From a virus (Duplodnaviria > Caudoviricetes): DNA of 61,073 nucleotides. Positions within the stretch are counted from its first letter, which is position 1. The number at the start of each line of letters is the position of its first letter. The translations under genes and the position numbers were made by a program. The notes under the pieces were generated by a model. It had not been told where the DNA came from. It saw nothing but the letters and a program-made list of their open reading frames with translations, and did no database searches. Shown here one piece after another: positions 1 through 61,073 of this stretch. The stretch lies in the IMG/VR virus record IMGVR_UViG_3300022747_000019, positions 1 to 61,073 of that record; one strand, 5' to 3'.

Positions 1-3000
1 TAGGGGCATAATAGCTTCAGGGCCTGCTTCTCCCATTAAGCCTGTACCGTGTGCAAACTTAAATAGAGTTGGAGAAGTTACTAAAGAATTAGTAAACATT
101 CCGCCTTTTGCAAATGCCTGAATACCGCCTTCATAAGCTTTACCAAGTGCAGCAGTAGTACTCATTGCTGTTATACCAGCGTCCATATTAGGCACATTAG
201 TAACACCAGGGATACTTCCGGCACTTGGACCACCAAACATAGATTTTAGGAAACCACCAATACCCGGTTGCATTACGCTAAATAATGCTTCCATTTGTTT
301 ACGTAACTGAATACGGATCAGGTCGGCCAGCATAGAATCAACTAAACTCTTGAAGTTTAGTTTACCAGTTCTTGTAAACTCTACAAGAGCATCGGCCATG
401 CTTGTAAAGGCACCTTTCACAACATTATTCATTTCCATAAATGTGGAAGCCATATCTGCTGTAGCATTAATAGAATATCTTTGTGCTTGATTTACTGTAT
501 CAAGAGCAATTTTCTTTCTATTTAAAGCTTCGGTTTCTTGGTCAATAATACCTTGAGCAATCTTTAATTCAGATTCTGGGATTTCTTTATTTCGTTTGGC
601 TTGATCTAATAAGTCTTGGCTTTTCTGTATAGCTAACTTTTCTGTTTCTAAATCTTTAGATTTAGCTAGATATTCGTTGTCTACCTTCTGTAGTTCAATG
701 TTAGCTCTTTGACGAGCAGCTTCTTCATTAGAAATTAAACCTAGAGCATTTCTATAAGAGATTTCTGCTTCTTGTTGCTGAGCTTTTCCAGCCGCTATTT
801 CTAAATCTGCCTGTCTTACTGCTTTAGCAGCAGCTTCTTGTCTTTGTTTAATAGATTCGATACCAGTGATTCTATCACTTTCAAACTTACTATTTACGTT
901 AGCAATATCAGTAGCATTTTTTAACTTTAGATTCTTAAGATCAGTTTCTAACTGTGTCTTTCTATCAATATCTTCTTTATTCTTAGATCCTGCTAGTTTT
1001 AGAATCTGAGTATTGATGGCATCTTCTTCTTTAAGGGCTTGTAGTCTTAATACTTCTACATCAGCAGCTCTCTTAGATTCTGATAATGTATTACTATAGA
1101 TACCTAACTGTCTAGAAGCTTCATCAACAGTTTTTAACTTTGTTTGTTGTTCTAAAATTGCTGCATCGTTTATGGCATTTTGCTTCTTTAGATTCTCATC
1201 TAGCAGTTTAGCACCTAATTCGAGACCTGCAGATTTCTTCTGACCAGTAATACCTGCTACAGCCGCTTCTCTCTGCTTCTCTATTAAACCATAAGCGCCT
1301 AGAGATTGTCTTGCTGCTTCCATAGCTACAGGACTAAATCCTTGCGTAGATGCTTTGCTCTGAATTGCACTTCTTGCTGCAAACATTTCCAAAGTAGCAG
1401 TACCAGAAGTAACCATATTTTCAGCAGCGATCTTTTCAGTCTCACTAACTTTTCCACCAGTTCTAGCGGATTCTAAAATACGTTTACCTGTTTCTACACT
1501 TTGTACGGCTGTTAGTCTTGTTAACTCATCAGTGTTTTTCTGAGTGGCTAATTGTTGTGCATACGAAGCTTTTACAAGTTCTTCCTGAATATTAAGTTCA
1601 CGAATCTTTAGATCATATTCACGCTTAGCAGTGCCAGACCCGGCTTGACCGTAAATACCTACTTGCGTACGTTCTACACCTATTTGAGCTAATTCCTTAG
1701 CCTTCTTAAGACCTAATTCAATTTTCTCAAATGCAACAGAGTAGATATCTGCTAACAGTTTAGGTCCTGTTTCTTTTACGAAAGATTCGGCTTCTTTCTT
1801 TAAGCTCGCTAAACTATTCTTAGAGTTACTTACGGCTGTTTTTGCCTCAATTCTAGCACGAATTAATTCTGCGGCAGACTGACCAGGAGTTGCTCTAGCT
1901 GACTCAATATCTTTAGCAGCTATAGTAGATTTGTTAACAGCTTCATTAGCTTGATTAATTCTTTCTACATATTCTGCGGCTTTAGCCGCCTGCTTAAAAC
2001 TAGTCTCGCTAAGGCTAGCTAGCATCTGTGGATTTTTTGCGATCTCAGCAATAGCGCTGAGTGCTTTTAAAGGATCCATTAATGCCATAGAAAATCTATT
2101 AGCAGCTGTTACTAATTCAGTACCTAACTTACCCTGTAAGTCAGTAAAAGCATTGGATAAAGAAATCTGATCACTGATCTTATCAATTTCTTTTAAACTC
2201 TCTGTAAAAGCTTTAGTTGCATTAGCAGAATATGCTTCTTGTTTAGCTACTTCTTCAAACGCACGATGTAACTCTTTAATTTTTGCGATTTTCTGAGTTT
2301 CAGACATACCGCTGAATACTTTTTCAAGTACGGAAGCATTATTAATATCTTTAGGATCTATCTTCAATACTTTACTAGCAATATTACCTAATTGTTCAGA
2401 CTTTCTAGAACTACTTTCTAGTAGATTAGATAATGATTGAATATCCTCAATAGTACTAGCTACTAGTTTCTGAGTATTAGATCCACCCCAGATACTAGCG
2501 AAAGAATCTTTAAATTTATCCCAGCCATTGGCAGCTTGGTTAAACTTATAGACTGCTAACAATTGATTACCTAAAGCTTCTGTAACTTGGGTTAGAGCGT
2601 TACTGAAAGCAGCTACACTCTCTACACTAAATGCTTGCTTCTTTTTAGTAGTATATAGATCAAAAGTATCAGCGGCAGTTTTTACTGCGGCTGTATTTTC
2701 CTGTGTAGCATTATTAAATTCTTCTTGCTGTTTAGTAGCTTTAGAAGCCCAGCCATCAAAAATAGAATATGCTGCAGATAGCAGTGCAAATAATTCTAAG
2801 TAAGGTGCTATAGCGGATAATGCAGTACCGATAGCGGAACCCATAATGATAAAACTACCAGATACTAACGTAGTGATAGCTCTTAGACCTCTTAGTCCCG
2901 TGCCTGTATGCCCAATCTTTTCGCCAAGTTCATCAAATACTGGAACACCGCTTTTGATGTTTTCAAATAGGTTTTTAAAGGCTTGACCCATACCTTTTGT

Positions 3001-4560
3001 AGCAGTGTCTACACCAACCTGTGCTAATACTGCTGATGAAAGAGCCTTTTGTTGTGCGTGTTCTGCAACTAATCCACGCATACCTTCACCAGTGAACCAT
3101 TTAGGCTTTTTCTCTTCTACTTTAGAAGTAGCTTCATTAATCTTAACCTGCTCTTTAGCAGCGTCAGCAAGAACATCTTTAGTAATGCGTAGATTAGCAA
3201 TACGCTTTTCTTCGGCTGCAATTATATCTCTATAAGCAGACAGCTTACTAGCATCACCTTTATCTGTTTCTTTATATAGTTCTTTAGTTTTATCTAAAAG
3301 AGTTGTTCTGCGCTTAATCTCTGTGTCTACACTTTTGCCTAGAGCTTCTGAGTCTACAGAGCCTGACATAGCTTGTGCTACTATCTTAGATTTTTTAGAC
3401 AGGGTAGTAGCTAATAGTGTTTGAGCTTGTGCGATTTTACTATTGATAGACTGTTGGATCGGTCCGATCTTTTTATCTAACTCAGCTAGATCTTTTTCTA
3501 CAGAATAAATCTGGAATGCATCATGTACTCGCTTAGCGTTGGCCGCAGAATCTGCTGCTGTTTTAGCTAAGTTTTCACGCCAAGCACCTAGTGCTGGTAA
3601 TGCTTGTTTAATTAGTGTAGTACCTATCAGTGCAAATACACCTGCTAGTGCAGTAGGCGATTCTGACAATACTTTTACGATAGGCCCTAGTACATTGTTT
3701 ACCAAACCTAACCCAGCATTTGCTAAGTTAGTCATAGAAGCTAATAGCTTATCGTAAGGATTAGCCGGTATATCTATGTTACTGAATTTTTCTTTACCTT
3801 GCTGCAGTACTTCATTAGCAAAGGCTTGGCGCTTTTCTAGATCGGATAGCGAATTAGCAGTTTTACCAATAGACATAGCATATTTAGCTGTAGCTGTATC
3901 TACTCGAACTAAAATACCCAATTCGTCTAATAATTCTGGTTCTAGCTTTGTAATACCGCGACTTAGACGACTAACGGCATCTGGCATTGAAATACCAAGT
4001 GCCTGAGAGGCTTTCTTGGCTACTTCAGCCATTTCTAAAATTTGCTTGTTTCCCATTCCGCCTGCGCTACTTAAAGCAACGGCGGACATAGCATCCTTTA
4101 AACTAACTGCACCGTCAGTTGCTTTAACTAACTGCTCAGATAGAGTTCCCAAACTTTTACCACTAGCTGCACCTAACTGGTCAAGACCTTTGACCATATT
4201 AGCAGACTCCATAGCGGAGCTTAGTGCGCGAAATGCTGCGCCAACAGCAAATAAGTTAGCAGCAAATGTAGCATAGACGTGAACAAGCCCGCCTAAACCT
4301 TGTGCTTGTTTAGCGAAATCGCGTCCTGCAGCACCGGTACCGACAGCAGCACGGGCTACCCCGAATTCTGCGCCTTCTGCGGTGCTCATGCTTGCTCCTT
4401 TTAAGGCACTAGTGGTTTTAGGTGCCATGGCCGCTTTAACAGCGGTTGCTGAAGCTGCTACACTATCGTAAGCCCTGCGTAAATCTTGCGCATCTTTAAC
4501 CACTTTCTTGGTGCTGCCGTTGTCATCAACGTCTACACCAATTTTAATATTTTCTGCCAT
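1..4560 (-). CDS. Tail tape measure protein (runs off the window's left end)
   Basis: ATG at 4560 (MAENIKIGVDVDDNG...), not in ORF track. Ala/Lys-rich helical sequence with a GEAGPEAIMP motif near the window edge; lies downstream of the tail chaperones. Confidence 0.9.
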   Translation of the reverse strand, partial: MAENIKIGVDVDDNGSTKKVVKDAQDLRRAYDSVAASATAVKAAMAPKTTSALKGASMSTAEGAEFGVARAAVGTGAAGRDFAKQAQGLGGLVHVYATFAANLFAVGAAFRALSSAMESANMVKGLDQLGAASGKSLGTLSEQLVKATDGAVSLKDAMSAVALSSAGGMGNKQILEMAEVAKKASQALGISMPDAVSRLSRGITKLEPELLDELGILVRVDTATAKYAMSIGKTANSLSDLEKRQAFANEVLQQGKEKFSNIDIPANPYDKLLASMTNLANAGLGLVNNVLGPIVKVLSESPTALAGVFALIGTTLIKQALPALGAWRENLAKTAADSAANAKRVHDAFQIYSVEKDLAELDKKIGPIQQSINSKIAQAQTLLATTLSKKSKIVAQAMSGSVDSEALGKSVDTEIKRRTTLLDKTKELYKETDKGDASKLSAYRDIIAAEEKRIANLRITKDVLADAAKEQVKINEATSKVEEKKPKWFTGEGMRGLVAEHAQQKALSSAVLAQVGVDTATKGMGQAFKNLFENIKSGVPVFDELGEKIGHTGTGLRGLRAITTLVSGSFIIMGSAIGTALSAIAPYLELFALLSAAYSIFDGWASKATKQQEEFNNATQENTAAVKTAADTFDLYTTKKKQAFSVESVAAFSNALTQVTEALGNQLLAVYKFNQAANGWDKFKDSFASIWGGSNTQKLVASTIEDIQSLSNLLESSSRKSEQLGNIASKVLKIDPKDINNASVLEKVFSGMSETQKIAKIKELHRAFEEVAKQEAYSANATKAFTESLKEIDKISDQISLSNAFTDLQGKLGTELVTAANRFSMALMDPLKALSAIAEIAKNPQMLASLSETSFKQAAKAAEYVERINQANEAVNKSTIAAKDIESARATPGQSAAELIRARIEAKTAVSNSKNSLASLKKEAESFVKETGPKLLADIYSVAFEKIELGLKKAKELAQIGVERTQVGIYGQAGSGTAKREYDLKIRELNIQEELVKASYAQQLATQKNTDELTRLTAVQSVETGKRILESARTGGKVSETEKIAAENMVTSGTATLEMFAARSAIQSKASTQGFSPVAMEAARQSLGAYGLIEKQREAAVAGITGQKKSAGLELGAKLLDENLKKQNAINDAAILEQQTKLKTVDEASRQLGIYSNTLSESKRAADVEVLRLQALKEEDAINTQILKLAGSKNKEDIDRKTQLETDLKNLKLKNATDIANVNSKFESDRITGIESIKQRQEAAAKAVRQADLEIAAGKAQQQEAEISYRNALGLISNEEAARQRANIELQKVDNEYLAKSKDLETEKLAIQKSQDLLDQAKRNKEIPESELKIAQGIIDQETEALNRKKIALDTVNQAQRYSINATADMASTFMEMNNVVKGAFTSMADALVEFTRTGKLNFKSLVDSMLADLIRIQLRKQMEALFSVMQPGIGGFLKSMFGGPSAGSIPGVTNVPNMDAGITAMSTTAALGKAYEGGIQAFAKGGMFTNSLVTSPTLFKFAHGTGLMGEAGPEAIMPL

Positions 4561-4728
4561 AGTTTCTCCTATTAGCAATATGATCTAAAGGTACGATGGC
4601 CTTTAAATTTTTAGCGTATTTTCCATATCCACCTTATTATATCACTTAAGGATGCCAAAGTCAATACCGAAATTTTTTGAACCAAAAAAGAAAGCCCCGT
4701 AAGGGTTAGCTTACGGGGCTTCTTAATT

Positions 4729-5073
4729 TTATTCAGATTTTGTTTTCTGAGCGGCTATAAGTTTGCTTCTTGTGGAGTCCATAAGGGATATCCAGTCTAA
4801 AACATACTTACGATCACGCTTCTCTATTTCTAATATATCTAAAATTTCGGATAGGCCTACATAGCTTTTACCCATATAACTACCACCGAATGTATCCCAT
4901 TCGTCTCGTAGTTTGTAGTAAACGCCAATAGCTTCCTGAACTAAATCTGGGAAGTCGTCTATTTCAACGGGAACTTCATCCGGATCGGGTTCGTTGCCTA
5001 GAGCCTCACACATCTCAAAATACTGCTCTTTTGTCATTCCAACAGATCCATTCTGAAAGAATGACACTAGCAT
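4729..5073 (-). CDS. Tail assembly chaperone, C-terminal (gpT-like) part
   Basis: Between chaperone and tape measure; in the -1 frame of 5079..5501 and open back to the GGGAAAC slippery site. Confidence 0.75.
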   Translation of the reverse strand: MLVSFFQNGSVGMTKEQYFEMCEALGNEPDPDEVPVEIDDFPDLVQEAIGVYYKLRDEWDTFGGSYMGKSYVGLSEILDILEIEKRDRKYVLDWISLMDSTRSKLIAAQKTKSE

Positions 5074-5078
5074 TTTAT

Positions 5079-5501
5079 TTATTTCTGTGCGCTGCTCTTC
5101 TGAAAGTTTCCCAAATCGGTAACAATCTCGGAAATGAATGCATCGAAATTAGAAGAATTCTTCATTAAGAAAAGAGCATTTTCTTCAGAATATTCTAGTT
5201 CTGCATCAGGGTCTTGACCAGTTAAATCAACAGGAGCTAATTGTTCAAGATAAGAAAGCTTTAAACCGTCCCAACCTTGAATCGATTCTTTAACATAAAG
5301 TTGTAAGAATAGCTCGTCATTAAGTTCTTCTACTGGCTGACGATTTTTAAAAGAGGTTTTAGTAGCTTTCTTACGGATATTAATTAATGTCTCACGAGAC
5401 AAGAAGCTTACTGTAACTGTAAAACCAGGTAGTCCTGGATAATCAACGTCTACAGTTTTTGAAGGTACTAAAAGTGCTTTAAGCGAAATATTTGTTGCCA
5501 T
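5079..5501 (-). CDS. Tail assembly chaperone (gpG-like)
   Basis: Directly after the tail tube gene; slippery heptamer near its 3' end. Confidence 0.8.
   Translation of the reverse strand: MATNISLKALLVPSKTVDVDYPGLPGFTVTVSFLSRETLINIRKKATKTSFKNRQPVEELNDELFLQLYVKESIQGWDGLKLSYLEQLAPVDLTGQDPDAELEYSEENALFLMKNSSNFDAFISEIVTDLGNFQKSSAQK
5106..5112 (-). promoter_or_regulatory. Programmed -1 frameshift slippery site G GGA AAC
   Basis: XXXYYYZ heptamer in correct phase; -1 frame reads KLSEEQRTEINK then MLVSFF with no stop. Confidence 0.75.
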
Positions 5502-5575
5502 TTGGATTTTATCCGATTTTATTATAAGAAGTAAAAAGAGAGGTGGTGATCAAGCCACCTCTATAAAATTATTGC

Positions 5576-7045
5576 TTATGCGTAGTAACGGATAGCAATA
5601 TCGTTAGTCTGAGTTAAGTCGTAAACGTTGCCGTTTGCAGTTGAACTCGGTACGAAACCTTGACCAGTGAAGTTAATAGCTGTAGAAACAACTTGTTGAA
5701 CGTTAACTGTAGGAACGCCGATTGTTACAGATGGAAGATCTAAAACAACCTTAGTAGCATTTGCAGCACCGCCGATTGCTAACTGTAGAGAGAACATAGG
5801 TTCAACTGTAACAGAAGCAGCAGCCAACATGTCCGCTAGTAACTGACCTGTGCCACCAACGCCTGTACCAGTCTTTAAGTACGCATCAATAGTACCAGTA
5901 ATAGAACGAGTACCTGTGTAATACGTGATAGGTAAGTTAACTGTACCTAGGTTAGCTGGAGTAATGAAGTTGATGTTGTTACTGATAGTGATAGAACCAC
6001 CAGTTAGGGCTAATGTATAACCTGTACCACCTGCAGCAACTGTAGAACCAGTATTATCAACTAAAGCGTTTACTAGGCTTAGGCCAACAGTAGATAGCTT
6101 GTTAGTGATATATTGAGCAGCAGTATTCTTAGGAGCGAAGTTACCGCTTAGTGTACCACCACCGAAAGCACCACCAACAGCGGTTGCGCCAGTAGCAATC
6201 TGACGTAGCTGAGTAGCTTGTCCAGTCCATGCAGCAGTAGCGATAGCATCTAGACCGAAGTCGATAACAACTTGGTTTAGAGCAGAATTGTCAACAGCGT
6301 AAGCAACTTGGTCAACCAAGAAGATTAGACCGAATTTTTGTAGTTGGTTCTTGTTAGATCCGCCAGAAGTAACTAGAGAGTAGTTAGTTCCGCCTGCAGG
6401 AGCCCAGCCAGACTTGTATAACTTGATAGTGCCGTAAGTGATACCAGTAATAGTACCTGCTTTTGGATTTACTAAGTCAGCAGTGATAGAAGTGCCAGAA
6501 ACAGCAGTAACTTTTGCAGCTGCGTTTAAGTACTGTAGGTCACTTGATGGAGCACCAGTTAAACCAGTGATAACTACTACGTCACCAACGTTTACACCAG
6601 CAGCTGTTAGACCTGTACCAGCGATAGTAACTGTACCTGCACCGTTTAGGAAGGAATAAGTAACACCACTTAGTGTACCACCAACAGAAACTGTATTAGC
6701 AGTAGAAATATCTTGGTCAGAGAATAGAGCGTTCCATAGAACACCTTCTTCAGCAGTAACAGCACTACCTGTATTGAATGGGCGAATATAAGTAGAGAAA
6801 GAGAAGTCAACAGGAGCTAAACTCGTGTTGAAAGCGCGCTCGCCACGAGTAGGAGCAACACCAGCTTCAGCAATCGTTACCTTATCGCTGTTTGTATTTT
6901 GTGAGAACGAGAATCCATCTAAAACTTGCAATTCGAAGGTATTAGATGCGGTAAAGCCAGAAGCTTTAACCTTATAACCGTTAGCAGCAGTATCTAGGTT
7001 TGTAGTAAAGAATACCTTACTATTACGGACTAAATTTAATGCCAT
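5576..7045 (-). CDS. Major tail (tube) protein, T5 pb6-like
   Basis: 489 aa Thr/Gly-rich; MALNLVRNSKVFFT and LDGFSFSQ resemble the T5 tube N-terminus; synteny. Confidence 0.85.
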   Translation of the reverse strand: MALNLVRNSKVFFTTNLDTAANGYKVKASGFTASNTFELQVLDGFSFSQNTNSDKVTIAEAGVAPTRGERAFNTSLAPVDFSFSTYIRPFNTGSAVTAEEGVLWNALFSDQDISTANTVSVGGTLSGVTYSFLNGAGTVTIAGTGLTAAGVNVGDVVVITGLTGAPSSDLQYLNAAAKVTAVSGTSITADLVNPKAGTITGITYGTIKLYKSGWAPAGGTNYSLVTSGGSNKNQLQKFGLIFLVDQVAYAVDNSALNQVVIDFGLDAIATAAWTGQATQLRQIATGATAVGGAFGGGTLSGNFAPKNTAAQYITNKLSTVGLSLVNALVDNTGSTVAAGGTGYTLALTGGSITISNNINFITPANLGTVNLPITYYTGTRSITGTIDAYLKTGTGVGGTGQLLADMLAAASVTVEPMFSLQLAIGGAANATKVVLDLPSVTIGVPTVNVQQVVSTAINFTGQGFVPSSTANGNVYDLTQTNDIAIRYYA

Positions 7046-7126
7046 AATCTTTCCTTTATGTTTTTGGTTCTACCTGAACACTCTTGCTAGATTTTTATCT
7101 GCGTAGGAGTTTGGATATTACCGTGG

Positions 7127-7564
7127 TTACATGAGTGCATAACGCACTTGTATTGTCATCTCTCCGATTGCATAAGGCGCTAATAGTCCTTCATCGGTGA
7201 TAATTGAACTAACTAGAATCTCAGTAGTTTCGTAGTTGTTATCCGCATCGTACATTAAAACACGATTATCGTGGATTACTTTCTCTACATCTTCTAGTAG
7301 GTTTTCCAGTTGTTGTTGCGAATCTTCTTCTTTACAATAAATTTTTAAAGTAAGATTTAGATACGCCCAGGTAAAATCACCTGGAAGATATTCACGCATT
7401 TCGGAACCTGCCACTGTGTAAACACAAGGAAAGTCGTGTACTTCATCCCAAAACTTTAAATATGGATAAGCATTATTAAAGATATTTGATTTGAAACTAC
7501 CTGTTCCGTCAATTTGTTTTAACTTTTCTGTGAGAGCTTTAATTATTGAAGTTCTACGGCTCAT
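7127..7564 (-). CDS. Tail terminator protein
   Basis: MSRRTSI...TDEGLLAPY motif, T5-like; synteny. Confidence 0.8.
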   Translation of the reverse strand: MSRRTSIIKALTEKLKQIDGTGSFKSNIFNNAYPYLKFWDEVHDFPCVYTVAGSEMREYLPGDFTWAYLNLTLKIYCKEEDSQQQLENLLEDVEKVIHDNRVLMYDADNNYETTEILVSSIITDEGLLAPYAIGEMTIQVRYALM

Positions 7565-9177
7565 ACTGATACTGCCCTCAATCTATTTGCCACCTTTTCA
7601 GCGGCGATTTCTCGGATCGATCTACTTATTAGCAACTTAGGGTCGCGAGAGGTAGGAATACTTTGTTTTCCACCCTGAGAGAAAGTTGCGTATGGGTTTT
7701 TCATATATGAGTAGAAAATAGTAATTAATCCCTCTCTACTTTGAGATAATCTTTCAACTTTAACTGTAGAAGCGAATCTACCTGTTCTATAATTAAGAAT
7801 ATCTTTACGACTTCCGTCACCCATATTAGCAGAGATAACGTCTTGCAAGTGCGTATTAATTAACGATTGCAAACTTGATAAATTAACCTGTTGGCTAGCA
7901 GATTTCTGAGCAGTAGCTGCTTTTGAAACACTAGATTTAATCTCAGCTAAAAGTTTCTTACCTTCTTGAGCCGACTTTGCTAAACTAGCAGTACTTGCTA
8001 TCTTCTGAGGTGCAGATTTTTGGCTATATACCGTAACAGGATTATGTTGTATTTTTAAAGGCTCTACTGCTTTGCCTTTTATAGTATTGGCAATAGCACT
8101 TGCAATATATTCTTTTACTGTTTTTGAGCTTTTAAGATCTAATATATACTTACCAGGGTCAGCTATATAGCCTTGGAGAACTTTCTCCATTTGACTAGTA
8201 TACTTATCTAGCTTAACTACTAAGTTATCAAATGACTTAGCAGCTTCTGATACAGAACCTATCTTAGGTATACCTATCAGTCTTGTTTTCTTAGTATCGT
8301 ATTCAGCTGTCAGTAATTTCATTAAACTTGAAATTATCTGCAAGCCTTTTGTAATTTTACCAGTATCCTGATTACCGATTCCGCCTTCAGAGTATTTCTC
8401 TTGGAATTCGATATTCATAAAGATTCTACCAGCGGAGAAGTCTTTTTGGATAGCGGCGTTTAGTTCTGAATATATGGGTTTATTAGATAAAGTACTTGAT
8501 GCTCTATCTAAGTCCACGGATAGCTTAATAATTCTATCCAGTAAATCGTTTTCTTCTGTTATACCGCCAGCACTCAGTAACTGACGTCCAGTAGTTTGTG
8601 CGTATATGTGACCGCGTTCAAATAGTGCGGTAACTTCTTTTTTCGCAATTTCAGCAGATTTACCCTGAAAAGCTCCTAGTGTACGCAGAAATTCTACTAT
8701 ATGGTTTAGTGTGTTAGCATGTGAAAAATCAAGTCCGCGGAACGCAGTTGCTTGAGTCTTAACACCTTCTTCAGCCAGTACGCTACCAATAGTTCTATTT
8801 GATTTTCCAATTATATTTGAGCCAGTTTCGGAGTAAACCTCGAAGTGTCGGGCTTTTAATCCACCGTAATTTTGCTGCAAAAATATAAGATATAACTCTA
8901 GCCCCGATTGAGGGTCTAGTCCAGGTACAAATGCGGATATTAAACTAGCCGCACTCTCTTTGGTAATAACTAATCTAGTTCTACCTTGTTGCTCGCCAAC
9001 GTCTCGGAATTTTTCACTGTCTGCACTTAAGATAGACGCTGCACTGAGCATTCGATTCTTACTAGCCAATGCTTTAGTACTATATTCTAGTAATCTACGT
9101 TGCATACTCTGTAAATCAGAGACTGCGGAAGCATTGGCCTTATTACGCAGAGCAGAGCTAAATTCTTGAATACTCAT
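7561..9177 (-). CDS. Tail completion protein with long N-terminal extension
   Basis: C-terminal LNYRTGRFA...YMKNPY...RDPKLLI resembles the T5 tail completion protein; synteny. Confidence 0.65.
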   Translation of the reverse strand: MSIQEFSSALRNKANASAVSDLQSMQRRLLEYSTKALASKNRMLSAASILSADSEKFRDVGEQQGRTRLVITKESAASLISAFVPGLDPQSGLELYLIFLQQNYGGLKARHFEVYSETGSNIIGKSNRTIGSVLAEEGVKTQATAFRGLDFSHANTLNHIVEFLRTLGAFQGKSAEIAKKEVTALFERGHIYAQTTGRQLLSAGGITEENDLLDRIIKLSVDLDRASSTLSNKPIYSELNAAIQKDFSAGRIFMNIEFQEKYSEGGIGNQDTGKITKGLQIISSLMKLLTAEYDTKKTRLIGIPKIGSVSEAAKSFDNLVVKLDKYTSQMEKVLQGYIADPGKYILDLKSSKTVKEYIASAIANTIKGKAVEPLKIQHNPVTVYSQKSAPQKIASTASLAKSAQEGKKLLAEIKSSVSKAATAQKSASQQVNLSSLQSLINTHLQDVISANMGDGSRKDILNYRTGRFASTVKVERLSQSREGLITIFYSYMKNPYATFSQGGKQSIPTSRDPKLLISRSIREIAAEKVANRLRAVSV

Positions 9178-9755
9178 CCGTAATATGCCGTATGTTGGTC
9201 TAGTACTCTGCGAATATGTGCAGGTAAGCTAGTATTAGTGATATATTCGATTTGTACTGTATTGGCGCCAATAGCTTTCTGCGAGTGAACTGCCGCATCA
9301 TTACGTACATAGTACTGAATCAAATCAGCAATAGCTAATTTTAAATCAGGAGGAATTGCTTCATATCCAGCATTATAAGTAACGCGGAAGGCATTTGTTT
9401 TAAAGTAGTTAAAGTACTGAGCTGCGATTAGTTCGATAGCGCTCTCTTCTGGAACTACTACGTAATCTGCATATTCTGTTAATGTTGTATAAGTTTTTCC
9501 GAAGTCATCGGAGAACTCTACAGAACCTACTTGCATTACTGGAGTTTCTGTTAGCAGCATACGGTTGCCGTGTGCACCGCCTCTAAATGTATCAGTCTTA
9601 GGATCATCAACAAAATCCAAGAAAGTTCTGCGGCAAATATTTTTTACTAAGGCACTTACCTGAGGGATTAGTTGTTTAACTGTCGCATCCTGATTTGTGC
9701 TTGAAATTCCAAGATATGTTTTGTATTCTGCGAGCGTAATTAAATCTAATGCCAT
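9174..9755 (-). CDS. Head completion / head-tail adaptor
   Basis: LITLAEYKTYLG...YNAGY..IPPDLKLA pattern typical of gp6-like adaptors. Confidence 0.8.
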   Translation of the reverse strand: MALDLITLAEYKTYLGISSTNQDATVKQLIPQVSALVKNICRRTFLDFVDDPKTDTFRGGAHGNRMLLTETPVMQVGSVEFSDDFGKTYTTLTEYADYVVVPEESAIELIAAQYFNYFKTNAFRVTYNAGYEAIPPDLKLAIADLIQYYVRNDAAVHSQKAIGANTVQIEYITNTSLPAHIRRVLDQHTAYYG

Positions 9756-9880
9756 AGAATATCCTTTATGTCTTTTATAAATATACCAGACATTTCCGCT
9801 TCAATTGCGTGGTGTGTAATATACTTATAAAAGACAAGGAACCGAAGTTCCTTGTCTGAGAGATTATCTCAATCGTTAGA

Positions 9881-11863
9881 TTAAGATAGTGTACCCCACT
9901 TGTATGCGCTAACGCCGTTACCAAGGTTAGTAGTAACTTGAGTCATGCCAGTACGTAGAGACGCAACTAGAACACGACGCTGAGTTTCAACTAGCTCTTG
10001 AGTATCCATACGTAGGCCACGTTGGTTACCAGCCATGAAGTTACCTGGAGCGAAAGCGATCGCGCCGGTAGTACCAGTACCCTTAGAAGCGAATTCTGCG
10101 GAAACTAGAACTGGGCTGTTACCGATCTGACCAACTTGGCCAGTTAGTAAAGTAGCCTGAGGACCAACTTGGTTCATTGTCTGGAATGTGCTGTCATCTA
10201 ATAGGTCGTAGTAGACTTCTGTAGAAACAACATAAACAACTTCAGCTGGGTCTAGACCCCATGCACCTAGGTTCTTACGTAGGTTGCGTAGGTTAGCGAT
10301 AGTAGCAACTGTAGAAGCTGCAGCACCGTTAGCGGAAGTTACGTTGGCAGTAGCGTAAGAAGCTAAGCCTTTAACTGGGTCTGCACCAGAACCAGCACCT
10401 AGAAGATAAGCGCGGTCAACAGAACGTGCTAGACGACGGATCATAGCATCGCGAACGATAGGCATAATGACCAATAGGCTGTCTTCTTCTTCTTCGTAGT
10501 TTAGATATTCTTTAGTCGCTACTTTGTAAGCGTTTAAAGTAATTTCTTTTAGAGCGTGTGGGCTGCCAGAACCTGGAGTTTGACCAGTAGTAGCAGTTGT
10601 ACCGCCAGAACTGTTTGCACCACCGAAATCGCTGTTAACAACCCAGCTTGCTAAACCAGCTTCAGGGTTTAGAGGCATAGTCATAACGTTAGTCTTCATG
10701 TTAACTGCGCGAACTAGCGGAGCAACGACTAAACGACGACGAACTTCAGCTTCCATGTTTGTAGAAACTTCTAGTTCCCATGTAGCGCTTGGCATGTGTT
10801 GGCCAGTTTTTTCGATCATTTGTTGACCGAACTTAGTGTCTTGAATAGACTTGCCAGCAATCTTAGCTAGCATAACTGCTTTTTCACGTTCTGCATAGTC
10901 AGAACCAGCAGCAGTACCTTTGTCAGCGAAAGCCATCTTGCTAGCTTGTAACTTAGCAATTTCGTCAGCCTTCTCTTTTAGAGTAGCTTGTAGGCCGTCT
11001 AGAACGCTCTTAGACTCAGCAGCCTGGTCTTCGAAACGCTTAGTAACTTCAGCTAGAAGCTTTTCAGCACCGCTTTGGCCAACTTGGATTTGTGCTTCAA
11101 CAGCACTTTTAACTTTAGCGTCTAGCTCAGCTTGAGCCTTAGCAGCAGCCTCAGCAGCAGCTTTTTCTGCAGCTTGATTGGCTAGTAATTTTTGGGTAGC
11201 TTCTTCAGCGGCCTTAGCAGCAGCGTCAGCAAGCATTTTTTGCATTTCTTCTGGAGTCATGTCCAATTCCTTTGTTGTTGTGCTCTTTGCTTCCGTTGTG
11301 GATTCTAGCCCTTTAGCTGAGTCGCCTTTGGGTGCAAATTGCTGTTTAAACTGTTTATAGTCCGAGTCATTTTCAAATGCTTTGGACAGATCGAATAGAG
11401 TATTTTGATTGCAAGGCACAGAAACTACCGAAATTTCGACAAGTTCAAGTTCCTTAATAACAAACACCTCTGCAGCGCTATTGTATTCTGCATCAAGGAT
11501 GCGGAAACCAATACTGAATGCTGTTAAAACTTTGTCTTTAATAAGACCAAATACTTCCTCAGCAGCTGAAGAAATACGGGCTTTTACCCACAAACCTTTA
11601 TCATCCACTTTATAATCAGTCATGCGTCCGATAGGATCATCATAATCATGCTGAGATAAAATAATTGGATTCTTAAGGTAATTTTGAATACCTTTCTCCC
11701 AAACGGACTTAGGTACAACGTCACCGCTTCTATCAATATCTGTAGTACTTGCGTAACCTTCAATAAAGATAGATTCGATGCCGCTGTCTCCGCTGGCAGG
11801 TAAGGCTTTTTCATTCACGGCAAAAGCACTATTTAATCGTAGTACTTTGTTTTTATCTACCAT
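9881..11863 (-). CDS. Prohead protease fused in frame to HK97-fold major capsid protein
   Basis: N-terminal IEGYAST...HDYDDPIG...FSIGF...LVEISVVSVPCN (HK97 protease), then coiled-coil delta domain and capsid; internal SD + ATG at 11260. Confidence 0.9.
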   Translation of the reverse strand: MVDKNKVLRLNSAFAVNEKALPASGDSGIESIFIEGYASTTDIDRSGDVVPKSVWEKGIQNYLKNPIILSQHDYDDPIGRMTDYKVDDKGLWVKARISSAAEEVFGLIKDKVLTAFSIGFRILDAEYNSAAEVFVIKELELVEISVVSVPCNQNTLFDLSKAFENDSDYKQFKQQFAPKGDSAKGLESTTEAKSTTTKELDMTPEEMQKMLADAAAKAAEEATQKLLANQAAEKAAAEAAAKAQAELDAKVKSAVEAQIQVGQSGAEKLLAEVTKRFEDQAAESKSVLDGLQATLKEKADEIAKLQASKMAFADKGTAAGSDYAEREKAVMLAKIAGKSIQDTKFGQQMIEKTGQHMPSATWELEVSTNMEAEVRRRLVVAPLVRAVNMKTNVMTMPLNPEAGLASWVVNSDFGGANSSGGTTATTGQTPGSGSPHALKEITLNAYKVATKEYLNYEEEEDSLLVIMPIVRDAMIRRLARSVDRAYLLGAGSGADPVKGLASYATANVTSANGAAASTVATIANLRNLRKNLGAWGLDPAEVVYVVSTEVYYDLLDDSTFQTMNQVGPQATLLTGQVGQIGNSPVLVSAEFASKGTGTTGAIAFAPGNFMAGNQRGLRMDTQELVETQRRVLVASLRTGMTQVTTNLGNGVSAYKWGTLS

Positions 11864-11878
11864 GTAGTTTCCTTACTT

Positions 11879-13087
11879 TTACGCGCTCTTACCACCGGTT
11901 GGTTCCTTAGGTTTAGGAGGCGCTCCTCCTTGACTCGGATTCGACGCAGAACCCGCAATATTCGCTGGAATTCTTAAATCATCGTTTCCTGGTTTGCTTT
12001 CGTAACGTAGCTGCTCACGAGCTTCGTTAGGGGATATGATACCAGCATTTACTAATGTTGAGTGATATGCTGCAACGTCTTTTAGTTCAGGCTGCAATGC
12101 AGATACTGAAGACGTAACTGGCTCAATGTCATATCCGTAAAATCTTTCAACAGCACTAGCAAACTTAGTTAAAATCGGCATAACCGTTTCTAGATAGAAT
12201 AAACGTAAGTTAGGTGCGATGTTAGCGTTATTGCCACCGTCTAATAAGATTGGTGGTACGCCTAAAGCTTTTAAAATCTTGCTATCATGAGTTTTGATAC
12301 TTTGATCAAAATCCATCTCTTGGAAGGTATCAGCAATATTTGCTGCAGGCTTTAAGCCACTATCCAAAATCATGGGCTTACGAGCACCATTCTTTGGAGA
12401 GTATTTACTCATCCAGTTAGCTACTGTACGATCTTTTGCAACTTGCGACAAAGTATTATCGCTAGTTAAGATTAATCCGGTAACTGCTCCGTTCTCGAAG
12501 AATTGCTCTTGGAACGTTTGCATTTTGTATAAGATCTTAATATTACGATCAGCACTTACTAATCGTGAGGTACCGCGATAGATGCTGGTAGCTGCTAGAT
12601 CTTTTACATGAATAATTTCGTCTGGTTTGAAAACGATTGTCGTATTATAACGATAGTGCGCTATAAACGTTTTAGGGTCGGTTTCAATCTGAACACGAGA
12701 AGCAGGAAGATGATACAAATAAACTCCATCCCAATATATGAAGATATTACCTTCTAGGATGAAGTCAGTGAAAATGTTCGTTCTGAACTCTTGTGCACTT
12801 TGATACGGGTTAGGTGCAAAGTTAAGTAGTGTGTTAATCGTCTTTTGACGAACACCGCTTACGCGACCTTCTATCTTTTTATCTTTTACATCGTAATCCA
12901 TGCTTGCGCATCCGGATACGATCATATTAACGCCACGGTTTACAGTTTCTAGCTTTTCGAACGCTTGATTGTAAGTAATCGCTGAATCGGAGTTAATGAA
13001 AACACCTTGTTCGCGACTAATTAGCTGCTGCGCTGGATTAAGCTTCTCGGAATCAGCAAACCATGTTCTTGGATTATACCAACTCAT
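11879..13087 (-). CDS. Portal protein (HK97 family)
   Basis: PNPYQS, FFENGA, LGVPPILL, ISPNEAR motifs. Confidence 0.93.
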   Translation of the reverse strand: MSWYNPRTWFADSEKLNPAQQLISREQGVFINSDSAITYNQAFEKLETVNRGVNMIVSGCASMDYDVKDKKIEGRVSGVRQKTINTLLNFAPNPYQSAQEFRTNIFTDFILEGNIFIYWDGVYLYHLPASRVQIETDPKTFIAHYRYNTTIVFKPDEIIHVKDLAATSIYRGTSRLVSADRNIKILYKMQTFQEQFFENGAVTGLILTSDNTLSQVAKDRTVANWMSKYSPKNGARKPMILDSGLKPAANIADTFQEMDFDQSIKTHDSKILKALGVPPILLDGGNNANIAPNLRLFYLETVMPILTKFASAVERFYGYDIEPVTSSVSALQPELKDVAAYHSTLVNAGIISPNEAREQLRYESKPGNDDLRIPANIAGSASNPSQGGAPPKPKEPTGGKSA

Positions 13088-13096
13088 GAGTTTCCT

Positions 13097-13519
13097 TTAC
13101 AAGAATTTACCAAATAGCGAAATAGAGCTCTTTTCAGGAACTTTACCCTCTGCTTTGGCTTTTTGTTTCTCAATCCAATTTTTCTGTCGTTCCTCGCTAC
13201 CAGGAGCAGGAGCTTTTCCGTAAACACTGTGTAAAGCTACATGATGCTTGTTGCACAGTGTGTACACCAAATCATATAACTCAATTTTATGCTCCGCAAT
13301 AAACTCGTCCCTAACAGCTAAAATTCCGTCGTCCGTACTTATATCGTAACCTTTACGATCAGCCCAACGATTCAACAGTATAGTAATGGAGTGAAGATGA
13401 TGCAGCTCCAGATCTTCTGTCTTGCCACATACGTAACAATGCGACTGTTTCTCATAGGCTGCTTTGGCTTTATCCCTGATCCATTTTACAGGGATACGAT
13501 TATTAGTATTTTTAGCCAT
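13097..13519 (-). CDS. HNH nicking endonuclease (T5-like, next to portal)
   Basis: CYVCG...LELHH...TLCNKHH; synteny. Confidence 0.8.
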   Translation of the reverse strand: MAKNTNNRIPVKWIRDKAKAAYEKQSHCYVCGKTEDLELHHLHSITILLNRWADRKGYDISTDDGILAVRDEFIAEHKIELYDLVYTLCNKHHVALHSVYGKAPAPGSEERQKNWIEKQKAKAEGKVPEKSSISLFGKFL

Positions 13520-13645
13520 TTATTTTTTAGGCACGTTTTTGCAATTCTTCATATTATATCACTGGAGCAGCATAATGTCAACTACGAAATTTTTTTATCT
13601 GGTAAGAAATACAAAGTTGAACTAGCCTGGCTAATATGATAAAAT

Positions 13646-14248
13646 ATGTTTTTAATTAAGGAAAATATGACCTCTGGAATCTATAGATTAACATTTTCAT
13701 CAGGTAAATACTACGTAGGTAAATCCCTTGATATTGACACTAGATGGAAGCAACACTTTAACAAGTTCGCGCTAGGCAAGGCTGCGCGACCTATGCAACT
13801 TGAGTTCGACCGATGCGGGCCACCCAAAACTGAGGTACTTTTTGAGTGCCACAAAGACCATATCGACATTCTAGAAGAGTGGCTGATTGATCAACTTAAG
13901 GGTCCGGATATGCTTAATACTACATATCCGGATATTGTCCGTACCGAGGCAATCGCGGACATTATTAACACCAACACAGGTGAGCTACAGCTTAGTACTT
14001 GGGAGCACCTTGAACTTATTCAAAACTATAAAGTTATTGCGGATGAAGCTATTAAACTTTCCAAGCGATGGGAGGATAAGGTTCAAGAGTACAAAAAAGA
14101 CGGCTATATCATTGACGCAGACTACGAAGACGCGGTCGATGTTGCAGCTAGATACCACACAGAAGCCATAGAGTACAAAGACGAACTCACCAGACTTAAA
14201 AACCTAAACTGGTGGGAACGTCTATTCAATTATAGTGTAAACGTATAA
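13646..14248 (+). CDS. GIY-YIG endonuclease-like protein (probable start 13667)
   Basis: SGIYRLTFSSGKYYVGKS...RWKQH; antisense to the flanking late genes. Confidence 0.7.
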   Translation: MFLIKENMTSGIYRLTFSSGKYYVGKSLDIDTRWKQHFNKFALGKAARPMQLEFDRCGPPKTEVLFECHKDHIDILEEWLIDQLKGPDMLNTTYPDIVRTEAIADIINTNTGELQLSTWEHLELIQNYKVIADEAIKLSKRWEDKVQEYKKDGYIIDADYEDAVDVAARYHTEAIEYKDELTRLKNLNWWERLFNYSVNV

Positions 14249-15531
14249 AGTGCGTATCTTAACGCGTCAGCCATGTGAGAGAACTCATCATGTAGAGGCT
14301 TCTCAGTAGTTAGGGTCTCTTTAGTATCCCAGCGATACTGATCCAACATAGCCAGGGTATGGCTGCAGTGGGGTGAAACCACTAAACGACCAGTTTCTAC
14401 TAATGTTTGCACATAGGCGATTCCAGGCAGAACGTCTTTCTTCGCCTTTATAGTTGCTATATCGTAAAGATAAGCTAAGTCCGACGCAAACTGTGGCGCT
14501 GCGGAGTCGATGAAGATAGGGTCGATTGCCCATTTTGCTATTAGCTCCTGAAATGCAACTGCATGTTTATCTGTGGTCGCCTCTGACTTTAAGTACTCGT
14601 CTACAACGTGGTACTTGTCAACCGAAGGTTGGTATACCACAACCACGAAAGCCGTAGGGTCTCGGTATCCGGGGTCGCAACCGGCAATGGCTTCATCACC
14701 ATCACACGGTACGTAATCCATAACTTGAGTTTCTGCATCCAACGCATAAATCTGACCCTGGAACGTTGTAAACGAAGCCATGTACTCTTGCTCAAACTCG
14801 GCTTTCGACATAGCCTTACGAGCTTCTGCAACGTCCGATTCAGCCATACGAGCATTCTCAGTATAGTCAGCAGTAATCGAACACCACTCAGGGAAGTCAC
14901 TAGAAAATCCACGCTCAAAGAATCGACTAAACCAATTATTCTTACCACGAGGTGTACTAATAAAGATAGCTTTAGAATTAGGTTTATCTAGAGTAGGACG
15001 CAGAGCAACGTTAAACGCAGCTTCTCCATCGGCTCCTAGTGCAGCCTCATCAAAGATAATCAGGTCATACGAACGACCAACACACGAGTCAACAGTCGAC
15101 AACGAACCCATACGAATAGTCGATCCATTCGAAAGTTCAATAATTCTGTCCTTTAAGTTATCTCGGGCAATTTCTAAGTCGAAATGCTTAATCAATCTAC
15201 GCTGAAGCTCAAAAGAAATAGTACTAAGATTATAGTTAGGCGAAATAATAAGTACGTTAGCACCAGGCACTAAGGTGACAAGCTGTCCAATAACGTTTGC
15301 AATGTATGTTTTACCCAATCGGCGAGCTAGTGCAGCACAAACAAAACGATACTTAGGGTCGTTTACGGCATTAATTAAAGCAATCTGAGGCTCGTTAATA
15401 GTTTCCCAAATATTCAACAACTTTAGGTAGTTGGTAATAGGTAACTTAATAAAGCGCTTATCTGCTGGAAATTCACGTATAGCACTACGTTCAACATCAG
15501 GTCTAGAGATAGTTAACATCTTACGAAGCAT
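14230..15531 (-). CDS. terL: Terminase large subunit
   Basis: Walker A ARRLGKT, Walker B LIIFDEAA, ISTPRGKN, C-terminal HMADALRY. Confidence 0.95.
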   Translation of the reverse strand: MLRKMLTISRPDVERSAIREFPADKRFIKLPITNYLKLLNIWETINEPQIALINAVNDPKYRFVCAALARRLGKTYIANVIGQLVTLVPGANVLIISPNYNLSTISFELQRRLIKHFDLEIARDNLKDRIIELSNGSTIRMGSLSTVDSCVGRSYDLIIFDEAALGADGEAAFNVALRPTLDKPNSKAIFISTPRGKNNWFSRFFERGFSSDFPEWCSITADYTENARMAESDVAEARKAMSKAEFEQEYMASFTTFQGQIYALDAETQVMDYVPCDGDEAIAGCDPGYRDPTAFVVVVYQPSVDKYHVVDEYLKSEATTDKHAVAFQELIAKWAIDPIFIDSAAPQFASDLAYLYDIATIKAKKDVLPGIAYVQTLVETGRLVVSPHCSHTLAMLDQYRWDTKETLTTEKPLHDEFSHMADALRYALYTFTL

Positions 15532-16048
15532 CTCCAGTTAGTAATTTACTAATAAGGGCACCATACTTAGTACCATCACCTAAACCGTCATTAATCTGAA
15601 CGTTCACTTGAGACTTGATTGCCGCAGCTTGGTTACCTTGACGCAATTTTTCAAGTGCGATTTCTTTGTCGAGCATTTCCATCGTCATCTTATGTGATAG
15701 CGCGATCAAATCGGTAATATCTTTATTTGAACCAGTTTCGGATTCCGACATATCTTCAAGTTTTTTCTTGATAAGCGTATCCATCAAATCGCGCATACGA
15801 AAACGATTGTTGAAACCAACTTCATAGAAAACTTGGTTAACATATGCTTTGATCTCATTTCGGGCAAGTGTGCGAGTTACAAAGTCCAGAGGCACATCGA
15901 GGGCGTCAGCGACTTTTTGGGAATCTTGTAATTCCAGGAAACAATTGGCTATCTCCAGATTTTCGGGGGAGATTTGTAAGGCTTCAGCGGGAGCCTGAGT
16001 TGCGGGTAAATTTGACATAGGTGTAATCCTTTTATGGAAGTATATCAC
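15521..16048 (-). CDS. terS: Terminase small subunit (probable start about 16018)
   Basis: Upstream of terL; ISPENLEI...GFNNRF...KDITDL resembles T5 TerS. Confidence 0.75.
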   Translation of the reverse strand: MIYFHKRITPMSNLPATQAPAEALQISPENLEIANCFLELQDSQKVADALDVPLDFVTRTLARNEIKAYVNQVFYEVGFNNRFRMRDLMDTLIKKKLEDMSESETGSNKDITDLIALSHKMTMEMLDKEIALEKLRQGNQAAAIKSQVNVQINDGLGDGTKYGALISKLLTGDAS

Positions 16049-16335
16049 TTAGGGACAGCTGTGTGCAAGTTGATTTTTTGTGGGGAGGTTTGGGACGATT
16101 TGGGCAGTTTAGGGACGATTTGGGTGGTCTGCTATGTAATGGCACCTTAGTCGTTTTGAAATTATTTTGGTGTAACTTACGTGTGGTGGTGCCTTATAGC
16201 GTGTGTATACTTATTAGTCAATTAACCGCCCCCCATAGTATAGTCTATTGTGGTGTATCTGTCAATAGGGGTAAACACCTAGAAAATAATTTAATAAATG
16301 CTTGCACGACTGGAATTCTTTGATATAATAAACAC

Positions 16336-16500
16336 ATGACAACGAAACAACAAGCTGAACAAGCAATCCTCGCACATGATCCCAAAGCGTGGGGTATTTG
16401 CAACACTGGCGGTAATTATTTTATGGCCAGTGTTGGGCGATGCACTGCATATTATGTTATAATTGACGGACAGATTGTAGGAGATGTTTGGTATGAATAA
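16336..16500 (+). CDS. Small pre-early protein (54 aa)
   Basis: Hand-translated ORF MTTKQQAEQAILAHDPKAWG... after a TTGCAC..TATAAT promoter. Confidence 0.5.
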   Translation: MTTKQQAEQAILAHDPKAWGICNTGGNYFMASVGRCTAYYVIIDGQIVGDVWYE

Positions 16501-16604
16501 AAAAGAATTTTTCGATGCACTTGGGTTTGCGGCTTGCATTGCCCTGCCCTTTGTGTTATACTTTGTTTTTGTGATGAAACCTTAACTTTTTAGGAGAAAA
16601 TGAA

Positions 16605-16928
16605 ATGACTACAAAAGCTGTGAATTATACCGCCGAACAAACGGCGAAGATGGTTACCGACTATGCCAACGGCGTGACCGTTGAAGCTATGGCTAAAGAA
16701 CTGGGTAAATCTGTTCGCTCTATCGTTGCGAAACTTTCACGCGAAAAGGTTTACAAAGCTAAGGCATACGTTAGCAAGACTGGCGAGGCCGTGGTTAAAA
16801 AGGACGAATGGGCTGATTACATTGGCGAGGCTTTGGGCTTGGCTGAAGCTGATACCGATTCGCTGACAAAAGCAAATAAAAATGCACTGAAGGCAATCGC
16901 TGACTTTATCAAGACTGAAAAGACTTGA
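16605..16928 (+). CDS. T5 A2-like DNA-binding protein, paralog 1
   Basis: NYTAEQT...RSIVAKLSRE.VYK...SLTKANK, resembling T5 A2. Confidence 0.7.
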   Translation: MTTKAVNYTAEQTAKMVTDYANGVTVEAMAKELGKSVRSIVAKLSREKVYKAKAYVSKTGEAVVKKDEWADYIGEALGLAEADTDSLTKANKNALKAIADFIKTEKT

Positions 16929-17109
16929 CAATAAGGGCTTCGGCCCTTATAATTTAATCTTTCACCGGAGAATTTAAAATGAAAAAATGGGCTTATATTG
17001 TTATATATATGGGTAAGGCTGTAGGGGCTGGAACTCTGGCCGCTGACCGTGAAACATTCATCACTTCACGGCTTGGCAAAATGTACGGCAGAAAATCCCA
17101 AGGCTTTTC

Positions 17110-17493
17110 ATGGATTATCCGGGAGATGTTGTAATGATTAAATCGGCTGAAATGCGTTTGTTCCAATTGATTTTACAAGATGAATTCAAGCTAAAATCAC
17201 GGGTTAACTTTGTGAAAACAAAGATACTACGTTTTGACGGTGATTCGTGCATGGGTATGTATGAGGGCGAATCAATGGGCAAAAACAAATTTAATCATAA
17301 AATCAGAATCGCCACTTCTGAGGTTAAGACTAGCGAAGACTTATTTTCTACATTAGCGCATGAATATGTTCACGCTTGGCAAATGGAAAAGGGCAAAGAC
17401 TTAGACCACGATACAAAATCAGGTTTTGTTAATTGGCGTAATTATTTCAAGGCTTATTATAATTCTGATATTGTTTCATTTGGCAGGGTGTAA
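17110..17493 (+). CDS. HExxH zincin-like metallopeptidase
   Basis: TLAHEYVHAWQ plus a downstream His. Confidence 0.6.
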   Translation: MDYPGDVVMIKSAEMRLFQLILQDEFKLKSRVNFVKTKILRFDGDSCMGMYEGESMGKNKFNHKIRIATSEVKTSEDLFSTLAHEYVHAWQMEKGKDLDHDTKSGFVNWRNYFKAYYNSDIVSFGRV

Positions 17494-17581
17494 TACCTTT
17501 GTTTGCAAAACGAAATGAGAAACAAAAGTTCTCATTTTCGTGCGCCAAAATTATAACATATAATTTTGGGGCGTGTCAAGG
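17491..17581 (-). repeat. Palindrome plus consensus minus-strand promoter unit, copy 1
   Basis: Shares GCGCCAAAATTATA...GTGTCAAG with 19554-19642 and 20802-20890; palindrome degenerate here. Confidence 0.75.
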
Positions 17582-17799
17582 GTTTTTCGATTAATTTTTT
17601 CAATCACGGCGATAGATATTTTCAATGATGAAATTGTGCATAGGGGCGAAAAATGCGCTATAATCTAGGCATGAAAACGAAATACACTGAACAACAAATT
17701 TCACGGTTTCACCGATTCTGTGATCGTCACGGGCTTGCGTTCGCTACAATTAGCGAGTATAATGGCGCTATCGAACAATTTTTTTCTGAGGACTGAAAA

Positions 17800-18276
17800 A
17801 TGGCTAAAATCAATCGCGTGGCAGTTTATGACATGGACGGCACAATTGTAGATTCTTCGCATCGTTATCGCACAATCACGGACGAAAACGGCGAACGAAT
17901 CGACCTTGATTATTGGCGCGAAAACGAACACCTAGCAATGAATGACGGACTTTTGCCCATGTTCGAACAATATCGGGCAGACCTTGCAGACGAAAACTGT
18001 TATGTGATTATTGCAACTGCGCGGGTTATGAATGCCCCAGATTGGCAATTTGTCAAGGAAATTTTGGGTGAACCTGATTATTTTATTAGCCGAAAATCAG
18101 GCGATACACAATCAGGGAAAACCCTTAAAATCAACGGCTTGGCAAAATTCTTCAATTTGGTTACATTCAAAAACGCGGATTTTGTTTTTTATGAGGACAA
18201 TGTAAGCTATTTGAAAGCCGTTTGTGATCGGTTCAAAATTCGAGGCGTTTACATTCCATCGGTTCAAGGCCACTAA
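17800..18276 (+). CDS. HAD-family phosphatase (PNKP/nucleotidase-like)
   Basis: DMDGT motif I, ATAR motif II, Lys motif III, YEDN motif IV. Confidence 0.75.
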   Translation: MAKINRVAVYDMDGTIVDSSHRYRTITDENGERIDLDYWRENEHLAMNDGLLPMFEQYRADLADENCYVIIATARVMNAPDWQFVKEILGEPDYFISRKSGDTQSGKTLKINGLAKFFNLVTFKNADFVFYEDNVSYLKAVCDRFKIRGVYIPSVQGH

Positions 18277-18310
18277 AAAATTTTTTAGGATTCTGGCAAA
18301 ATCCTAAAAT

Positions 18311-19084
18311 TTGGTGTATAATAACTTCATTGTCGCAAAACGTGACAATCAGCGAATTCCGACTGTATCGGTAATTGGAAACAAAATGGCTAAAAAACAA
18401 TTCTTCGCAATTCTGGACACTGAAACCACGATTAATGACACCGTGGCAGATTTTGCGATTATTATCGTTGACCGTGAAGGCACGATTTACAACCAATGCG
18501 CGGTTTTGGTGAAAGACCACTTCGATAAAATGGAATTGTTCCACGATAAAAATGCTAATGATATCTGGGGTTATGGTGGACTGATTAAACGCAAAGCCGC
18601 ATATGATAATATGCTTGATAATGGCGTCAGAATGTTGGCTTCTACTAATGCCATTAATAAATGGATTAATCAGGCAATTGGCAAATATAACCCAACTCTT
18701 ACCGCATATAATCTGGCTTTTGATAAATCAAAATGTGCCAATACTGGAATTGATCTTTCGGGTTTTAATTCTGAATTTTGTTTGTGGCAAGCGGCAATCG
18801 GCAATATTTGCAATAAAAAGCAATTTAAACAATTTGCCCTTGATAATCACGCTTTTAATAATGTTACATCGCATGGCAATATGACATTTAAAACTAATGC
18901 CGAAATTGTTTGCGGTTTTATTAATGGCGAATTTAAAACCGAACCGCATACGGCATTTGAAGACGCAAAAGATTTTGAATTGCCGATTCTCACCGCGATT
19001 ATTAAAAAGCGTGATTGGCGCGATAATATCAAGCCTTATAACTGGAAAGAATTTCAAACCAAAAACCATTTTAAACCGATGTAA
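18311..19084 (+). CDS. DEDDh (DnaQ-like) 3'-5' exonuclease (probable start 18386)
   Basis: ILDTET, AYNLAFD, HTAFEDA motifs. Confidence 0.8.
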   Translation: MVYNNFIVAKRDNQRIPTVSVIGNKMAKKQFFAILDTETTINDTVADFAIIIVDREGTIYNQCAVLVKDHFDKMELFHDKNANDIWGYGGLIKRKAAYDNMLDNGVRMLASTNAINKWINQAIGKYNPTLTAYNLAFDKSKCANTGIDLSGFNSEFCLWQAAIGNICNKKQFKQFALDNHAFNNVTSHGNMTFKTNAEIVCGFINGEFKTEPHTAFEDAKDFELPILTAIIKKRDWRDNIKPYNWKEFQTKNHFKPM

Positions 19085-19241
19085 AATATAATCGGGGCTA
19101 ATAACCCCGATTATTTGAGAAAATGAAAACTTTTTGGGTTATCGCGCTTGTGTTGCATTTATACAACGACAAAAAATTAAATGATGAATTTCAGGTTAAT
19201 GCGTGTTATAATGTGCCAACGGTAGACGAAATTTATAGGGG

Positions 19242-19505
19242 TTGAAAATGGAAAATATCGGCTGGCTTGGTTCTGTATTATTGGCATTTTGTGGACTGCC
19301 ACAGGCCATAGAATCATTTAAAACTAAAAATTCAGACGGGTTAACGTGGGGTTTTTTGCTAATGTGGTTCTGGGGCGAGGTGTTTACGTTTGTTTACGTT
19401 TTCCCGACCATGCTGTTACCTTTGGTTTTCAATTATACGGCTAATCTGATTTTTCTTGTAATTATTTTGTATTTCAAAATAAAACCCGCGAGAAATAAAA
19501 GTTAA
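19242..19505 (+). CDS. PQ-loop / SemiSWEET-like membrane protein
   Basis: Three hydrophobic segments; GLPQAIESFKTKNSDGLT. Confidence 0.7.
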   Translation: MKMENIGWLGSVLLAFCGLPQAIESFKTKNSDGLTWGFLLMWFWGEVFTFVYVFPTMLLPLVFNYTANLIFLVIILYFKIKPARNKS

Positions 19506-19553
19506 CATTTTCTAACCCGCTTCGGCGGGTTATTTTTTGGCCAAAATAAAATG

Positions 19554-19642
19554 TAATACTTTTGTTTTCAGATAAAATTGAAAACAAAAGTATTACTTTT
19601 GGGGCGCCAAAATTATAACATATAATTTTGGCCGGTGTCAAG
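19554..19642 (-). repeat. Palindrome plus consensus minus-strand promoter unit, copy 2
   Basis: TAATACTTTTGTTTTCA..TGAAAACAAAAGTATTA inverted repeat, then TTGACA..TGnTATAAT on the minus strand. Confidence 0.8.
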
Positions 19643-19691
19643 GAATTTTTTATAACATATTTTTTGTGGGGTTATTATTTTTTGGTCTTTT

Positions 19692-20087
19692 TTGGTGTAT
19701 AATTTCCACATGGACAAGCAAACACTAATTAAGATTTTGAACCGCGAAGCCGTAGCGGTTTGGGATAGCCTGAGCGAGATTTATCCGGCTTTGGTGCAAT
19801 ACGATTGCCCCAAAATTATTTTGAATGGTAGGCTTTGGCGCGTGGCTGGCTATTGTGACCAACCGCAAAACGTGATAGAATTGGGATATAAATTTTTTAC
19901 CAATGGTAAAAAATACGCAAATAACATGATTGACGTTATTTTACCACATGAGATAATTCACCAAGCCGACTACAATTTATTTGGCAATTCTGAAAAAATT
20001 TGTGGACATGGCGAAAACTGGTGTAAAATTATGGTACAATATGGACTCAAACCCGAACCCTTTCACACAATGGACATTAAACGATGA
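19692..20087 (+). CDS. SprT-like metalloprotease
   Basis: AG.C...I.L, ILPHEIIH, HGENW motifs. Confidence 0.75.
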   Translation: MVYNFHMDKQTLIKILNREAVAVWDSLSEIYPALVQYDCPKIILNGRLWRVAGYCDQPQNVIELGYKFFTNGKKYANNMIDVILPHEIIHQADYNLFGNSEKICGHGENWCKIMVQYGLKPEPFHTMDIKR

Positions 20088-20178
20088 TTGAGAATAAATT
20101 TTTTGTTGCTTGGTGTATTTTTACCCTTGTTTATGCTATAATCGTTGGAATGATAGAATTTTACAAGGATTTTATAAA

Positions 20179-20394
20179 ATGACAAATAAAATTTCATGGC
20201 TTGGCACAATCGCCTCAATTATCGGGGCTTTTGTTGTCGCTTCACAATTGTTTTTTGTGGGCTATTGCTTTTTTATCGTGGGTTCTGTATCATGGCTTAT
20301 CGTGGGTTTTGCCCGCCGTGACAAAAGCCTGATCGTTTTGAATGGTACTTTTTTTGTTGCGAATTTGCTAGGTTTGGCGAATTCTGTGGTATAA
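20179..20394 (+). CDS. Small multi-pass membrane protein
   Basis: MTNKISWLGT... with three hydrophobic segments after an AAGGA RBS. Confidence 0.55.
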   Translation: MTNKISWLGTIASIIGAFVVASQLFFVGYCFFIVGSVSWLIVGFARRDKSLIVLNGTFFVANLLGLANSVV

Positions 20395-20413
20395 TTAATT
20401 TTTTAAAGGAGCT

Positions 20414-20746
20414 TTGAAAATGACTGCAAAAACCGTAAACTACACCGCCGAACAAACCACTAAAATGGTGTCCGATTATGCGGCTGGCGTAACCCCTGAA
20501 ACTATCGCGCAAGAATTGGGCAAATCGGTGCGCTCGATTGTCGCTAAACTTTCACGCGAGGGCGTTTATAAGAAAAAAGAATATAAAACCAAAACGGGCG
20601 CTCCCGTTGTGAAAAAAGACGCGCACGCCGATGCAATTGGCGCGATTCTGAAAATGACCGAGGCCGAGACTGAAAGCCTTACAAAAGCGAATAAAACCGC
20701 TTTGGAAAAGATTTTCCAAGCCTTGGCGAATTCTCGCCCACTGTAA
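20414..20746 (+). CDS. T5 A2-like protein, paralog 2
   Basis: Clear paralog of 16605..16928. Confidence 0.7.
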   Translation: MKMTAKTVNYTAEQTTKMVSDYAAGVTPETIAQELGKSVRSIVAKLSREGVYKKKEYKTKTGAPVVKKDAHADAIGAILKMTEAETESLTKANKTALEKIFQALANSRPL

Positions 20747-20801
20747 GCCGAAAGGCTTACAAAAGCCCCACAAAATGTGGGGCTTTTTTCGTCTCAAAAT
20801 G

Positions 20802-20890
20802 AATACTTTTGTTTTCAGAATAATTTGAAAACAAAAGTATTACTTTTTGCTGCGCCAAAATTATACCATAATTTTGCGGCGCGTGTCAAG
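20802..20890 (-). repeat. Palindrome plus consensus minus-strand promoter unit, copy 3
   Basis: Same palindrome and TTGACA..TATAAT (minus) as copy 2. Confidence 0.8.
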
Positions 20891-20984
20891 AACTTTTTTG
20901 TAGGTGTTTTCCCCTATGTTGTTTTTATGCAACCTGGCACGATTCTTGCGCCACGCCCGTAATTATTAATTCATAATTATGGAA

Positions 20985-21150
20985 CCAAATGTGAATGATT
21001 CTCATTCGCTATTGACTAACGGGTCAGTAGACGTAAGCGCGCTGCGCCAGTGCAAAAGTGGCAAGCCTAAATTTTTGAGCGTGCGCTGCGCCAGTGCGCG
21101 ATCAAGTGCAAAATCTAGCATGTCATCCGCGATTAATAGTGCGCAAGTGA
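20985..21150. other. Candidate injection-stop-signal-like repeat region
   Basis: 15-bp direct repeat GCGCTGCGCCAGTGC (21039, 21083), AGTGC repeats and a GAATGATTCTCATTC near-palindrome at the end of the pre-early block. Confidence 0.45.
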
Positions 21151-21391
21151 ATTTTTTCTCACTTGGCAAAGTTTTTGAAAAGTTTTATAATTTCTTTATG
21201 AAATCGAGAAAGGGACTGAGATGACAGACAGCGAATTTTTCCAACAAATTCAGGAAGACTGGTTCAATGAATTTGCTTGTGACGAACGTGATAAAATTTT
21301 CATCGCTACCATCGTACAAGACGAAAATTTTGAATTTGACGATGTTCCCCTTTGAGAGTATAATAGAATCTTAGACAGCGCAGAAACCAAT

Positions 21392-21718
21392 TTGAAAGGA
21401 CATATGATGACTGCAACCAAAACCGTAAACTACACCGCCGAGATGACCGCCGAGATCGTGGAGGCCTACAAAGCTGGTGAAGCAGTGGAAACTATCGCCA
21501 CTCGCATGAACCGTACCACTCGCTCGATCGTGGCTAAGCTGGCGCGTGAAGGCGTGTACAAAGCTAAGACCAAAGCTAAGGGTGAGCACGCTCCCCGTAA
21601 AGCTGAGCTGATTACCGAAATTGCTCACAGCATCGGTACTAACGAAGAACTGATCGAGTCGCTTGAGAAAGCTACCCGTGAAGCTCTGGAGCTGATTGCC
21701 AAGGCTGTTCGTGCCTGA
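21392..21718 (+). CDS. T5 A2-like protein, paralog 3
   Basis: VNYTAEMT...RSIVAKLAREGVYK...SLEKA. Confidence 0.7.
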   Translation: MKGHMMTATKTVNYTAEMTAEIVEAYKAGEAVETIATRMNRTTRSIVAKLAREGVYKAKTKAKGEHAPRKAELITEIAHSIGTNEELIESLEKATREALELIAKAVRA

Positions 21719-22209
21719 TGCAATTGAGGGTCAGAAAATTTATACTTGATGACCCTCACTTTTCTTGATATAATATATACTTATAAAACGAAATAACAGC
21801 CGAGACGGCCGGCCACGCTAACAATTATTATCTTGATTATGCCAGCCGTCTCGTGTTATAATACTATATAGATTACGCGATTTGTTAAATAATTAACTAG
21901 TCTGAATTCTGGGTGACAGCGGTCGGCATTAGATAGCCAAACGTCTTAATTGTGGGAAAACAGTATATACCGAGCCACAGCCCTTAGCAACCATAATAAA
22001 TTACTTAAACTGTGCTAGCCAGGTCTGACTTGCTACACTATCGAAATGGGGCCACTAGTAGGTACTCTGCAGAAGTACGCGAAAGGGTATATGTTCGAAT
22101 TTAGCAAGCAGTTTGTTAAGTAATTTATTATGGGTGTTATGAGGTCTGCATTTATTGCAGAGTAGCAACTTAATGGCTGAGGAATTCTCTAGCAGCCGCC
22201 CAATCTAAT

Positions 22210-22285
22210 GTCGCGTTGGACTTCTGGTGAGGTCAGTACCCTTTCAAGGTACCCAGGCAGGGTTCGAATCCCGCACGCGATACCA
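22210..22285 (+). tRNA. tRNA-Glu(TTC), isolated from the main cluster
   Basis: GTCGCGT/ACGCGAT acceptor, GTACC-CTTTCAA-GGTAC anticodon arm, TTCGAAT, CCA. Confidence 0.85.
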
Positions 22286-22286
22286 A

Positions 22287-22388
22287 ATCCACTGACGAGT
22301 AGCCTGCAATGGCACGAAACTCTCAACCTTCGTAGTAGGTGTGCGTGATTCTCCCAAGTCACCGCCTGCCGCAGTTGAGGGTCTGGAT
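22287..22388 (+). ncRNA. Type I hammerhead ribozyme
   Basis: Stem I ATCCA/TGGAT, CTGACGA core, stem II GTAGCC..GGCAC, GAAA, stem III CTCTCAAC/GTTGAGGG, GTC cleavage triplet at 22381-22383. Confidence 0.85.
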
Positions 22389-22797
22389 GAAACCGAACCC
22401 GGTCATAGACTGGTCTCAAAGTAGTAATTCAAGGGAGCCGACCCTATACCCCTTGCAGGGCTCCGCTATGAGTCGAACCATTAAACTAGAACCCGACCCT
22501 AAACTGTAGCGAGGTCGATAAATACAAGCACAGTCGGAGTAGCCGTGATCACCTGGAAGGTAGTATGTAAGCTTCGGCTGTGTACATCCAGTTAGTGCAG
22601 GCGTTTAGAGCGTAGCACATTTGCGTTGAGGAACGATAAACCTACCAAGTCTCCCCTTACCATGAAAACAGTTAGCCGATTAACCATCAGGCTCAGATGA
22701 GTAGTTTAGGGTCAATGCAGTCAGCGGATTGGTCATCCCCGTAAGTCGTTGTGTGAGCACCCGCAAAAACACAGTGCTGTTGCAACAGCCAATGTTC

Positions 22798-22837
22798 AAA
22801 GCCCCACACGGTCGCTCCGTGGTGGGGCTTTGTTTTG
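22798..22837 (+). terminator. Intrinsic terminator ending the RNA locus
   Basis: AAAGCCCCAC...GTGGGGCTTT hairpin followed by GTTTTG. Confidence 0.65.
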
Positions 22838-22925
22838 CCCCAAAATACCAACCCGCAAAATTTTGTGCGTCTTGCGCCCATTATACAGTGCCTAACCTAC
22901 ATTTGTCAAGTGAATTTTCTGCACA

Positions 22926-23015
22926 CTGACCCTAAACCGCATAAATTATAGCAAGTCCACGCATCTGACCCTAAATTGTAGCAAACCAGAGCAAATTTGT
23001 GCGGTTTAGGGTCAG
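22926..23015. repeat. 22-bp inverted repeat containing GACCCTAAA motifs
   Basis: CTGACCCTAAACCGCATAAATT / AATTTGTGCGGTTTAGGGTCAG with one mismatch; a third GACCCTAAA lies in the spacer. Confidence 0.8.
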
Positions 23016-23077
23016 GACGAAAAAAAGCCCACTTAAATCAAATTAAGTGGGCTTTTGTGCATTTAAGTGCAATTAAG

Positions 23078-23404
23078 TCAAATTTTCTGCAATTTAGGGT
23101 CAGATTTAGCCACCAAATTGCGTTCGATCATGATTAGGACCTGTTTATTTACTTTTTCGAGCGATTCTAGCAATTCTAGGTTACAATCGAGCAATTCTGC
23201 AATCCGTTCGATGTGGGTGCTCTTTTTTGTTGGCACCTCACCGCGTTTGTTGAGGTATTGCTTTTTTTGGTAGACGCCGAGGCTGCTAAGCTTAGCAATA
23301 ATGCTACGTTCTGGCACCTCGAACTGCTGGGCTAGCTCAGATACGGTCACACCGGCCTGATAGTCTTCAATCAACTGCTTGGTAGATTCATTAGTGTATT
23401 TCAT
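23078..23404 (-). CDS. T5 A2-like protein, paralog 4 (divergent)
   Basis: KYTNEST...RSIIAKLSSLGVYQKK...SLEKVNK. Confidence 0.65.
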   Translation of the reverse strand: MKYTNESTKQLIEDYQAGVTVSELAQQFEVPERSIIAKLSSLGVYQKKQYLNKRGEVPTKKSTHIERIAELLDCNLELLESLEKVNKQVLIMIERNLVAKSDPKLQKI

Positions 23405-23416
23405 GTTCTTGACTCC

Positions 23417-24433
23417 TTACCATGGCAGCTCTGGATTGAAATTAGAGCCCCTAAAGGGCTTACTAACTGCAATAGGCATGACTGGTTGATGCATGAAAAT
23501 ATCTCTGGCGACCAAAGGCTCTGGAATATTGTCCCAATTGTTAGGGTCTAGAATCGTGTACTCATTACGATTACTTGGGTGTGCTGCCCAGGTTTGTAAT
23601 ACCATAAATTTAGCGAGCTTAGGCAAGTGTCCAATTGCTGTATCGCCAAGGTGATTCAATTTAGTACAAGTAGCAGGGTTGTTAGGGATACCAGCTCGTG
23701 AGCCTGTTTTATCTGTGATTGCAGTGTTGCGTAGTGCTAGTAGATCGCTGTGAGGAATATCAGGGACTGTAACACCAACAAGTTTACTCAGTTCAGGGTC
23801 AAGTAGAGTTTCTAATCCTAAAATGCTCCACTCAGAATACTTGATACCTTGAAATTTCTTAAATCCAGCTAGAATAATTGGTACTAGTGGGTTGATGACA
23901 GACTTATATTGTTGATTACCCTTAGGTGCATCTTTGAAGAAGTTTTGGCGAGCACTAGTAGCCAAGAGTCCCGACCCTAAGGCAAAGTAATCTTCACGCA
24001 AGCGTGTATTTGCATCCCATGTAGCGTGTGCATCGTACAAGCCATGTTCGTTCTTGACAGCCTTCCATGTACCAAAATAAGCTAACATCTGGTGTGGAAG
24101 CCAGGTTAGCTTTTGTGGAATCATATTTTTAAGTGCCCAAGCTTCTACAACTGCAGCTTTTGCTTCCAACTTACATTGCTGGATTATAGTGTCACTGAGC
24201 TGAATTTGATCTGGATCGAAACTACCCATTGATTCTATAACGGATTCTTCAACACCGTCACTGCCACCTTCTCCATAGGACTGGAGCTGATCTACTAATC
24301 GCTGTTTAGTGAGCTCATACTTGCGTTCTGCAGCTCGTCTAGCCATATCTAGGCGTTCTGAGCGTAGTTGCAAGTAAAATTGCTGAAAGTCTCTTGCGAG
24401 ACCTGGAAAATCTAATAGTTTAATATCGTTCAT
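23417..24433 (-). CDS. Conserved T5-like hypothetical protein
   Basis: 338 aa; VPIILAGFK...YSEW and RNEYTILDPNNWDNIPE recall a T5 early hypothetical (from memory). Confidence 0.55.
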   Translation of the reverse strand: MNDIKLLDFPGLARDFQQFYLQLRSERLDMARRAAERKYELTKQRLVDQLQSYGEGGSDGVEESVIESMGSFDPDQIQLSDTIIQQCKLEAKAAVVEAWALKNMIPQKLTWLPHQMLAYFGTWKAVKNEHGLYDAHATWDANTRLREDYFALGSGLLATSARQNFFKDAPKGNQQYKSVINPLVPIILAGFKKFQGIKYSEWSILGLETLLDPELSKLVGVTVPDIPHSDLLALRNTAITDKTGSRAGIPNNPATCTKLNHLGDTAIGHLPKLAKFMVLQTWAAHPSNRNEYTILDPNNWDNIPEPLVARDIFMHQPVMPIAVSKPFRGSNFNPELPW

Positions 24434-24835
24434 TGTTAAAAAGAAAGAATGACCCTAAGTTGGATCAGTTGAGGGTCTAGGATTTTTGCCCTAGAGTGGG
24501 GGAGTGGCAGAGGGTGGGACGATTTGCTTTAAAATCCCAATTATCAAACCACAATAAAGTTTTTAATATATAAAAGACGTAATTGCCCTAAATTGGGTAA
24601 ATTTTGAGGGCAGGAGAGTTAGTTTGATTAGATTGCGTAATCGTGAAAGATTGAAAAGATCATATGTGACTATTTCAACTTTCCCGTCGCTACTAATACT
24701 AACTCCTGCCCTAGTATCTTATCTTCTTAAGTTACTATAATTATAGCACATTCGATAACAAAAAAGCAAGCGTATTTTTTATATTCGTGATAATTTGTGT
24801 TTTTTCGTTAATCTGGTTGTAGATTTGTATGAATG

Positions 24836-25099
24836 TTACAGCTTAGGGTCGACTAAGATTTTGAATTTGTCGATGATGTTTTGATCAGATTTCTTTAGAT
24901 CTATGAAGTTCGTGTACTCTAGTGCCGCAAGTAGGGCAAGAAAATCTTCAACCTCTCCGATGAATTCTTGCTTGTTGGTCTCTTTTCTCTCTGGGTGATG
25001 ATTATCTGGCCCAAATCTGCGGATTTTGGAGACAGCTTGAATAATCTCAGCGGATTCTTCCTGAAGTTTGTCTAGGTAATATTGGATTTTGTCGTTCAT
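24836..25099 (-). CDS. MazG-like nucleotide pyrophosphohydrolase
   Basis: LQEESAEIIQAVSK...GEVED pattern. Confidence 0.6.
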   Translation of the reverse strand: MNDKIQYYLDKLQEESAEIIQAVSKIRRFGPDNHHPERKETNKQEFIGEVEDFLALLAALEYTNFIDLKKSDQNIIDKFKILVDPKL

Positions 25100-25575
25100 T
25101 TGCTTCCTTGTTCAGTCCAGCGTTTGTCGCAATCTGGGCAGTAAAAATCTGTTGAGAAGTTGGTATGTGAGTCGTAGTGCTCGTTACGCTTATGCGTTTT
25201 CTTGACTGCTGGGTGTGTGCACTTTTGTTGTAGTTCTGTTTCTAGCTCATTAAGTCGATCACGGTGCGTTTTAATGTCTTGTGCTTCGTCACGAATTTTA
25301 CGACGTTTAAGTACTAGTCGGGCAATTTCTTCTTGCTCGGCTTGTGGCAGGTTAAAAAATTCTTCGATGTTCATGGCAGGGTTCATTTTGTTTTTTGCGG
25401 TTTCTTGGCCCAATAGTTGTTCTAGACCCTCAATTGCTAAAGCTCGGGCATTATGTGCACTGCGGCCGGTTGCGGTGTACTCTAGTCCAGTGGGAATGTG
25501 TCGGGCTGTTATAACAGGCTTGTTTTTAATCCAGCTTGAGTATGCTAGCGTAATTTGTATGTCTGCTGGGTTCAT
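25096..25575 (-). CDS. Protein with degenerate release-factor-like N-terminus and C-terminal Cys/His Zn motif
   Basis: ITARHIPTGLEYTATGRSAHNARALA resembles RF domain 3 without GGQ; CTH...CPDC. Confidence 0.45.
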   Translation of the reverse strand: MNPADIQITLAYSSWIKNKPVITARHIPTGLEYTATGRSAHNARALAIEGLEQLLGQETAKNKMNPAMNIEEFFNLPQAEQEEIARLVLKRRKIRDEAQDIKTHRDRLNELETELQQKCTHPAVKKTHKRNEHYDSHTNFSTDFYCPDCDKRWTEQGSK

Positions 25576-25774
25576 ATATACTCTACCTCTATCGGAATTT
25601 CTTTCCAGGTACCGTTGCCAAAGTGATCAAAAGCTTCCCAGTACTGGAGTCGTTTATGAGTGTTGTCAGCTTCTAGCTCTGCTTTAGCTTGCATAAGGGG
25701 CATTTGCCACTTAGTTGCATACTCTCTGACTTGTTCAGCTGTGGTACGTTTTTTGATTATAAGCCAACGTAGTT

Positions 25775-26098
25775 TCATTTGCCAGTCCTCAACGGGTGGT
25801 ATATTGGGAGTTTAAGTCGGCCACAAGCTGGAGTGCGACATACATGTCCCTTAGTGCAGTTGGGGCAAGGGTCTTCTGGTTTGACCTTATTTTTTAGCAT
25901 ATCCTCTTTGTGTGCTTCTTTAGCTCGCTTGGTTCCTAAATCGTAGCCAATTTCCCAAGCTTCGTGACATTCGCTAGTCTCAAGATATGGGTTCTCAACT
26001 TGGCGTAGCTGCTGGCCTTTGCCGTATCCGGCTTCGTAGGCGTCGCAGATCATGAAGACTTTTGAGACCATGCTGTAATCCTCCAAGCAACATACCAC
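25775..26098 (-). CDS. Rmf-like small protein
   Basis: AYEAGYGKG...NPY...AWEIGY pattern. Confidence 0.4.
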   Translation of the reverse strand: MVCCLEDYSMVSKVFMICDAYEAGYGKGQQLRQVENPYLETSECHEAWEIGYDLGTKRAKEAHKEDMLKNKVKPEDPCPNCTKGHVCRTPACGRLKLPIYHPLRTGK

Positions 26099-28935
26099 AG
26101 ATCAACCCTAGCAAACCACTGGCCGCTATTTTTGCCAAAGCCAATACGCAGCATACGATTATCTTTTGTTAGTGTAAGTTTAAGTAATTTCATCCTCGTT
26201 CCTTTAGAATAGCGTCTTCATATCCTGCATCGTAGCCATCTTGAAAGCCTTCTTGGTAGCAAAGCTTGGCAAACGCTTCTATTAGCGCAATCTGTTTAGT
26301 ATTTGTTAGGTACTCTGCACTAATGCCTACATCTGACATATACTTTTTAATTAATTCTTGCTTCATTGGTCGACTCCAAAATGTTGTTTAATCTTATCTA
26401 CAATTTGTTGGCTTTGCTGTATTCTTGCCCGGTTCCAGACCTCATCCTGAAGGTTATACACTTCCATTTCCTCCACCTGTTTCTTCTGCCCATCTGCAAT
26501 ATTCATACATTCTTTCACAATCAACTCGGAGAACTTTTCAGCAAACTTTGTGACTTGTTCAGGTGTTAGGGTTGTCCAAGTTTCTGGCACAGCTTGGTCT
26601 AGTGCCTGTGCAAATAATTTATTGGTTTGTGGGTTCATGTTATTTCTCTTTCTTATAGAATATTATAACACAAAACAAAAGGGGCAAGCAACTCCGAAAT
26701 AATCGGCGTTACTTGCCCCAATGGTATTATATATCCCATTCACGATCTGCGTGTTGAATTGATGTGCGAATATCTTTAGTTTGGATGTAATCTTCTAGGA
26801 ACGAGCCTAACCATTCAGCATCCAAGTGATTGTCTTTAGCCCATTTAATTGAGACTAAGAGTGCGTTGAGATCTTCAAAATGCTGGTTGTATTCATCTAA
26901 GCGATGTTTAAGGCTATCATTCAATTTTAAACTCCCGTTTGATCTGATATCGAATTACTTTTAGTGCATCGTACGTCCATTCACATGCTAGTTCGCCTGA
27001 GCTGGAGTTGCCTACCGGAATCTTATAAGTTTCAATGTGGTCAATGCATCTCTGTGCTACAGCTTGAGCTACAAGTTCTAGGTATTTAGTATCATCAAAG
27101 TGTAGGCTAAACTTATCTCCTAGCGGAGTAGGAATCCAAGCCTTTTCACGTAGTGCTTTCAGTTGTTGTATCATTTTTATTATTCTGCCAATATGTAAAG
27201 CGTCCCTTTACTAGCACTTTCTTTAGTCTTGAATTACTTTTGCCACCACTGAGGTAATAGTGAGCTTTAGTTACTTGTGTATAGTTAATCATCTACAAGC
27301 TCCAGGAACTTGTATAGTGTTATTTGTGTGGGATCGTAATCTACACCGTTAATGTTAAAGTGCATAGACTTCATACCCATATCACATTCCCACATCCACC
27401 ACATCAACCAATCAAATAGTTCTTCGCCAATGAGTTCAGCAACTAGATTGGTATAAGCACCCTCAATTGGTTCAGCTAGGCCAAAGATCGAATTGTCTGA
27501 CCCTAAACTAGAGAAAGCTTTACTAACCATTTCTTCCCCTGCACGCTGAGTAATCATAGCCATGCAGTAATCGTATGCAATTTTATGTGTTTGTTTCATG
27601 ATATAAGAGGTCTGATATTGTCTAAGTATGCCTTACCTTTGCTATAGGCGTGTGAGAGATGGTGTCCGTGTGAGCCCATGTATTTGACCATTTCTTCGAC
27701 TACACAGAACGCCTCTTTCATTATTTGTATCTCATTTTCACGTCTTCGGCACGTTGGTCCACATCCTTCAGATGAGCATCCAGAGCAGCCTTGTCCTTTG
27801 GATCGTTGCTCTTCTTCCAGGTCTCCCATAATTTGAATGCTTCGCTGGAGTGTGCTAGATTGTGCTGCTTGTACTGTACGGTTTTCATATGGTTTATCCT
27901 TAAAAATGTCCCATTTGTTCTGGGCAATTAACTCCTCTTTAGTCGGCATCTTTTTCTACCTCGTACCAGAATGAGTAACTATCTGGCTCGTCATCGAAGT
28001 CTTTCTCCATTCGTGCATGTTTGTCGCAATATGGATGATCTCCTGCAAATTGTGTAGATCTAACCCACTCTGCTGGCTTGTCGCATTCAATACATTTCAT
28101 TTGAACTCCCAGTGATTACGTACTTGATCTACTACACGGCCAATAATGCCATGCACTCGGTCTTGATCGTAAGTTGTGTAAATAATATCTTTGCAATTAG
28201 TGGCCAAGATAGCTAGAATGGTCTCGCCAACTACTTCTCGTGCGTATAGTTCAACCAGCGCAGCTTGCTCCTGGCTAACCCCAACATATTCTATAATACT
28301 ATTAATTCGTGTATTCATTAGTATCTTTCGTTAATCCAGTCTGCAATCTTGCAAGACCAAGTACCGATTTGCCAACCAGCAATACATGACATAATGCCAC
28401 TAGCAAGATTAACACCGAACAGTGCATCACGGTTTACCAAGAAAGCCAGCATAAGAATCAATACGCTAGCATGTACAAATAGTTTTTTCATTTCAGATCC
28501 ACCACAGTTGCATGAACACACTTCCAGCCGTTAGTATACGTTTGCACATATACACCTTCAACCTTATTGCATAGTTGCTCTCGGGCGTTATGCACGCCAC
28601 TTACGTAGCAAACCCAGCAGAACAGAGCGAGTAGACCAGCACCGCAAATCCAACCCACATAATCAAAAATTTTGTCAGACATAGTTTTTCCTTTTTCAAT
28701 CTTATATTATATTCCAAAAAGCAAAAGCCCTCAAGTGCATAAACACTGAGGGCTTAAAATTTGTTGCATAAAAACAACATTTAGGGCTTTGTGGTCGGGA
28801 ATGGCCAGTTAGCATTAATATCTTCTTTAGGCTGTTCCTGAACCGGTTCCTGATAAGGAGGAATAGGAGCAGAACCTACAACTACTAGAAGATAGCCAAT
28901 AATTGCAATTACTGCGAGGATTGAGATAAAAACGA

Positions 28936-29547
28936 TTAGTCCCATAGTGTTTGAAAATACTTTCCGAACATATTAAATGCATGCTGTTTGCGTTTATTAT
29001 GAGCGTCTAGGCCAGCATGGTCAACCTTGAGCAGCTTAATAGATTCGTTGAGATCCTCAACTTTATTAGATTCAGTATGATCGTAGAACTTGCCAGTTTC
29101 ATCGTCACTTTTGTGTTGGCTGAAGGCCCAAATAAGTTCATCAAGGAACCATTCGTAACGCTTCTCAGCAAGAGAGTCCCAACCGTAGTCGTCTTTCTTG
29201 ATTCCGAAGGTGCTACGCAGATACTCTGGAACATCTTCATCGTCAATAATGCCAAAGCCGTGCTTATGGGCCTTGAGGTTTACCAGTAGAGGTGCGATGA
29301 TAACTGCTAGAGTGTGGTCAACGTTCCAGTGGTCGTAGTAGTCAATCTTGACATACTCTTGACGCTTCTTGAAACTGTGAATCCACTGGCAGAAATCATT
29401 GACCCAAGTCTTGCTAAGCCATTCACCGAAAGCATAAGAGCGATCTGCCCAAATAGATTCTTCGTACTTATCTACCCAGAAGAAAATCTTCTCAGCGATT
29501 TGATAAGGGCCAATCCAGCTAGTGTAGGGGCCGAGTTTAACTTTCAT
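28936..29547 (-). CDS. Hypothetical phage protein
   Basis: 203 aa ORF coupled to its neighbours in the minus-strand early block. Confidence 0.7.
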   Translation of the reverse strand: MKVKLGPYTSWIGPYQIAEKIFFWVDKYEESIWADRSYAFGEWLSKTWVNDFCQWIHSFKKRQEYVKIDYYDHWNVDHTLAVIIAPLLVNLKAHKHGFGIIDDEDVPEYLRSTFGIKKDDYGWDSLAEKRYEWFLDELIWAFSQHKSDDETGKFYDHTESNKVEDLNESIKLLKVDHAGLDAHNKRKQHAFNMFGKYFQTLWD

Positions 29548-31644
29548 CAGTGGTCTCCGTATTGTCTAGAAGTTACTTCAGTTGAACACCAAACAGTATT
29601 TGGGTTAGGCCAAAAGCCTGGATCAGGAATAGTACCAGGAGTAAAACCTGGAGGCTTAGGCTGATTAAACCAGAAGCTGCCTTCCAGTTTAGTTACGCGT
29701 TCTTTTAGATGTTTGTTTTCATTTTCAAGATAGCCGAGTTTCTTTTCCAAGAAATCCAACTTATCTAGCATTTCTTTATAGTTCATTGATGTACCTTTGT
29801 AATTTTCTTGGAGCTAATAGTTGCACGAAGACTAATAATTTCTAGCAAAGATTGTGCCATTTCTTTAGTATCTACTTGAAACCATTTATTATGGACATTA
29901 TCCCACCACCAATAATCGTCTTCTTTAACTCTTTGGCTATCGTAAAACTTCCATCCACTCATGGTAAGCTTACGAACTGCAAACTTACCATTAGCGAACT
30001 CTACAATGTGCGGCTTAAATGGGTTAAAGAACTCACGTTTCATTTAAACAGCTCCAGCTGTTCATAAACGTAAGAGTGCAGGTTTTCACGAGCACGATCA
30101 AAGATTTCACATGGCTCAACCATTTCAGGGTCTAGACCCTCAACCGCAGTAGCATAAGCAAGCAGAGTGTAATTGATATCATCCCACATAGCCTGTGCAC
30201 CTTGCTTAAACGCTTGGCGCATCCAATAGTCGCGGGTTTCTACGTTCGGAGTAAGATTAAAGCTGTGGCCTTGAACAGCACTACGATTGCTACCAATTTC
30301 GGGATACGGATCTTCGTAGAACCATTTAATAAATTCGCGGTCTAGGTTTAGTTTTTCTTTTCTCATATTATTTCAATTCGTAGTCGTCGGCGTCATATAC
30401 ATCACGCAACTTGCAAGCTAGCAGGTGTGCGTGGTCTTCTGTGTCACTTTTGATTTCAACCAATACTGTAGCCTGATGGTCAGTATATAAGCTGTTATCA
30501 AGGTTATTAAATAGCAGTGTAACTTTGTAAATCTTCATTAGTAAGCACCTAGATGGTTATCGGCAGAAATGCACAGTTCAGGGAAGAAGTCTTGCACTAC
30601 TTTGAGCACCTCTGCATCAGTACCATGTTTCTGAGCATTACGAAGTGCATGACGAAAATCACTAATAAGATTATGATACTGGGGTGCATTAAGATACATC
30701 CGAGCTTCGTCAGGCGTTTCACATTGAATTTTAAGTTCTAGCATATTTGTTCAGTTGTTTAAGTGTGTTAAGATCTGTTACTGGCTGATAGTTTGATTTA
30801 GCCAATGGAACGATACAGTGCTTGAAATTTCTAGCATGCTTCTCTCCACACTTAAGACACGTATGGTAGCCTAGTTTCCATCGGGCTGTGAGAACAGGTT
30901 CAGCACAGTTTACGCAATAATTTTGCATAGTTTTCCCTTGTTAAAGAATAATTATACGGGAAACCGACTAACAAATCAAGTCTCAATCATCTGATCTTAA
31001 TTTCTTTAGCTTTTCAGTTAAAATATTCAGTGTACGTTGGTACGCTCTAATAACTGCTTTTTGGCCAACTAACCATTCAGGCTTAAGTAACAGTGCTAGT
31101 TCTTCGTCTTTGGTAACAAGCACAGATTTCTGAGTGCCATCAATCCAAGTAATTTTATGGCAATCTACCTTAATAAATGGATTGCTTTCATCAGATCGTT
31201 TTAGTGCTAACATAATGCCGCCTCGCTGCTCAGCAGACTCGATAACGGCCAGAGGGAGTTCGATTGCTGTAATTGGCTCGAAATCCTCAGTGTAAATAAT
31301 AGTGTTCATGGAATATATACATATTAATTCTCCAGTACACTTATTCTAGCACGCAAACAAAAAGGCCAGCAAGTACATTTATTTGTACCTACTGGCCTTA
31401 CGTTAATTTCCTCTGGCGTCGTAACATCCAGGATGTGTGCATTTACCTACATCGCACTCACAGTATGGAGAACGGCATGGGCGTAATTCTAGGCGTGCAG
31501 ACTCAAAAGCAGCTCGTAGCCACATTTCAATGTTTGCTACTTTACCGTTGTCAGATGTAAATTGATCTAGGCTATCCCAGAATCTCTCGGCTCTGGTACC
31601 GTAGTTTTCAATTTCAAAGAACCAATCTTCAAAATCTTTATAGA

Positions 31645-32571
31645 TTACCATTGTGCCTCGCCTGGAATAAGTTTACGGAACTGAATCCAGCCTTTCAAGT
31701 TACCAGACCATAAGCTATAATCTGAAGTCATATGCGTAACACCGTAACCCTTCCAATTTTCGGGCTCATATGCACTAATCTGCAATAGATTCATAGGAGT
31801 AGCTTGATGCTCCACAGGACTAGCATGACATGGTTGAGATTCAATCAGCTGTGAGTAGATTTTCTTGGCTTTATCGAAGGAGTCGTCGTTTTTGCGATAA
31901 CTGACTTGGGCGCAGCAGCTTGAGGAGACAATTCTAGCATCCTCGGCAGAAATTCTGGATCCATTAGTATCCAAATAGCATAGCTCACCAGTGGCCACAT
32001 CGCGAGTAGTAGAAACATAAGGTACATGCCACTCTCCTGGGTTTAGTTGTTGGGGCGTTGATTTATTGTACGCATCTAGCATTTTAATAGCCAACTCATG
32101 GATCTCTGGCTGGGCATCGGCATGAGCACGCAACCAGAAAAAGTTCTTCCATTCAGTACCGCTAATGACGGTTTTCATAATCATCCACGGTTCAGTAATG
32201 CGATTGGTAATTTGTTTGTGTGACCCTAAATCAGAGAGTTCTTTAGAATAATTAATCGCATAATCTCGGGCAGTTGTCCACAGGTACTGAGCCCAGGACT
32301 TATCAGCACCTTGCAATTCTTCTTTAGCCTGCATACCTGACTGGTTTTTACCCCAAAACACAGGAGTTGCAGTATTATTACGTATATGCTCATGCATAGC
32401 TGCAACAGGGATAGCACGACTAGAGGCAGAATTCTTGCTCAACATTCGGTGAGTGTTAAGTTCAGCAAGAATGAAGCGAGGATACTCAATCTCCATAGTA
32501 GTCATGCGTACTCCATCTGTGGAGATAGAGTCAGCAATAATCTTAGCTGTAATCAAATCTTTGGGGTTCAT
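31645..32571 (-). CDS. thyX: Flavin-dependent thymidylate synthase
   Basis: ELNTHRMLSKNSASSRAIP, WKNFFWLRAHADAQPEI, HASPVEH. Confidence 0.85.
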   Translation of the reverse strand: MNPKDLITAKIIADSISTDGVRMTTMEIEYPRFILAELNTHRMLSKNSASSRAIPVAAMHEHIRNNTATPVFWGKNQSGMQAKEELQGADKSWAQYLWTTARDYAINYSKELSDLGSHKQITNRITEPWMIMKTVISGTEWKNFFWLRAHADAQPEIHELAIKMLDAYNKSTPQQLNPGEWHVPYVSTTRDVATGELCYLDTNGSRISAEDARIVSSSCCAQVSYRKNDDSFDKAKKIYSQLIESQPCHASPVEHQATPMNLLQISAYEPENWKGYGVTHMTSDYSLWSGNLKGWIQFRKLIPGEAQW

Positions 32572-32748
32572 TTAATAAAACTTTGGTAATAGTTAAGGGG
32601 AACTGAGAGGTACTATTTGGAGAAAACAGCGCTCGGTATTCGTGGGTGTCGTCTTGGTAGATTTCAATCCATAAAGCACACTTAGCTGCAAGCTTATAAA
32701 CGTAGTCTACAAGCTTGCAGGTTTCACGGATTTCGTTATAGCCTTTGT

Positions 32749-33516
32749 TCATACTTCAATCTGCATATGTGGCTGAAAGTCGTGGCCTTCGTCCATAGCA
32801 GTCCAGTAGCCGTGAGGGTTAGCAACCACACGAGTGTCACCAATCATAAGGTCTACATGGTCATGTGTATGTCCAAACATCCAAGTAGTATCTTTCAGAT
32901 CAAAAATCCAGTCGCCTAGATTGTTAGCAAAGTAGTCGTTAAGACCACTATGGTCATTTTTAAAACGAGGACTGATACACTCACGAGCAGGCAGAAAGTG
33001 TGTAACAATAACTTTCTTTTCAGTAAAGTTTTCATAGCACATCTTGATATACTCACGATCAAGATAGAATTGCTCAATAGCATCATCAGGACGAAAGTCT
33101 TTGATTAAGCGGAAGTCAGCAATCATCTTGCGTGCAGCGTGCATGCTCAGTGGGTCTTTATTGAAGTTAGTCCACAGAGTAGCTCCGATAAAGCGCACAT
33201 CATCAATCAATACGTTATCGCGGTGCAGATAGTGAATGTTATCATAGTTAAGGGCTTTTTCGATCATCTTATCGTTGAACTCTTCAAAGCTAGTACCATA
33301 GTATTCGTGATTACCAGGCACATATACAACTTCTGGAAAGATACCGGCAAAGTATTTCAGTACGTCAATAGTATTCTTAGAACCACTAGCAATGTCGCCA
33401 GCAAGAACAAGAACGTCTTCGCCCTTATACTCGCTAAGAGCGTGGCTTTTATACGGCAGACGAAACTCCGTATGAAGGTCTGACATTAGTCTAATTTTCA
33501 TAATTTCTCCAATCAA
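32749..33516 (-). CDS. Calcineurin-like metallophosphoesterase
   Basis: SDLH, LAGD, GNHE, THFLP, GHTH. Confidence 0.9.
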   Translation of the reverse strand: MIGEIMKIRLMSDLHTEFRLPYKSHALSEYKGEDVLVLAGDIASGSKNTIDVLKYFAGIFPEVVYVPGNHEYYGTSFEEFNDKMIEKALNYDNIHYLHRDNVLIDDVRFIGATLWTNFNKDPLSMHAARKMIADFRLIKDFRPDDAIEQFYLDREYIKMCYENFTEKKVIVTHFLPARECISPRFKNDHSGLNDYFANNLGDWIFDLKDTTWMFGHTHDHVDLMIGDTRVVANPHGYWTAMDEGHDFQPHMQIEV

Positions 33517-33578
33517 GCCTATATTATATCAAAAAACAAAAAGCCCAGCAAGCGCAAAATTGGCAAGCTGGGCTTTAC

Positions 33579-34034
33579 TTAGGCATAAAATATATGAGAA
33601 CCGATTTGGGCTATAATTTGTTTAGTACGGCTCCAACGTGGTTTAACATAGTCGGCGTGATAATAAAGAGCATTGAAGTTAGGTATATGATTATACCCAT
33701 CTAACACAGACTGTGCCAAGGCTTTAGTTTGTCGCCATGCAGGGCTGTCTTTAATCTTTCTAGGCTTATTTAAAGTCCAAGAAAACTGTGATTTTTCGTA
33801 CACAACACCACAGATGCTAGACTGGAAATGTGTGTCGTGACGCATACGATTAATGGTAACCAATGCTACTGCAATTTGCCCCTTAACTGATTCACCTCGT
33901 GCTTCGTGGTAAATGTTTTCAGCTAAGCAGTTAACATCACGTTCACTAACCTTAAGTGGCACTGCCCTCGGTATTAGTCCCTGGCCCAGTACCATTGGTA
34001 TCACTAGTAGTATTGCTGCTAGTTTTAGTTTCAT
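33579..34034 (-). CDS. SleB-like cell wall hydrolase
   Basis: CLAENIYHEARGE, QFSW, YYHADYVKPRW, IGSHIFY; signal-like N-terminus. Confidence 0.9.
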   Translation of the reverse strand: MKLKLAAILLVIPMVLGQGLIPRAVPLKVSERDVNCLAENIYHEARGESVKGQIAVALVTINRMRHDTHFQSSICGVVYEKSQFSWTLNKPRKIKDSPAWRQTKALAQSVLDGYNHIPNFNALYYHADYVKPRWSRTKQIIAQIGSHIFYA

Positions 34035-34861
34035 GATATTCCTTTAGTTCTTGTCTGAGCTGTGCGTTTTCATTATGTAATAGTTGCATTTCCTGTGCAA
34101 GTCTATTAATAGTATGCTGATCCATTTCAACACGTTGAGCTAGATGTTGAAGGGCGCGAGCAGCCTGTAGTGCCGTCCGTGTTGGCGGGCGGATTTCATC
34201 ATAAGAGTTTTCGCCGTTTGTAACACGGTGGCGTTCCCCATTATTTAGGGTTTGTATGAGAATATTTACGTCAGACATATTGATTAAAATTTAAATGAGT
34301 TGCTATTATAGCATTTGGGCAATGACAAATCAAGCCAAAATTTCAGGGACAAAAATTTTAGTTTGAAAGTAAGAAGCTTTGGTGATATAATGTGAGGAAC
34401 TGAGGGCTAAAACATATGTCAAATTCTTACTCGTATACAACGGAATTAGAGCAGCTTATAATGCATACACTGCTACCCGTTTATGAAAGGCATTGTCTAG
34501 AGCACAATATTAAAGAAATGTATAAAGACATTAATCCAGAGTTGTTAAGACAGCTCAGACGTAAGAAACAAGTAGCAGCACTATTTAGACCCAAAGAAAT
34601 TTAAAATTGAATTATATTGCTGATAGTAGTATAATAGAAAGTTCTCGGGGTGTTTGCCATTGACCTCGAACCGGCAAGTGCTAAGAAACAACTCAATCCG
34701 CTAAATCCAGTATCAAATTTAGGCCTGGCAAGGCTTAGAGGGACAACTGCGATGACGAACATAAAAGCCTGTTGCCACAGGAGTTCAGGGCTGCGCTGCT
34801 CATACCAGTGCAGTTTCTTAAGCATACATTCGTGTGCTTAACAAACTTTAAAAGAATCCTT

Positions 34862-35359
34862 ATGCCAAAAATCGAAGAAATTGATACAGCAGTTGCTACA
34901 TTAACACCAGAACAAGAAGATCAGATTAAATCTGCTATGGCAGCTTATAATGTAGATAACTTTAAAGCCGCAATACAAGATTTAGCACCTAAAGCTGGTG
35001 CATTAAAATTTGATACTGATAAACTACCACTTAATCTGCTATCTACTGAAGCAATGAATCAAACAGCCGCTGTGCTTAAGTTTGGTGCTCAAAAGTATGC
35101 AGAACACAATTGGCGTAAAGGTTTTACCTGGAGCCGACCCTTAGCTGCAGCGATGCGACATTTGACCGCATTTAACGACGGTGAAGATAAAGACCCAGAG
35201 TCTGGTCTATCGCACCTAGCCCACGCGGCATGCTGCATTATGTTCCTTTTGGAGTTCGAGAAGACTCATAAAGAATTAGATGACCGATACAAATCCGATG
35301 TACCGCAGACTAGCGCGACACCTAAACAAGACACGAAAAACCCTTACACAGGCCTGTAA
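34862..35359 (+). CDS. dATP/dGTP diphosphohydrolase-like (DUF5664) protein
   Basis: KFDTDK...FGAQKYAEHNWRKG...RH...DPESGLSHLAHA. Confidence 0.8.
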   Translation: MPKIEEIDTAVATLTPEQEDQIKSAMAAYNVDNFKAAIQDLAPKAGALKFDTDKLPLNLLSTEAMNQTAAVLKFGAQKYAEHNWRKGFTWSRPLAAAMRHLTAFNDGEDKDPESGLSHLAHAACCIMFLLEFEKTHKELDDRYKSDVPQTSATPKQDTKNPYTGL

Positions 35360-35557
35360 TGAACTAGAGATTGATCTAGATGATGTAGAAGATGAGTTTC
35401 TTCAAGCGTCTATTGATCAATGCTCACACTGTAACATATGGTCTACTGACTTAAAAGATGATGATGACGGCAACTTAGTATGTGCGTTATGCTTTAGGTT
35501 AGTAGGCAAATAATTTTTTATTTGAATTAGTAGTCGATATTTTATATAATAGAGGCT

Positions 35558-36046
35558 ATGAATATATTTTACTTAGACCGCGACATACAAAAATGTGCTC
35601 AAGCGCATTGTGACAAGCACGTCAATAAAATGATACTAGAAGGCGCGCAGCTACTTGCTAGCGCTCACCATCTTACGAATCCAGAAGCGTCGATGATAAC
35701 CGACATGTATAGACTTACACATAAAAATCATCCTGATGCTATCTGGGTTCGTTCTTCTATTAATCATTATCTTTATCTAATGGATTTAATGGAGGCTCTC
35801 AATGAAGAATGCCAGTACCGATACGAACACTCAAAGATTCATGTATCACTTGCTAAAGTCCAATCCTGGCCTTTCCCAAACTTACCAGATGTTCCATTCA
35901 CTGAGCCACCTAAATGTGTCCATGACGACTGGAAACAAGTCCCAGACACAGTTGAAGCCTACCGACAATACTACAGACGAGACAAAGCAGACATTGTAGG
36001 CTGGACCAAACGACAACCACCAGAGTGGTATTATGTACAGCAATAA
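35558..36046 (+). CDS. Pyrimidine-dimer DNA glycosylase-like protein
   Basis: MNIFYLD...HCDKHVNKMILE.AQLL...THKNHP...YRQYY. Confidence 0.75.
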   Translation: MNIFYLDRDIQKCAQAHCDKHVNKMILEGAQLLASAHHLTNPEASMITDMYRLTHKNHPDAIWVRSSINHYLYLMDLMEALNEECQYRYEHSKIHVSLAKVQSWPFPNLPDVPFTEPPKCVHDDWKQVPDTVEAYRQYYRRDKADIVGWTKRQPPEWYYVQQ

Positions 36047-36512
36047 CTATTTTACTAAAATGAACTCGAACAACCCAAATTTACGCGAATTTAGCGAAGG
36101 CACTAGAAATGCTGCAATCTTTAAAACAAATGCACCTTATAATAACATTTATCAGGGTGCTGCTGATCGCTGGCTGTTTGTGTGTAGTGCTGGCCTCCTT
36201 CGCAGTCCCACTGGCGCTACTATGGCAGCCCAATACGGGATTAATGCACGTAGTTGTGGCAGTAATTTTAACTACGCACTTGTGCCATGCAGTGCGAATC
36301 TTATCAACTGGGCTGATAAGATCATTTTCGTAAATAAAGAGAACCTGTGGCAACTAGAAGAAAACTTCTTAGGTCACAAGGATTTGCTAGATCAGCTTGA
36401 GCGTAAGCAAATTGTGCTTAATATTCCAGACAACTTTGAATACATGGACAAAACGCTACAGCGTATGTTCCGTGAAGAATTGTTCGATGAACACGCTCCA
36501 GTAAGCATCTAA
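36033..36512 (+). CDS. Low-molecular-weight tyrosine phosphatase-like protein
   Basis: LFVCSAGLLRS (CX5R), WADKII, LNIPD. Confidence 0.75.
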   Translation: MYSNNYFTKMNSNNPNLREFSEGTRNAAIFKTNAPYNNIYQGAADRWLFVCSAGLLRSPTGATMAAQYGINARSCGSNFNYALVPCSANLINWADKIIFVNKENLWQLEENFLGHKDLLDQLERKQIVLNIPDNFEYMDKTLQRMFREELFDEHAPVSI

Positions 36513-36513
36513 T

Positions 36514-36589
36514 CCGGCGTTGGTCCAATGGATAAGACAAGGGTCTTCTACACCCTCAGATGTGGGTTCGAATCCTGCACGCCGGGCCA
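36514..36589 (+). tRNA. tRNA-Arg(TCT)
   Basis: AGGGT-CTTCTAC-ACCCT anticodon arm; CCA. Confidence 0.88.
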
Positions 36590-36820
36590 GAAAATTCAAA
36601 CTTGATATGTTTGTCTGAATCAGCTTATAATATAGGCTGATTTGGAGAAATAATATGGATAAAACAGTATACATTGTAACCAGCATAGAATTGGGTTGGG
36701 ATTGCGTTGTTGGTGTTTTCGAGGATGTAAATCCCGATGAATTGCAAAAATGCTTCCCATCACCTCCCTACGTCATTACAGATACAACTGTGCAATATAA
36801 CCTAGAAGGGTGGGGCGAAG

Positions 36821-37153
36821 ATGAGTGATTACACACCAGACGTTTGGGTCGTCCTTGAATTTGACGCTCCTGAATTAGAAACACCTATGCGCAAAGTTTT
36901 TGCTGGTTGGTACGGCGGTTTCGCTGGTAGCAATAGCTGGAAACTTAATAGTGGCATTACTAATGTTCGTATTGACGATGAAGGGCATTACGAGTTTGAT
37001 GGTTATAGTGGCAGTACTTACTACTGCCATTTCAATAACTATCATATGAGTTCGCTGATGCACGATATTCTGGCTAAATGGCTTAAACAAGCTGATGAAC
37101 GTGGTGACACAACCATTAGAATTTTGAATATTGACGAGATTGTTGAAACTTGA
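36821..37153 (+). CDS. Hypothetical phage protein
   Basis: 110 aa, YTPDVWVV...SWKLNSGI. Confidence 0.65.
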   Translation: MSDYTPDVWVVLEFDAPELETPMRKVFAGWYGGFAGSNSWKLNSGITNVRIDDEGHYEFDGYSGSTYYCHFNNYHMSSLMHDILAKWLKQADERGDTTIRILNIDEIVET

Positions 37154-37712
37154 TATAATAATGGCTTCTTTGGAGATATTATGGCTGGATATTCTAAACA
37201 ATTTTTGATTGATGCGTTTATGAGTCGGTACATTGAGTGCTCGCTCATTAGTATCGAGCAACTCGAAGCGATGGAATCTATGGCCGATAAATTCTATGAT
37301 GAAGTTGGTCGTGATAAGTTCAGACTTTATGCTAGTCTTGATGCTGAGGCAATCAGGGTCTACAAAAATAAGTGTTGACGTTGATTGCCAATTTTGATAT
37401 AATATATGTTCTAATTTGATAAATAGCCCGGTGCCTGCGCTTACCAATTATCCCTTTATGGTAATCAGTCCCGTAAAATGCAGCGTAGTGATGGTGGACT
37501 AACCTGTGGCAGTCTAGACCTGAGGGCGGTCGTCCCAACTGGTATTAACCCAGACAAGACATTATAGTGACACTTTAGGGAGTGTCCCTATATTTTAGTA
37601 TAATTGACGGGAACTTTCTGCCTAACGGTTGGTGGAAAGTATCTCGGTGGTTTTGACGGACTGTGAATATCCATAGCGTCAACTATGGAATATATTGATT
37701 GTACTAAAATAT

Positions 37713-37892
37713 AGGTCGGTAGCTTAACAAGGCTAGAGCGCAAATCCGGACTACATACCCCCTGAACGTAGATATGCTGACCCTGTGACCGCCGCAACGG
37801 TACATTCAGAAACAGTTCAGCCTGAATTCGAATACATGGCCACGGGATGTAGAATTAATGAGGTGCAGGTTCGATCCCTGCCTGACCTACCA
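37713..37892 (+). ncRNA. tRNA-shaped RNA with about 115-nt domain replacing the anticodon arm
   Basis: AGGTCGG/CTGACCT acceptor + ACCA, D arm GCTT..GAGC, T arm GCAGG-TTCGATC-CCTGC. Confidence 0.7.
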
Positions 37893-38011
37893 TATTTAAA
37901 TTGACTGATTAGTGTAGTGGCAAACACGCAAGGGCCAACATCGTACGCGATATGGTTGGAATCGCCAGTGTAACGTAGGTTCGAATCCTGCATTAGTCAA
38001 TTTAAATATGG
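37890..38011 (+). ncRNA. tRNA-like RNA on a 20-bp extended acceptor stem, no CCA
   Basis: CCATATTTAAATTGACTGAT/ATTAGTCAATTTAAATATGG; D arm GTGT..ACAC; T arm GTAGG-TTCGAAT-CCTGC; non-canonical central arm. Confidence 0.6.
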
Positions 38012-38092
38012 GCGTGTGGTGTAATTGGTAGCCACGCTGGTCTTAGAAGCCAGTGCGTAAGCGTGTCAGTTCGAGTCTGACCATGCCCACCA
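38010..38092 (+). tRNA. tRNA-Leu(TAG)
   Basis: CTGGT-CTTAGAA-GCCAG; variable arm; CCA. Confidence 0.88.
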
Positions 38093-38559
38093 TATTTAAG
38101 TGATCTGGCTTGGCCAGCGGCGAGAGACTGTGGCTCCGGTGAATGCCACCTTTTGTGACGCAGTAACAGATTACTTAAATATGGGTCAAAACGAAAGATA
38201 CCAACCCGAACTAACACGGGAGAACACAGCCATTTAGCAGAGGACGGGAAAGTCTGCTTTGCGTCACGGATGCTTGACATTCGCAGATATTGGTGAATAA
38301 TGTAATTCTTAAAATGAAGTTAGTACCCATAACTAATTAAAGGTAATTATGAAAGTCTATACTAAATTGAATGGCAAGCTAGCTTGTTGGGATGTAGAGG
38401 CCAATAACTATGGTTTTGCAATTAAACTTGTACGAGACGAGCTAGGTGTAGGACACAAACCAGCAATCCTAGCACTAGTAAAGTATTGATTTCTGACCTT
38501 GCTTCCGCCGACAGGTCTCTATATCGGGGAGATTTCGCACTACTCTAAAAAGTGTATAT

Positions 38560-38638
38560 CCGAGTATAGGAAAGTCTGGCTCAATCCGCCACTTTTGGGA
38601 AGTGGAGATCGAAGGTTCGAATCCTTCTACTCGGACCA
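38560..38638 (+). tRNA. tRNA-Pro(TGG)
   Basis: CCACT-TTTGGGA-AGTGG; CCA. Confidence 0.88.
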
Positions 38639-38708
38639 CCTCGACCAAATTTTGATTTGTAAAATTTTTCCACACATGGTATAATATTTATATCGGCTGG
38701 GAGATTTT

Positions 38709-39218
38709 ATGAGTAAAAATTTAACTAATAAACTCTTTGATACATTAGAATCAGGAGATTTATTTATATATGTAGATGACTCGCTTGCTATTGCACAAGT
38801 ATTGTCTAAATTGGGTTTTTCCAATAAAGGCCAATATGGGCAAATAGTAAGGCAGTTTCTGCACGATAACGAGATAGACACCTCACATTTTACACCAAAT
38901 GGTAGACCTTTAGTACCAAAAATCAAAAAGATTTGCCCTGTGTGCAATTCTAAGTTCAAAACTGAACCTAGAAAAGAAAGTGAACAGATAACTTGTTCTA
39001 GAAGTTGTAGTAATACCTATTTTAGAACTAAAGATGGTGCTAGTTCTTACCGCGATCGTGCATTAAAGCACTATGGTTGTAAATGCCAAAAATGCGGATT
39101 TAATAATGTACTCGCATTAGAAGTTCATCACATAGACAAGAATAGAGAGAATAATTCTATCGACAATTTAGCAGTTTTATGTGCTAACTGTCATAGGATT
39201 GAACATGGAACCGCCTGA
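38709..39218 (+). CDS. HNH homing endonuclease
   Basis: CQKCG...EVHHID...N...NLAVLCANCH. Confidence 0.85.
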   Translation: MSKNLTNKLFDTLESGDLFIYVDDSLAIAQVLSKLGFSNKGQYGQIVRQFLHDNEIDTSHFTPNGRPLVPKIKKICPVCNSKFKTEPRKESEQITCSRSCSNTYFRTKDGASSYRDRALKHYGCKCQKCGFNNVLALEVHHIDKNRENNSIDNLAVLCANCHRIEHGTA

Positions 39219-39414
39219 TACAGGCGGACCATTTTAGTTTGTATACTGCTAGAACACCGATTCAGTTGCGGGGCTTTGCATACTTGAGACTCATAGCACC
39301 TAGGAAGGCTTATGGGAGATAGTATGAATCTTGATATAGGTGGGCGTCATAAACCTGGCAAATCAAGATCACATCCTTAGCGGGATGGGCAGTAAACAGT
39401 ATGCAAACTAAAAT

Positions 39415-39489
39415 GGGCTGATAGTGATAATGGGAGCACAGTGGCTTTGCAAGCCTCGGGCGGGAGTTCGATCCTCCCTCGGTCCACCA
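39415..39489 (+). tRNA. tRNA-Ala(TGC)
   Basis: TTTGCAA loop; G3:U70; CCA. Confidence 0.85.
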
Positions 39490-39631
39490 TCTTTAGGAAA
39501 TGATATGAAAACACGAAAACCTAGGAATCACGTTGCCTTAGCTTTAATGAAGCGTGGCGGCAGTGGTTCACATACAAAATCGCACAAGCAGTTGCGAAGA
39601 AAACTCAACCGAGAAGGTTGGGACGGCTAAT

Positions 39632-39706
39632 GGACGCATAACTTAACGGCTAAAGTATCTGGCTTTTAACCAGGAAATCAGAGTTCGATTCTCTGTGCGT
39701 CTACCA
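39632..39706 (+). tRNA. tRNA-Lys(TTT)
   Basis: TCTGG-CTTTTAA-CCAGG; CCA. Confidence 0.88.
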
Positions 39707-39781
39707 TATAAAAATACACTAGAATCACTGGTCAAGTCCAGTCAAGTTGTAGTTTAGTGAAAAACGCTAGTGTGTTTCTAT

Positions 39782-39946
39782 ATGGTACAAAACTACACAG
39801 TAGTTCGTGCCCGTGATATGGCAGAACTTATAACAAAAGTTAATGCCCTCATTGCTATGGGATGGCAACCACAAGGCTCTATTGCAGTTGATCCTATTAA
39901 TCATCTGTATTTACAAGCTATGTGGACAGAAATGACGGCCCTATAG
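39782..39946 (+). CDS. DUF1737-like small protein (54 aa)
   Basis: Hand-translated MVQNYTVV...GWQPQGSI...YLQAM. Confidence 0.5.
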   Translation: MVQNYTVVRARDMAELITKVNALIAMGWQPQGSIAVDPINHLYLQAMWTEMTAL

Positions 39947-40028
39947 TTTAACGGTAAAACGGCGGATTTATATCCCGTAAGCAACAGATAATTGGTTCAT
40001 CTGGGTTCGATTCCCGGTGGGGCTACCA
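39937..40028 (+). tRNA. Atypical tRNA, apparent anticodon TAT (Ile), long variable arm
   Basis: GGCCCTA/TGGGGCT acceptor, TTTATAT loop, TTCGATT, ACCA; 92 nt. Confidence 0.6.
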
Positions 40029-40033
40029 AATAT

Positions 40034-40405
40034 ATGAATACAAAACAAAAAGGTAACGCGGGTATAGGGGCAGCAATAGCTTACTTTACTCGTCAAGGCC
40101 ATAATGTACTAATACCGTTAACAGACAGTCAAGATTATGATTTAATCATAGATATTGACGGGTTTTTAAATAAAGTACAAATTAAATATACTACACAAAA
40201 AGCACCTTCTGGAAATTATTTAATCGCTCTGAGAAGCATTAGTGGTTCTAGCGGTAAAGCTTACAAAACAGTATCTGAAACAGATATTGATTATTTATTT
40301 TGTGTAACTGAAAATAACGATTGTTATTTGTTACCTATTACGGATTTAACAAATAGTAACTGTATTACTATTACTTCCGAATTTAGTAGTAAATATAAAG
40401 TATAA
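40034..40405 (+). CDS. PD-(D/E)XK endonuclease (homing-type)
   Basis: KQKGNAG...P..D.QDYDLIID...KVQIK. Confidence 0.75.
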   Translation: MNTKQKGNAGIGAAIAYFTRQGHNVLIPLTDSQDYDLIIDIDGFLNKVQIKYTTQKAPSGNYLIALRSISGSSGKAYKTVSETDIDYLFCVTENNDCYLLPITDLTNSNCITITSEFSSKYKV

Positions 40406-40406
40406 T

Positions 40407-40494
40407 GGAACACTGGCCGACCGGTTAAGGCATTTGATTGCTAATCAAACATTCAGTAATGGGTGAGTAGGTTCGATTCCTACGTGTTCCGCCA
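40407..40494 (+). tRNA. tRNA-Ser(GCT)
   Basis: TTTGA-TTGCTAA-TCAAA; variable arm; GCCA. Confidence 0.88.
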
Positions 40495-40501
40495 AATTTA
40501 T

Positions 40502-40578
40502 GCAGGGAATAGTGTCAGTGGCAAGCACACTTGTCTGTGAAACAAGAAGTCAGGGATCGAAACCCGTTCTCCTGCCCA
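40502..40578 (+). tRNA. tRNA-His(GTG)
   Basis: CTTGT-CTGTGAA-ACAAG; CCCA end. Confidence 0.82.
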
Positions 40579-40801
40579 AAATATTATGAACATTCAAGAA
40601 TTACTAGATAAAGAAGCCAGTTTAGGCAATCGTCGTTATCATGTTATTCAGCAAATCAAAGCAGAGCGTGGTACAGAACCTCCTCGTTGCTGGGGTATGG
40701 ATGACTGTTCAATTCAAATTATGAGTACTTGCCCTTGGCGTATAGATTGTGGTGATTACGAAGCGACTCACTGGCAGGAAAAACAGCCTTGGTAAGTATA
40801 C

Positions 40802-40877
40802 GCAACTCTAGCTGATGTGGTCATAGCGGCGGTCTGAAGAGCCGTTGAAACAGGTTCGATCCCTGTGGGTTGCACCA
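40802..40877 (+). tRNA. tRNA-Phe(GAA)
   Basis: GCGGT-CTGAAGA-GCCGT; CCA. Confidence 0.85.
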
Positions 40878-40932
40878 GAATTTTTGGTTGAAGTATCGCA
40901 CTTCGATCTTTTTAGCTAAAAAAGGAAATCAT

Positions 40933-41208
40933 ATGATTAAAACTAAAGCAACTGATGCTGGCAAGGTTGGTGGAAACTACCCAGCAGGCGAAACCCTAAC
41001 AGGTACTGAAAAGACTCGTGTTGGTGGTCAAATGCCTTCTACAGACCCACTACCAACTATGGCCGACCAATTCCCTTGGTTAACTGCCACAGCTTCTGCT
41101 CAAACTGCTCAAGCACAAGATTCACAAACATTACCAATGTTTAGTCCAAGTGCTGGTTTCACAGATACCGGCGCTTCTAGCACTGGCGATCTAGGTGGAG
41201 CAGCTTAA
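40933..41208 (+). CDS. Small low-complexity protein ending GDLGGAA
   Basis: AAGGA RBS, ATG at 40933. Confidence 0.65.
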   Translation: MIKTKATDAGKVGGNYPAGETLTGTEKTRVGGQMPSTDPLPTMADQFPWLTATASAQTAQAQDSQTLPMFSPSAGFTDTGASSTGDLGGAA

Positions 41209-41209
41209 T

Positions 41210-41431
41210 ATGGCCACGGATCGTACTAATATACCAGTTACTGGCGTACACCTTGTCAGTAACAACATGGCAATTGCACATACACCGGCATACTTAGTAG
41301 ATAATCCAGTAGGTCTAGCAGTAGAAGGTACTTCTACTCCTAATGCTGGACTGTCTGTATTTATGAATCCTGTTGAAGGAAACGTAGATACTGGCGTAAG
41401 CCATGAAGGTGATTTAGGCGGAGCCGCTTAA
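41210..41431 (+). CDS. Small paralog ending GDLGGAA
   Basis: Coupled to the previous ORF; same C-terminal motif; hairpin follows. Confidence 0.65.
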   Translation: MATDRTNIPVTGVHLVSNNMAIAHTPAYLVDNPVGLAVEGTSTPNAGLSVFMNPVEGNVDTGVSHEGDLGGAA

Positions 41432-41539
41432 TTTACCTAATAGCCCTAGCAATAGGGCTATTTAATATAGAGACTGGTGTTGTTATGGTGGAACAACTAA
41501 AGGGACGCCCAATCCCAACAGTCTTTATATTAAATATAT

Positions 41540-41614
41540 GCTCCCGTCGTCTACTGGCTAGGACGCTGCCCTTTCAAGGCGGAAAAGACGGATCGAAACC
41601 GTTCGGGAGTACCA
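41540..41614 (+). tRNA. tRNA-Glu(TTC)
   Basis: CTGCC-CTTTCAA-GGCGG; CCA. Confidence 0.85.
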
Positions 41615-41619
41615 ATTAC

Positions 41620-41695
41620 ATCCTATTCATCTAGAGGCCAAGGATAACTGGTTTTCATCCAGTTCACGTCGGTTCGAATCCGGCATAGGATGCCA
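41620..41695 (+). tRNA. tRNA-Glu(TTC), third distinct copy
   Basis: ACTGG-TTTTCAT-CCAGT; GCCA. Confidence 0.8.
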
Positions 41696-41748
41696 GAACT
41701 CGCCTGACTGGTGGCGTACAATGAGATAAGTAACCAGTCACAAATTTC

Positions 41749-41823
41749 ACTGATGTAGCTCAGCGGCAGAGCAATCGCTTGATAAGCGATAGGTCGAGGT
41801 CTCGGAATCCTCCATCAGTACCA
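41749..41823 (+). tRNA. tRNA-Ile(GAT)
   Basis: ATCGC-TTGATAA-GCGAT; CCA. Confidence 0.85.
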
Positions 41824-41924
41824 AAACAATCATGCAGGTAGATAGACGCCAGAATGATCTTTAGTCCAATAGTGTTTATGGCTAATAACTATACACCTTT
41901 TTACACATCACACAAGGAATTATT

Positions 41925-42152
41925 ATGAATCCATTTGAAATCCGCGCTCAGCTGATTGAACAAGCTGCTGACTTCCTAAAGCGTCAGCACGAAATCAATA
42001 CTGAGTTCGCTAAGAAAACATTCGACGAACTGGTTAAGCAAGGCCAAAAAGTGCAAGCCGATTACAAAGCATACATGCCAGAAATGTATAGCTTTGAAGA
42101 CGTTATTGCTCAGGCTGAGAAGCTATACGGGTTTGTCAAAAATGCTAAGTGA
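41925..42152 (+). CDS. Hypothetical phage protein
   Basis: 75 aa with AAGGA RBS. Confidence 0.6.
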   Translation: MNPFEIRAQLIEQAADFLKRQHEINTEFAKKTFDELVKQGQKVQADYKAYMPEMYSFEDVIAQAEKLYGFVKNAK

Positions 42153-42311
42153 GTTAATGAGCCGTGTGCAGGAAATGTTCAAGCCCTACACATTAGATCA
42201 ATTCATAGCAGACGGTAATCCACAAGATCATAATGACGTTCAGCGTCTAGAAAGAATCTGGCAGGATTATCAGAACAAGCGTTTATTCAACACTTGTTAT
42301 TGAACATATAT

Positions 42312-42382
42312 CGCGGTGAGTCAGGGTAGAAGCAAGTCTCATAAGCTCCGCTTAGATGGTTCGAGTCCATCCACCGCAACCA
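42312..42382 (+). tRNA. Initiator-type tRNA-Met(CAT), degenerate D and anticodon stems
   Basis: C1:A72 mismatch, CTCATAA loop, good T arm, ACCA. Confidence 0.55.
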
Positions 42383-42415
42383 AAACCAGTGCAGCTGCGA
42401 TGATTAAGATCGCAC

Positions 42416-42490
42416 GGAAATATAGCACAGCGGTAGTGCACATCCTTCATACGGATTAGGTCGGGAGTTCGAATCTCTCTATTTCCACCA
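42416..42490 (+). tRNA. tRNA-Met/Ile2(CAT)
   Basis: ATCC-TTCATAC-GGAT; CCA. Confidence 0.82.
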
Positions 42491-42618
42491 CAAAAAATAT
42501 TGGCTTGTTTTAAAATGCCAAAGCCTGTATAATTATTGTTTTCGGTGAGAGAAGTAAAGTTACAATGAACAGATTCTGAAATTTGTACTTGTTCTCTCAT
42601 TGATTTTCAAGTATAATT

Positions 42619-42873
42619 TATACTTAAATTAAACACTCTGACCGTAGCGACAGAAGTCAGTTACTTCATAACTTAAAGTACTATGATGTAACGACTATAC
42701 CGCCGAATTGGTCGCGGCTGTGAAACCTAAGGGCTTGTTCCCGTTCACATTAATCTAGGTAGTGAGCAATACACTTAAAAATAAGAAGTGGTTTAGGTAA
42801 AGCAACCACTTTAATCAAAAACTCCAGAACTGTTTTCGAACATTCTCGGTTTAGTGTGTTTAATTTAGGTATA
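42619..42873 (+). ncRNA. About 250-nt stem-closed structured RNA with GTTACTTC motif
   Basis: TATACTTAAATTAAACAC/GTGTTTAATTTAGGTATA closing helix; promoter just upstream; no ORF. Confidence 0.55.
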
Positions 42874-42996
42874 GTGAAAGAAACAGCTACTTCTGACTGT
42901 TAATCAGGGAGTCTAGGTTCGAATCCTAGCAGGTCGTCTTAGATCTGTAATGTAATGGTAGCATCCTTCCGTTCTGTTTCGCCTTGTTCTTATCTA
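42866..42996 (+). ncRNA. YrlA-like Y RNA (permuted tRNA mimic) with intact Asn(GTT) anticodon arm
   Basis: GAAACAG/CTGTTTC stem, CTACTTC, TCTGA-CTGTTAA-TCAGG, T arm, closed acceptor CAGGTC/GATCTG, D arm; directly upstream of Ro60. Confidence 0.8.
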
Positions 42997-43011
42997 TTTA
43001 AAAGGAATCAA

Positions 43012-44322
43012 ATGTCTTCGATCAATCGTGTTGTTCGTACACCTGCATTTAACTCTGTGGGTACAAAAGTGCCTGCTATTAATGCAGAGCGTCAACTAAA
43101 GCGTGTTACTCTTGCAGCTATGCTGTGGGATAATCAGTTTTATCTTGATGGTAAAACTCACGCAGAACTGGTCAAAGACCTTGTGGCTAAAGTCGCTCCT
43201 GAAAAGGTAACGGCTCTAGCTGAGGAAGCCCGTACAAAGTTCAAACTGCGTCACATTCCTCTGTTGCTTGCCCGCGAGCTTGCTCGAAACGGAAAACTGC
43301 AAGCAAACGCGTTGACTAATGTCATTCAGCGTCCAGACGAAATGTCTGAGTTCCTGTCCATTTATTGGAAGGAAGGCAAATCTGCTGTGTCGAACCAGGT
43401 TAAAAAAGGCTTAGCGGCTTGTTTTAACAAGTTCAATGAGTACCAGCTTGCCAAATGGAATAAGAACTCTGCCGCAATCAAATTGCGTGATGTGATGTTC
43501 ATTTCCCACCCTAAACCGCAAAATGCCGAGCAAGAGGCGCTTTTCAAGCGCATCGCGGCTGATACACTTGAGACACCAGACACATGGGAAACTCAACTAT
43601 CTAGCGGCGCAGATAAGTGTGGTACGTTTACCCGTCTTATGACGGAAAAGAAACTAGGAGCCCTAGCTTTCTTGCGTAATCTGCGTAATATGCGCGACAG
43701 TGGTGTTTCGGATTCCCTTATCCGTAGTTATGCATCTACTGTTGACGTTAGCAAAGTCCTGCCATTCCGCTATATTGCGGCGGCTCGTATTGTACCACAA
43801 TACGAAGACATGCTAGAAACAATGATGTTCCGTAGCCTAGCTACACATCAAAAAATCCCTGGAAAGACAGTCTTGTTAATCGACGTTAGCGGCAGCATGT
43901 TCGGTACCAAGATTTCCGCAAAATCAGATCTAGATCGCTTCGATGCGGCAGCAGCACTCGCTATGTTGTGCCGTGAAGTATGCGAAGAAGTCGAGATTTA
44001 TAGCTTTAGTAACAATGCTGTGCGTGTCGCACCTCGTCGCGGATTTGCTCTCCGTGAAGCTATTACAAACTCTCAAGGTCACGGTGGAACTGCCTTAGGC
44101 AATTCCATGAAGACTGTGAACGGCAATGGTTCGTATGATCGTTGTATCGTGTTCACTGACGAGCAAAGCTATGATCGCCCAGGTGCTCCTCGTGGCCGTG
44201 GTTACGTTGTTAACGTAGCAAGCTACCAAAACGGAGTTAACCATAGTGCATGGACAGAGATTAACGGCTTTAGCGAGTCTGTTATCGACTATATCCAAGC
44301 CTTGGAGCAGGAAGCTGCTTAA
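43012..44322 (+). CDS. rsr: Ro60/TROVE-domain RNA-binding protein with vWA domain
   Basis: FNEYQLAKW, KLRDVMFISHPKP, TWETQLS, AFLRNLRNM, LPFRYIAA, MIDAS DVSGSM and FTDEQ; AAGGA RBS before ATG 43012. Confidence 0.92.
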   Translation: MSSINRVVRTPAFNSVGTKVPAINAERQLKRVTLAAMLWDNQFYLDGKTHAELVKDLVAKVAPEKVTALAEEARTKFKLRHIPLLLARELARNGKLQANALTNVIQRPDEMSEFLSIYWKEGKSAVSNQVKKGLAACFNKFNEYQLAKWNKNSAAIKLRDVMFISHPKPQNAEQEALFKRIAADTLETPDTWETQLSSGADKCGTFTRLMTEKKLGALAFLRNLRNMRDSGVSDSLIRSYASTVDVSKVLPFRYIAAARIVPQYEDMLETMMFRSLATHQKIPGKTVLLIDVSGSMFGTKISAKSDLDRFDAAAALAMLCREVCEEVEIYSFSNNAVRVAPRRGFALREAITNSQGHGGTALGNSMKTVNGNGSYDRCIVFTDEQSYDRPGAPRGRGYVVNVASYQNGVNHSAWTEINGFSESVIDYIQALEQEAA

Positions 44323-44385
44323 TTAACTTACCCACGACCCAAGCCTGTAGCCAGTCAGGTGTTAGAAAGGTGGGGCTCTAAGCTA

Positions 44386-44481
44386 AGGGCTTAGATTAGC
44401 ATATGGTGCACAAGTACAGTTACTTCTATTTGGTTTGAAAACACACTGTACTTACTTATTCCTATGTTAATCTAAGCCCTT
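44386..44481 (+). ncRNA. Minimal Y-like hairpin RNA with ACAGTTACTTC motif
   Basis: AGGGCTTAGATTAGCATA/TATGTTAATCTAAGCCCT and AAGTACAG/CTGTACTT helices; just downstream of Ro60. Confidence 0.6.
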
Positions 44482-44588
44482 TGTGTTTTTAACAGATACA
44501 TCCTCCAAAAACCGCCCAACTCGCGGTTCTACCGGCTGTGACGGGAGTCCAGCCTCTGTTATTGTTGTTCAAGGGTTTAACCTTTATT

Positions 44589-44722
44589 GCTTTGGCGATA
44601 GTTGCAGTTTCATCAAAAGTTCGATTCTTTTATTTCCAGCCAAAAATTTTTGGAAATTCGCCAAGTGGTATGGCACCGGAACTGATAATCCGGCAAAAAC
44701 TCTGTAACGCCCTATTCCAAGC
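44589..44722 (+). ncRNA. Circularly permuted tRNA(Gln)-like RNA
   Basis: T arm + ATTTCCA-GCCA precedes TGGAAAT + D arm + CCGGA/TCCGG arm; ends pair (GTTGCAG/CTGTAAC). Confidence 0.7.
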
Positions 44723-44726
44723 ATTT

Positions 44727-44800
44727 ATCTCGCTAGTGTAATGGCAGCATACCGGTCTCCAAAACCGTTGGTCGGGGTTCGAGTCCCTGGCGGGATGCCA
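44727..44800 (+). tRNA. tRNA-Trp(CCA)
   Basis: CGGT-CTCCAAA-ACCG; GCCA. Confidence 0.88.
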
Positions 44801-44852
44801 AATTTTAGATTTGTCGCGGATTGCTTTTTGCGATATAATTATTCTTTAAATC

Positions 44853-44936
44853 GGAGTGAACGGAACAACGGTGTTCTAGCGGGCTGTAACCCCGTGGCCT
44901 TATGGTAGGTAGGTTCGATCCCTACTCACTCCACCA
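44853..44936 (+). tRNA. tRNA-Tyr(GTA) copy 1
   Basis: GCGGG-CTGTAAC-CCCGT; CCA. Confidence 0.85.
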
Positions 44937-44942
44937 AATTAT

Positions 44943-45026
44943 GGGACTGTGGTGTAATAGGTAGCCACAGGAGACTTAAAATCTCCCGCCTTGTGCGTGC
45001 CGGTTCGAGTCCCTGGCGGGATGCCA
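44943..45026 (+). pseudogene. Chimeric tRNA-Leu(TAA)/Trp pseudogene
   Basis: 5' part is Leu(TAA); sequence after the T loop is identical to the tRNA-Trp 3' end, so the acceptor cannot pair. Confidence 0.75.
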
Positions 45027-45078
45027 AATTTTAGATTTGTCGCGGATTGCTTTTTGCGATATAATTATTCTTTAAATC

Positions 45079-45162
45079 GGAGTGAATGGAACAATGGCGT
45101 TCTAGCCGGCTGTAACCCGGTGGCCTTATGGCAGGTAGGTTCGATCCCTACTCACTCCACCA
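45079..45162 (+). tRNA. tRNA-Tyr(GTA) copy 2
   Basis: GCCGG-CTGTAAC-CCGGT; CCA. Confidence 0.85.
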
Positions 45163-45265
45163 GTTTTCTTTAACGTGCTGACTTTCTGAGTTAGATTCAA
45201 TGGAGGGCTGATTTGAATCTCAGCCAAGACTTAGTGTAAGCGGCACGTTAAAGAAAATTACAAAT

Positions 45266-45349
45266 GCGACTGTGGCGTAATTGGTAGCCGCAAGGGACTT
45301 AAAATCCCTCGCCTTGTGCGTGCCGGTTCGAGTCCGGCCAGTCGTACCA
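45266..45349 (+). tRNA. tRNA-Leu(TAA)
   Basis: AGGGA-CTTAAAA-TCCCT; CCA. Confidence 0.88.
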
Positions 45350-45353
45350 TATT

Positions 45354-45429
45354 GGGTCTAAAGTGTTCATGGACGCACGCGGCACTGTCACTGCCGAAGA
45401 GTGGGGATCGTTACCCCCTAGACCCGCCA
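45354..45429 (+). tRNA. tRNA-Asp(GTC)
   Basis: CGGCA-CTGTCAC-TGCCG; GCCA. Confidence 0.87.
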
Positions 45430-45634
45430 AAACCTGCCTTAGGTCCGTGTCGTTCCGGTTAGAGCGTCCGTAACTCATCCGTTGGATACGATAAGTCCAA
45501 GCTGGAACCGTAACCAGCATAATTAATTCTAGCGAGAATGCGCTATAGTGTGTAGGTTGATTTCCTCCTTCCGTCAACTGAAGCTCACTCGGGGATTGCG
45601 CACCGGGCGCTAGAATTAATTATGAGGAACATAA

Positions 45635-45814
45635 ATGACTCCAAATAACATACGAGAACTGCTACTTCCCTTAGTTGGAGAAGATTTAGTAGATTCTTGG
45701 TATACTAGCCCTAACAAGGCTTTTGATAATAAAACTCCTGAACAGATGTTCGAGGAAGGTAAGCGCAAAGAAGTCTTTGATTACCTTATCGCGCAAATGG
45801 ATCAAGGTAGTTAA
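45635..45814 (+). CDS. Orphan Xre/MbcA/ParS-type antitoxin C-terminal domain (59 aa)
   Basis: Hand-translated: ...DSWYTSPNKAFDNKTPEQMFEEGKRKEVFDYL; GAGGA RBS. Confidence 0.6.
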   Translation: MTPNNIRELLLPLVGEDLVDSWYTSPNKAFDNKTPEQMFEEGKRKEVFDYLIAQMDQGS

Positions 45815-45822
45815 CCGAATAT

Positions 45823-45897
45823 TCCAGAGTAGCACAGCGGTAGTGCAGTTGACTGTTAATCAATTGGTCGTAGGTTCGATCCCTGCCTCTGGAGCCA
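45823..45897 (+). tRNA. tRNA-Asn(GTT)
   Basis: GTTGA-CTGTTAA-TCAAT; GCCA. Confidence 0.9.
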
Positions 45898-45902
45898 GAA
45901 TT

Positions 45903-46022
45903 TTTAGTCTTAGCGACTTGATTAGTTACTTCTTTTTACTTTTAATAAAAACGACTGGGGTTCGATTCCCTGGAGGCCGCTGGTGCATGGGCCAATTTCT
46001 AATCTATCTATTCTAGACTAAT
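45903..46022 (+). ncRNA. YrlA-like RNA displaying a Lys(TTT) anticodon arm
   Basis: TTAGTCT/AGACTAA and GATTAG/CTAATC helices, GTTACTTC, TTTTTA-CTTTTAA-TAAAAA, T arm GGG-TTCGATT-CCC. Confidence 0.7.
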
Positions 46023-46029
46023 TTCATGT

Positions 46030-46103
46030 TGGGGAATGGTGTAATGGTAGCACTTGTGATTTTGATTCAGACAGTCTAGGTTCGATCCCTAGTTCCCCTG
46101 CCA
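46030..46103 (+). tRNA. tRNA-Gln(TTG)
   Basis: TTTTGAT loop; GCCA. Confidence 0.82.
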
Positions 46104-46116
46104 CCTAATCTAATAA

Positions 46117-46193
46117 CCGTCTTTAGCACAACTGGAAAGTGTCCTGGCCTACGAAGTCATGGGGTGGGAGTTCGAATCTCTCAGGACGGACCA
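46117..46193 (+). tRNA. tRNA-Arg(ACG)
   Basis: TGGC-CTACGAA-GTCA; CCA. Confidence 0.83.
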
Positions 46194-46199
46194 TATATC

Positions 46200-46670
46200 A
46201 TGCGTAAATTTAACATTGAAGAAGTGAAAGAGTTCATTCGTAATTCTAGTCCTGAAACTAAGATTTATCTTGGTGCGGATTCAGAACGCGTTATGGCACA
46301 CGGAAAATGGTACGCTGATTATACCTTAGCTATTGTTGTACACATTGATGGTAAACATGGCTGTAAGATTTTCGGTGACGTTCAACGTGAAAGAGATTGG
46401 GATCAAAAAGCTAATAAGCCTTCTATGCGTCTAATGCAAGAAGTTTATAAGATTAGTGATTTGTTCCATGAACTGTCAGACGTTCTAGAAGATCGTTATG
46501 TTGAAGTTCACTTGGATATTAACCCTAATGAACGGTATAAATCCTCAGCAGTTGTACAACAAGCTGTTGGATATATCAAAGGCACTTGTAACATTGATGC
46601 ACAAGTTAAGCCAAAAGCCTTCGCAGCTTCCTATGCTGCGGATCGTTTAAAATTTGTATTGAGTAATTAA
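46200..46670 (+). CDS. RNase H-like YkuK (DUF458) family protein
   Basis: IYLGADSE...RLMQEV...EVHLDIN...KPKAFAASYAAD. Confidence 0.8.
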   Translation: MRKFNIEEVKEFIRNSSPETKIYLGADSERVMAHGKWYADYTLAIVVHIDGKHGCKIFGDVQRERDWDQKANKPSMRLMQEVYKISDLFHELSDVLEDRYVEVHLDINPNERYKSSAVVQQAVGYIKGTCNIDAQVKPKAFAASYAADRLKFVLSN

Positions 46671-46876
46671 AATGACTGATAGATTTGATCTTGAGCAGAA
46701 TATTATGCAATGCTGGAATGTTTGTGATGACATTCAGCTAATGCTTGATAGCTGGGATAAGATGACTGAAGACGAGAAGCAGAACTTGCTAATCGGAGTG
46801 AAGCAAATGTATCAGTTGAAGTTTGAAAAGTGCTGGGACAACTTTGAAAAGTGTGTCAGTACAAGACAGATTTAAT

Positions 46877-46952
46877 GTTGGTGTGACCCGAACGGTGAGG
46901 GCCCGGATTGCAAATCCGTAGTATGCAGGTTCGAGTCCTGTCACCAACTCCA
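46877..46952 (+). tRNA. tRNA-Cys(GCA)
   Basis: CGGA-TTGCAAA-TCCG; TCCA. Confidence 0.87.
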
Positions 46953-46953
46953 T

Positions 46954-47028
46954 GCCGGTTTAGCTCAGTGGTAGAGCATCCGCCTTGTAAGCGGGAGGTC
47001 GTAAGTTCAATCCCTACAACCGGCACCA
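46954..47028 (+). tRNA. tRNA-Thr(TGT)
   Basis: TCCGC-CTTGTAA-GCGGG; CCA. Confidence 0.88.
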
Positions 47029-47111
47029 TATTTTAGCACTTTAGAAGCCCACGCCTGTGCACAGGTACGTGAATGTGGTTACGACGCTTGTCCGTTAGAG
47101 TGCTAAAATAT

Positions 47112-47430
47112 GGTTGTATGAAGCAGACAGAAAAGTGTTCTGGACGCGGGTTCGACTCCCGCCATCTCCACCGAAGCATACTGAGCCGACTGTAGAATTC
47201 AGTAAGCATTTAGGGAAGATCCACGTTTAGTGTGTTTCGTTGGGGATGTCATGGTTTCGACAGGGCAAAGAGTAAACAAGTAGACAACTCGGCAATGTAG
47301 AAGCCGTAGGGTTGGGTAACCGGCCGCAGAAGCAAAACAAAAATAAACGCAAACGAATCAGTTTACGCATTAGCAGCTTAATTGCCGCTTAGGGTTTTTG
47401 TCGGTTCCTCGTAACAGAATACCGACTCTA
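47112..47430 (+). ncRNA. ssrA: Circularly permuted (two-piece) tmRNA, tag ANESVYALAA*
   Basis: 3' acceptor piece GGACGCGGGTTCGACTCCCGCCATCTCCACC (to 47172) precedes the 5' piece GGGGATG...TTCGAC (47242); G3:U70; tag at 47349-47381. Outer ends approximate. Confidence 0.9.
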
Positions 47431-47441
47431 TTAAGGAATTT

Positions 47442-48056
47442 ATGAAAAAACGAAGTATACTTGACCCTAAGCTGTTCCAAGAGGACGGTAGTAGCAATAG
47501 CTTTACTAAAACAGTAGCAAGAACTCATGAATTCTACCTAAGCGGCCCTATTGAGGACGCAGAGAATTATATTGATTGGTTTGATACCATTCGTAATGCT
47601 AGTAGTAATGATGCTATCCGTATTTACATTAACTCACCTGGTGGCGATCTTTATACTACGCTACAGTTTTTACGAGTTATGAGTGATACAGAAGCCCATG
47701 TAACTACTAGTGTTGAAGGCGCTTGTATGAGTGCCGCAACTATGATCTTCTTGCATGGACACGCACAAGAAGTAACTCCACACAGCCTGTTTATGTTCCA
47801 CGATTATTCTAGTGGCACTTTTGGCAAAGGTGGAGAACAGTATGACCAGATTCAGTTTGAACGTCAATGGTCTAAGAAATTTATGTCGGAAGTTTATAAA
47901 GACTTCTTGACCGACTCCGAAATCGAATCCATGATGCACAATAAAGACATTTGGATGGATTCTGACGAAGTAGTCAAGCGTTTAACTACGCTCGCTGAAA
48001 AGCGAAACAAAGATTTGGGTGATGATGCAGCTGGGAAGGCCGGCGACCAGCCTTGA
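47442..48056 (+). CDS. ClpP-like protease
   Basis: IYINSPGG, ACMSAATMI, FMFHD, KDIWM. Confidence 0.85.
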   Translation: MKKRSILDPKLFQEDGSSNSFTKTVARTHEFYLSGPIEDAENYIDWFDTIRNASSNDAIRIYINSPGGDLYTTLQFLRVMSDTEAHVTTSVEGACMSAATMIFLHGHAQEVTPHSLFMFHDYSSGTFGKGGEQYDQIQFERQWSKKFMSEVYKDFLTDSEIESMMHNKDIWMDSDEVVKRLTTLAEKRNKDLGDDAAGKAGDQP

Positions 48057-48110
48057 AAACTGGGTTCTTGTGAAGAGCAGGATGGGGTTCGACTCCTCCG
48101 TCACCCGCCA
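48017..48110 (+). tRNA. tRNA-Ser(TGA), overlapping the ClpP-like gene 3' end
   Basis: GGGTGAT/GTCACCC, CTTGAAA loop, variable arm, GCCA. Confidence 0.8.
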
Positions 48111-48116
48111 TATATT

Positions 48117-48275
48117 ATGAAAAAATTTTGGAGATTATGGGCAAATGCTCTCGGCGCCAAAGCCGGAAAATCTGACAGTGAAGCCGATATGGTCGCTTAC
48201 ATCAGAACAGTAATTGTCCTTAGTTATATAGTCACTAACTGCTTTATTGTAGCAGGTGTTATAAGGCATTGGTAA
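48117..48275 (+). CDS. Small membrane protein (52 aa)
   Basis: Hand-translated MKKFWRLWANALGAKAG...VIRHW. Confidence 0.55.
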   Translation: MKKFWRLWANALGAKAGKSDSEADMVAYIRTVIVLSYIVTNCFIVAGVIRHW

Positions 48276-48794
48276 TGAGTGGAAAAGGTTCTGGTCGTAG
48301 ACCTACAGAAGTTGATGAAGATCAAGCAGCAGCTAATTGGGCCACTACTTTTGGAGAAACTTGGCTACAGCGTAAAGCACGTTTAGAGCGAGAAGCAAAA
48401 GAAAATGATACAGTTCAAGAATCTAAAGAAAGTAACTCTTGATTTTCAAGATAAGATTCCTAGCGGTAAGCTAAAAGACTGTAGAATTTGCGATGTTATT
48501 GAAGATCATTACGAGTACCTAATCTGGGCTAATCGTAACGGAATGCTTCACTACTCTAAACCAGTAATTGCTAAACTACACCAAGTTGCGGCATACCAAG
48601 AGAATCAAGAATATTTTGATAACGAAGTAGCTCCTTTTATGAAGGAAGACTATGAAGAATCAGACTACGATATTCAGATAGGTGATTTGGATGACGTCCC
48701 ATTTTAAATACGCAATGTTATTCCCTCCAACTGAGTTTTTACAGTGGAGTATAGACGAATACGGATTCGTCAGTGTTACTTATTTAGATTTTTC

Positions 48795-48869
48795 GCAGGA
48801 TTAATTCAGTGGTAGAATGTCTCGTTGCCAACGAGAATGTCATCGGTTCGAGCCCGATATCCTGCTCCA
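48795..48869 (+). tRNA. tRNA-Gly(GCC)
   Basis: TCTCG-TTGCCAA-CGAGA; TCCA. Confidence 0.88.
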
Positions 48870-48875
48870 CAATTC

Positions 48876-48951
48876 GCGGGTAAAGTGTTTACGGATACAC
48901 ACGAGTCTTCCAAACTTGAGTAGACCAGATCGTTACTGGCTACCCGCTCCA
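48876..48951 (+). tRNA. tRNA-Gly(TCC)
   Basis: CGAGT-CTTCCAA-ACTTG; TCCA. Confidence 0.85.
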
Positions 48952-48957
48952 ATTTAT

Positions 48958-49032
48958 GCCTCGTTAGCTCAGTGGTAGAGCTACGCCTTTACACGGCGAG
49001 GGTCGGCAGTTCGAACCTGTCACGAGGTACCA
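48958..49032 (+). tRNA. tRNA-Val(TAC)
   Basis: CGCC-TTTACAC-GGCG; CCA. Confidence 0.88.
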
Positions 49033-49528
49033 ATTCAACCACTAAAGACTTACTCCTGCGCAGGAACTCTAGGGGATGTGGCTTGAGGGAATACCCTGAC
49101 CCTCAATTTTATAAACTTGATTCAAATCCCCAAAGCAAGTATAATAATTACTTCTTTGGGGATTTTTCATTATGAACGATACACCTATTACTAACTTAGG
49201 CGAGTTTCTTAGACAGAGACTAATCGAGTCTATCGCCGAACAACGAATTAACGAACTGGATAATGAAATGAACATTATTAAAATTAACAACGAATCCACT
49301 ATGCACAGCGTTGTGCGTAATAAACAATATATTGTAGGTAGTTTTGCCCCAGGTGCGGGTGTTAGCTTTAATCCTACTCCTACAGTGCAGTATAGCATCG
49401 GACAAGCTCGTACTGAGTGCAAACGTCTTGCTAAACTGTATCCAGGTAAAACCTTCTTCTTCGTTAAGATGGAAGGTGCTGAAATGACTGTGGCTCAACC
49501 TCGCGAAGTATCAATCTAAGGAATTAAA

Positions 49529-49821
49529 ATGCGTAAGATTGTTATTGGAATGGATGCTGGAATGGCCGGTACTGATGCCTGGGAATTCTATGAAGTTCCG
49601 GACGATGTTACCGATGAAGAGCTGAGCGATTTTGCCTGGCAGTGTGGCAAAGACCATGCTGAAATGTATGGTATTTACCCCTGCACGAATATACCGACGA
49701 AGAAGTTGATGAAGATCCAGAATCTTACAGCGACAATATCGAAGGTTGGTGGGAAGAATACGATCCAGTTAAACATGATGGTCATACTACGACCGGAACT
49801 CCTGTGTGGAATCAATACTAA
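49529..49821 (+). CDS. Acidic hypothetical protein interrupted by a 1-nt frameshift near 49680
   Basis: Acidic composition continues in the -1 frame to a TAA overlapping the next ATG. Confidence 0.55.
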
Positions 49822-50360
49822 TGGCCAATATATTTTTTGCAAGCGATCATCATTTTGGCCATGCTAACATTCTCACCTTCAAACGTGATGATGGAACTCC
49901 GCTACGAGAGTTCACCGATATTGACCACATGAATGAAATTATCGTCCAGCGTCACAATCTAGTTGTGCGTCCAAACGATAAAGTGTATTTTCTAGGCGAT
50001 GTGGTTATGAGTAAGAAGTCTAGTGCTCTAGAGATTCTTGGCCGCATGAATGGCGAAAAAGTGCTCATTAAAGGCAATCACGATCAGTGTAAGCCAGAAG
50101 CATATCTAAAGTATTTTAAGGATATTCGTGGTAGTCATCAGTTTGAGGGTTTGATTATGACCCACATCCCAATTCATCCAGAATCTCTGGCTCGTTGGGG
50201 TTTAAATGTACACGGTCACCTTCACCACAATGTAGTGAAGCGAGAACTGTCGTATCTACCAGACCCACGCTATTTTAACGTGAGCATGGAACGAATCAAT
50301 TACACTCCAATCTCACTAGAAGAAGTTAAGAAACATGTTAGAATGTCTAATCCTAGGTGA
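49821..50360 (+). CDS. Metallophosphoesterase
   Basis: SDHHFGH, YFLGD, KGNHD, THIP, HGHLH. Confidence 0.88.
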   Translation: MANIFFASDHHFGHANILTFKRDDGTPLREFTDIDHMNEIIVQRHNLVVRPNDKVYFLGDVVMSKKSSALEILGRMNGEKVLIKGNHDQCKPEAYLKYFKDIRGSHQFEGLIMTHIPIHPESLARWGLNVHGHLHHNVVKRELSYLPDPRYFNVSMERINYTPISLEEVKKHVRMSNPR

Positions 50361-50727
50361 TAGTATTGCATACGGCATTGCCCAGCATCGACCCGAATGT
50401 GTAGCGTATGCACAAGTAGGTATCACTAGTAGTGGCTGGAATAATAAGTTCCTATCCAAAAAGCTAGATGCTAAGAATACAATCATTAGTCTTGGTACTA
50501 ATGATTACAATGCTTTTAAAAGTTTTGAAGAACTGTATGCGCTTCGTCAAAACTTGACAGGTAATGTAATCTGGATTCTTCCAGCGAACGGTACTGATCG
50601 TCAAACAGTAGTAGTAAAAGTGGCACATATGTTTGCTGATAGCACTATTGTTATTCCAGAACTATCTAAAGATAAGATTCATCCCACAGCTAGAGGGTAT
50701 AAGGATTTAGCACAACAAACGCGCTGA
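50335..50727 (+). CDS. SGNH/GDSL hydrolase
   Basis: GDSI, GTND, DKIHP. Confidence 0.8.
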   Translation: MLECLILGDSIAYGIAQHRPECVAYAQVGITSSGWNNKFLSKKLDAKNTIISLGTNDYNAFKSFEELYALRQNLTGNVIWILPANGTDRQTVVVKVAHMFADSTIVIPELSKDKIHPTARGYKDLAQQTR

Positions 50728-50743
50728 TAGCTTAATAAAAAGT

Positions 50744-50818
50744 ACGCCCGTAGTTTAAAGGGGAAACATTCGACTCATAATCGAACGAGTGCTGGTTCGA
50801 GTCCAGCCGGGCGTACCA
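50744..50818 (+). tRNA. tRNA-Met(CAT)
   Basis: TTCGA-CTCATAA-TCGAA; CCA. Confidence 0.85.
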
Positions 50819-50891
50819 CTTACCAAAATTTTGGTATTGACTTTTTGAGTTTTCTGCACTATAATATACGTATAGGTTTAAAAAGTATATT

Positions 50892-51512
50892 ATGGACAAA
50901 CGCCAAGCAATAGTAGAATCATTAGAGATCTTTTATCCAAATACTTCTAATATTTTGGATAAATATGCTAAATCTTGTAAAAAAGCATATATTAATTTTG
51001 ACTTCTTTATAGACATTATATGTAAAGAATCATATAATCTAAGTACCGATATGAGTATATCTGCAGGTACAGTGACTAAGTTAATGAAAGAGTTATTCCC
51101 TGACAGAATGACCGGAAATACTGGAAGTAAGCCACACGTACATATACTAGAAAAAGCAGAGTTAAAGTACTGTGCTAGGTGTAGTGAAGTAAAACCTTTT
51201 GAAGATTTTAGGAAAAATAAATCTCAAAGGCTAGGCTTAAATTCATATTGCAAAGTATGTCATCAAGAGACAACTACAAATACTCAGGCAGGTAGACAGT
51301 CTGAGTATAAAACTAATAAAATACAAAGAACAGTGTCTTGGTCGGAAGTAGAAGCTATAAAAATTTTCTATAATAATTGTCCAGAAGGGTATCATGTTGA
51401 CCACATACTACCATTAAACGGCAAACTTGTATCAGGGCTACACGTAATGAGTAACCTACAATACTTGCCTGCAGCAGAAAATTGCTCTAAAAGCAATAAA
51501 TACACAATATGA
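50892..51512 (+). CDS. HNH endonuclease
   Basis: YHVDHILPL...SGLHV..NLQ...EN..KSN plus Cys clusters. Confidence 0.85.
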   Translation: MDKRQAIVESLEIFYPNTSNILDKYAKSCKKAYINFDFFIDIICKESYNLSTDMSISAGTVTKLMKELFPDRMTGNTGSKPHVHILEKAELKYCARCSEVKPFEDFRKNKSQRLGLNSYCKVCHQETTTNTQAGRQSEYKTNKIQRTVSWSEVEAIKIFYNNCPEGYHVDHILPLNGKLVSGLHVMSNLQYLPAAENCSKSNKYTI

Positions 51513-53072
51513 CCAAGCCCCTCATATAGAGGGGCTTTTTCGTATGTATAAATATTCACTTGAAACAGTGAACACTTTTTGATATAATTATATTTTACCG
51601 CGCAATTAACAACAAGGAAACACATGAAATATTATTTTGGTAAAGTCTCGGAACGTGACGTAGAAATGTTCGGCAGTGACGATCTTTTCGAACACGATGG
51701 AGCTTACTATTACAATCAGATCGAAATTGGTTCTAACCCAGGTGGTACAGAAGACTTTATGATTTCTGATACCTGTGGTCGCAGTATTCCAATTAGTACC
51801 GATATGATTAGTTCTCTTGGTCGAGTACTGCTTGACATTAAAATGATGCTAGTTCAAATCCAAGAAGCCCAAGCCCTTCAAGACGATCTGGACGATGCAG
51901 ATGTTGTGGTAGTTTTTGAATAATTAGGAATATAATGGCAACCAAAGGAAAAGCAAAACCCGCCCCAGCAGCTAAGCCTACTGGAACACGTAAGAAACCG
52001 GTAACTCCATTTTGGTCACACACTATGATTCGTGAAGCCAAGCTGTTCAAGGAGTTTACTGGTAAGGTTGATCGTAACATCTTCTCTAGTACTGATTCTG
52101 TTCGTGCTAACGCGCGCCTCCACTCTACTCGTGCTGATTGGTCTCAGATTAAACTACCTGAGGGCAAGGTTAGTTTCACGCTCGGAGCGCGTGCACACGA
52201 CAAATATGGTAAATTGGTATGGGGTTGATTGAGTACTATCTTATCTTTGCCTTCACAACGTCAATCTTTGCATTGATTGACGTATTTGGCCCGATTCTAT
52301 CAAAGGCCAGAGAAGATGGCATTAGTAATGTACTCACTGAAAATCCGAAACTTTCGATTCTAGTATATTTGTGCATTACTACGCTAATCGCACCTCTAGT
52401 TATCCTACCACTACTTATTCCTAGCATGAATGCTAGGTTTAGGGATAGTCTAGCTACTACGGTTCGAGAACAAGAAAAAATTTAAATTTGCGCTGTTACG
52501 CGGTTTGCTATATAATATATACTTATTCAACGAAAAGAACATCATGAAAATCAAAGAATTTACCTACACTAAACCCAATGGCGAAGTTTCTCAACGTACC
52601 CTCGTTGAGCTGGTTTCTCCAACTGAGCATATCGAAGGTATTGATGTTAGCGGTCTGGATATGGATAGCTATGCTGAGTTTACTAAGAAACTTAATGCTC
52701 TGGAAAATCTTATTACTGAGCAACGCATGGCGCTTTATGCCGAATTTGACCTTAGCCACAACTACCGTCGTTTCGTGCCTAGCCGCATGACTAATGTCAC
52801 CACTGAGTATGCGTAAATTTAGAATTTGGGATTCGGCCAAATTAGCTAAGAATCTCAAGATAGCAATTCAGATACGAGCAAAAATACAAGAAATTGCAAT
52901 AGAGTCTAAGGTTCCAATTAATGAAGTTCCTCAGTCTCTGGTTCCCACATCTACATTATACGACTTGACTGTATGCTATGAAGCGTTGTATAATAAACTT
53001 TTAGATTTAGATCTAGTAGAAACCGGCGATTTCAAACAACCCAACAAAAATAATTTACACTAAGGAAATAAA

Positions 53073-53438
53073 ATGGCAGCCACTTGGACTGATGAACTGA
53101 AACAAGACGTTATCGCTAAATACGAGGCCGCAGGTCCTACTCCTGAGAACTCGACTGAAATTATCAAAGACATTGCAGAAGAAATCGAAATGAGCCCTAA
53201 CGGTGTTCGTATGGTTCTTGTGCAAGCAGGCGTATATGTTAAGAAAGATGCAAGCGCATCTACTAGCAAAACTACTGCTAAGAAAGAAGGCGGCGAAGGC
53301 ACTAAGCGTGTCTCTAAAGAAGCTGCTATTGCTGAACTGCGTGAAGCTATCGAAGAAGCTAATAAGCCTGTTGACGACGACATTCTGTCTAAGTTGACTG
53401 GTAAGGCCGCTGTATACTTCCTGTCCGTTCTCAAGTAA
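53073..53438 (+). CDS. T5 D3-like protein
   Basis: WTDEL...PNGVRMVLVQAGVYVKK...KLTGKAA. Confidence 0.7.
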   Translation: MAATWTDELKQDVIAKYEAAGPTPENSTEIIKDIAEEIEMSPNGVRMVLVQAGVYVKKDASASTSKTTAKKEGGEGTKRVSKEAAIAELREAIEEANKPVDDDILSKLTGKAAVYFLSVLK

Positions 53439-53777
53439 TCTAGGCGGCTTCGGCCGCCTTTTCTATTATGGAATACATAAAATTTAAAGTAAAACATACA
53501 GATATTACCACTAAGGACTATTCTAATCGAATTACGACGGGCCCACAAGTACAAGATCCAGAGCTTTGGATACTTGCTGAGAATAGTGGTGCAGTATTGG
53601 TATTTCCAGATAGAATGTACTGCTGGGTTGGTAATAATACTTTGCAGTACTTAACTGAAATTAAGGGATCTAATGATCCAGTTCCCGTATCGCAAGGTAT
53701 TGATGGTAATATTTTGTTAAAAGCAATAGCTATTGCTCAAGACCCAACTCTAGCAATGCAACTAATTAAGGAATAAT

Positions 53778-54404
53778 ATGGCAACAAGAAAGCGTAGTGA
53801 ACTTGAAGAAGAATTGATGACTGATGCTAATATCAGCAAAGTAATTCGTCTGCTCGAACCTCAAGAAGAAGGTGCAAAACCTATCACTAAAAAGGATGCG
53901 TGTGCTATGCTTGGCATGGCGTATAACACTACGCGTCTTGGAACCATTATTGAGCAATTCAAAGATCGTCAAGCTAAATCAGCTAAGCGACGTGCTGAGT
54001 TGCGAGGTAAACCTGCCACCAAAGAAGATACCGTATTCATTATTAGTGAATACTTGAGTGGCGAAACTGTAGACGGTATTTCTAAAATGACTTATCGTAG
54101 TCCAGCTTTTATTAAGCGTCTTCTAGAAGAAAACAATGTGCCTATTCGCGTTCCTGGGCATAGTTACTTCGACCCTCAACTGGTGCCAGAGGGCGCAGTG
54201 CGCGAACGCTTCAAAGTAGGCGAAGTCGTATATTCTGCGCGATACGACAGCACTGCCCGTATTGAGGCAGAACAAACACATCCCAAATATGGTTTTATTT
54301 ATCGTGTTTGGCTGTTAAGTGATAAGTGGCTACAAGCCGCATGGCAAGAAGCCTACGAGTTGGCTTCACTGGAACATCTTCGTGAACTCGGTGTACGTAT
54401 TTAA
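53778..54404 (+). CDS. T5 D5-like DNA-binding transcription regulator
   Basis: TKKDACAMLG...EYLSGE...YRVWLLS...YELASLEHL. Confidence 0.75.
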   Translation: MATRKRSELEEELMTDANISKVIRLLEPQEEGAKPITKKDACAMLGMAYNTTRLGTIIEQFKDRQAKSAKRRAELRGKPATKEDTVFIISEYLSGETVDGISKMTYRSPAFIKRLLEENNVPIRVPGHSYFDPQLVPEGAVRERFKVGEVVYSARYDSTARIEAEQTHPKYGFIYRVWLLSDKWLQAAWQEAYELASLEHLRELGVRI

Positions 54405-54417
54405 TTAAGGAAATAAA

Positions 54418-55263
54418 ATGTTTGGTTTGTTTATTACTATTGTGATTGCACTAGCTATTCTAGTATCTATCTGGATTCTGTTTGGTCAGAAAACTCTGGG
54501 CGTTGCCACAGGCACGCTTTTCTTTGTAATTGCAATCGCTGTGCAAAGTTTTACAGTTATCTCTGCCGGTCATACTGGTGTGCAAGTAACTCTTGGTGAA
54601 GTTAATCCTAATCCGCTAACTGAAGGTGTTCACTTCGTGAATCCTATTAGTTCTGTGAAGGACATTGACGTTCGTGTTCAAAAAGCTCAACTGACTGGTG
54701 CTAGTGCAGGTACTAAAGATTTGCAACAAGTTCATACTGATATTGTGGTTAACTACCGCATGAGTCCTAAGAATTTGCCACATATCTATAAAGAGTTTGG
54801 TCTAGATATTGACAATAAAATTCTTGGCCCAGCTATTAACGACGCTTTCAAAGCAGTAACAGGTCACTTCACTAGCGAAGAACTTATTACTAAACGTGAT
54901 GAAGTGTCTACAGGTATTCTACAACATTTAAGTGCCAAGGTTGCTCCATTCAATATTGAAGTATCTAACATTAGCTTGGTAAACTTTGGCTTTAGTGCCG
55001 AATATCAGAAAGCTATTGAAGCTAAAGTTATCTCTACCCAACAAACTGCTAAAGCTCAACAAGACTTGGAACGTATCAAAATTGAAGCCGCTTCTCGTGT
55101 TGCACAAGCTAAGGGTGAGGCCGAAGCTATCGCTATTCAAGCACAAGCTATTCAGTCTAATGGTGGTCAAAACTACGTTCAACTGCAGTGGATTGAAAAA
55201 TGGGATGGTAAGCTTCCAAGCACCGTTCTTGGAGACAAAACATCTTTTATGATGAGCAAGTAA
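54418..55263 (+). CDS. SPFH/prohibitin (band 7) membrane protein
   Basis: N-terminal TM segments, EGVHFVNP, AIEAK, EKWDGKLP. Confidence 0.88.
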   Translation: MFGLFITIVIALAILVSIWILFGQKTLGVATGTLFFVIAIAVQSFTVISAGHTGVQVTLGEVNPNPLTEGVHFVNPISSVKDIDVRVQKAQLTGASAGTKDLQQVHTDIVVNYRMSPKNLPHIYKEFGLDIDNKILGPAINDAFKAVTGHFTSEELITKRDEVSTGILQHLSAKVAPFNIEVSNISLVNFGFSAEYQKAIEAKVISTQQTAKAQQDLERIKIEAASRVAQAKGEAEAIAIQAQAIQSNGGQNYVQLQWIEKWDGKLPSTVLGDKTSFMMSK

Positions 55264-55945
55264 TATGGACTTAGCACTACTTATATATGGAATCAGTGTA
55301 CTAGGTTCCATCATCCCAATCTTAGGCATTCTAGTAGGTATTTCAGGAGCTGCGTGTTTGGGGTTACTGATCTACTTATCAGATACCTATGAGTCGCAAA
55401 CAGAGAAGAAAGCCTGGGCATGGAAGCGTATCAAATTTTGGTTTGGTACAGGCATATTTATACTTTTTGTTATGGCGTTACTTCCTAGTGAAAAAACTGC
55501 TTATACTATGGTAGGCGCTTATGCCGCACAAAAAGTCGTTGAAAACGATAAAGTGCAGGAAATGTCTGGTAAAGTTCTAAAAGTTATTGAGCAGAAACTT
55601 GACGGCTATATTGAAGAAGGCGTAGAAGCAGCTAAGCAAGCAGTTAAAGAGAAAGTCTCAAAATGAGACACTGGCTTTTTGCAGAGCCAGCAGGTGAGAG
55701 TAGCGAACCCGTCTGGATGATATATTCAGACGACGCTATTCTTGCCACTTACTGGAATCATTGGGTATCCAAAGGTATGGAATATAACCAAGCTAATGGC
55801 CTAGACCTGGGGGCCGGACTTAACCCACTTCGTTGCATTGATGATTGGGTAGTTATACATTGGGCAGTACCAGCAACTCCGGAGAACCTACTTAACATTA
55901 TCTCGGCGCCAAAACCCGAATTAATTTGAATCTGAAGGATTACGT

Positions 55946-56242
55946 ATGGACGATAACATTCATTATAATAAGCTGATCGAAGAAAACATGGATAAAGGCT
56001 TTCAAGTGAGGCTAGTTATTAATGAGTTTCGTGACGTTCAGTATATTCAGCTTAGAAAGTATTTCCTTACATACGAAGGAGATTGGCAAGCCAGTCGCGA
56101 AGGTATTAGTATCCCAGCTAGTATTGAAAACATTTATGGCTTACTAGATGGTTTACTAGATATTTGTGCTAAAGCTGAGGGCGAAGATATTATTCGGCAT
56201 TATGCTGCTAAAATTCTAAAAGACGAATCACAGGAAGTATGA
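55946..56242 (+). CDS. PC4-like ssDNA-binding protein
   Basis: EFRDVQYIQLRKYF...W..SREGISI. Confidence 0.65.
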   Translation: MDDNIHYNKLIEENMDKGFQVRLVINEFRDVQYIQLRKYFLTYEGDWQASREGISIPASIENIYGLLDGLLDICAKAEGEDIIRHYAAKILKDESQEV

Positions 56243-56367
56243 AAAATGAAAAGCCTAGCTAACGCTGGGCTTTTTGTTTTTTACACTTGACCCTAAACTG
56301 TCAAAGTTGTATAATATAATCTGATTCGATAATATTGTCGAGTCGCAACAACGAAAGGAGTTTTCGT

Positions 56368-57345
56368 ATGAAAAAAGAGTTTGGCGTCTTTATTGGACGC
56401 TTTCAGCCCTGCCATGAAGGTCACGTTCATGCGCTGGGTGTAGCCGCTAGTCAGGTAGAGACTTTGATTGTGTTGGTTGGTTCTGCTAACCGCGCTCGAT
56501 CAATTAAGAATCCTTGGACATATACAGAACGTGTGCAATTGCTTCGTAAGAAGTTGCGTACTGCTGGTGTAGAGAACGTGGATTTCATGCCTGTTAACGA
56601 CTACGCATATAATGATGAACAGTGGATTTCGGATGTTAAGGTAACAGTACGATCACGTACTATCTATACTCCAGTGCTGTTTGGGCATACTAAAGAAGGT
56701 AATAACTATCTCAAGTGGTTCCCAGAATGGGAATTCCGCGAGATTAATTCAGAGTATCAGATCAATGCAACGCAAGTTCGTACTGCAATGCTGAAATCAG
56801 AGCATCCCGATATGCCTGATACTGTGAAAGCTGACTGGAAGTTCTATGAGAAAGAGCGTGAGCTGTTTGCTAACTATCCTTTCCCAGAAACTCTTAACTT
56901 CAACTGTAGCGATGCAGTTCTAGTTTGCCAAGGTAAAGTTTTGCTTATTCAGCGTAAACACGCTCCAGGCCAAGGTGCTTGGGCATTGCCAGGCGGTTTC
57001 AAGAACGCTAAGGAAAATTTCCTAGATTGTGCTATCCGTGAGTTGCAAGAAGAAACTAATGTGCGAGTGCCTGAAAAGGTTCTTCGTGGTTCAGTAGTGA
57101 GTCAACAACTATTTGATTCACCTACTCGCAGTTTCGGTCTTCCACGTAACACAATGGCTGTACTAATTAAAGTCCAGCCTGACCCAGACGGCAAGCCTCC
57201 GCGTGCTAACGCGGCAGACGATGCTCAGCACACAGAGTGGGTTGATATTGTCGATGCACTCAACAATTACCGTCTGTATGATGACCATGCAGACATTATT
57301 TCCAAAATGACAGGCACAACTGCCTATCCAGCATTCATTTACTAA
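56368..57345 (+). CDS. nadM: Bifunctional NMN adenylyltransferase / Nudix ADP-ribose pyrophosphatase
   Basis: IGRFQPCHEGH, GSAN...KNPW, WALPGGF...RELQEET, ADDA. Confidence 0.9.
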   Translation: MKKEFGVFIGRFQPCHEGHVHALGVAASQVETLIVLVGSANRARSIKNPWTYTERVQLLRKKLRTAGVENVDFMPVNDYAYNDEQWISDVKVTVRSRTIYTPVLFGHTKEGNNYLKWFPEWEFREINSEYQINATQVRTAMLKSEHPDMPDTVKADWKFYEKERELFANYPFPETLNFNCSDAVLVCQGKVLLIQRKHAPGQGAWALPGGFKNAKENFLDCAIRELQEETNVRVPEKVLRGSVVSQQLFDSPTRSFGLPRNTMAVLIKVQPDPDGKPPRANAADDAQHTEWVDIVDALNNYRLYDDHADIISKMTGTTAYPAFIY

Positions 57346-57359
57346 GTAAGGAGCTTACT

Positions 57360-58754
57360 ATGAAATTCGCAAAAAACATCATTCTGAACACTGACAGTTA
57401 CAAAACTTCGATGTTCAAGCAATATCCTGCCGGTACTACTGGTGTATATTCTTATATCGAGAGCCGTGGCGGTCGTTATGACCAAACCGTGTTCTTCGGT
57501 CTTCAAGCCTTTATCAAGGAGTATCTGCTTGACCCTATTACGCAAGCCGACATTGATTTTGCGGGCGAGATTCTACAAGCCCACGGAGAGCCCTTTAATC
57601 GTGAGGGCTGGGAATACATTCTGCGTGAGCACAACGGATTCCTTCCCGTCGTTATTCGTGCAGTACCTGAAGGCACTGTGGTGGGTGTCAAAAACGTTCT
57701 GGCAACAATCGAGAACACAGATCCCAACTGCTTTTGGCTGACTACTTGGTTGGAAACCGCGTTGCTTCGTGCAATCTGGTATCCTACTACAGTAGCTACC
57801 CAGTCGTGGACTATTAAACGTGTAATCTTAGATTACCTGGAGAAAACTGGTGACCCTAGCCTTATTGATTTTAAACTGCACGACTTTGGCGCTCGCGGTG
57901 TATCTTCTATGGAGAGCGCTGGTATCGGTGGTGCCGCGCACCTCGTTAACTTTATGGGTACTGATACTATTAGTGGTATCCTCTTTGCTCGGGAGTATTA
58001 CAACACTTGCGTTGCTGGATTCAGTATCCCGGCCGCAGAGCACAGTACTATTACCAGCTGGGGACGTGATGGTGAAGTTGATGCATACCGAAATATGCTC
58101 AACCAGTTTGCCCGTCCAGCCAGTATCGTCGCCATTGTTTCAGACAGCTATGATATCTTCAACGCTGTCCGCAACCTCTGGGGCGAAGAACTGCGTCAGC
58201 AAGTAATTGACAGTGGTGCTACTATTGTTATCCGCCCAGACAGCGGCGATCCTTTGATTGTTAATCAACAATTGATCGAGATTCTAGGAGAGAAATTTGG
58301 ATACACAACCAACAGCAAAGGCTTCCGAGTCCTCAACAACGTTCGACTTATTCAGGGCGATGGTGTTAACGAGCTTACTATTCGTAGCATTCTCGGAGGG
58401 TTCATGGCTATGGGTTGGAGTGCTGACAATATTGCTTTTGGTATGGGCGGAGCCTTACTACAGCAAGTTGATCGCGATACTCAAAAGTTCGCAATGAAAT
58501 GCTCTAGTGCGGAAGTAAACGGAAAGTGGATTGATGTACAAAAAGATCCTGTCACTGATAGTGGCAAGAAGTCTAAAGCAGGCCGTGTTTCGCTTTGGGA
58601 ATCCGGCGGAGAGTACGTTAGTGCAGTTGATGCACCACGCACTTGGACTGATAGAGGGTTTGGTTGGAAAAATGCCCTGGAAACTGTTTACTGTGACGGT
58701 AAACTCGTAACTGAGTATACCTTCGATCAAGTACGTGCTAATGCTCGTGCCTGA
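57360..58754 (+). CDS. nadV: Nicotinamide phosphoribosyltransferase
   Basis: TDSYK, LHDFGARG, PAAEHS, IRPDSGDP, QGDG, FGMGG, KKSK. Confidence 0.95.
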   Translation: MKFAKNIILNTDSYKTSMFKQYPAGTTGVYSYIESRGGRYDQTVFFGLQAFIKEYLLDPITQADIDFAGEILQAHGEPFNREGWEYILREHNGFLPVVIRAVPEGTVVGVKNVLATIENTDPNCFWLTTWLETALLRAIWYPTTVATQSWTIKRVILDYLEKTGDPSLIDFKLHDFGARGVSSMESAGIGGAAHLVNFMGTDTISGILFAREYYNTCVAGFSIPAAEHSTITSWGRDGEVDAYRNMLNQFARPASIVAIVSDSYDIFNAVRNLWGEELRQQVIDSGATIVIRPDSGDPLIVNQQLIEILGEKFGYTTNSKGFRVLNNVRLIQGDGVNELTIRSILGGFMAMGWSADNIAFGMGGALLQQVDRDTQKFAMKCSSAEVNGKWIDVQKDPVTDSGKKSKAGRVSLWESGGEYVSAVDAPRTWTDRGFGWKNALETVYCDGKLVTEYTFDQVRANARA

Positions 58755-58838
58755 TCTAAGCCCGGCTTCGGCTGGGCTTTTTAATTTTTTACTTGTTTTG
58801 CTTACCCTAAACTGTTATAATTATTCTTTAAACAGGGA

Positions 58839-59486
58839 ATGAACATGAAACCAACATTAGCAATTTTTATCCATGATCCACAATGCGAAACTGAGTGCGC
58901 TTTGGGTATGATTGAAGGCTTGGTTCGTGATTTCGACATTCGTACTTTTGGTATTGATAATCTTACTACTGGTTTCTTAGCTGACTTTGATGCAGTGTGC
59001 TTTCCAGGCGGAATGGGTGATGCTGACGATTTCTTCGATATTTTTACCGAAGACCATATTTCAGCAGTTCAAGAGTATGTACATTGTGGAGGTAAGTATT
59101 TCGGTATTTGCATGGGTGCTTATTGGGCAGGCCCAAACTACTTTGACCTAGTATATGATTTAGAAGTAGGTCAATATATTGAGCGAGCTTCTGGAGATAT
59201 TATTACTGACGGCCCTACTATTGCTAAAGTTGAATGGTTAGGTGTTCCAGAACAAATGTACTTCTATGATGGTTGTGCCATTGTAGGAGAGGATATGGAA
59301 GTAGTTGCAGAGTATTACAACGGTGATGCTATGGCGGCTATTCAGGGTAATGTAGGTATGATTGGTTGTCATCCTGAAAGTCAGGAATGGTGGTTTGAAC
59401 TTGACAATATCCCTAAATCATATTATAATAGTAATCATAGACAGTTAATGTCTGACTTTGTAAAACGACTGATTAATAATGACTAA
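58839..59486 (+). CDS. Class I glutamine amidotransferase-like (BPL_N-type) protein
   Basis: FPGG, YFGICMGAY, HPE. Confidence 0.7.
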   Translation: MNMKPTLAIFIHDPQCETECALGMIEGLVRDFDIRTFGIDNLTTGFLADFDAVCFPGGMGDADDFFDIFTEDHISAVQEYVHCGGKYFGICMGAYWAGPNYFDLVYDLEVGQYIERASGDIITDGPTIAKVEWLGVPEQMYFYDGCAIVGEDMEVVAEYYNGDAMAAIQGNVGMIGCHPESQEWWFELDNIPKSYYNSNHRQLMSDFVKRLINND

Positions 59487-60429
59487 AATCGAACAATTCC
59501 TAGACTCAGCATCAAAAGCATATTACGCAGGTTCGCCTATCATTTCGGACGAGCAGTTTGATCGCCTGGCTGATTCTGTTGGTTATAACTCAGTCGGCTC
59601 TAAGCAACACGAAAACAAGGAGAAGCACCTGTACCAGATGTACAGTCTGCAAAAATACTATGAAGATGAAGGTAACCGTCCTCTCGAAGGCATTCGATCA
59701 GTTGCTACTAGTGTTAAGCTGGATGGGGCAGCTATCAGCCTTCTTTATGTTGACGGTCATCTTGTTCGAGGTCTTACACGCGGTGACGGGGTGGAAGGTC
59801 AGCTAATCACTGATAAACTTCTAGCAACTAACATTGTTCCTCATACTATTCCCCATACTGGTGTAGTGCAGGTTACCGGTGAGTTTGTTGCTCCGCTTAA
59901 CATCGAGAACGCTCGTAACTATGCAGCAGGTTCGCTTAATTTGAAGGACGTCAACGAATTCAAAACTCGTGCCCTTTCGTTCTTCGCCTACGGCGTACAA
60001 CCTACCCTAGCCGATACTTTTAACGAAGATATGAAGCTATTGCAAAGCTACGGCTTCGGAGTAATCAATGAACCAGACCTTGATAAAATCTTCCCATGTG
60101 ACGGAGTGGTCTTCCGTGTAAACGATAACAAGCAGTTTTTTGAAATGGGATATACTAGCAAGCATCCTCGTGGTGCATATGCTAAGAAAGAACGAGCAGC
60201 CCATGTTGAAACAAAACTTCTTGATGTTGAATGGCAAGTTGGCAAAAGCGGCAAAGTCACTCCAGTTGCTATTCTGGAGCCTGTTTATATTGGCGATGCC
60301 CTTGTCAGTCGTGCTACTCTTAATAATCCTGGTTTCATTGAAATGCTGGATCTCCGAATCGGAGATACAGTAGCCATTATCCGTAGTGGGGAAATCATTC
60401 CATGTATTCTCCACAAAGTTGATGCTTAA
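59479..60429 (+). CDS. ligA: NAD-dependent DNA ligase subunit A
   Basis: YYAG.PIISDEQFD, KLDG, TRGDG, DGVV, RATLNN, RSGEIIP. Confidence 0.92.
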   Translation: MTKIEQFLDSASKAYYAGSPIISDEQFDRLADSVGYNSVGSKQHENKEKHLYQMYSLQKYYEDEGNRPLEGIRSVATSVKLDGAAISLLYVDGHLVRGLTRGDGVEGQLITDKLLATNIVPHTIPHTGVVQVTGEFVAPLNIENARNYAAGSLNLKDVNEFKTRALSFFAYGVQPTLADTFNEDMKLLQSYGFGVINEPDLDKIFPCDGVVFRVNDNKQFFEMGYTSKHPRGAYAKKERAAHVETKLLDVEWQVGKSGKVTPVAILEPVYIGDALVSRATLNNPGFIEMLDLRIGDTVAIIRSGEIIPCILHKVDA

Positions 60430-60502
60430 GGGAACAGAAATTTTGACTTGTCCTATAGTCCCCAAAGCAGTATAATATATACTTAGAAATTGATAAAAAA
60501 CC

Positions 60503-61073
60503 ATGAAGATCGAAATCCCGACAACTTGCCCTTGCTGTAACTACCCTCTAGAATTGGTCAATGATCAACTCTTTTGTCGTAACACAGCTTGTGATGCTCA
60601 GCTTTCCAAGAAAGTCGAACATTTTTGCAAGACTCTGGGTATCAAAGGCATTGGTGCAAAAACTATTGAGAAATTGGGCTTAGCTGACATTACAGAGCTT
60701 TTCTATCTCGATGCTAGTACAGTAGAAGAAACCCTAGGTGAAAAGACTACTGCTAAGCTATTGAATGAAATTGAGAAAGCTAAACAAGCTGATCTGGCTA
60801 CAGTCATCGCCTCGTTCTCCATCCCGCTAGTTGGTGGTACAGCCTCTAAAAAGATTTGTGCCGCAGTTAGCAATATTGACGAAATCACTTTTGAAAAATG
60901 CCGTGAGGCTGGTCTAGGTGAGAAAGTCTCGCAAAATCTAGTCGGTTGGCTAGAAACAGAGTTTAACGAAGTAAGAGAGTTTTTACCCTTCTCTTTTACC
61001 TCTCAACAAGTTCCCGTACAGAGTGGCGGAAAGTCCGTCTGTATTACTGGAAAACTATCCTCGTTTAAAACAA
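60503..61073 (+). CDS. NAD-dependent DNA ligase subunit B (partial)
   Basis: MKIEIPTTCPCC...LFCRN..C Zn finger, HhH IKGIG, BRCT start VCITGKL. Confidence 0.85.
   Translation, partial: MKIEIPTTCPCCNYPLELVNDQLFCRNTACDAQLSKKVEHFCKTLGIKGIGAKTIEKLGLADITELFYLDASTVEETLGEKTTAKLLNEIEKAKQADLATVIASFSIPLVGGTASKKICAAVSNIDEITFEKCREAGLGEKVSQNLVGWLETEFNEVREFLPFSFTSQQVPVQSGGKSVCITGKLSSFKT

Follow-up and report, generated by a model that had tools for sequence, protein, structure and literature searches.

What kind of product, if any, is encoded by a stretch of about 1 kb that lacks a credible gene and lies between two convergent genes of an uncultivated phage? The stretch belongs to IMG/VR virus record IMGVR_UViG_3300022747_000019 (Caudoviricetes), and the window, by which we mean the whole DNA analysed (61,073 nucleotides), is a linear fragment that is 58% complete. 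An earlier note, made from sequence alone, had proposed that an ORF-free operon of structured RNA of about 1 kb lies here. Positions 21833-22837 of the + strand form a promoter-to-terminator unit without a conserved open reading frame, and we consider it likely that this unit is a conserved non-coding gene of about 1 kb, without a protein product, of a lake phage distantly related to T5. Its modules follow one another in a set order: a 5' domain (M1), a variable long hairpin (M2), a two-hairpin module (M3), an optional tRNA-Glu(UUC), a type-I hammerhead, and a 3' domain of ~450 nt. The features of the unit and its borders are as follows.

21722-21761, + strand: hairpin AATTGAGGGTCA / TGACCCTCACTT followed by TTTTCTT (inverted repeat I15), with an equal layout in relatives
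21746-21774, + strand: promoter P1 (TTGATG, 17 nt, TATAAT, with TG before the -10), 87 nt upstream of P2
21833-21862, + strand: promoter P2 (TTGATT, 18 nt, TATAAT, with TG before the -10)
21911-21983, + strand: M1, composed of GGGUGACAGCGG, a variable hairpin, and ACGUCUUAAUUGUGGG .. CCGAGCCACAGCCC
21990-22133, + strand: M2, a long hairpin with an ornate tip (inverted repeat I1)
22128-22211, + strand: M3, composed of GGGUGUUAUGAG, hairpin 1, AUAACAACUUAAUGG, hairpin 2 (loop CGAAnnCUCUAG), and GCC
22210-22285, + strand: tRNA-Glu, anticodon UUC, CCA encoded (ARAGORN; Rfam tRNA RF00005)
22287-22388, + strand: type-I hammerhead, core and three stems (alignment A1)
22384 to ~22797, + strand: 3' domain, with a two-hairpin 5' module (22412-22505), a central part, and a 3' module (22700-22771)
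~22410-22759, + strand: abundant RNA species (RNA-library contigs, three studies)
22495-22713, + strand: long-range helix of GACCCUAAACUGU (22495-22507) with GUAGUUUAGGGUC (22701-22713) (inverted repeat I16)
22797-22837, + strand: intrinsic terminator of the unit, inverted repeat 22797-22807/22822-22832 (I18) then TTTGTTTTG
22880-22909, - strand: consensus promoter facing the unit (TTGACA, 18 nt, TATAAT; 12/12 consensus letters)
22915-23105: four further copies of the recurring word GACCCTAAA, at 22928 (+), 22967 (+), 23005 (-) and 23093 (-) (inverted repeats I2, I3, I8 and I17)

The borders meet the criterion for an independent bacterial transcription unit, in that a conserved sigma-70-type promoter and an intrinsic terminator bracket the RNA, as judged by consensus matches only. 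The -10 element of P2 is kept 12-20 nt ahead of M1 in 24 relatives (alignment A3), and transcription is inferred to start near 21869, a site that has not been mapped. Many relatives have a separate structured RNA of ~150 nt, driven by P1 and ending in a U-run, which in the window has shrunk to a short hairpin (21801-21853). The hairpin at 21722-21761 overlaps the -35 of P1 and carries a copy of the recurring word as its 5' arm; by inference, it probably terminates the upstream 108-aa gene. At the other end, a terminator scan places the core of the unit's terminator at 22814-22828, and a similar terminator ends the unit in 17 of 25 relatives by a strict regular expression, and in more by eye. 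The longest open reading frame inside 21870-22835 is of 76 aa, on the minus strand across the tRNA and the ribozyme, and the longest on the + strand is of 56 aa; among 16 full-length relatives the longest frame shifts strand and position, and none is conserved. GC content is 0.43-0.54 in the unit versus 0.33-0.40 further out, but both flanking genes are as GC-rich as the unit, and GC alone therefore marks nothing. Accordingly, of the claims made in the earlier note, the promoter (TTGATT..TATAAT near 21835-21862, found at 21833-21862), the terminator (22798-22837, with its inverted repeat and like terminators in relatives) and the absence of a credible ORF (from the frames of the window and of the 16 relatives) are all upheld, whereas "GC-richer DNA" is true against more distant DNA and untrue against the two flanking genes.

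Folding energy contributes little to the case: the z-score of the unit is near-identical on both strands (-3.55 and -3.51), and the abundant 3' part alone has a folding energy no better than that of shuffled sequence (z +0.75 and +0.60). The evidence for structure is comparative, not thermodynamic. Compensatory changes were counted in each module tested, and in each none of 500 shuffles reaches the observed score, with the long-range helix GACCCUAAACU/AGUUUAGGGUC as the exception; slid-partner controls drop to 30-61% paired. M1 is mostly invariant (A3, 24 sequences), with an inner hairpin that covaries (pair 71-105 is changed on both sides in 12 sequences) and a UGUGG/CCACA helix in which double changes preserve pairing in relatives L109 and L129, and which reads UGACA/UGUCA in relative L296. 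M2 ranges from 0 to ~250 nt among relatives; its long-stem arms in the window (21976-22008/22116-22148; 33 nt, 82% complementary) form a stem that appears in the MFE fold, without a formal covariation count. M3 matches model R2 at 84.4 bits, and across 59 distinct sequences 95.7% of its cells are paired versus 78.1% in shuffles (score 0.476 versus 0.144; 0/500 shuffles). These relatives were collected with a pattern fixing GGTGTTATGAG and ARCAACTTRATKG, and the invariance of those columns is thus by construction, the hairpin stems being unconstrained.

The tRNA-Glu(UUC) scores 38.7 bits against a gathering score of 29 (RF00005), although the default-filter whole-window Rfam scan omitted it. 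Of 44 related loci, 25 have a tRNA immediately behind M3, each time Glu-UUC and in two clearly different sequence types; the other 19 lack it and keep M3, the ribozyme and the 3' domain. One relative adds a tRNA-Tyr, and the window itself carries two further tRNA-Glu(UUC) genes outside the unit.

The hammerhead is supported by both its core and its stems. Stem I pairs AUCCA (22287-91) with UGGAU (22384-88), and is followed by the core CUGACGAG (22292-99), a stem II with a UGCAAU loop, CGAAAC (22315-20), a long stem III (22320-22381) and GUC; cleavage is predicted between C22383 and U22384, self-cleavage and end chemistry being inferred. The criterion for the catalytic core is met, as CUGAYGA(G), CGAAAC and GGGU(C/A) are invariant or nearly so in 25/25 sequences, and so is that for the three-helix type-I form, as 20 of 27 pairs change on both sides. 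In alignment A1 (25 sequences, 27 pairs) 90.2% of cells are paired versus 73.3% in shuffles (score 0.494 versus 0.205; 0/500 shuffles). Stem I has only 3-5 bp (pair counts are CG:23 with UA:2, and UA:22 with AU:3), and G.U pairing is common, one pair of stem III being UG:16 with CG:9, for instance. The Rfam hammerhead models all fail to match, whether with E as high as 10 across 21500-23300 or with gathering scores in the loci of 13 relatives; the insertion of ~60 nt in stem III is the probable cause. One other core-like string, inside a ClpP-like gene, was rejected as a second hammerhead (2 matches versus 0.77 expected; 20/100 shuffles equal this). Cutting in trans at other copies of GUUUAGGGUC is improbable in this window: the letters that follow them (AGAAA, AAUGC, AGGAC, AGAUU) are unpaired with the AUCCA of stem I.

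Downstream of the predicted cut, both end modules of the 3' domain covary: the 5' module (A4, 22 sequences) is 85.9% paired versus 69.1% (score 0.415 versus 0.124; 0/500 shuffles), and the 3' module (A7, 15 sequences), which in the window matches model R1 at 71.2 bits, is 86.4% paired versus 68.8% (score 0.48 versus 0.21; 0/500 shuffles). RNAalifold on MAFFT alignments of the two 3' blocks gave only 3 and 0 pairs, because variable stems are misaligned there; the A4 count used hand-read helices on a MAFFT alignment, and the other block was realigned by model, and model-based alignments favour structure. The conserved loop motifs of the 3' RNA are UGGUR, UUAUCCUGUACC and a repeated AGUAA, and the hairpin CGACCCUAAGUCGUUAAA is tandemly multiplied in relatives. 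The long-range helix is less secure. Its closing arms, GACCCTAAACT (22495-22505) and AGTTTAGGGTC (22703-22713), are 100% complementary over 11 nt, nine of its pairs are invariant, both sides change in three inner pairs, and its G.U pairs fit the + strand only; its covariation is modest, as 1/500 shuffles reaches the score, and this on chosen rows. It was counted on 15 of 22 members, selected for good arms; for members with several arms the one judged best was listed, and the aligner placed a different arm in one row. Fourteen of the 22 have an upstream arm with 12-14 nt of complementarity to the 3' arm, and the 5' arm can instead form a local hairpin, CGACC..GGUCG (22494-22517).

Contigs assembled from RNA libraries of three studies indicate that the 3' domain is abundant as RNA. 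One contig of study X6 covers 22410-22759 whole, and pieces from X7 cover 22419-22757 with letters directly at both ends which we take to be those of adaptors; their orientation fits a + strand RNA if the library was dUTP-stranded, a weak hint. X6 and X7 are other studies than X3 (one is from 2025), and only ~22410-22759 is present in them. In X3 the word depth is 6053 for 22481-22789 and 9776 for 22450-22508, versus 17.8 and 30 in the flanking genes; the high-depth pieces share words with related phages in the sample, and their depth is therefore a sum. Beyond the terminator, an RNA contig at 22839-23003 has a depth of 5.5. A longer X3 contig (21208-22479) has a mean depth of 312, which its short high-depth end could alone explain; it crosses the predicted cut, and uncut RNA or DNA must therefore be present. 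The contigs carry one depth each and cannot prove RNA ends: their starts at 22410 and 22419 fall 26-35 nt past the predicted cut, an offset that remains unexplained. A circular product was also considered and set aside, as no backward joint is listed among the contigs, though contigs cannot exclude a circle. No weight was given to stretches without contig cover, or to run X10, which is flat at 2-7x throughout and is possibly DNA; X3 is possibly from the same sampling campaign as the source DNA.

The architecture of the unit is shared by 59 distinct sequences, drawn from viral and metagenome contigs. The M3 pattern was found in 24 viral stretches, 38 metagenome stretches and only one of 185,579 species genomes searched, in a 1-kb MAG contig, the architecture being otherwise absent from bacterial genomes. 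Of the 47 distinct variants of M3, 42 have M1 upstream (two lack it, and three contigs are too short) and 43 have a hammerhead core at most 520 nt downstream (three lack it, and one contig is too short). In relative L296, M3 and M1 are found in separate units with their order reversed, in L297 only an M3-like module is present, inside a tRNA cluster, and the complete related genome G015 is without M3. The modules are thus separable: M1, M3, the tRNA-Glu, the ribozyme and the 3' domain have been shuffled between related phages.

No known family accounts for the RNA. Rfam 15 (4227 families) gives only tRNA matches inside the unit, and likewise in relatives, with no covariance-model match to GOLLD, ROOL or Y RNA in the unit. 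When the region was compared by blastn with 50,697 phage records, a single record matched, in the tRNA part only; the neighbouring 338-aa protein has no relative in the viral contigs searched; and no description of this RNA was found in the full-text literature searched (supplements excluded). The phage encodes a Ro60/TROVE protein, and hence a Y RNA was considered: membership of that group (YrlA-like) is unmet, as there is no Y RNA match in the window and the Ro60-like gene lies 20 kb off (42955-44322). The tmRNA of the phage is similar to betaproteobacterial ones.

With these results the remaining claims of the earlier note can be judged. Its structured-RNA unit without ORFs is upheld by conservation, covariation, RNA-library contigs and the whole-Rfam searches. 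The long-stem domain (21991-22133) stands on complementary arms and the MFE fold, the tRNA-Glu on ARAGORN and Rfam, and the failure to match GOLLD or ROOL by eye is borne out by the whole-Rfam search. The hammerhead is confirmed in core, stems and covariation (25 sequences), cleavage itself not being shown. The domain of ~220 nt at 22495-22713 is right in part: its arms are real, but it is only the middle of the larger 3' domain, and its closing helix has modest covariation and arms that are copies of a word recurring outside the RNA.

That word, GACCCTAAA, occurs in 10 copies in the window versus 0.46 expected (0/100 shuffles reach 10), and it marks terminator and promoter junctions around the RNA. 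It sits just upstream of the -35 in two promoters, one being the minus-strand promoter at 22880-22909, which has a GGTTTAGGGTCAG copy in that place and whose hexamers are both kept in the 5 genomes compared. The cluster at 22915-23105 forms nested inverted repeats around a two-way terminator (23023-23056). In 5 genomes the unit sits between convergent D5-like paralogs; the flanking genes are 72-82% identical in DNA across the genomes compared, whereas the unit matches only in patches. The upstream block encodes D5-like DNA-binding paralogs, SprT-like proteins and a HAD phosphatase, and its scanned ORFs gave no annotation like T5 A1, A2 or dmp, a negative that rests on those annotations alone and not on a search aimed at these genes; the earlier placement of the unit at the pre-early/early boundary is not shown.

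On this evidence, we hypothesize that the unit encodes a new multi-module phage ncRNA precursor that is matured by its own hammerhead, with a stable 3' product as its main output. The module order, the conservation of the modules, the covariation in M3, in the hammerhead and in both end modules of the 3' domain, and the 3' excess in RNA libraries are shown; the reading built on them is likely, with cleavage, RNA ends and tRNA processing inferred. In this model, host sigma-70 RNA polymerase would start at the two tandem strong promoters and stop at the intrinsic terminator, giving a primary transcript of ~970 nt, a chain of separately folding modules (M1, M2, M3, tRNA-Glu(UUC), hammerhead and 3' domain). 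The hammerhead cut would separate a 5' half, ending in a 2',3'-cyclic phosphate, from a 3' domain starting with a 5'-OH; RNase P together with trimming at the 3' end would release the tRNA; and the 3' domain, trimmed to ~340-350 nt (~22410-22759), would accumulate as the main product.

Several other readings of the locus deserve consideration. The most serious holds the 3' RNA to be an ornate structural RNA that assembles with itself in the manner of GOLLD and ROOL; it would then be one of the RNA-only multimers that phages make beside tRNAs, rather than a regulator with sequence specificity. This remains possible: the RNA is phage-encoded, large, tRNA-adjacent and very abundant, with many covarying helices and conserved loop motifs, and GOLLD, ROOL and OLE form homo-oligomers (PMC12286853). 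Against it, Rfam gives no GOLLD or ROOL match, and assembly has no data here; GOLLD and ROOL are also larger than this RNA of 340-350 nt. Less probable is a counter-defence cassette, in which an early tRNA-Glu(UUC) replaces a host tRNA cut by an anticodon nuclease, or hairpin decoys sequester a host RNA-binding defence protein, or both. A T5 tRNA counters the PARIS defence (PMC11464382), and RNA anti-CRISPRs are known to sequester a host defence protein by RNA decoy; in its favour, the tRNA of the slot is always Glu-UUC (25/25), in two sequence types, a tRNA-Tyr is added in one relative, and the multiplied CGACCCUAAGUCGUUAAA hairpin is a stem-loop with an A/U-rich tail in 1-5 copies. However, 19/44 loci keep the rest of the unit without a tRNA, the window has its two other tRNA-Glu(UUC) genes, and neither a host nor a host CRISPR repeat is known for comparison with the hairpins.

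It is very unlikely that the region acts chiefly as DNA, whether as a counterpart of the T5 injection stop or as a protein-binding or origin region, with the RNA as a by-product. In T5, a non-coding region of 1662 bp with direct and inverted repeats lies at the end of the first-step-transfer DNA (bioRxiv 10.1101/866236), and here a non-coding stretch of ~1.2 kb, the 20-fold enrichment of the word, its place upstream of two -35 elements, and the nested inverted repeats at 22915-23105 would fit such a role. Covariation that includes G.U pairs, the embedded tRNA and ribozyme, and an RNA excess of at least 200-fold argue instead for an RNA product, and there is no DnaA box (TTWTNCACA) in 21700-23150 (4 in the whole window versus 7.9 expected). 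The repeats clustered past the terminator may nevertheless function as DNA; the two readings are not exclusive. That the unit amounts to no more than a tRNA-Glu gene flanked by a long leader and trailer, its hammerhead serving tRNA 3' processing, can be all but dismissed: the tRNA does lie mid-unit and the ribozyme begins 2 nt past its CCA, but the ribozyme cuts ~100 nt downstream of the tRNA and stays attached, and therefore does not make the tRNA 3' end; moreover, the 19 of 44 loci without the tRNA keep M3, the ribozyme and the 3' domain, and the abundant species is the 3' domain. Still less tenable is a functional minus-strand transcript from the consensus promoter (22909->22880), for which speak the conserved 12/12 promoter and a minus strand that folds as well as the plus; on that strand the G.U pairs of the covarying helices would become A.C mismatches, the tRNA and ribozyme belong to the + strand, transcription from the promoter would run straight into the terminator, and the RNA contig at 22839-23003 reaches a depth of only 5.5.

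The preferred reading, a hammerhead-matured precursor, invites comparison with known systems. The cutting of long phage transcripts by hammerheads is established (Perreault et al. 2011, PMC3088659); the ribozymes of phages and prophages share this catalytic core and sit where one functional unit of a long transcript gives way to the next, presumably cutting the transcript into pieces, and a type-I layout with a UGMAAK loop on stem II is present in at least 120 viral stretches, in many just before a gene. Different from those, the stem III described here has a conserved, covarying extension of ~60 nt that no Rfam model scores, and the ribozyme, fused to a fixed set of RNA modules, would release a structured ncRNA and not an mRNA. 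GOLLD and ROOL (PMC12286853, PMC5737381) are likewise large, many-helix ncRNAs of phages and prophages, often tRNA-adjacent, highly expressed and of unknown function; by contrast, the present RNA matches neither in sequence or structure, is smaller, comes from another host range, that of lake phages related to T5, and is made within a precursor that has an internal ribozyme. The T5 iss untranslated region (bioRxiv 10.1101/866236) resembles the unit in being non-coding over more than 1 kb, repeat-rich, situated between early-gene blocks, and more conserved in layout than the neighbouring genes. It is described with ordered DnaA boxes and IRD'/IRC'/DRE repeats, whereas the unit is a covarying, transcribed RNA with no DnaA boxes and no shared motifs. 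Homology between the two was rejected: T5 8500-11500 lacks a hammerhead core, nothing there matches R1 below E 0.16 or an Rfam family below E 0.61, and 21700-23150 has no TTWTNCACA. The tRNA-linked HDV-like "theta" ribozymes of gut phages self-cleave directly downstream of a phage tRNA and trim its trailer; they are of another class, and the cut predicted here, ~100 nt downstream, would free a separate RNA.

What the RNA does can only be inferred, without direct evidence. One possibility is that this abundant RNA regulates, or serves as a decoy, by way of the word GACCCUAAAC / GUUUAGGGUC: it would show the word in hairpins, further copies lie at the edges of adjacent transcription units of the phage, and the RNA may pair with transcripts bearing the complementary word or soak up a word-binding protein. 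The CI RNA of P4 and the c4 RNAs of P1 and P7 are stable small RNAs of ~70-80 nt, cut by RNase P from a longer non-coding leader in temperate elements, and once processed they pair with complementary, repeated words in phage transcripts; here target pairing is only conjectured, and a ribozyme takes the place of RNase P. A bolder reading, which we regard as doubtful, is that the ribozyme-released ornate RNA uses GACCCUAAAC/GUUUAGGGUC to control the ends or processing of phage transcripts, and so times the switch between early gene sets. If true, it would be a new class of ornate regulatory RNA, and would raise the question of an RNA role for the T5 untranslated region.

Large structured phage ncRNAs like GOLLD and ROOL are few, abundant, and without known function. 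To these the present finding adds a modular family of 59 distinct sequences, in which a built-in hammerhead should define the 5' end of the main product, and whose 3' product, to judge from environmental RNA libraries, far outnumbers neighbouring messages. It offers a compact, testable system of one ribozyme, an optional tRNA, and an RNA of ~350 nt with a repeated 10-nt word, and the shuffling of its modules between related phages helps to work out which parts function together.

The non-coding transcription unit of the window (21833-22837, +) is a real, conserved and transcribed RNA operon of a new family, assembled from shuffled modules. Every element claimed in the earlier note was found where that note had placed it: a promoter, a long-stem hairpin, tRNA-Glu, a hammerhead, closing arms in the 3' domain and a terminator, with no credible open reading frame (the longest inside the unit is 76 aa). 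Its description of the DNA as GC-richer held only in part, as the unit is no GC-richer than its two flanking genes, and by folding energy neither the plus strand nor the 3' part stands out. In a search of Rfam 15 only the tRNA is recognised in the unit; the note had been unable by eye to match the unit to GOLLD or ROOL, which held, and neither these families nor Y RNA nor any self-cleaving ribozyme family matches in the unit or in the relatives' loci. The parts, in 5' to 3' order, are as follows.

Parts of the unit (plus strand)
21833-21862: promoter P2, with a TG-extended -10
21911-21983: module M1, consisting of GGGUGACAGCGG, a hairpin, and ACGUCUUAAUUGUGGG..CCGAGCCACAGCCC
21990-22133: module M2, a hairpin (0 to ~250 nt), here at 21991-22133
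22128-22211: module M3, two hairpins flanked by conserved strands
22210-22285: tRNA-Glu(UUC), in the slot of an optional closed insert (a tRNA-Glu(UUC) or a plain hairpin)
22292 onwards: core of the type-I hammerhead
22384-22797: 3' domain (375-724 nt among relatives), with 11-nt arms at 22495-22505 and 22703-22713
22797-22832: terminator hairpin, followed by a T-run

The window takes in all 61,073 bases of an IMG/VR record of a virus, which is estimated to be 58% complete. Portal and terminase genes are identifiable, the tRNA genes number 27, and a tmRNA is also encoded. The head protease/capsid protein shows ~35% identity to its counterparts in T5-like phages of Vibrio, Aeromonas, Escherichia and Proteus. 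Viral contigs often contain a relative of the portal (64-93% identity; 90 found, 80 retained), and most sequencing runs containing the region are labelled freshwater metagenome. The unit lies where gene blocks 2 and 3 converge, and around it are four paralogs of a D5-like DNA-binding protein (107-110 aa, 38-70% identical to each other), two of which flank it convergently.

Gene blocks and D5-like paralogs
1-16 kb, leftward: block 1, structural genes and terminase
16.6-21.7 kb, rightward: block 2
23.1-34.3 kb, leftward: block 3
beyond 34.3 kb, rightward: block 4
16605-16928 (+): D5-like paralog
20414-20746 (+): D5-like paralog
21392-21718 (+): D5-like paralog, flanking the unit
23078-23404 (-): D5-like paralog, flanking the unit

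No isolate phage was found with sequence similar to the region. Four related viral records share the layout of a 108-aa gene, two promoters, 800-1200 nt of non-coding DNA, a terminator and a convergent 108-aa gene; their gene DNA is 72-82% identical, and the non-coding stretch is similar in patches only. The common modules became apparent on direct comparison of the five sequences, and a search pattern was then derived from M3, which matched 24 viral stretches, 38 metagenome stretches and one of 185,579 species genomes (on a 1-kb MAG contig). An M3 covariance model recovered 59 distinct sequences among the collected loci and matched 8 of 23 portal-related records; it detected no M3 in G015, the sole complete related genome.

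Of 47 distinct M3 variants, 42 have M1 upstream and 43 have a hammerhead core no more than 520 nt downstream. At 25 of 44 loci the element after M3 is a tRNA, always Glu-UUC and of two clearly different sequence types; at one locus (L282, 1143-1306) a tRNA-Tyr(GUA) stands 5 nt beyond the tRNA-Glu(UUC). The modules are separable: in L296 one unit has M3 and tRNA-Glu and the next has M1, and in L297 an M3-like module sits within a tRNA cluster, where searches for M1 and hammerhead motifs found neither. An alternative module, GAAAGAAC..UAAAAUACAGCNAUCNUCUAA, recurs in the 3' part of L101 (G003), L109 (G002), L122, L129, L124 (G018) and L296 (G009), replacing the window-type set in some relatives and coexisting with it in others, and the 3' domain is therefore of at least two types. 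In some relatives the interval from the upstream promoter P1 (21746-21774 in the window) to P2 also holds a conserved structured RNA of its own, ~150 nt long (AGACAGUCGGGAAGGGCUUAAUGAAU ... CGACUGUCUAAUUUUUU, ending in a terminator-like U-run; L114, L116, L121, L123-L125, L129, L130, L135 and L136), the window counterpart of which is only a short hairpin at 21801-21853.

Pairing and covariation (observed against shuffled)
Element; n; paired; covariation score; shuffles
Hammerhead; 25; 90.2% against 73.3%; 0.494 against 0.205; 0/500
M3; 59; 95.7% against 78.1%; 0.476 against 0.144; 0/500
5' module of 3' domain; 22; 85.9% against 69.1%; 0.415 against 0.124; 0/500
3' module of 3' domain; 15; 86.4% against 68.8%; 0.48 against 0.21; 0/500
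Long-range helix; 15 (chosen); 96.9% against 95.2%; 0.212 against 0.168; 1/500

In the hammerhead alignment (27 pairs) the catalytic core is invariant, and sliding the partners lowers pairing to 31-41%. Both hairpins of M3 show numerous double changes (one pair is GC in 29 sequences and UA in 28); M1 is largely invariant, and its inner hairpin covaries. G.U pairs in all covarying helices are compatible with the plus strand only. The 3' module of the 3' domain was aligned by model fitting, which biases it towards structure. For the long-range helix (22495-22507 with 22701-22713), 15 of 22 members were selected for good arms; nine pairs are invariant and three inner pairs changed on both sides. 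Its 5' arm could instead close a local hairpin, mutually exclusive with the long-range pairing, for which compensatory changes are seen by eye (ACCCU/AGGGU versus ACCCC/GGGGU), and the evidence does not allow us to prefer either fold.

The evidence on transcription comes from four metatranscriptome runs, from which the region was recovered as contigs. In run X3, word depth is 17.8 and 30 for the flanking genes, 6053 for a contig at 22481-22789 and 9776 for a piece at 22450-22508; the single contig of X6 spans exactly 22410-22759; and X7 (2025, a different study) yielded pieces at 22419-22491 and 22492-22757, with adaptor letters abutting both outer ends, at 22419 and at 22757. The profile of X10 is flat, at 2-7x, and its source may be DNA. 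Depth is a single value per contig, the pieces of high depth have words in common with related phages from that sample, X3 and the source DNA may come from the same campaign, one contig bridges the predicted cut site, and RNA ends are only weakly indicated by where contigs stop; within these limits, the 3' domain stands at least 200-fold above its neighbours in RNA libraries, and three studies yield roughly the same 340-350 nt.

The hammerhead strands run, 5' to 3', stem I (AUCCA/UGGAU), CUGACGAG, stem II with a conserved UGCAAU loop, CGAAAC, stem III (~60 nt, its internal loops conserved) and GUC. From sequence the cut is predicted between C22383 and U22384, cleavage itself being inferred; a cut there would set where the 3' domain begins and leave the ribozyme with the upstream fragment, and because the ribozyme is retained there, it is not the source of the tRNA 3' end. 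No Rfam hammerhead model scores this form in the window or in the relatives' loci. Type-I hammerheads in which stem III is short and stem II has a UGAAAU-like loop are very common, in at least 120 viral stretches (L138-L249), with 2-5 copies in several contigs; a start codon often follows 20-40 nt downstream, which agrees with the view in the literature (PMC3088659) that long phage transcripts are divided into units by hammerheads. A HAD-type phosphatase gene (158 aa, motif DMDGT, 17800-18276, +) matches a PHROG family named polynucleotide kinase, and such an enzyme could conceivably process the 2',3'-cyclic or 3'-phosphate ends left by the hammerhead; no RNA ligase was found among the scanned ORFs, which are only part of those in the window.

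A recurring word, GACCCTAAA, has 10 copies in the window against 0.46 expected, and TTTAGGGTCA has 17 with at most one mismatch. Copies form the 5' arm of a hairpin (21722-21761) that overlaps P1 and is probably the terminator of the upstream gene, lie immediately upstream of the -35 of a minus-strand promoter (22909->22880), make up nested inverted repeats (four copies, 22915-23105), adjoin terminators at 56.3 and 58.8 kb, and occur within some genes; each D5-like paralog flanking the unit has one at or just beyond its 3' end. A near copy provides the 3' strand of stem III and the predicted cleavage site (22364-22383 is 85% identical to 21713-21732), and in relatives a word-bearing hairpin stands in 1-5 tandem copies in the 3' domain.

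Elsewhere in the window, a permuted (two-piece) tmRNA (47055-47442, +; Rfam tmRNA_permuted 122 bits, beta_tmRNA 120 bits) encodes the tag ANESVYALAA (ANDEVFALAA in the same tmRNA of a relative, L122), with a ClpP-like protease gene directly 3' (47442-48056, +). A Ro60/TROVE-like gene (42955-44322, +; TROVE and Ro60 vWA domains) lies inside the tRNA cluster. The 460 nt ahead of it (42490-42955) are non-coding and contain a promoter-like site together with a T-arm resembling that of a tRNA (GGTTCGAATCC); this may be a YrlA-like Y RNA partner of the protein, a tentative reading, and it does not match Rfam Y RNA models. NAD salvage genes (56335-58754, +: a cytidyltransferase/NMN adenylyltransferase-Nudix fusion and a nicotinamide phosphoribosyltransferase) precede an NAD-dependent DNA ligase gene (59479-60429). 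Homing-endonuclease-like genes (HNH, endonuclease VII-like; 13646-14248, 38709-39218 and 50892-51512, all +) are scattered in the interval from portal to terminase and inside the tRNA cluster.

The untranslated iss region of T5 is at best a positional analogue of the unit: the two share neither DnaA boxes nor motifs, and no model matches. No description of the RNA was found in the literature searched. Large ornate phage RNAs adjoining tRNAs and ribozyme-cut phage transcripts are known kinds; what is new here is the family itself and the combination of its parts, not the kind. The transcript most probably matures by its own hammerhead, cleavage being inferred, and the mechanism that we prefer, as a conjecture, is that the RNA may act through the repeated word, of which the D5-like paralogs are candidate readers.

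Follow-up and report, generated by a model that had tools for sequence, protein, structure and literature searches.

The DNA analyzed here (the window, a whole stretch of 61,073 bases) is the linear IMG/VR record IMGVR_UViG_3300022747_000019, with a CheckV completeness of 58%. It carries a permuted tmRNA gene and 27 tRNA genes as called by ARAGORN. Judged from its sequence, the phage is a distant T5-like siphovirus; it encodes a fused protease and capsid protein about 35% identical to the counterparts in Vibrio phage pVp-1 and Aeromonas phage AhSzq-1, together with terminase and portal proteins and a T5_p143 tail-completion domain. A Ro60-type protein is also encoded. Three paralogous small DNA-binding proteins flank a non-coding locus, and there is no open reading frame of substance between 21760 and 23400. 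Searches by blastn with a 2 kb query, and also with the invariant 55-nt hairpin of the locus (E ≤ 10), found no cultured phage with this locus; apart from a match of 23 nt, which is at chance level, cultured phages matched only through a tRNA of Ralstonia phage RsoM2USA. The features of the locus are as follows.

21746-21774, plus strand: promoter-like sequence P1, TTGATG-17-TATAAT with TG before the -10 element (consensus match; TTGAT...TATAAT blocks kept in relatives in a MAFFT alignment)
21833-21862, plus strand: promoter-like sequence P2, TTGATT-18-TATAAT with TG before the -10 element (consensus match and alignment of relatives)
21911-22205, plus strand: conserved structured 5' domain (alignments of relatives)
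22210-22285, plus strand: tRNA-Glu, anticodon UUC (ARAGORN, ttc; Rfam tRNA model, 38.7 bits against a gathering score of 29)
22287-22388, plus strand: type I hammerhead ribozyme (sequence reading, centroid fold, covariation, leave-one-out covariance model, descriptor)
22328-22373, plus strand: structured insert of 46 nt within stem III of the ribozyme (fold and alignment)
22383-22384, plus strand: predicted scissile bond (hammerhead geometry)
22384-22836, plus strand: putative downstream non-coding RNA of about 450 nt (alignment; RNA contigs over 22410-22789 from three studies)
22802-22837, plus strand: intrinsic terminator, a G+C-rich hairpin followed by UUUGUUUUG (conserved in relatives)
22880-22909, minus strand: perfect consensus promoter, TTGACA-18-TATAAT, 12 of 12 positions (conserved in relatives)

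The tRNA-Glu has discriminator A and an encoded CCA at 22283-22285. A preliminary description of the window had called this tRNA lone, and it is indeed the sole one outside a tRNA array that spans 36.5-50.8 kb and that includes two further tRNA-Glu(UUC) genes. In eleven homologues at the same locus the acceptor, D and anticodon stems differ in sequence yet pair. Such intact cloverleaves, with different but compensated stems, indicate that the tRNAs of the locus are real tRNAs.

Two A residues (22286 and 22287) stand directly behind the CCA and the second of these already lies in stem I, so the hammerhead starts right after the tRNA, as had been proposed. Stem I pairs 22287-22291 (AUCCA) with 22384-22388 (UGGAU) over 5 bp. 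The core nucleotides C3-A9 read CUGACGA (22292-22298). Stem II (22299-22315) consists of the pairs G-C and U-A, a bulged A, and the pairs G-C, C-G and C-G, closed by the loop UGCAAU, and is followed by G12, A13 and A14 (GAA, 22316-22318). Stem III pairs 22319-22327 with 22374-22382 over 9 bp, its first pair being A15.1-U16.1 (A22319-U22382), and C17 is C22383, that is, an H and not a G at position 17. The strand ends exit via stem I while stems II and III are closed, which is the type I topology, and the centroid fold of 22286-22392 has the three-stem shape. The complete core and the three stems of the preliminary description are both present within the coordinates it gave, and the stem III insert that it put at about 45 nt measures 46. 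The distal hairpin of this insert, GUGAUUCUCCCAAGUCAC, has the loop motif UUCCCAA, which is common to several relatives.

Hammerhead cleavage leaves a 2',3'-cyclic phosphate on the upstream product (here C17, 22383) and a 5'-OH on the downstream product (here U22384). Type I hammerheads cut at their own 3' edge, nearly all of the ribozyme lying upstream of the cut. The geometry of the fold places the predicted cut after C17 at 22383, in agreement with the preliminary description, 98 nt past the CCA and with 5 nt going into the downstream RNA. Other UUUAGGGUC sites were considered as trans targets of the ribozyme and rejected, since stem I would not pair there. In the aligned family stem I has 3-5 bp. 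Hammerheads cleave fast at cellular Mg2+ when stem I makes a tertiary contact with loop II; the family conserves both loop II (UGCAAU or UGCAAGU) and a 3' flank, GAAAACC, but we could not define a pairing for such a contact. With a stem I of 5 bp and no tertiary contact identified, cleavage could be slow.

The bare core pattern is unremarkable in the window (five matches against 4.8 expected). A descriptor comprising the core, a stem I of at least 4 bp, a stem II of at least 2 bp and a stem III of at least 6 bp had one match in the window, at the 22287-22388 site, and any match at all in 2 of 200 dinucleotide-preserving shuffles. Relatives came from pattern scans of IMG/VR, one for a T-loop followed by a hammerhead core (39 loci) and one for the core with a UGCAA loop (at least 113 loci). 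The window and 17 relatives, 18 distinct sequences in all, were aligned with MAFFT, which is blind to structure. The catalytic positions are invariant in this alignment; N7 is U or C, and position 17 is C in 13 of the 18, A in the other five and never G. Over 17 stem pairs and 18 sequences, 92.8% of cells pair, and both sides have changed in 15 of the 17 pairs. None of 500 shuffles reached the observed covariation, and sliding the partners by 1-3 columns lowered pairing to 24-45%. Most of the unpaired stem II cells arise because the window and two members of its subgroup (L090 and L010) have the bulged A in stem II, which puts two columns out of register. A covariance model (R1) built from the 17 relatives, with the window excluded, found 22284-22395 at 83.3 bits (rough E value 3.6e-24); the next match in the window scored 11.7 bits. 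Because the core is invariant, the stems covary and the leave-one-out model finds the site, we judge that it is a real hammerhead, under selection as RNA, and the hammerhead identity given in the preliminary description holds.

The Rfam search that had been suggested there as a check turned out otherwise: no hammerhead model reaches threshold at the site. None was found in the whole window at gathering score or in 1 kb at E ≤ 10, and a 126-nt piece gave a partial, cut-off Hammerhead_3 match to the core at 14.7 bits, against a gathering score of 48.5. Likewise, L075, a canonical short relative, scores below threshold (22.1 bits), and no Rfam hammerhead is reported in 14 related loci, suggesting that the Rfam models are insensitive to this phage group.

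The hammerhead unit appears to belong to a non-coding transcript of about 0.9 kb, which would run between the sigma-70-type promoters and the terminator. An alignment of the locus from -650 to +1000 around the ribozyme shows it to be conserved and modular in 11 lineages, in the order two promoters, 5' domain, optional tRNA-Glu, hammerhead, downstream domain and terminator. P2 lies upstream of a conserved RNA start, GGGTGACAGCGG. The 5' domain opens with GGGUGACAGCGG (21911-21922) and contains an invariant hairpin (CUUAAUUGUGG...CCACAGCC, 21945-21982), then an 18-bp long-range helix (21991-22008 with 22116-22133) around a variable insert, then two hairpins. These last make up its 3' part, which consists of GGGUGUUAUGAG with the hairpin 22132-22162, a hairpin with a CUCUAG loop (22175-22197) and then GCCC. 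The fold of the domain has a z-score of -2.31. The long helix covaries, with 19 distinct versions and 24 G-U against 2 A-C pairs (a biased count, the scoring having favored G-U), and this excess of G-U over A-C favors the plus strand. A tRNA-like ACCA tail on the 5' domain was also considered; it is true only of L042, L048 and L119 and is not general.

The preliminary description put the RNA downstream of the cut at about 450 nt. This agrees with the position of the terminator (22802-22837), which would make the downstream piece 22384 to about 22836. Across lineages the downstream domain spans 450-900 nt. In the window GACCCUAAACUG (22495-22506) pairs at long range with UAGUUUAGGGUC (22702-22713), and a hairpin at 22726-22738 has the loop UGGUC; the stems of such UGGUN hairpins covary, eight of ten distinct versions pairing. 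The single-sequence fold of the downstream RNA is uninformative (z -1.57 and -0.78 on the two strands). The minus-strand promoter (22909-22880) faces the 3' end of the RNA gene. No Rfam family matches the 5' or the 3' domain, whether in the window at gathering score, in 1-kb pieces at E ≤ 10 or in related loci. Neither the GOLLD nor the ROOL model matches anything in 21300-23100 at E ≤ 10 or, at gathering score, in 25 related loci.

Parts of the window occur in four freshwater metatranscriptome runs, the data being contigs that record neither strand nor RNA ends nor the share of RNA that is cleaved. Word depths in run X1 were:

20000-20769 (flank): 17.8
20835-21168: none
21208-22479: 312
22481-22789: 6053
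23077-25000 (flank): 30

Short contigs of X1 at 22450-22510 reach a depth near 10,000. The gaps in X1 coverage at 20835-21168 and 22790-22838 are no proof by themselves. X2 and X3, which come from other studies than X1, have contigs solely inside 22410-22759: X2 has one contig (22410-22759), and in X3 the pieces lie between 22419 and 22757 and bear adapter letters at the two outer ends. These contigs are what a very abundant RNA of the 3' domain would give, and they argue against plain DNA carry-over. Their starts are at 22410 and 22419, not 22384, and the step in X1 depth is at 22480, not 22384. That step coincides with branch points that join contigs of related phages, so the very high depth may belong to the RNA of a relative. 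The X1 contig 21208-22479 crosses the cut site, indicating that uncleaved RNA or DNA is present. It is of note that the minus-strand promoter could yield antisense RNA over the same stretch.

Is it the tRNA or the downstream RNA that the hammerhead serves? If the former, the ribozyme would detach tRNA-Glu from the downstream RNA for trimming by exonucleases, as a looser counterpart of the theta ribozymes. We consider this unlikely, even though several observations fit it. A search of 253 viral loci with R1 gave 120 matches at E ≤ 0.001, from which we kept the 71 of at least 95 nt plus the window, leaving out 48 shorter matches (ordinary hammerheads with a short stem III) and one that was cut off. 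The 72 long-stem-III matches represent 55 distinct sequences (merging the truncated L009 with L035 would make it 54). Where ARAGORN finds a tRNA within 400 nt upstream, as it does for 17 of the 55, the tRNA is tRNA-Glu(UUC) in all 17, with an intact cloverleaf. In 11 of these distinct cases the two abut tightly, the tRNA ending -3 to +3 nt from the start of the model, and in the other six the tRNA lies 70-265 nt upstream. Furthermore, the abutting arrangement extends by sequence to other tRNA types in other viral contigs: among the 39 loci with a T-loop plus core, 24 have a tRNA just upstream (ARAGORN), and 18 of those have a complete hammerhead by the descriptor. These 18 loci hold 14 distinct ribozymes, behind tRNA-Lys, Asp, Gln, Glu, Arg(ACG), Arg(UCU), Leu and Trp. 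The scan pattern itself demanded both elements, however, so no frequency of tRNA-hammerhead pairing can be derived from it or extended to all hammerheads.

Against a service to the tRNA, the predicted cut makes no tRNA 3' end but leaves on the tRNA a structured 98-nt trailer with a 2',3'-cyclic phosphate. The hammerhead is also kept where no tRNA lies within 400 nt, which is the case for 38 of the 55 distinct family members. In L290, L349 and L362 a TTGA...TATAAT promoter stands between tRNA and hammerhead, and in L346, L360 and L330 a different module, of 92 nt, lies between the two. An R1 match occurs somewhere (strand and order not being part of the count) in 61 of 69 fetched loci that have the conserved 5' hairpin, and two of the eight hairpin loci that have no hammerhead end within 200 nt. 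By these comparisons a larger conserved non-coding locus includes the tRNA as an optional module, and the hammerhead goes with the downstream RNA rather than the tRNA. A contig scan for a wider distribution was set aside, its pattern (17 fixed bases and a wide gap) being too loose for 596 billion bases; loci L150-L269, among the matches listed, are chance matches, none of which carries the hairpin GAGCCACAGCC.

Together, the geometry of the cut, a nearly constant hammerhead and a tRNA that is optional suggest that the hammerhead matures the downstream RNA. We think it reasonably probable that the hammerhead sits inside an early sigma-70 non-coding transcript and serves the downstream RNA, with tRNA-Glu as a co-transcribed, optional passenger. 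The host sigma-70 RNA polymerase would make this transcript early in infection, starting near 21870-21911 and stopping at the terminator (22837). After the polymerase had moved beyond 22388 the ribozyme would fold and cut between C22383 and U22384, releasing the downstream RNA (22384 to about 22836) with a 5'-OH end; since a type I ribozyme lies nearly all upstream of its cut, this RNA would carry merely 5 ribozyme bases. The 5-bp stem I would then fall apart. The upstream product, comprising the 5' domain, tRNA-Glu and the ribozyme with its 2',3'-cyclic phosphate end, would be cut by host RNase P at 22209/22210 and trimmed to the encoded CCA by host 3' nucleases, giving a usable tRNA-Glu. The 5'-OH may in addition stabilize the downstream RNA. 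A pure passenger role leaves unexplained that the tRNA is always Glu (17 of 17); the phage may need much tRNA-Glu early in infection, or the tRNA-ribozyme product may have a role.

The stem III insert raises another alternative, namely that cleavage is regulated: the 46-nt insert would sense a protein, an RNA or a small molecule and so set the ratio of full-length RNA to halves. The span of the insert is kept at 54-70 nt family-wide, several lineages have the UUCCCAA loop in common, and the very short stem I could make activity dependent on a cofactor. The contig that spans the cut site would also fit, but nascent or uncleaved molecules, or DNA, would be expected to give such a contig in any event. 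Insert sequences vary strongly from lineage to lineage (L035, L044, L010 and L090, for example, are without the UUCCCAA loop), and no partner of the insert was identified. One candidate partner was the 5' hairpin, through kissing of the UUCCCAA loop with UGGGAA; no covariation was seen by eye, and the idea was dropped because lineages without the loop keep the 5' hairpin. On balance, regulated cleavage seems to us quite unlikely.

It is very improbable that the site has no ribozyme function and is a decayed relic or a by-product of DNA-level GACCCTAAA-type sites clustered here (the 3' strand of stem III with C17, 22375-22383, is the reverse complement of a one-mismatch GACCCTAAA copy, six of the ten exact copies in the window lie within 22495-23101, and the Rfam models miss the site), since its conservation is of the RNA type, with catalytic positions fixed, N7 and H17 varying within the allowed letters and all three stems compensated, and since stem III is unlike GACCCTAAA in many relatives (for example CUGGAGGUC, CUGUGGGUC and GCUAGGAUC).

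Maturation of the downstream RNA, the reading that we prefer, can be set beside three known phage systems. Phages commonly carry hammerheads, which border genes and presumably serve to cut long transcripts, according to the accessible part of Perreault et al. (2011, PMC3088659). The type I hammerheads of phages and prophages described there share with the one in the window the core, the three-stem junction, the open stem I, the phage host, the intergenic site and the proposed role of cutting long phage transcripts into pieces. The window's loop II holds UGCAA, as do many of the short phage hammerheads that we fetched. As far as the accessible part of PMC3088659 describes them, those ribozymes differ in lying between protein genes, whereas the window's lies inside a structured non-coding RNA operon, has a 46-nt stem III insert and a stem I of 3-5 bp, abuts a tRNA and is subthreshold in Rfam. 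That part of the article makes no statement on tRNA neighbors of hammerheads.

Theta ribozymes are HDV-like and cut within 5 nt on either side of phage tRNA 3' ends, whose formation is their proposed role; they occur mainly in gut phages, often with suppressor tRNAs (Kienbeck et al. 2024, PMC10879173, accessible part). Like them, the element in the window belongs to a small self-cleaving ribozyme class and stands directly 3' of a phage tRNA on the same strand, its cleavage being predicted. By the same accessible text, the fold differs (an HDV-like double pseudoknot in theta, a hammerhead here), as do the direction of the cut (theta at its own 5' edge, giving a tRNA 3' end; the window's, by prediction, at its own 3' edge, giving the 5' end of the next RNA) and the setting (gut phages and suppressor tRNAs as against freshwater metatranscriptomes and always tRNA-Glu). 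No HDV-type Rfam match was found in the window, in 1 kb or in the 126-nt piece, and with its hammerhead fold and a cut 98 nt behind the CCA the element is not a theta ribozyme; the contrast drawn in the preliminary description is right on the evidence available from PMC10879173. A 2026 paper (PMC13481778, accessible part) states that hammerheads adjoin phage tRNAs and cites the theta ribozyme paper for this; the word hammerhead is absent from PMC10879173. We found no paper describing hammerheads that abut phage tRNAs in a search outside of which lay most subscription journals and the supplements; the element might be in two of these, the lists of hammerheads from Perreault 2011 and the files of 224 motifs from Weinberg 2017.

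The large ornate RNAs GOLLD and ROOL occur in phages and prophages, frequently close to tRNAs (Weinberg et al. 2017, PMC5737381, accessible part). The locus resembles them, as described there, in being a large structured phage non-coding RNA near or co-transcribed with tRNAs, a likeness in context only; it differs in being modular and variable, in having an internal hammerhead and in matching neither model. The accessible part of PMC5737381 does not mention a ribozyme in GOLLD or ROOL. In several relatives of the window the locus is just upstream of the tRNA and tmRNA array.

Engineered guide RNA cassettes place a hammerhead at the 5' end and an HDV ribozyme at the 3' end of the guide, and guide arrays can be spaced by tRNAs. 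The logic is the same, in that an upstream hammerhead leaves a nearly scarless 5'-OH end and a tRNA is excised by RNase P and 3' nucleases. Those cassettes are man-made, whereas the locus in the window would be a natural example.

To our knowledge, thousands of hammerheads have been recognized in phages and bacteria and their biological role is mostly unknown. The group to which this one belongs combines a long stem III insert with a very short stem I and escapes the Rfam models, so that surveys based on such models undercount. What it marks is a conserved non-coding locus, at least 1 kb long, of uncultured freshwater phages; the locus matches no Rfam family. A broader reading, which we hold to be doubtful, is that the locus represents a new class of large, modular and highly expressed phage RNAs, found in this phage and in related uncultured viral contigs, in which a hammerhead divides the primary transcript, giving two structured RNAs. 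The tRNA-ribozyme product with its 2',3'-cyclic phosphate might then itself be functional, for example by acting as a decoy or signal towards host systems for sensing or repairing damaged tRNA, and hammerheads abutting tRNAs might be a general phage device for making defined RNA ends from stable-RNA operons. On the narrower and more probable reading, maturation of the downstream RNA, the locus would be the natural counterpart of engineering with a ribozyme in front and a tRNA spacer, and the mirror image of the theta ribozymes. The hammerhead would here have a concrete job, which is to put a defined 5'-OH end on an abundant structured RNA transcribed together with a tRNA.

The RNA locus, a non-coding plus-strand transcript of about 0.9 kb that carries tRNA-Glu and the hammerhead, is bracketed on either side by three paralogous proteins of ~108-110 aa, and its surroundings are rich in copies of a 9-mer, GACCCTAAA. 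The features concerned are:

20414-20746, plus strand: small DNA-binding paralogue 1 (weak profile matches)
21392-21718, plus strand: small DNA-binding paralogue 2 (weak profile matches)
23078-23404, minus strand: small DNA-binding paralogue 3 (weak profile matches)
22440-23101, and also 12671, 27499, 32222 and 56289: copies of GACCCTAAA (motif count)
22880-22909, minus strand: perfect consensus promoter, TTGACA-18-TATAAT (consensus match)
22789-22776, minus strand: terminator-like site (sequence prediction)

What do the paralogues bind? Their matches to GcrA-like and phage DNA-binding families (phrog_1725, phrog_323) are weak. The 9-mer, allowing at most one mismatch, has 38 matches in the window against 13 expected, a count that none of the shuffles reached. 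Six of the ten exact copies in the window lie inside 22495-23101, where they occur in either orientation and some form inverted pairs; alignment of the relatives places copies also immediately 5' of the -35 element in RNA-locus promoters. GACCCTAAA may serve the three small DNA-binding proteins nearby as operator, may work as a pairing element in RNA, or may have both roles.

The minus-strand promoter is kept in relatives and is directed into the non-coding RNA gene at its terminator and 3' end. Together with the terminator-like site it could yield a short antisense RNA.

Hammerheads of other kinds abut tRNAs in L007 (1411-1520); in L006, L016, L026 and L029; and in L012, L027, L034 and L039 (all viral loci from IMG/VR). 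In L007 stem I seems to pair the 3' end of tRNA-Gln with the 5' end of the tRNA that follows, an arrangement that would place the cut exactly where this following tRNA begins. Directly 3' of the predicted cut, ACCUUGUGGUGUA is conserved in L006, L026 and L029. The span of stem III is 73-122 nt in the hammerhead group associated with tRNA-Arg(ACG).

The hammerhead model (a covariance model built from 17 relatives, window excluded) has eight matches on one strand of the 63.6-kb IMG/VR contig L111, all inside a stretch of ~7 kb. Here short type I hammerheads are densely arrayed in the spaces that separate small genes. Another contig, L089, has two short hammerheads with the same loop-II type, and at most 2 kb from them is the following:

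L089:1188-1246, minus strand: Twister-P5 ribozyme (47.3 bits)

The tRNA array of the window holds further RNA-related features:

42955-44322, plus strand: 455-aa ORF with TROVE and Ro60 vWA domains
47055-47472, plus strand: permuted (two-piece) tmRNA of betaproteobacterial type, tag ANESVYALAA
37903-37999, plus strand: extra tRNA-model match (Rfam 41.8 bits; no ARAGORN call)
40503-40575, plus strand: extra tRNA-model match (Rfam 30.2 bits; no ARAGORN call)

Because of its two domains the ORF within the array is assigned as a Ro60-type RNA-binding protein. Y RNAs with tRNA-like parts are bound by bacterial Ro proteins; an Rfam search of the window found no Y RNA families, and the gene is bordered by unassigned gaps of ~400 nt. 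The first tRNA-model match is 97 nt long and may contain an insert. A permuted tmRNA of the same type occurs in relatives L292, L309 and L349, and its type hints at a betaproteobacterial host.

Finally, the parts of the RNA locus vary between relatives. In some of them (L285, L296, L316, L321, L349 and L362) the downstream module is a different one, marked by a conserved AAAUACAGCUAUCUUCUAAC...GUAAUGUG element that is absent from the window. L349 and L362 carry inside their 5' domain a module that in L292 lies downstream. The RNA locus behaves as a set of exchangeable RNA modules.

What the first reader, a model, noticed from the sequence alone, without database searches (positions are those of the whole stretch)
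44589..44722. Circularly permuted tRNA gene opened in the variable arm, with encoded CCA
The 3' half (T arm AAAAG-TTCGATT-CTTTT, ATTTCCA-G-CCA ending 44642) lies upstream of the 5' half (TGGAAAT at 44651, Gln-type D arm GCCA-AGTGGTA-TGGC, CCGGA-ACTGATAA-TCCGG with an 8-nt loop), and the outer ends pair. Removing the short AAAATTTT linker would give a two-piece, potentially chargeable tRNA, the same logic as the permuted tmRNA nearby. Permuted tRNA genes are known from algae and archaea; I know of none described in phages.
Basis: partly seen in the sequence, partly recalled or inferred. Interest (0 to 1): 0.8.

Follow-up and report, generated by a model that had tools for sequence, protein, structure and literature searches.

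The report
Phage Y RNA that mimics tRNA
The "permuted tRNA" is real as a structure, but it is most likely a Y RNA, a tRNA-shaped partner RNA of the Ro60 protein encoded just upstream, which is a known class of RNA and not a new kind of tRNA gene.

Summary
At 44587-44723 (+) a T arm, a 7-bp acceptor stem closed by GCCA+AAAATTTT, a D arm, an anticodon-like hairpin with an 8-nt loop, and a closing outer helix lie exactly as described. The ORF ending 265 nt upstream on the same strand is a Ro60/TROVE protein. The outer helix carries GGCGATAG, one letter off the published Ro60-site motif GNCGAAN0-1G; a homologue has it exactly. Eleven other viral contigs carry the same five-helix RNA, ten of them with a Ro60 gene within 1.6 kb on the same strand. 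The helices covary strongly: 93.8% of cells paired against 71.5% in shuffles, and 36 of 39 pairs changed on both sides. The features a decoding tRNA needs are not conserved. GCCA is present in 3 of 12, and the "anticodon" loop varies in sequence and length. This matches YrlA-type Y RNAs, already described as circularly-permuted-tRNA-like and already reported in phages. It differs in having a closed anticodon arm 3' of the D arm. RNase P cleavage into two CCA-ended pieces is plausible by analogy with M. smegmatis YrlA, but it is not shown. One metatranscriptome contig runs uncut across the linker.

The parts
43013..44322 (+). Ro60/Rsr orthologue (TROVE + Ro60 vWA domains). The mechanical ORF starts at 42955. 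ATG 43013, preceded by AAGGA, is the more likely start.
   Evidence: Pfam TROVE 1.2e-8, vWA_Ro60 2e-6. PF05731 is over its cut-off. PDB 9l5y/9kop, the Thermus phage phiLo Ro60, at E 1.3e-22. Relatives match only from residues 7-20 onward. A Y-like RNA match at 42864-42998 overlaps the ORF's 5' end.
44588..44607 (+). 5' strand of the outer (closing) helix. It includes GGCGATAG at 44594-44601, which resembles the Ro60-site motif GNCGAAN0-1G.
   Evidence: The motif is taken from Chen 2014. Homologue L012 has GGCGAACG.
44608..44614 (+). Linker TTTCATC before the T arm. Its last C takes the place of tRNA position 48.
   Evidence: Positions 15:48 read G:C in 8 rows, A:U in 2 and other letters in 2.
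44615..44631 (+). T arm AAAAG/TTCGATT/CTTTT
   Evidence: 4 of 5 pairs covary and 100% of cells are paired.
44632..44657 (+). Acceptor-like stem-loop: ATTTCCA (3' strand), loop G-CCA-AAAATTTT (44639-44650), TGGAAAT (5' strand).
   Evidence: 7 of 7 pairs covary. Loop contents across the 12 homologues are.
44658..44675 (+). TC (positions 8-9), D arm GCCA/AGTGGTA/TGGC, A (position 26)
   Evidence: The D arm GCCNANTGGTANGGC is shared by many T-AS-D elements in viral contigs.
44676..44693 (+). Anticodon-like hairpin CCGGA/ACTGATAA/TCCGG
   Evidence: 5 of 5 stem pairs covary. The loop is not conserved.
44694..44723 (+). Linker CAAAAACT and the 3' strand of the outer helix (CTGTAAC, bulge GCCC, TATTCCAAGCA)
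44727..44800 (+). tRNA-Trp(CCA), starting 4 nt after the outer helix. Cleavage at its 5' end by RNase P would set the 3' end of the Y RNA (inferred).
   Evidence: The same adjacency is seen in L003, L007, L012 and L178.
42864..42998 (+). Second tRNA-like Y RNA candidate, just 5' of Ro60. Order: GTGAAAG motif, CTACTTC, hairpin with loop CTGTTAA, T arm, acceptor-like hairpin, D arm.
   Evidence: Model R1 31.2 bits; sequence; fold. The same position is hit in L002, L003, L006, L009-L012, L027 and L178.
44385..44480 (+). Y-like long hairpin RNA. It shares TGGTG...CAGTTACTTC and TTATTCC with the finding's stem.
   Evidence: Fold z-score -4.38, with 0 of 200 shuffles as good. Conserved in 11 related loci.
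44478..44575 (+). Y-like RNA with two small hairpins between paired ends
   Evidence: Fold z-score -2.51. Relatives keep GCCCTTTGCGC...GGTTACTTC...TTATTCAAGGGC.
45903..46022 (+). Y-like RNA with a GCGA motif, GTTACTTC, a hairpin with loop CTTTTAA, and a T arm, between tRNA-Asn and tRNA-Gln
   Evidence: Model R1 25.3 bits; sequence; fold. The equivalent place is hit in L002, L004, L005, L008, L009, L011 and L012.

Best explanation
The element at 44587-44723 is a YrlA-type Y RNA, the non-coding RNA partner of the phage's own Ro60 protein (43013-44322). Its two ends pair into a bulged helix that carries a Ro60-site-like motif (GGCGATAG), and this helix would dock on Ro60. This docking is inferred from the family and was not tested here. 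The rest of the RNA folds as a complete tRNA look-alike with a T arm, a 7-bp acceptor-like stem closed by a loop, a D arm and an anticodon-like hairpin. The T/D elbow contacts are kept. This module would present a tRNA shape to a host tRNA-binding factor, or help to tether Ro60 to host PNPase as in known Ro60/Y RNA/PNPase particles (inferred). It is one of at least five Y-like RNAs clustered around Ro60 inside the phage's tRNA array. It is probably cut out of a polycistronic transcript, with its 3' end set by RNase P acting on the adjacent tRNA-Trp (inferred). In this phage the acceptor loop happens to read G-CCA followed by an A/U-rich linker. RNase P may therefore also open the loop, giving two pieces held together by the acceptor stem and the outer helix, as shown for M. 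smegmatis YrlA. I put that step at about 30%, and decoding on the ribosome at under 5%.
For: (1) The upstream ORF is Ro60: Pfam TROVE 1.2e-8 and vWA_Ro60 2e-6, PF05731 over its cut-off, and phage phiLo Ro60 structures at E 1.3e-22. The element starts 265 nt after its stop on the same strand. Chen 2014's criterion is within 4 kb on the same strand.
(2) GGCGATAG at 44594-44601 differs in one letter from GNCGAAN0-1G. Homologue L012 has GGCGAACG.
(3) Model R1 was built from 8 close homologues. It found four elements outside its training set, L014 (68.7 bits), L059 (57.0), L134 (56.9) and L107 (50.3). A Ro60 HMM hit lies within 1.6 kb on the same strand for 11 of the 12 aligned elements. L134 has none in the 5.2 kb held.
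(4) Covariation on the 12 rows: 93.8% of cells paired against 71.5% in shuffles (0 of 500 shuffles reach it) and 36-44% when partners are slid. 36 of 39 pairs changed on both sides. RNAalifold on the unfitted MAFFT alignment independently gives the outer helix with an internal loop at CGATA, the T arm, the acceptor stem and the D arm.
(5) tRNA-specific needs are not conserved. The acceptor loops read GCCAAAAATTTT, GCCAAAAAT, GCCATA, GCCTAT, GCCTTT, GCATT, GCGTT (twice), GCAT, GCTTC, ATC and ATT. The anticodon-like loops differ in sequence and length, 7 to 9 nt by hand reading.
(6) Positions 15:48 switch between G:C (8 rows) and A:U (2 rows), as reported for YrlA.
(7) Four other RNAs in the window share the stem module (UGGYG/GCGA ... 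GTTACTTC ... TTATTC) with different inner modules.
(8) R1 also hits next to Ro60 in the isolated phages Usme (3 elements), Mvi-JY20 and CcrColossus. The CcrColossus element folds in the same order, outer helix, T, acceptor hairpin, D, hairpin.
(9) Two RNA libraries hold contigs over the element. One (X3, 247 nt, 44509-44755, 0 differences) bridges the linker.
(10) The literature reports phage Ro60 binding phage-encoded Y-like RNAs and host PNPase (PMC12135203, passages).
Against: No Rfam family for Y RNAs matched the region at any threshold tried. I could not run the published YrlA covariance models, because the supplements are closed. The window's motif has U where the consensus has A, and UUUC where YrlA has YUAY. 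The module order differs from the YrlA description in the main text. There a less-conserved stem-loop lies 5' of the T arm and the anticodon stem is open; here a closed hairpin lies 3' of the D arm. Alignment A2 was fitted to the model's structure, which favours that structure. The 12 rows include 8 close relatives, so many counted changes are shared by descent. Binding to Ro60 is not shown. The RNA-library contigs could in principle derive from DNA in the library, and contigs cannot show RNA ends. The genome-contig scan added nothing: 5 of 120 loci had a hairpin acceptor stem and none had a Ro60 hit.
Confidence: 0.85

Rival explanations
1. It is a genuine circularly permuted tRNA gene. RNase P and 3' trimming remove the linker and give a two-piece tRNA with a free CCA end that is aminoacylated and decodes on the ribosome, possibly with unusual reading from the 8-nt loop.
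For: 7-bp acceptor stem, G then CCA encoded, U at -1. ARAGORN calls a tRNA on the in-silico permuted sequence at its default threshold and in 0 of 300 shuffles. The phage's ordinary tRNAs also encode CCA, and a permuted two-piece tmRNA lies nearby. From recall, not from any call here: U1-A72, G2-C71, G3-C70, G73, G10 and the run CUGAU in the loop resemble E. coli GlnRS identity elements.
Against: GCCA is present in 3 of 12 homologues, and two have 3-nt loops (ATC, ATT). The acceptor stem sequence changes between the window and L003 although they share the same anticodon-like loop, so no single identity set is kept. Loops differ in length, and some lack U33 (AGCATAT, TGCATAA). A roughly 20-bp helix with a Ro60-site-like motif sits in the variable region and covaries. 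The element is linked to Ro60 in 11 of 12 cases. One RNA-library contig crosses the linker uncut.
Confidence: 0.04
2. It is debris of two tandem tRNA genes: the first lost its D and anticodon arms and the second lost its T arm. It has no function of its own.
For: Downstream TATTCCA (44713-44719) pairs partly with TGGAAAT, so the Rfam tRNA model aligns 44651-44720 as a T-arm-less tRNA at 17.2 bits. Upstream TGGCGAT resembles TGGAAAT. Tandem tRNA genes exist in this array, for example tRNA-Glu at 41540 and 41620. A tandem duplication is a plausible distant origin.
Against: All six helices, the outer one included, are kept by compensatory changes across contigs whose Ro60 proteins are only 23-63% identical to the window's by tblastn. 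Loop lengths change while stems stay paired. The same design recurs next to Ro60 in an isolated phage.
Confidence: 0.03
3. The region encodes a small protein (ORFs 44483-44707, 44538-44741 on +, or 44584-44724 on -), and the RNA structure is incidental.
For: The ORFs exist mechanically.
Against: Homologues differ by loop indels that are not multiples of three: acceptor loops of 12, 9, 6, 5, 4 and 3 nt, and an anticodon-like loop of 8 against 7 nt. Substitutions are pairwise compensatory.
Confidence: 0.01

Closest known systems
YrlA-type bacterial and phage Y RNAs (Chen et al. 2014, RNA 20:1715, PMC4201824; Wang et al. 2018 preprint, 10.1101/312249)
   Same: It is encoded next to Ro60 on the same strand. 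Its paired 5'/3' ends carry a GNCGAA-like motif. A T arm, an acceptor-like stem-loop and a D arm follow in that order. The tRNA elbow nucleotides and the 15:48 switch are present. Several Y RNAs lie at one locus, co-located with tRNA genes.
   Different: A closed anticodon-like hairpin follows the D arm, and the Ro60 stem leaves from the variable-arm position. In the main-text description the anticodon stem is open and a less-conserved stem-loop lies 5' of the T arm. The motif reads GGCGAUAG (U for A) and UUUC replaces YUAY. The acceptor loop encodes GCCA. Whether such variants are in the paper's supplementary tables could not be seen.
Mycobacterium smegmatis YrlA (Chen et al. 2014, main text read)
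   Same: It has a 7-bp acceptor-like stem. That RNA is cut by RNase P in vivo and by M1 RNA in vitro. The 5' piece ends in CCA, and the two pieces (82 and 65 nt) stay with Rsr.
   Different: There the CA is added after cleavage; here CCA is encoded. Processing of the phage RNA is untested, and one RNA-library contig crosses the linker uncut.
Thermus phage phiLo Ro60 with Yrl1/Yrl2 (Hu et al. 2025, PMC12135203, passages read)
   Same: A phage-encoded Ro60 has phage-encoded Y-like RNAs next to the gene. Binding to Ro60 and assembly with host PNPase were shown in vitro.
   Different: In the passages I read, the phiLo RNAs are described as stem-bulge-stem RNAs with a CGAA motif, not as tRNA mimics. 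The window's Ro60 is 24.6% identical to phiLo's by tblastn.
Circularly permuted tRNA genes of red and green algae and Thermofilum (recalled, not read here)
   Same: The 3' half with the T arm lies upstream of the 5' half, and the termini pair.
   Different: Those genes give one contiguous mature tRNA through a circular intermediate made by the splicing endonuclease and a ligase, and they have normal conserved anticodons. Here no bulge-helix-bulge is seen in the outer helix, the loop is not conserved, and the context is Ro60.
Two-piece (permuted) tmRNA, present in this window at 47081-47472
   Same: The acceptor 3' strand with its T arm is encoded before the acceptor 5' strand. Maturation gives two base-paired pieces.
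   Different: There is no mRNA-like domain or tag reading frame. Neither ARAGORN nor the Rfam tmRNA models call it. It has full D and anticodon-like arms.

Membership tests
YrlA-type Y RNA | Encoded within 4 kb of a Ro60/TROVE gene, on the same strand | tested here: met
   The Ro60 ORF ends at 44322 and the element starts at 44587, both on +. The same holds for 11 of 12 aligned homologues.
YrlA-type Y RNA | 5' and 3' ends pair into a long stem | tested here: met
   44588-44607 pairs with 44702-44723. 17 of the 18 outer-helix pairs show a change on both sides. RNAalifold recovers the helix on the unfitted alignment.
YrlA-type Y RNA | GNCGAAN0-1G motif near the 5' end (proposed Ro60 site) | tested here: inconclusive
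   The window has GGCGATAG, with one letter off. L012 has GGCGAACG, an exact match. L027 and L014 keep AGCGA and AGCG. The distant members L059, L134 and L107 are unclear.
YrlA-type Y RNA | T stem-loop, acceptor-like stem-loop and D stem-loop in that 5'-to-3' order | tested here: met
   These helices have 100%, 90.2% and 97.9% of cells paired.
YrlA-type Y RNA | tRNA tertiary nucleotides, including a 15:48 pair that switches G:C to A:U | tested here: met
   T loop TTCGATT, D loop AGTGGTA, U at position 8. Positions 15:48 read G:C in 8 rows, A:U in 2 and other letters in 2.
YrlA-type Y RNA | Anticodon stem open and continuous with the Ro60 stem, no anticodon loop, optional stem-loop 5' of the T arm with YUAY | tested here: not met
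   A closed hairpin at 44676-44693 follows the D arm. Only 7 nt (TTTCATC) precede the T arm. UUUC stands where YUAY is expected; L012, L014 and L027 have UUAC. The Ro60-linked elements L045 and L099 do have the open form.
YrlA-type Y RNA | Bound by Ro60/Rsr; modified by TruB and DusA | not testable with these tools
   This needs co-immunoprecipitation and modification mapping.
YrlA-type Y RNA | Match to the published YrlA covariance models | not testable with these tools
   The models are in supplementary files, which are closed. No Rfam family for Y RNA matched.
Circularly permuted tRNA gene (algal/archaeal type) | 3' half upstream of 5' half, giving a cloverleaf when permuted | tested here: met
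Circularly permuted tRNA gene (algal/archaeal type) | Bulge-helix-bulge at the paired termini, for the splicing endonuclease and circularisation | tested here: not met
   The outer helix has 1-nt bulges and one 4-nt bulge, not a 3-4-3 motif. That bacteria and phages lack this endonuclease is established knowledge and was not tested here.
Circularly permuted tRNA gene (algal/archaeal type) | Canonical 7-nt anticodon loop with a conserved anticodon among orthologues | tested here: not met
   The loop is 8 nt here. Among the 12 homologues the loops differ in length and sequence.
Two-piece tmRNA | mRNA-like domain with a tag reading frame between the tRNA-like halves | tested here: not met
   Neither ARAGORN nor the Rfam tmRNA models call it. 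Only 8-12 nt lie between the acceptor strands.

The most novel reading that the evidence does not exclude
In this phage lineage a Y RNA has kept or regained everything needed to be treated as a real tRNA. RNase P opens the acceptor loop at 44650/44651, trimming exposes the encoded G-CCA, and the two-piece RNA is charged. Its acceptor stem and the run CUGAU in the loop resemble glutamine identity elements (recalled). The RNA stays docked on phage Ro60 through the helix in its variable region. That would make it a chargeable Y RNA that couples Ro60 to aminoacyl-tRNA synthetases, EF-Tu, or host defences that attack tRNA. The near-constant GC start of the acceptor loop (10 of 12) hints at selection for a tRNA-like 3' end.
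Probability: 0.07. Interest if true: 0.8.

Novelty: new variant of a known kind. Interest (0 to 1): 0.35.

Why it matters
It removes a false lead: this is not the first permuted tRNA gene in a phage. It places the element in the Ro60/Y RNA system, whose function in phages is still largely open. The locus is a compact example, with a phage Ro60 gene flanked by at least five Y-like RNAs. Two of them are full tRNA look-alikes opened at different points of the cloverleaf. All sit inside a large tRNA array that also holds a two-piece tmRNA. The variant with a closed anticodon arm, a 7-bp acceptor stem and an encoded CCA is a natural test case for two questions. One is whether Y RNAs are handled by RNase P, the CCA-adding enzyme and synthetases. 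The other is what the tRNA-shaped module recruits during infection.

Tried and rejected
- BLASTN of 44480-44730 against isolated phage genomes found no match.
- An exact 23-nt pattern in viral contigs found no match.
- Rfam at permissive thresholds over 44560-44726 and 44300-44740 gave only sub-threshold chance-level hits (IS605-orfB-II, RT-17, KCNQ1OT1_1) and the 17.2-bit tRNA match.
5 of 120 loci had a hairpin acceptor stem and none had a Ro60 HMM hit in the piece held. It says nothing either way about bacterial relatives.
- The motif AGYTACTTC is not clearly enriched in the window as a whole: 49 matches with one mismatch allowed, against 34 expected.
- The sigma-70 and terminator scans around the locus were at chance level.
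- The fold energy of the element alone is not unusual (z -1.12). The case rests on comparison with homologues, not on energy.
- Parts of 44252-44485 have no cover in the RNA-run contigs. This is not evidence of absence.
- Two reviews (PMC10870794, PMC6047535) are not held.
- Supplementary tables and models of Chen et al. 2014 could not be seen. They may already list phage elements with this module order.

Full report
**What is there.** The stated motifs are in the sequence at the stated coordinates.
- T arm AAAAG/TTCGATT/CTTTT: 44615-44631.
- ATTTCCA, then G, then CCA, ending at 44642.
- Linker AAAATTTT: 44643-44650.
- TGGAAAT: 44651-44657, a perfect 7-bp partner of ATTTCCA.
- D arm GCCA/AGTGGTA/TGGC: 44660-44674.
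- Hairpin CCGGA/ACTGATAA/TCCGG: 44676-44693.

The minimum-energy fold of 44580-44726 reproduces all four hairpins. It closes them with an outer helix, 44588-44607 with 44702-44723. The energy itself is unremarkable, with z = -1.12.

In the native order nothing calls a tRNA here.
- ARAGORN calls none.
- Rfam at gathering score calls none.
- The Rfam tRNA model reaches 17.2 bits against a 29-bit cut-off, and only by using a downstream TATTCCA as a weak acceptor strand.

After an in-silico permutation ARAGORN draws the intended cloverleaf for 4 of 6 junction choices. At its default threshold it does so for 3 of 3 short junctions, and for 0 of 300 shuffles. It cannot name the anticodon.

**Context.** The window is a 61-kb viral record. 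It has 27 ARAGORN tRNA calls and a permuted tmRNA.

The ORF that ends at 44322, 265 nt upstream on the same strand, is a Ro60 orthologue.
- Pfam TROVE scores 1.2e-8 and the Ro60 vWA domain 2e-6.
- TROVE is over its cut-off in the genome search.
- The best solved relatives are the Ro60 of Thermus phage phiLo, 9l5y and 9kop, at E 1.3e-22.

Ro60 proteins bind Y RNAs. Chen et al. 2014 (main text read) describe bacterial and phage YrlA RNAs with these features.
- They are encoded within 4 kb of Ro60 on the same strand.
- Their ends are paired and carry the 5' motif GNCGAAN0-1G.
- A T arm, an acceptor-like stem-loop and a D arm follow in that order.
- They report such RNAs in 254 bacteria and 22 bacteriophages.

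Wang et al. [quoted passage not shown]

The outer helix of the window's element carries GGCGATAG at 44594-44601, one letter off that motif.

**Relatives.** A search with the Ro60 protein gave 17 related viral loci. Pattern scans gave more.

Six loci carry close homologues of the element: L002, L003, L005, L007, L012 and the truncated L006. L178 and L027 are further ones.

A covariance model built from 8 sequences (R1) also found four elements outside its training set.

| Locus | Score (bits) |
|---|---|
| L014 | 68.7 |
| L059 | 57.0 |
| L134 | 56.9 |
| L107 | 50.3 |

An HMM of the Ro60 proteins places a Ro60 gene within 1.6 kb on the same strand for 11 of the 12 aligned elements. L134 has none in the 5.2 kb held.

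**Structure support.** On the 12-row alignment A2:
- 93.8% of cells form standard pairs. Column shuffles give 71.5% (0 of 500 reach the observed value), and slid partners give 36-44%.
- 36 of 39 pairs show a change on both sides.
- All six helices are supported, the outer one included.

Two caveats apply. A2 is fitted to the model, and 8 rows are close kin. As an independent check, RNAalifold was run on the unfitted MAFFT alignment of 8 sequences. It predicts the outer helix in two segments with an internal loop at CGATA, plus the T arm, the acceptor stem and the D arm. 16 of its 27 pairs change on both sides. Positions 15 and 48 read G:C in 8 rows and A:U in 2. This is the same switch reported for YrlA.

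**What is not conserved.** The features a decoding tRNA would need vary.

| Acceptor loop | Locus |
|---|---|
| GCCAAAAATTTT | window |
| GCCAAAAAT | L027 |
| GCCATA | L014 |
| GCCTAT | L002 |
| GCCTTT | L005 |
| GCATT | L007 |
| GCGTT | L012, L107 |
| GCAT | L059 |
| GCTTC | L134 |
| ATC | L003 |
| ATT | L178 |

- GCCA occurs in 3 of 12, GCC in 5 of 12 and a GC start in 10 of 12.
- The anticodon-like loops read ACTGATAA (window, L003), AGCATAT, TCTTAAAC, TGTTAAAC, TGTGAAAG, CTCATAA, TGCATAA, CTCTTAA, CTTTCAAAA and CTTTTAA. Their stems covary.
- The window and L003 share the same loop but have different acceptor stems, so no single synthetase identity set is kept.

This argues against a tRNA that is charged and decodes. 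It fits a structural tRNA mimic.

**A cluster of Y-like RNAs.** The intergenic DNA around Ro60 is conserved across the related loci. It holds further RNAs with the same stem module, UGGYG or GCGA, then GTTACTTC, then TTATTC on the return strand.
- 42864-42998, just 5' of Ro60, is a second full tRNA look-alike. Its anticodon-like hairpin (loop CTGTTAA) lies before the T arm.
- 44385-44480 is a long hairpin (z -4.38).
- 44478-44575 has paired ends around two small hairpins (z -2.51).
- 45903-46022 has a T arm.

Several Y RNAs per locus, one of them tRNA-like and co-transcribed with tRNAs, is what Chen et al. describe.

**Isolated phages.** Ro60 homologues occur in 95 phage records, for example Ralstonia phage RsoM2USA at 57% identity. 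Model R1 finds elements next to Ro60 in three of them.
- Xylella phage Usme has three upstream.
- Microcystis phage Mvi-JY20 has one.
- Caulobacter phage CcrColossus has one.

None of these is annotated as an RNA. The CcrColossus element folds in the same order as the window's: outer helix, T arm, acceptor hairpin, D arm, hairpin. The closed hairpin 3' of the D arm is therefore not unique to this lineage. Other Ro60-linked elements (L045, L099) have the open anticodon stem of the textbook YrlA.

**Expression.** Ten of the 24 listed runs are RNA libraries. Contigs of three RNA runs and one DNA run were laid.
- DNA run X2 covers 44200-44805 in one contig with no differences.
- RNA run X3 has a 247-nt contig, 44509-44755, at depth 29.7 with no differences. 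It bridges the linker with 142 letters on the left and 105 on the right.
- RNA run X4 has a contig 44485-44677. Only 27 letters lie to the right of the cut, so it is not counted as bridging.
- The Ro60 coding region is far deeper in the RNA runs (5368.7, 364.4 and 49.4), and those contigs stop at 44244, 44299 and 44315. The DNA run is flat at 39.7.

The uneven depth suggests real RNA. The bridging contig shows that uncut molecules or precursors exist. Contigs cannot show RNA ends, so processing at the linker remains open.

**Mechanism.**
- Shown here: the fold, its conservation, and its linkage to Ro60.
- Inferred from the family: the bulged outer helix docks on Ro60. The tRNA-shaped module is recognised by tRNA enzymes and tethers an effector such as host PNPase. 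A phage precedent exists in vitro.
- Inferred from anatomy: RNase P acting on tRNA-Trp, which starts 4 nt after the helix, sets the 3' end.
- Possible: because the stem is 7 bp, the -1 base is U and G-CCA is encoded, RNase P may open the loop as it does in M. smegmatis YrlA, where the 82-nt and 65-nt pieces stay on Rsr and CA is added. I put this at about 30%.

**Verdict.** This is a Y RNA of the YrlA kind in a phage. It is a known class with a modest variation in architecture, and it is not a new type of tRNA gene.

Noticed in passing
window 42864-42998 (+): A second tRNA-like Y RNA candidate lies immediately 5' of Ro60. It has a GTGAAAG motif, CTACTTC, a hairpin with the anticodon-like loop CTGTTAA before the T arm, an acceptor-like hairpin and a D arm. 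It overlaps the first 44 nt of the mechanical ORF, so Ro60 more likely starts at ATG 43013, after AAGGA.
   Followed up: partly
window ~42640-42760 (+): GTAGCGACAGAAGTCAGTTACTTC opens another possible Y-like RNA upstream of the one above. The fold is not convincing (z -0.59).
   Followed up: partly
window 44385-44480 and 44478-44575 (+): Two further Y-like RNAs lie between Ro60 and the finding: a long hairpin (z -4.38) and an RNA with paired ends around two small hairpins (z -2.51). Both are conserved in related contigs.
   Followed up: partly
window 45903-46022 (+): A Y-like RNA lies between tRNA-Asn and tRNA-Gln. It has a GCGA motif, GTTACTTC, a hairpin with loop CTTTTAA and a T arm, but no D arm. 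It is conserved at the same place in at least 7 related loci.
   Followed up: partly
window 44330-44368 (+): A conserved hairpin (CCCAC...GTAGCCAGTCAGG...GTGGG) lies directly after the Ro60 stop codon. Ro60-covering contigs of three RNA runs stop at 44244, 44299 and 44315, just before it, while the DNA run continues.
   Followed up: no
window ~44776-45227 (+): There is a tandem duplication of about 226 nt. It carries the 3' end of tRNA-Trp, a promoter-like TTGTCG-17-TATAAT and tRNA-Tyr. The evidence is two identical tRNA-Tyr calls, duplicated promoter-like and terminator-like hits, and a back-joint in contigs.
   Followed up: no
window 37903-37999 and 40503-40575 (+): Rfam tRNA matches (41.8 and 30.2 bits) that ARAGORN did not call. 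The first is 97 nt long and may carry an insertion.
   Followed up: no
window 39937-40028 (+): tRNA-Ile with anticodon TAT and a length of 92 nt, unusually long for this class.
   Followed up: no
window 47055-47472 (+): A two-piece (permuted) tmRNA with tag ANESVYALAA. It matches both the permuted-tmRNA and the betaproteobacterial tmRNA models.
   Followed up: no
L002, L004, L005, L008, L010, L011, between the Y RNAs and tRNA-Trp: A small ORF lies in this gap, with a Shine-Dalgarno-like AAGGAAA upstream and a conserved stretch GGCAAAGGCTCAAAGCCTAGACCCTTAAG at its start. It is absent from the window, L003, L007 and L012. In L004, L008, L010 and L011 it stands where the tRNA-like Y RNA would be.
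   Followed up: no
L326 (Xylella phage Usme) 3378-3993; L327 (Microcystis phage Mvi-JY20) 5489-5625; L328 (Caulobacter phage CcrColossus) 3028-3138: Unannotated YrlA-like RNAs lie next to the Ro60 genes of isolated, published phages. In Usme three stand in a row upstream of the gene.
   Followed up: partly
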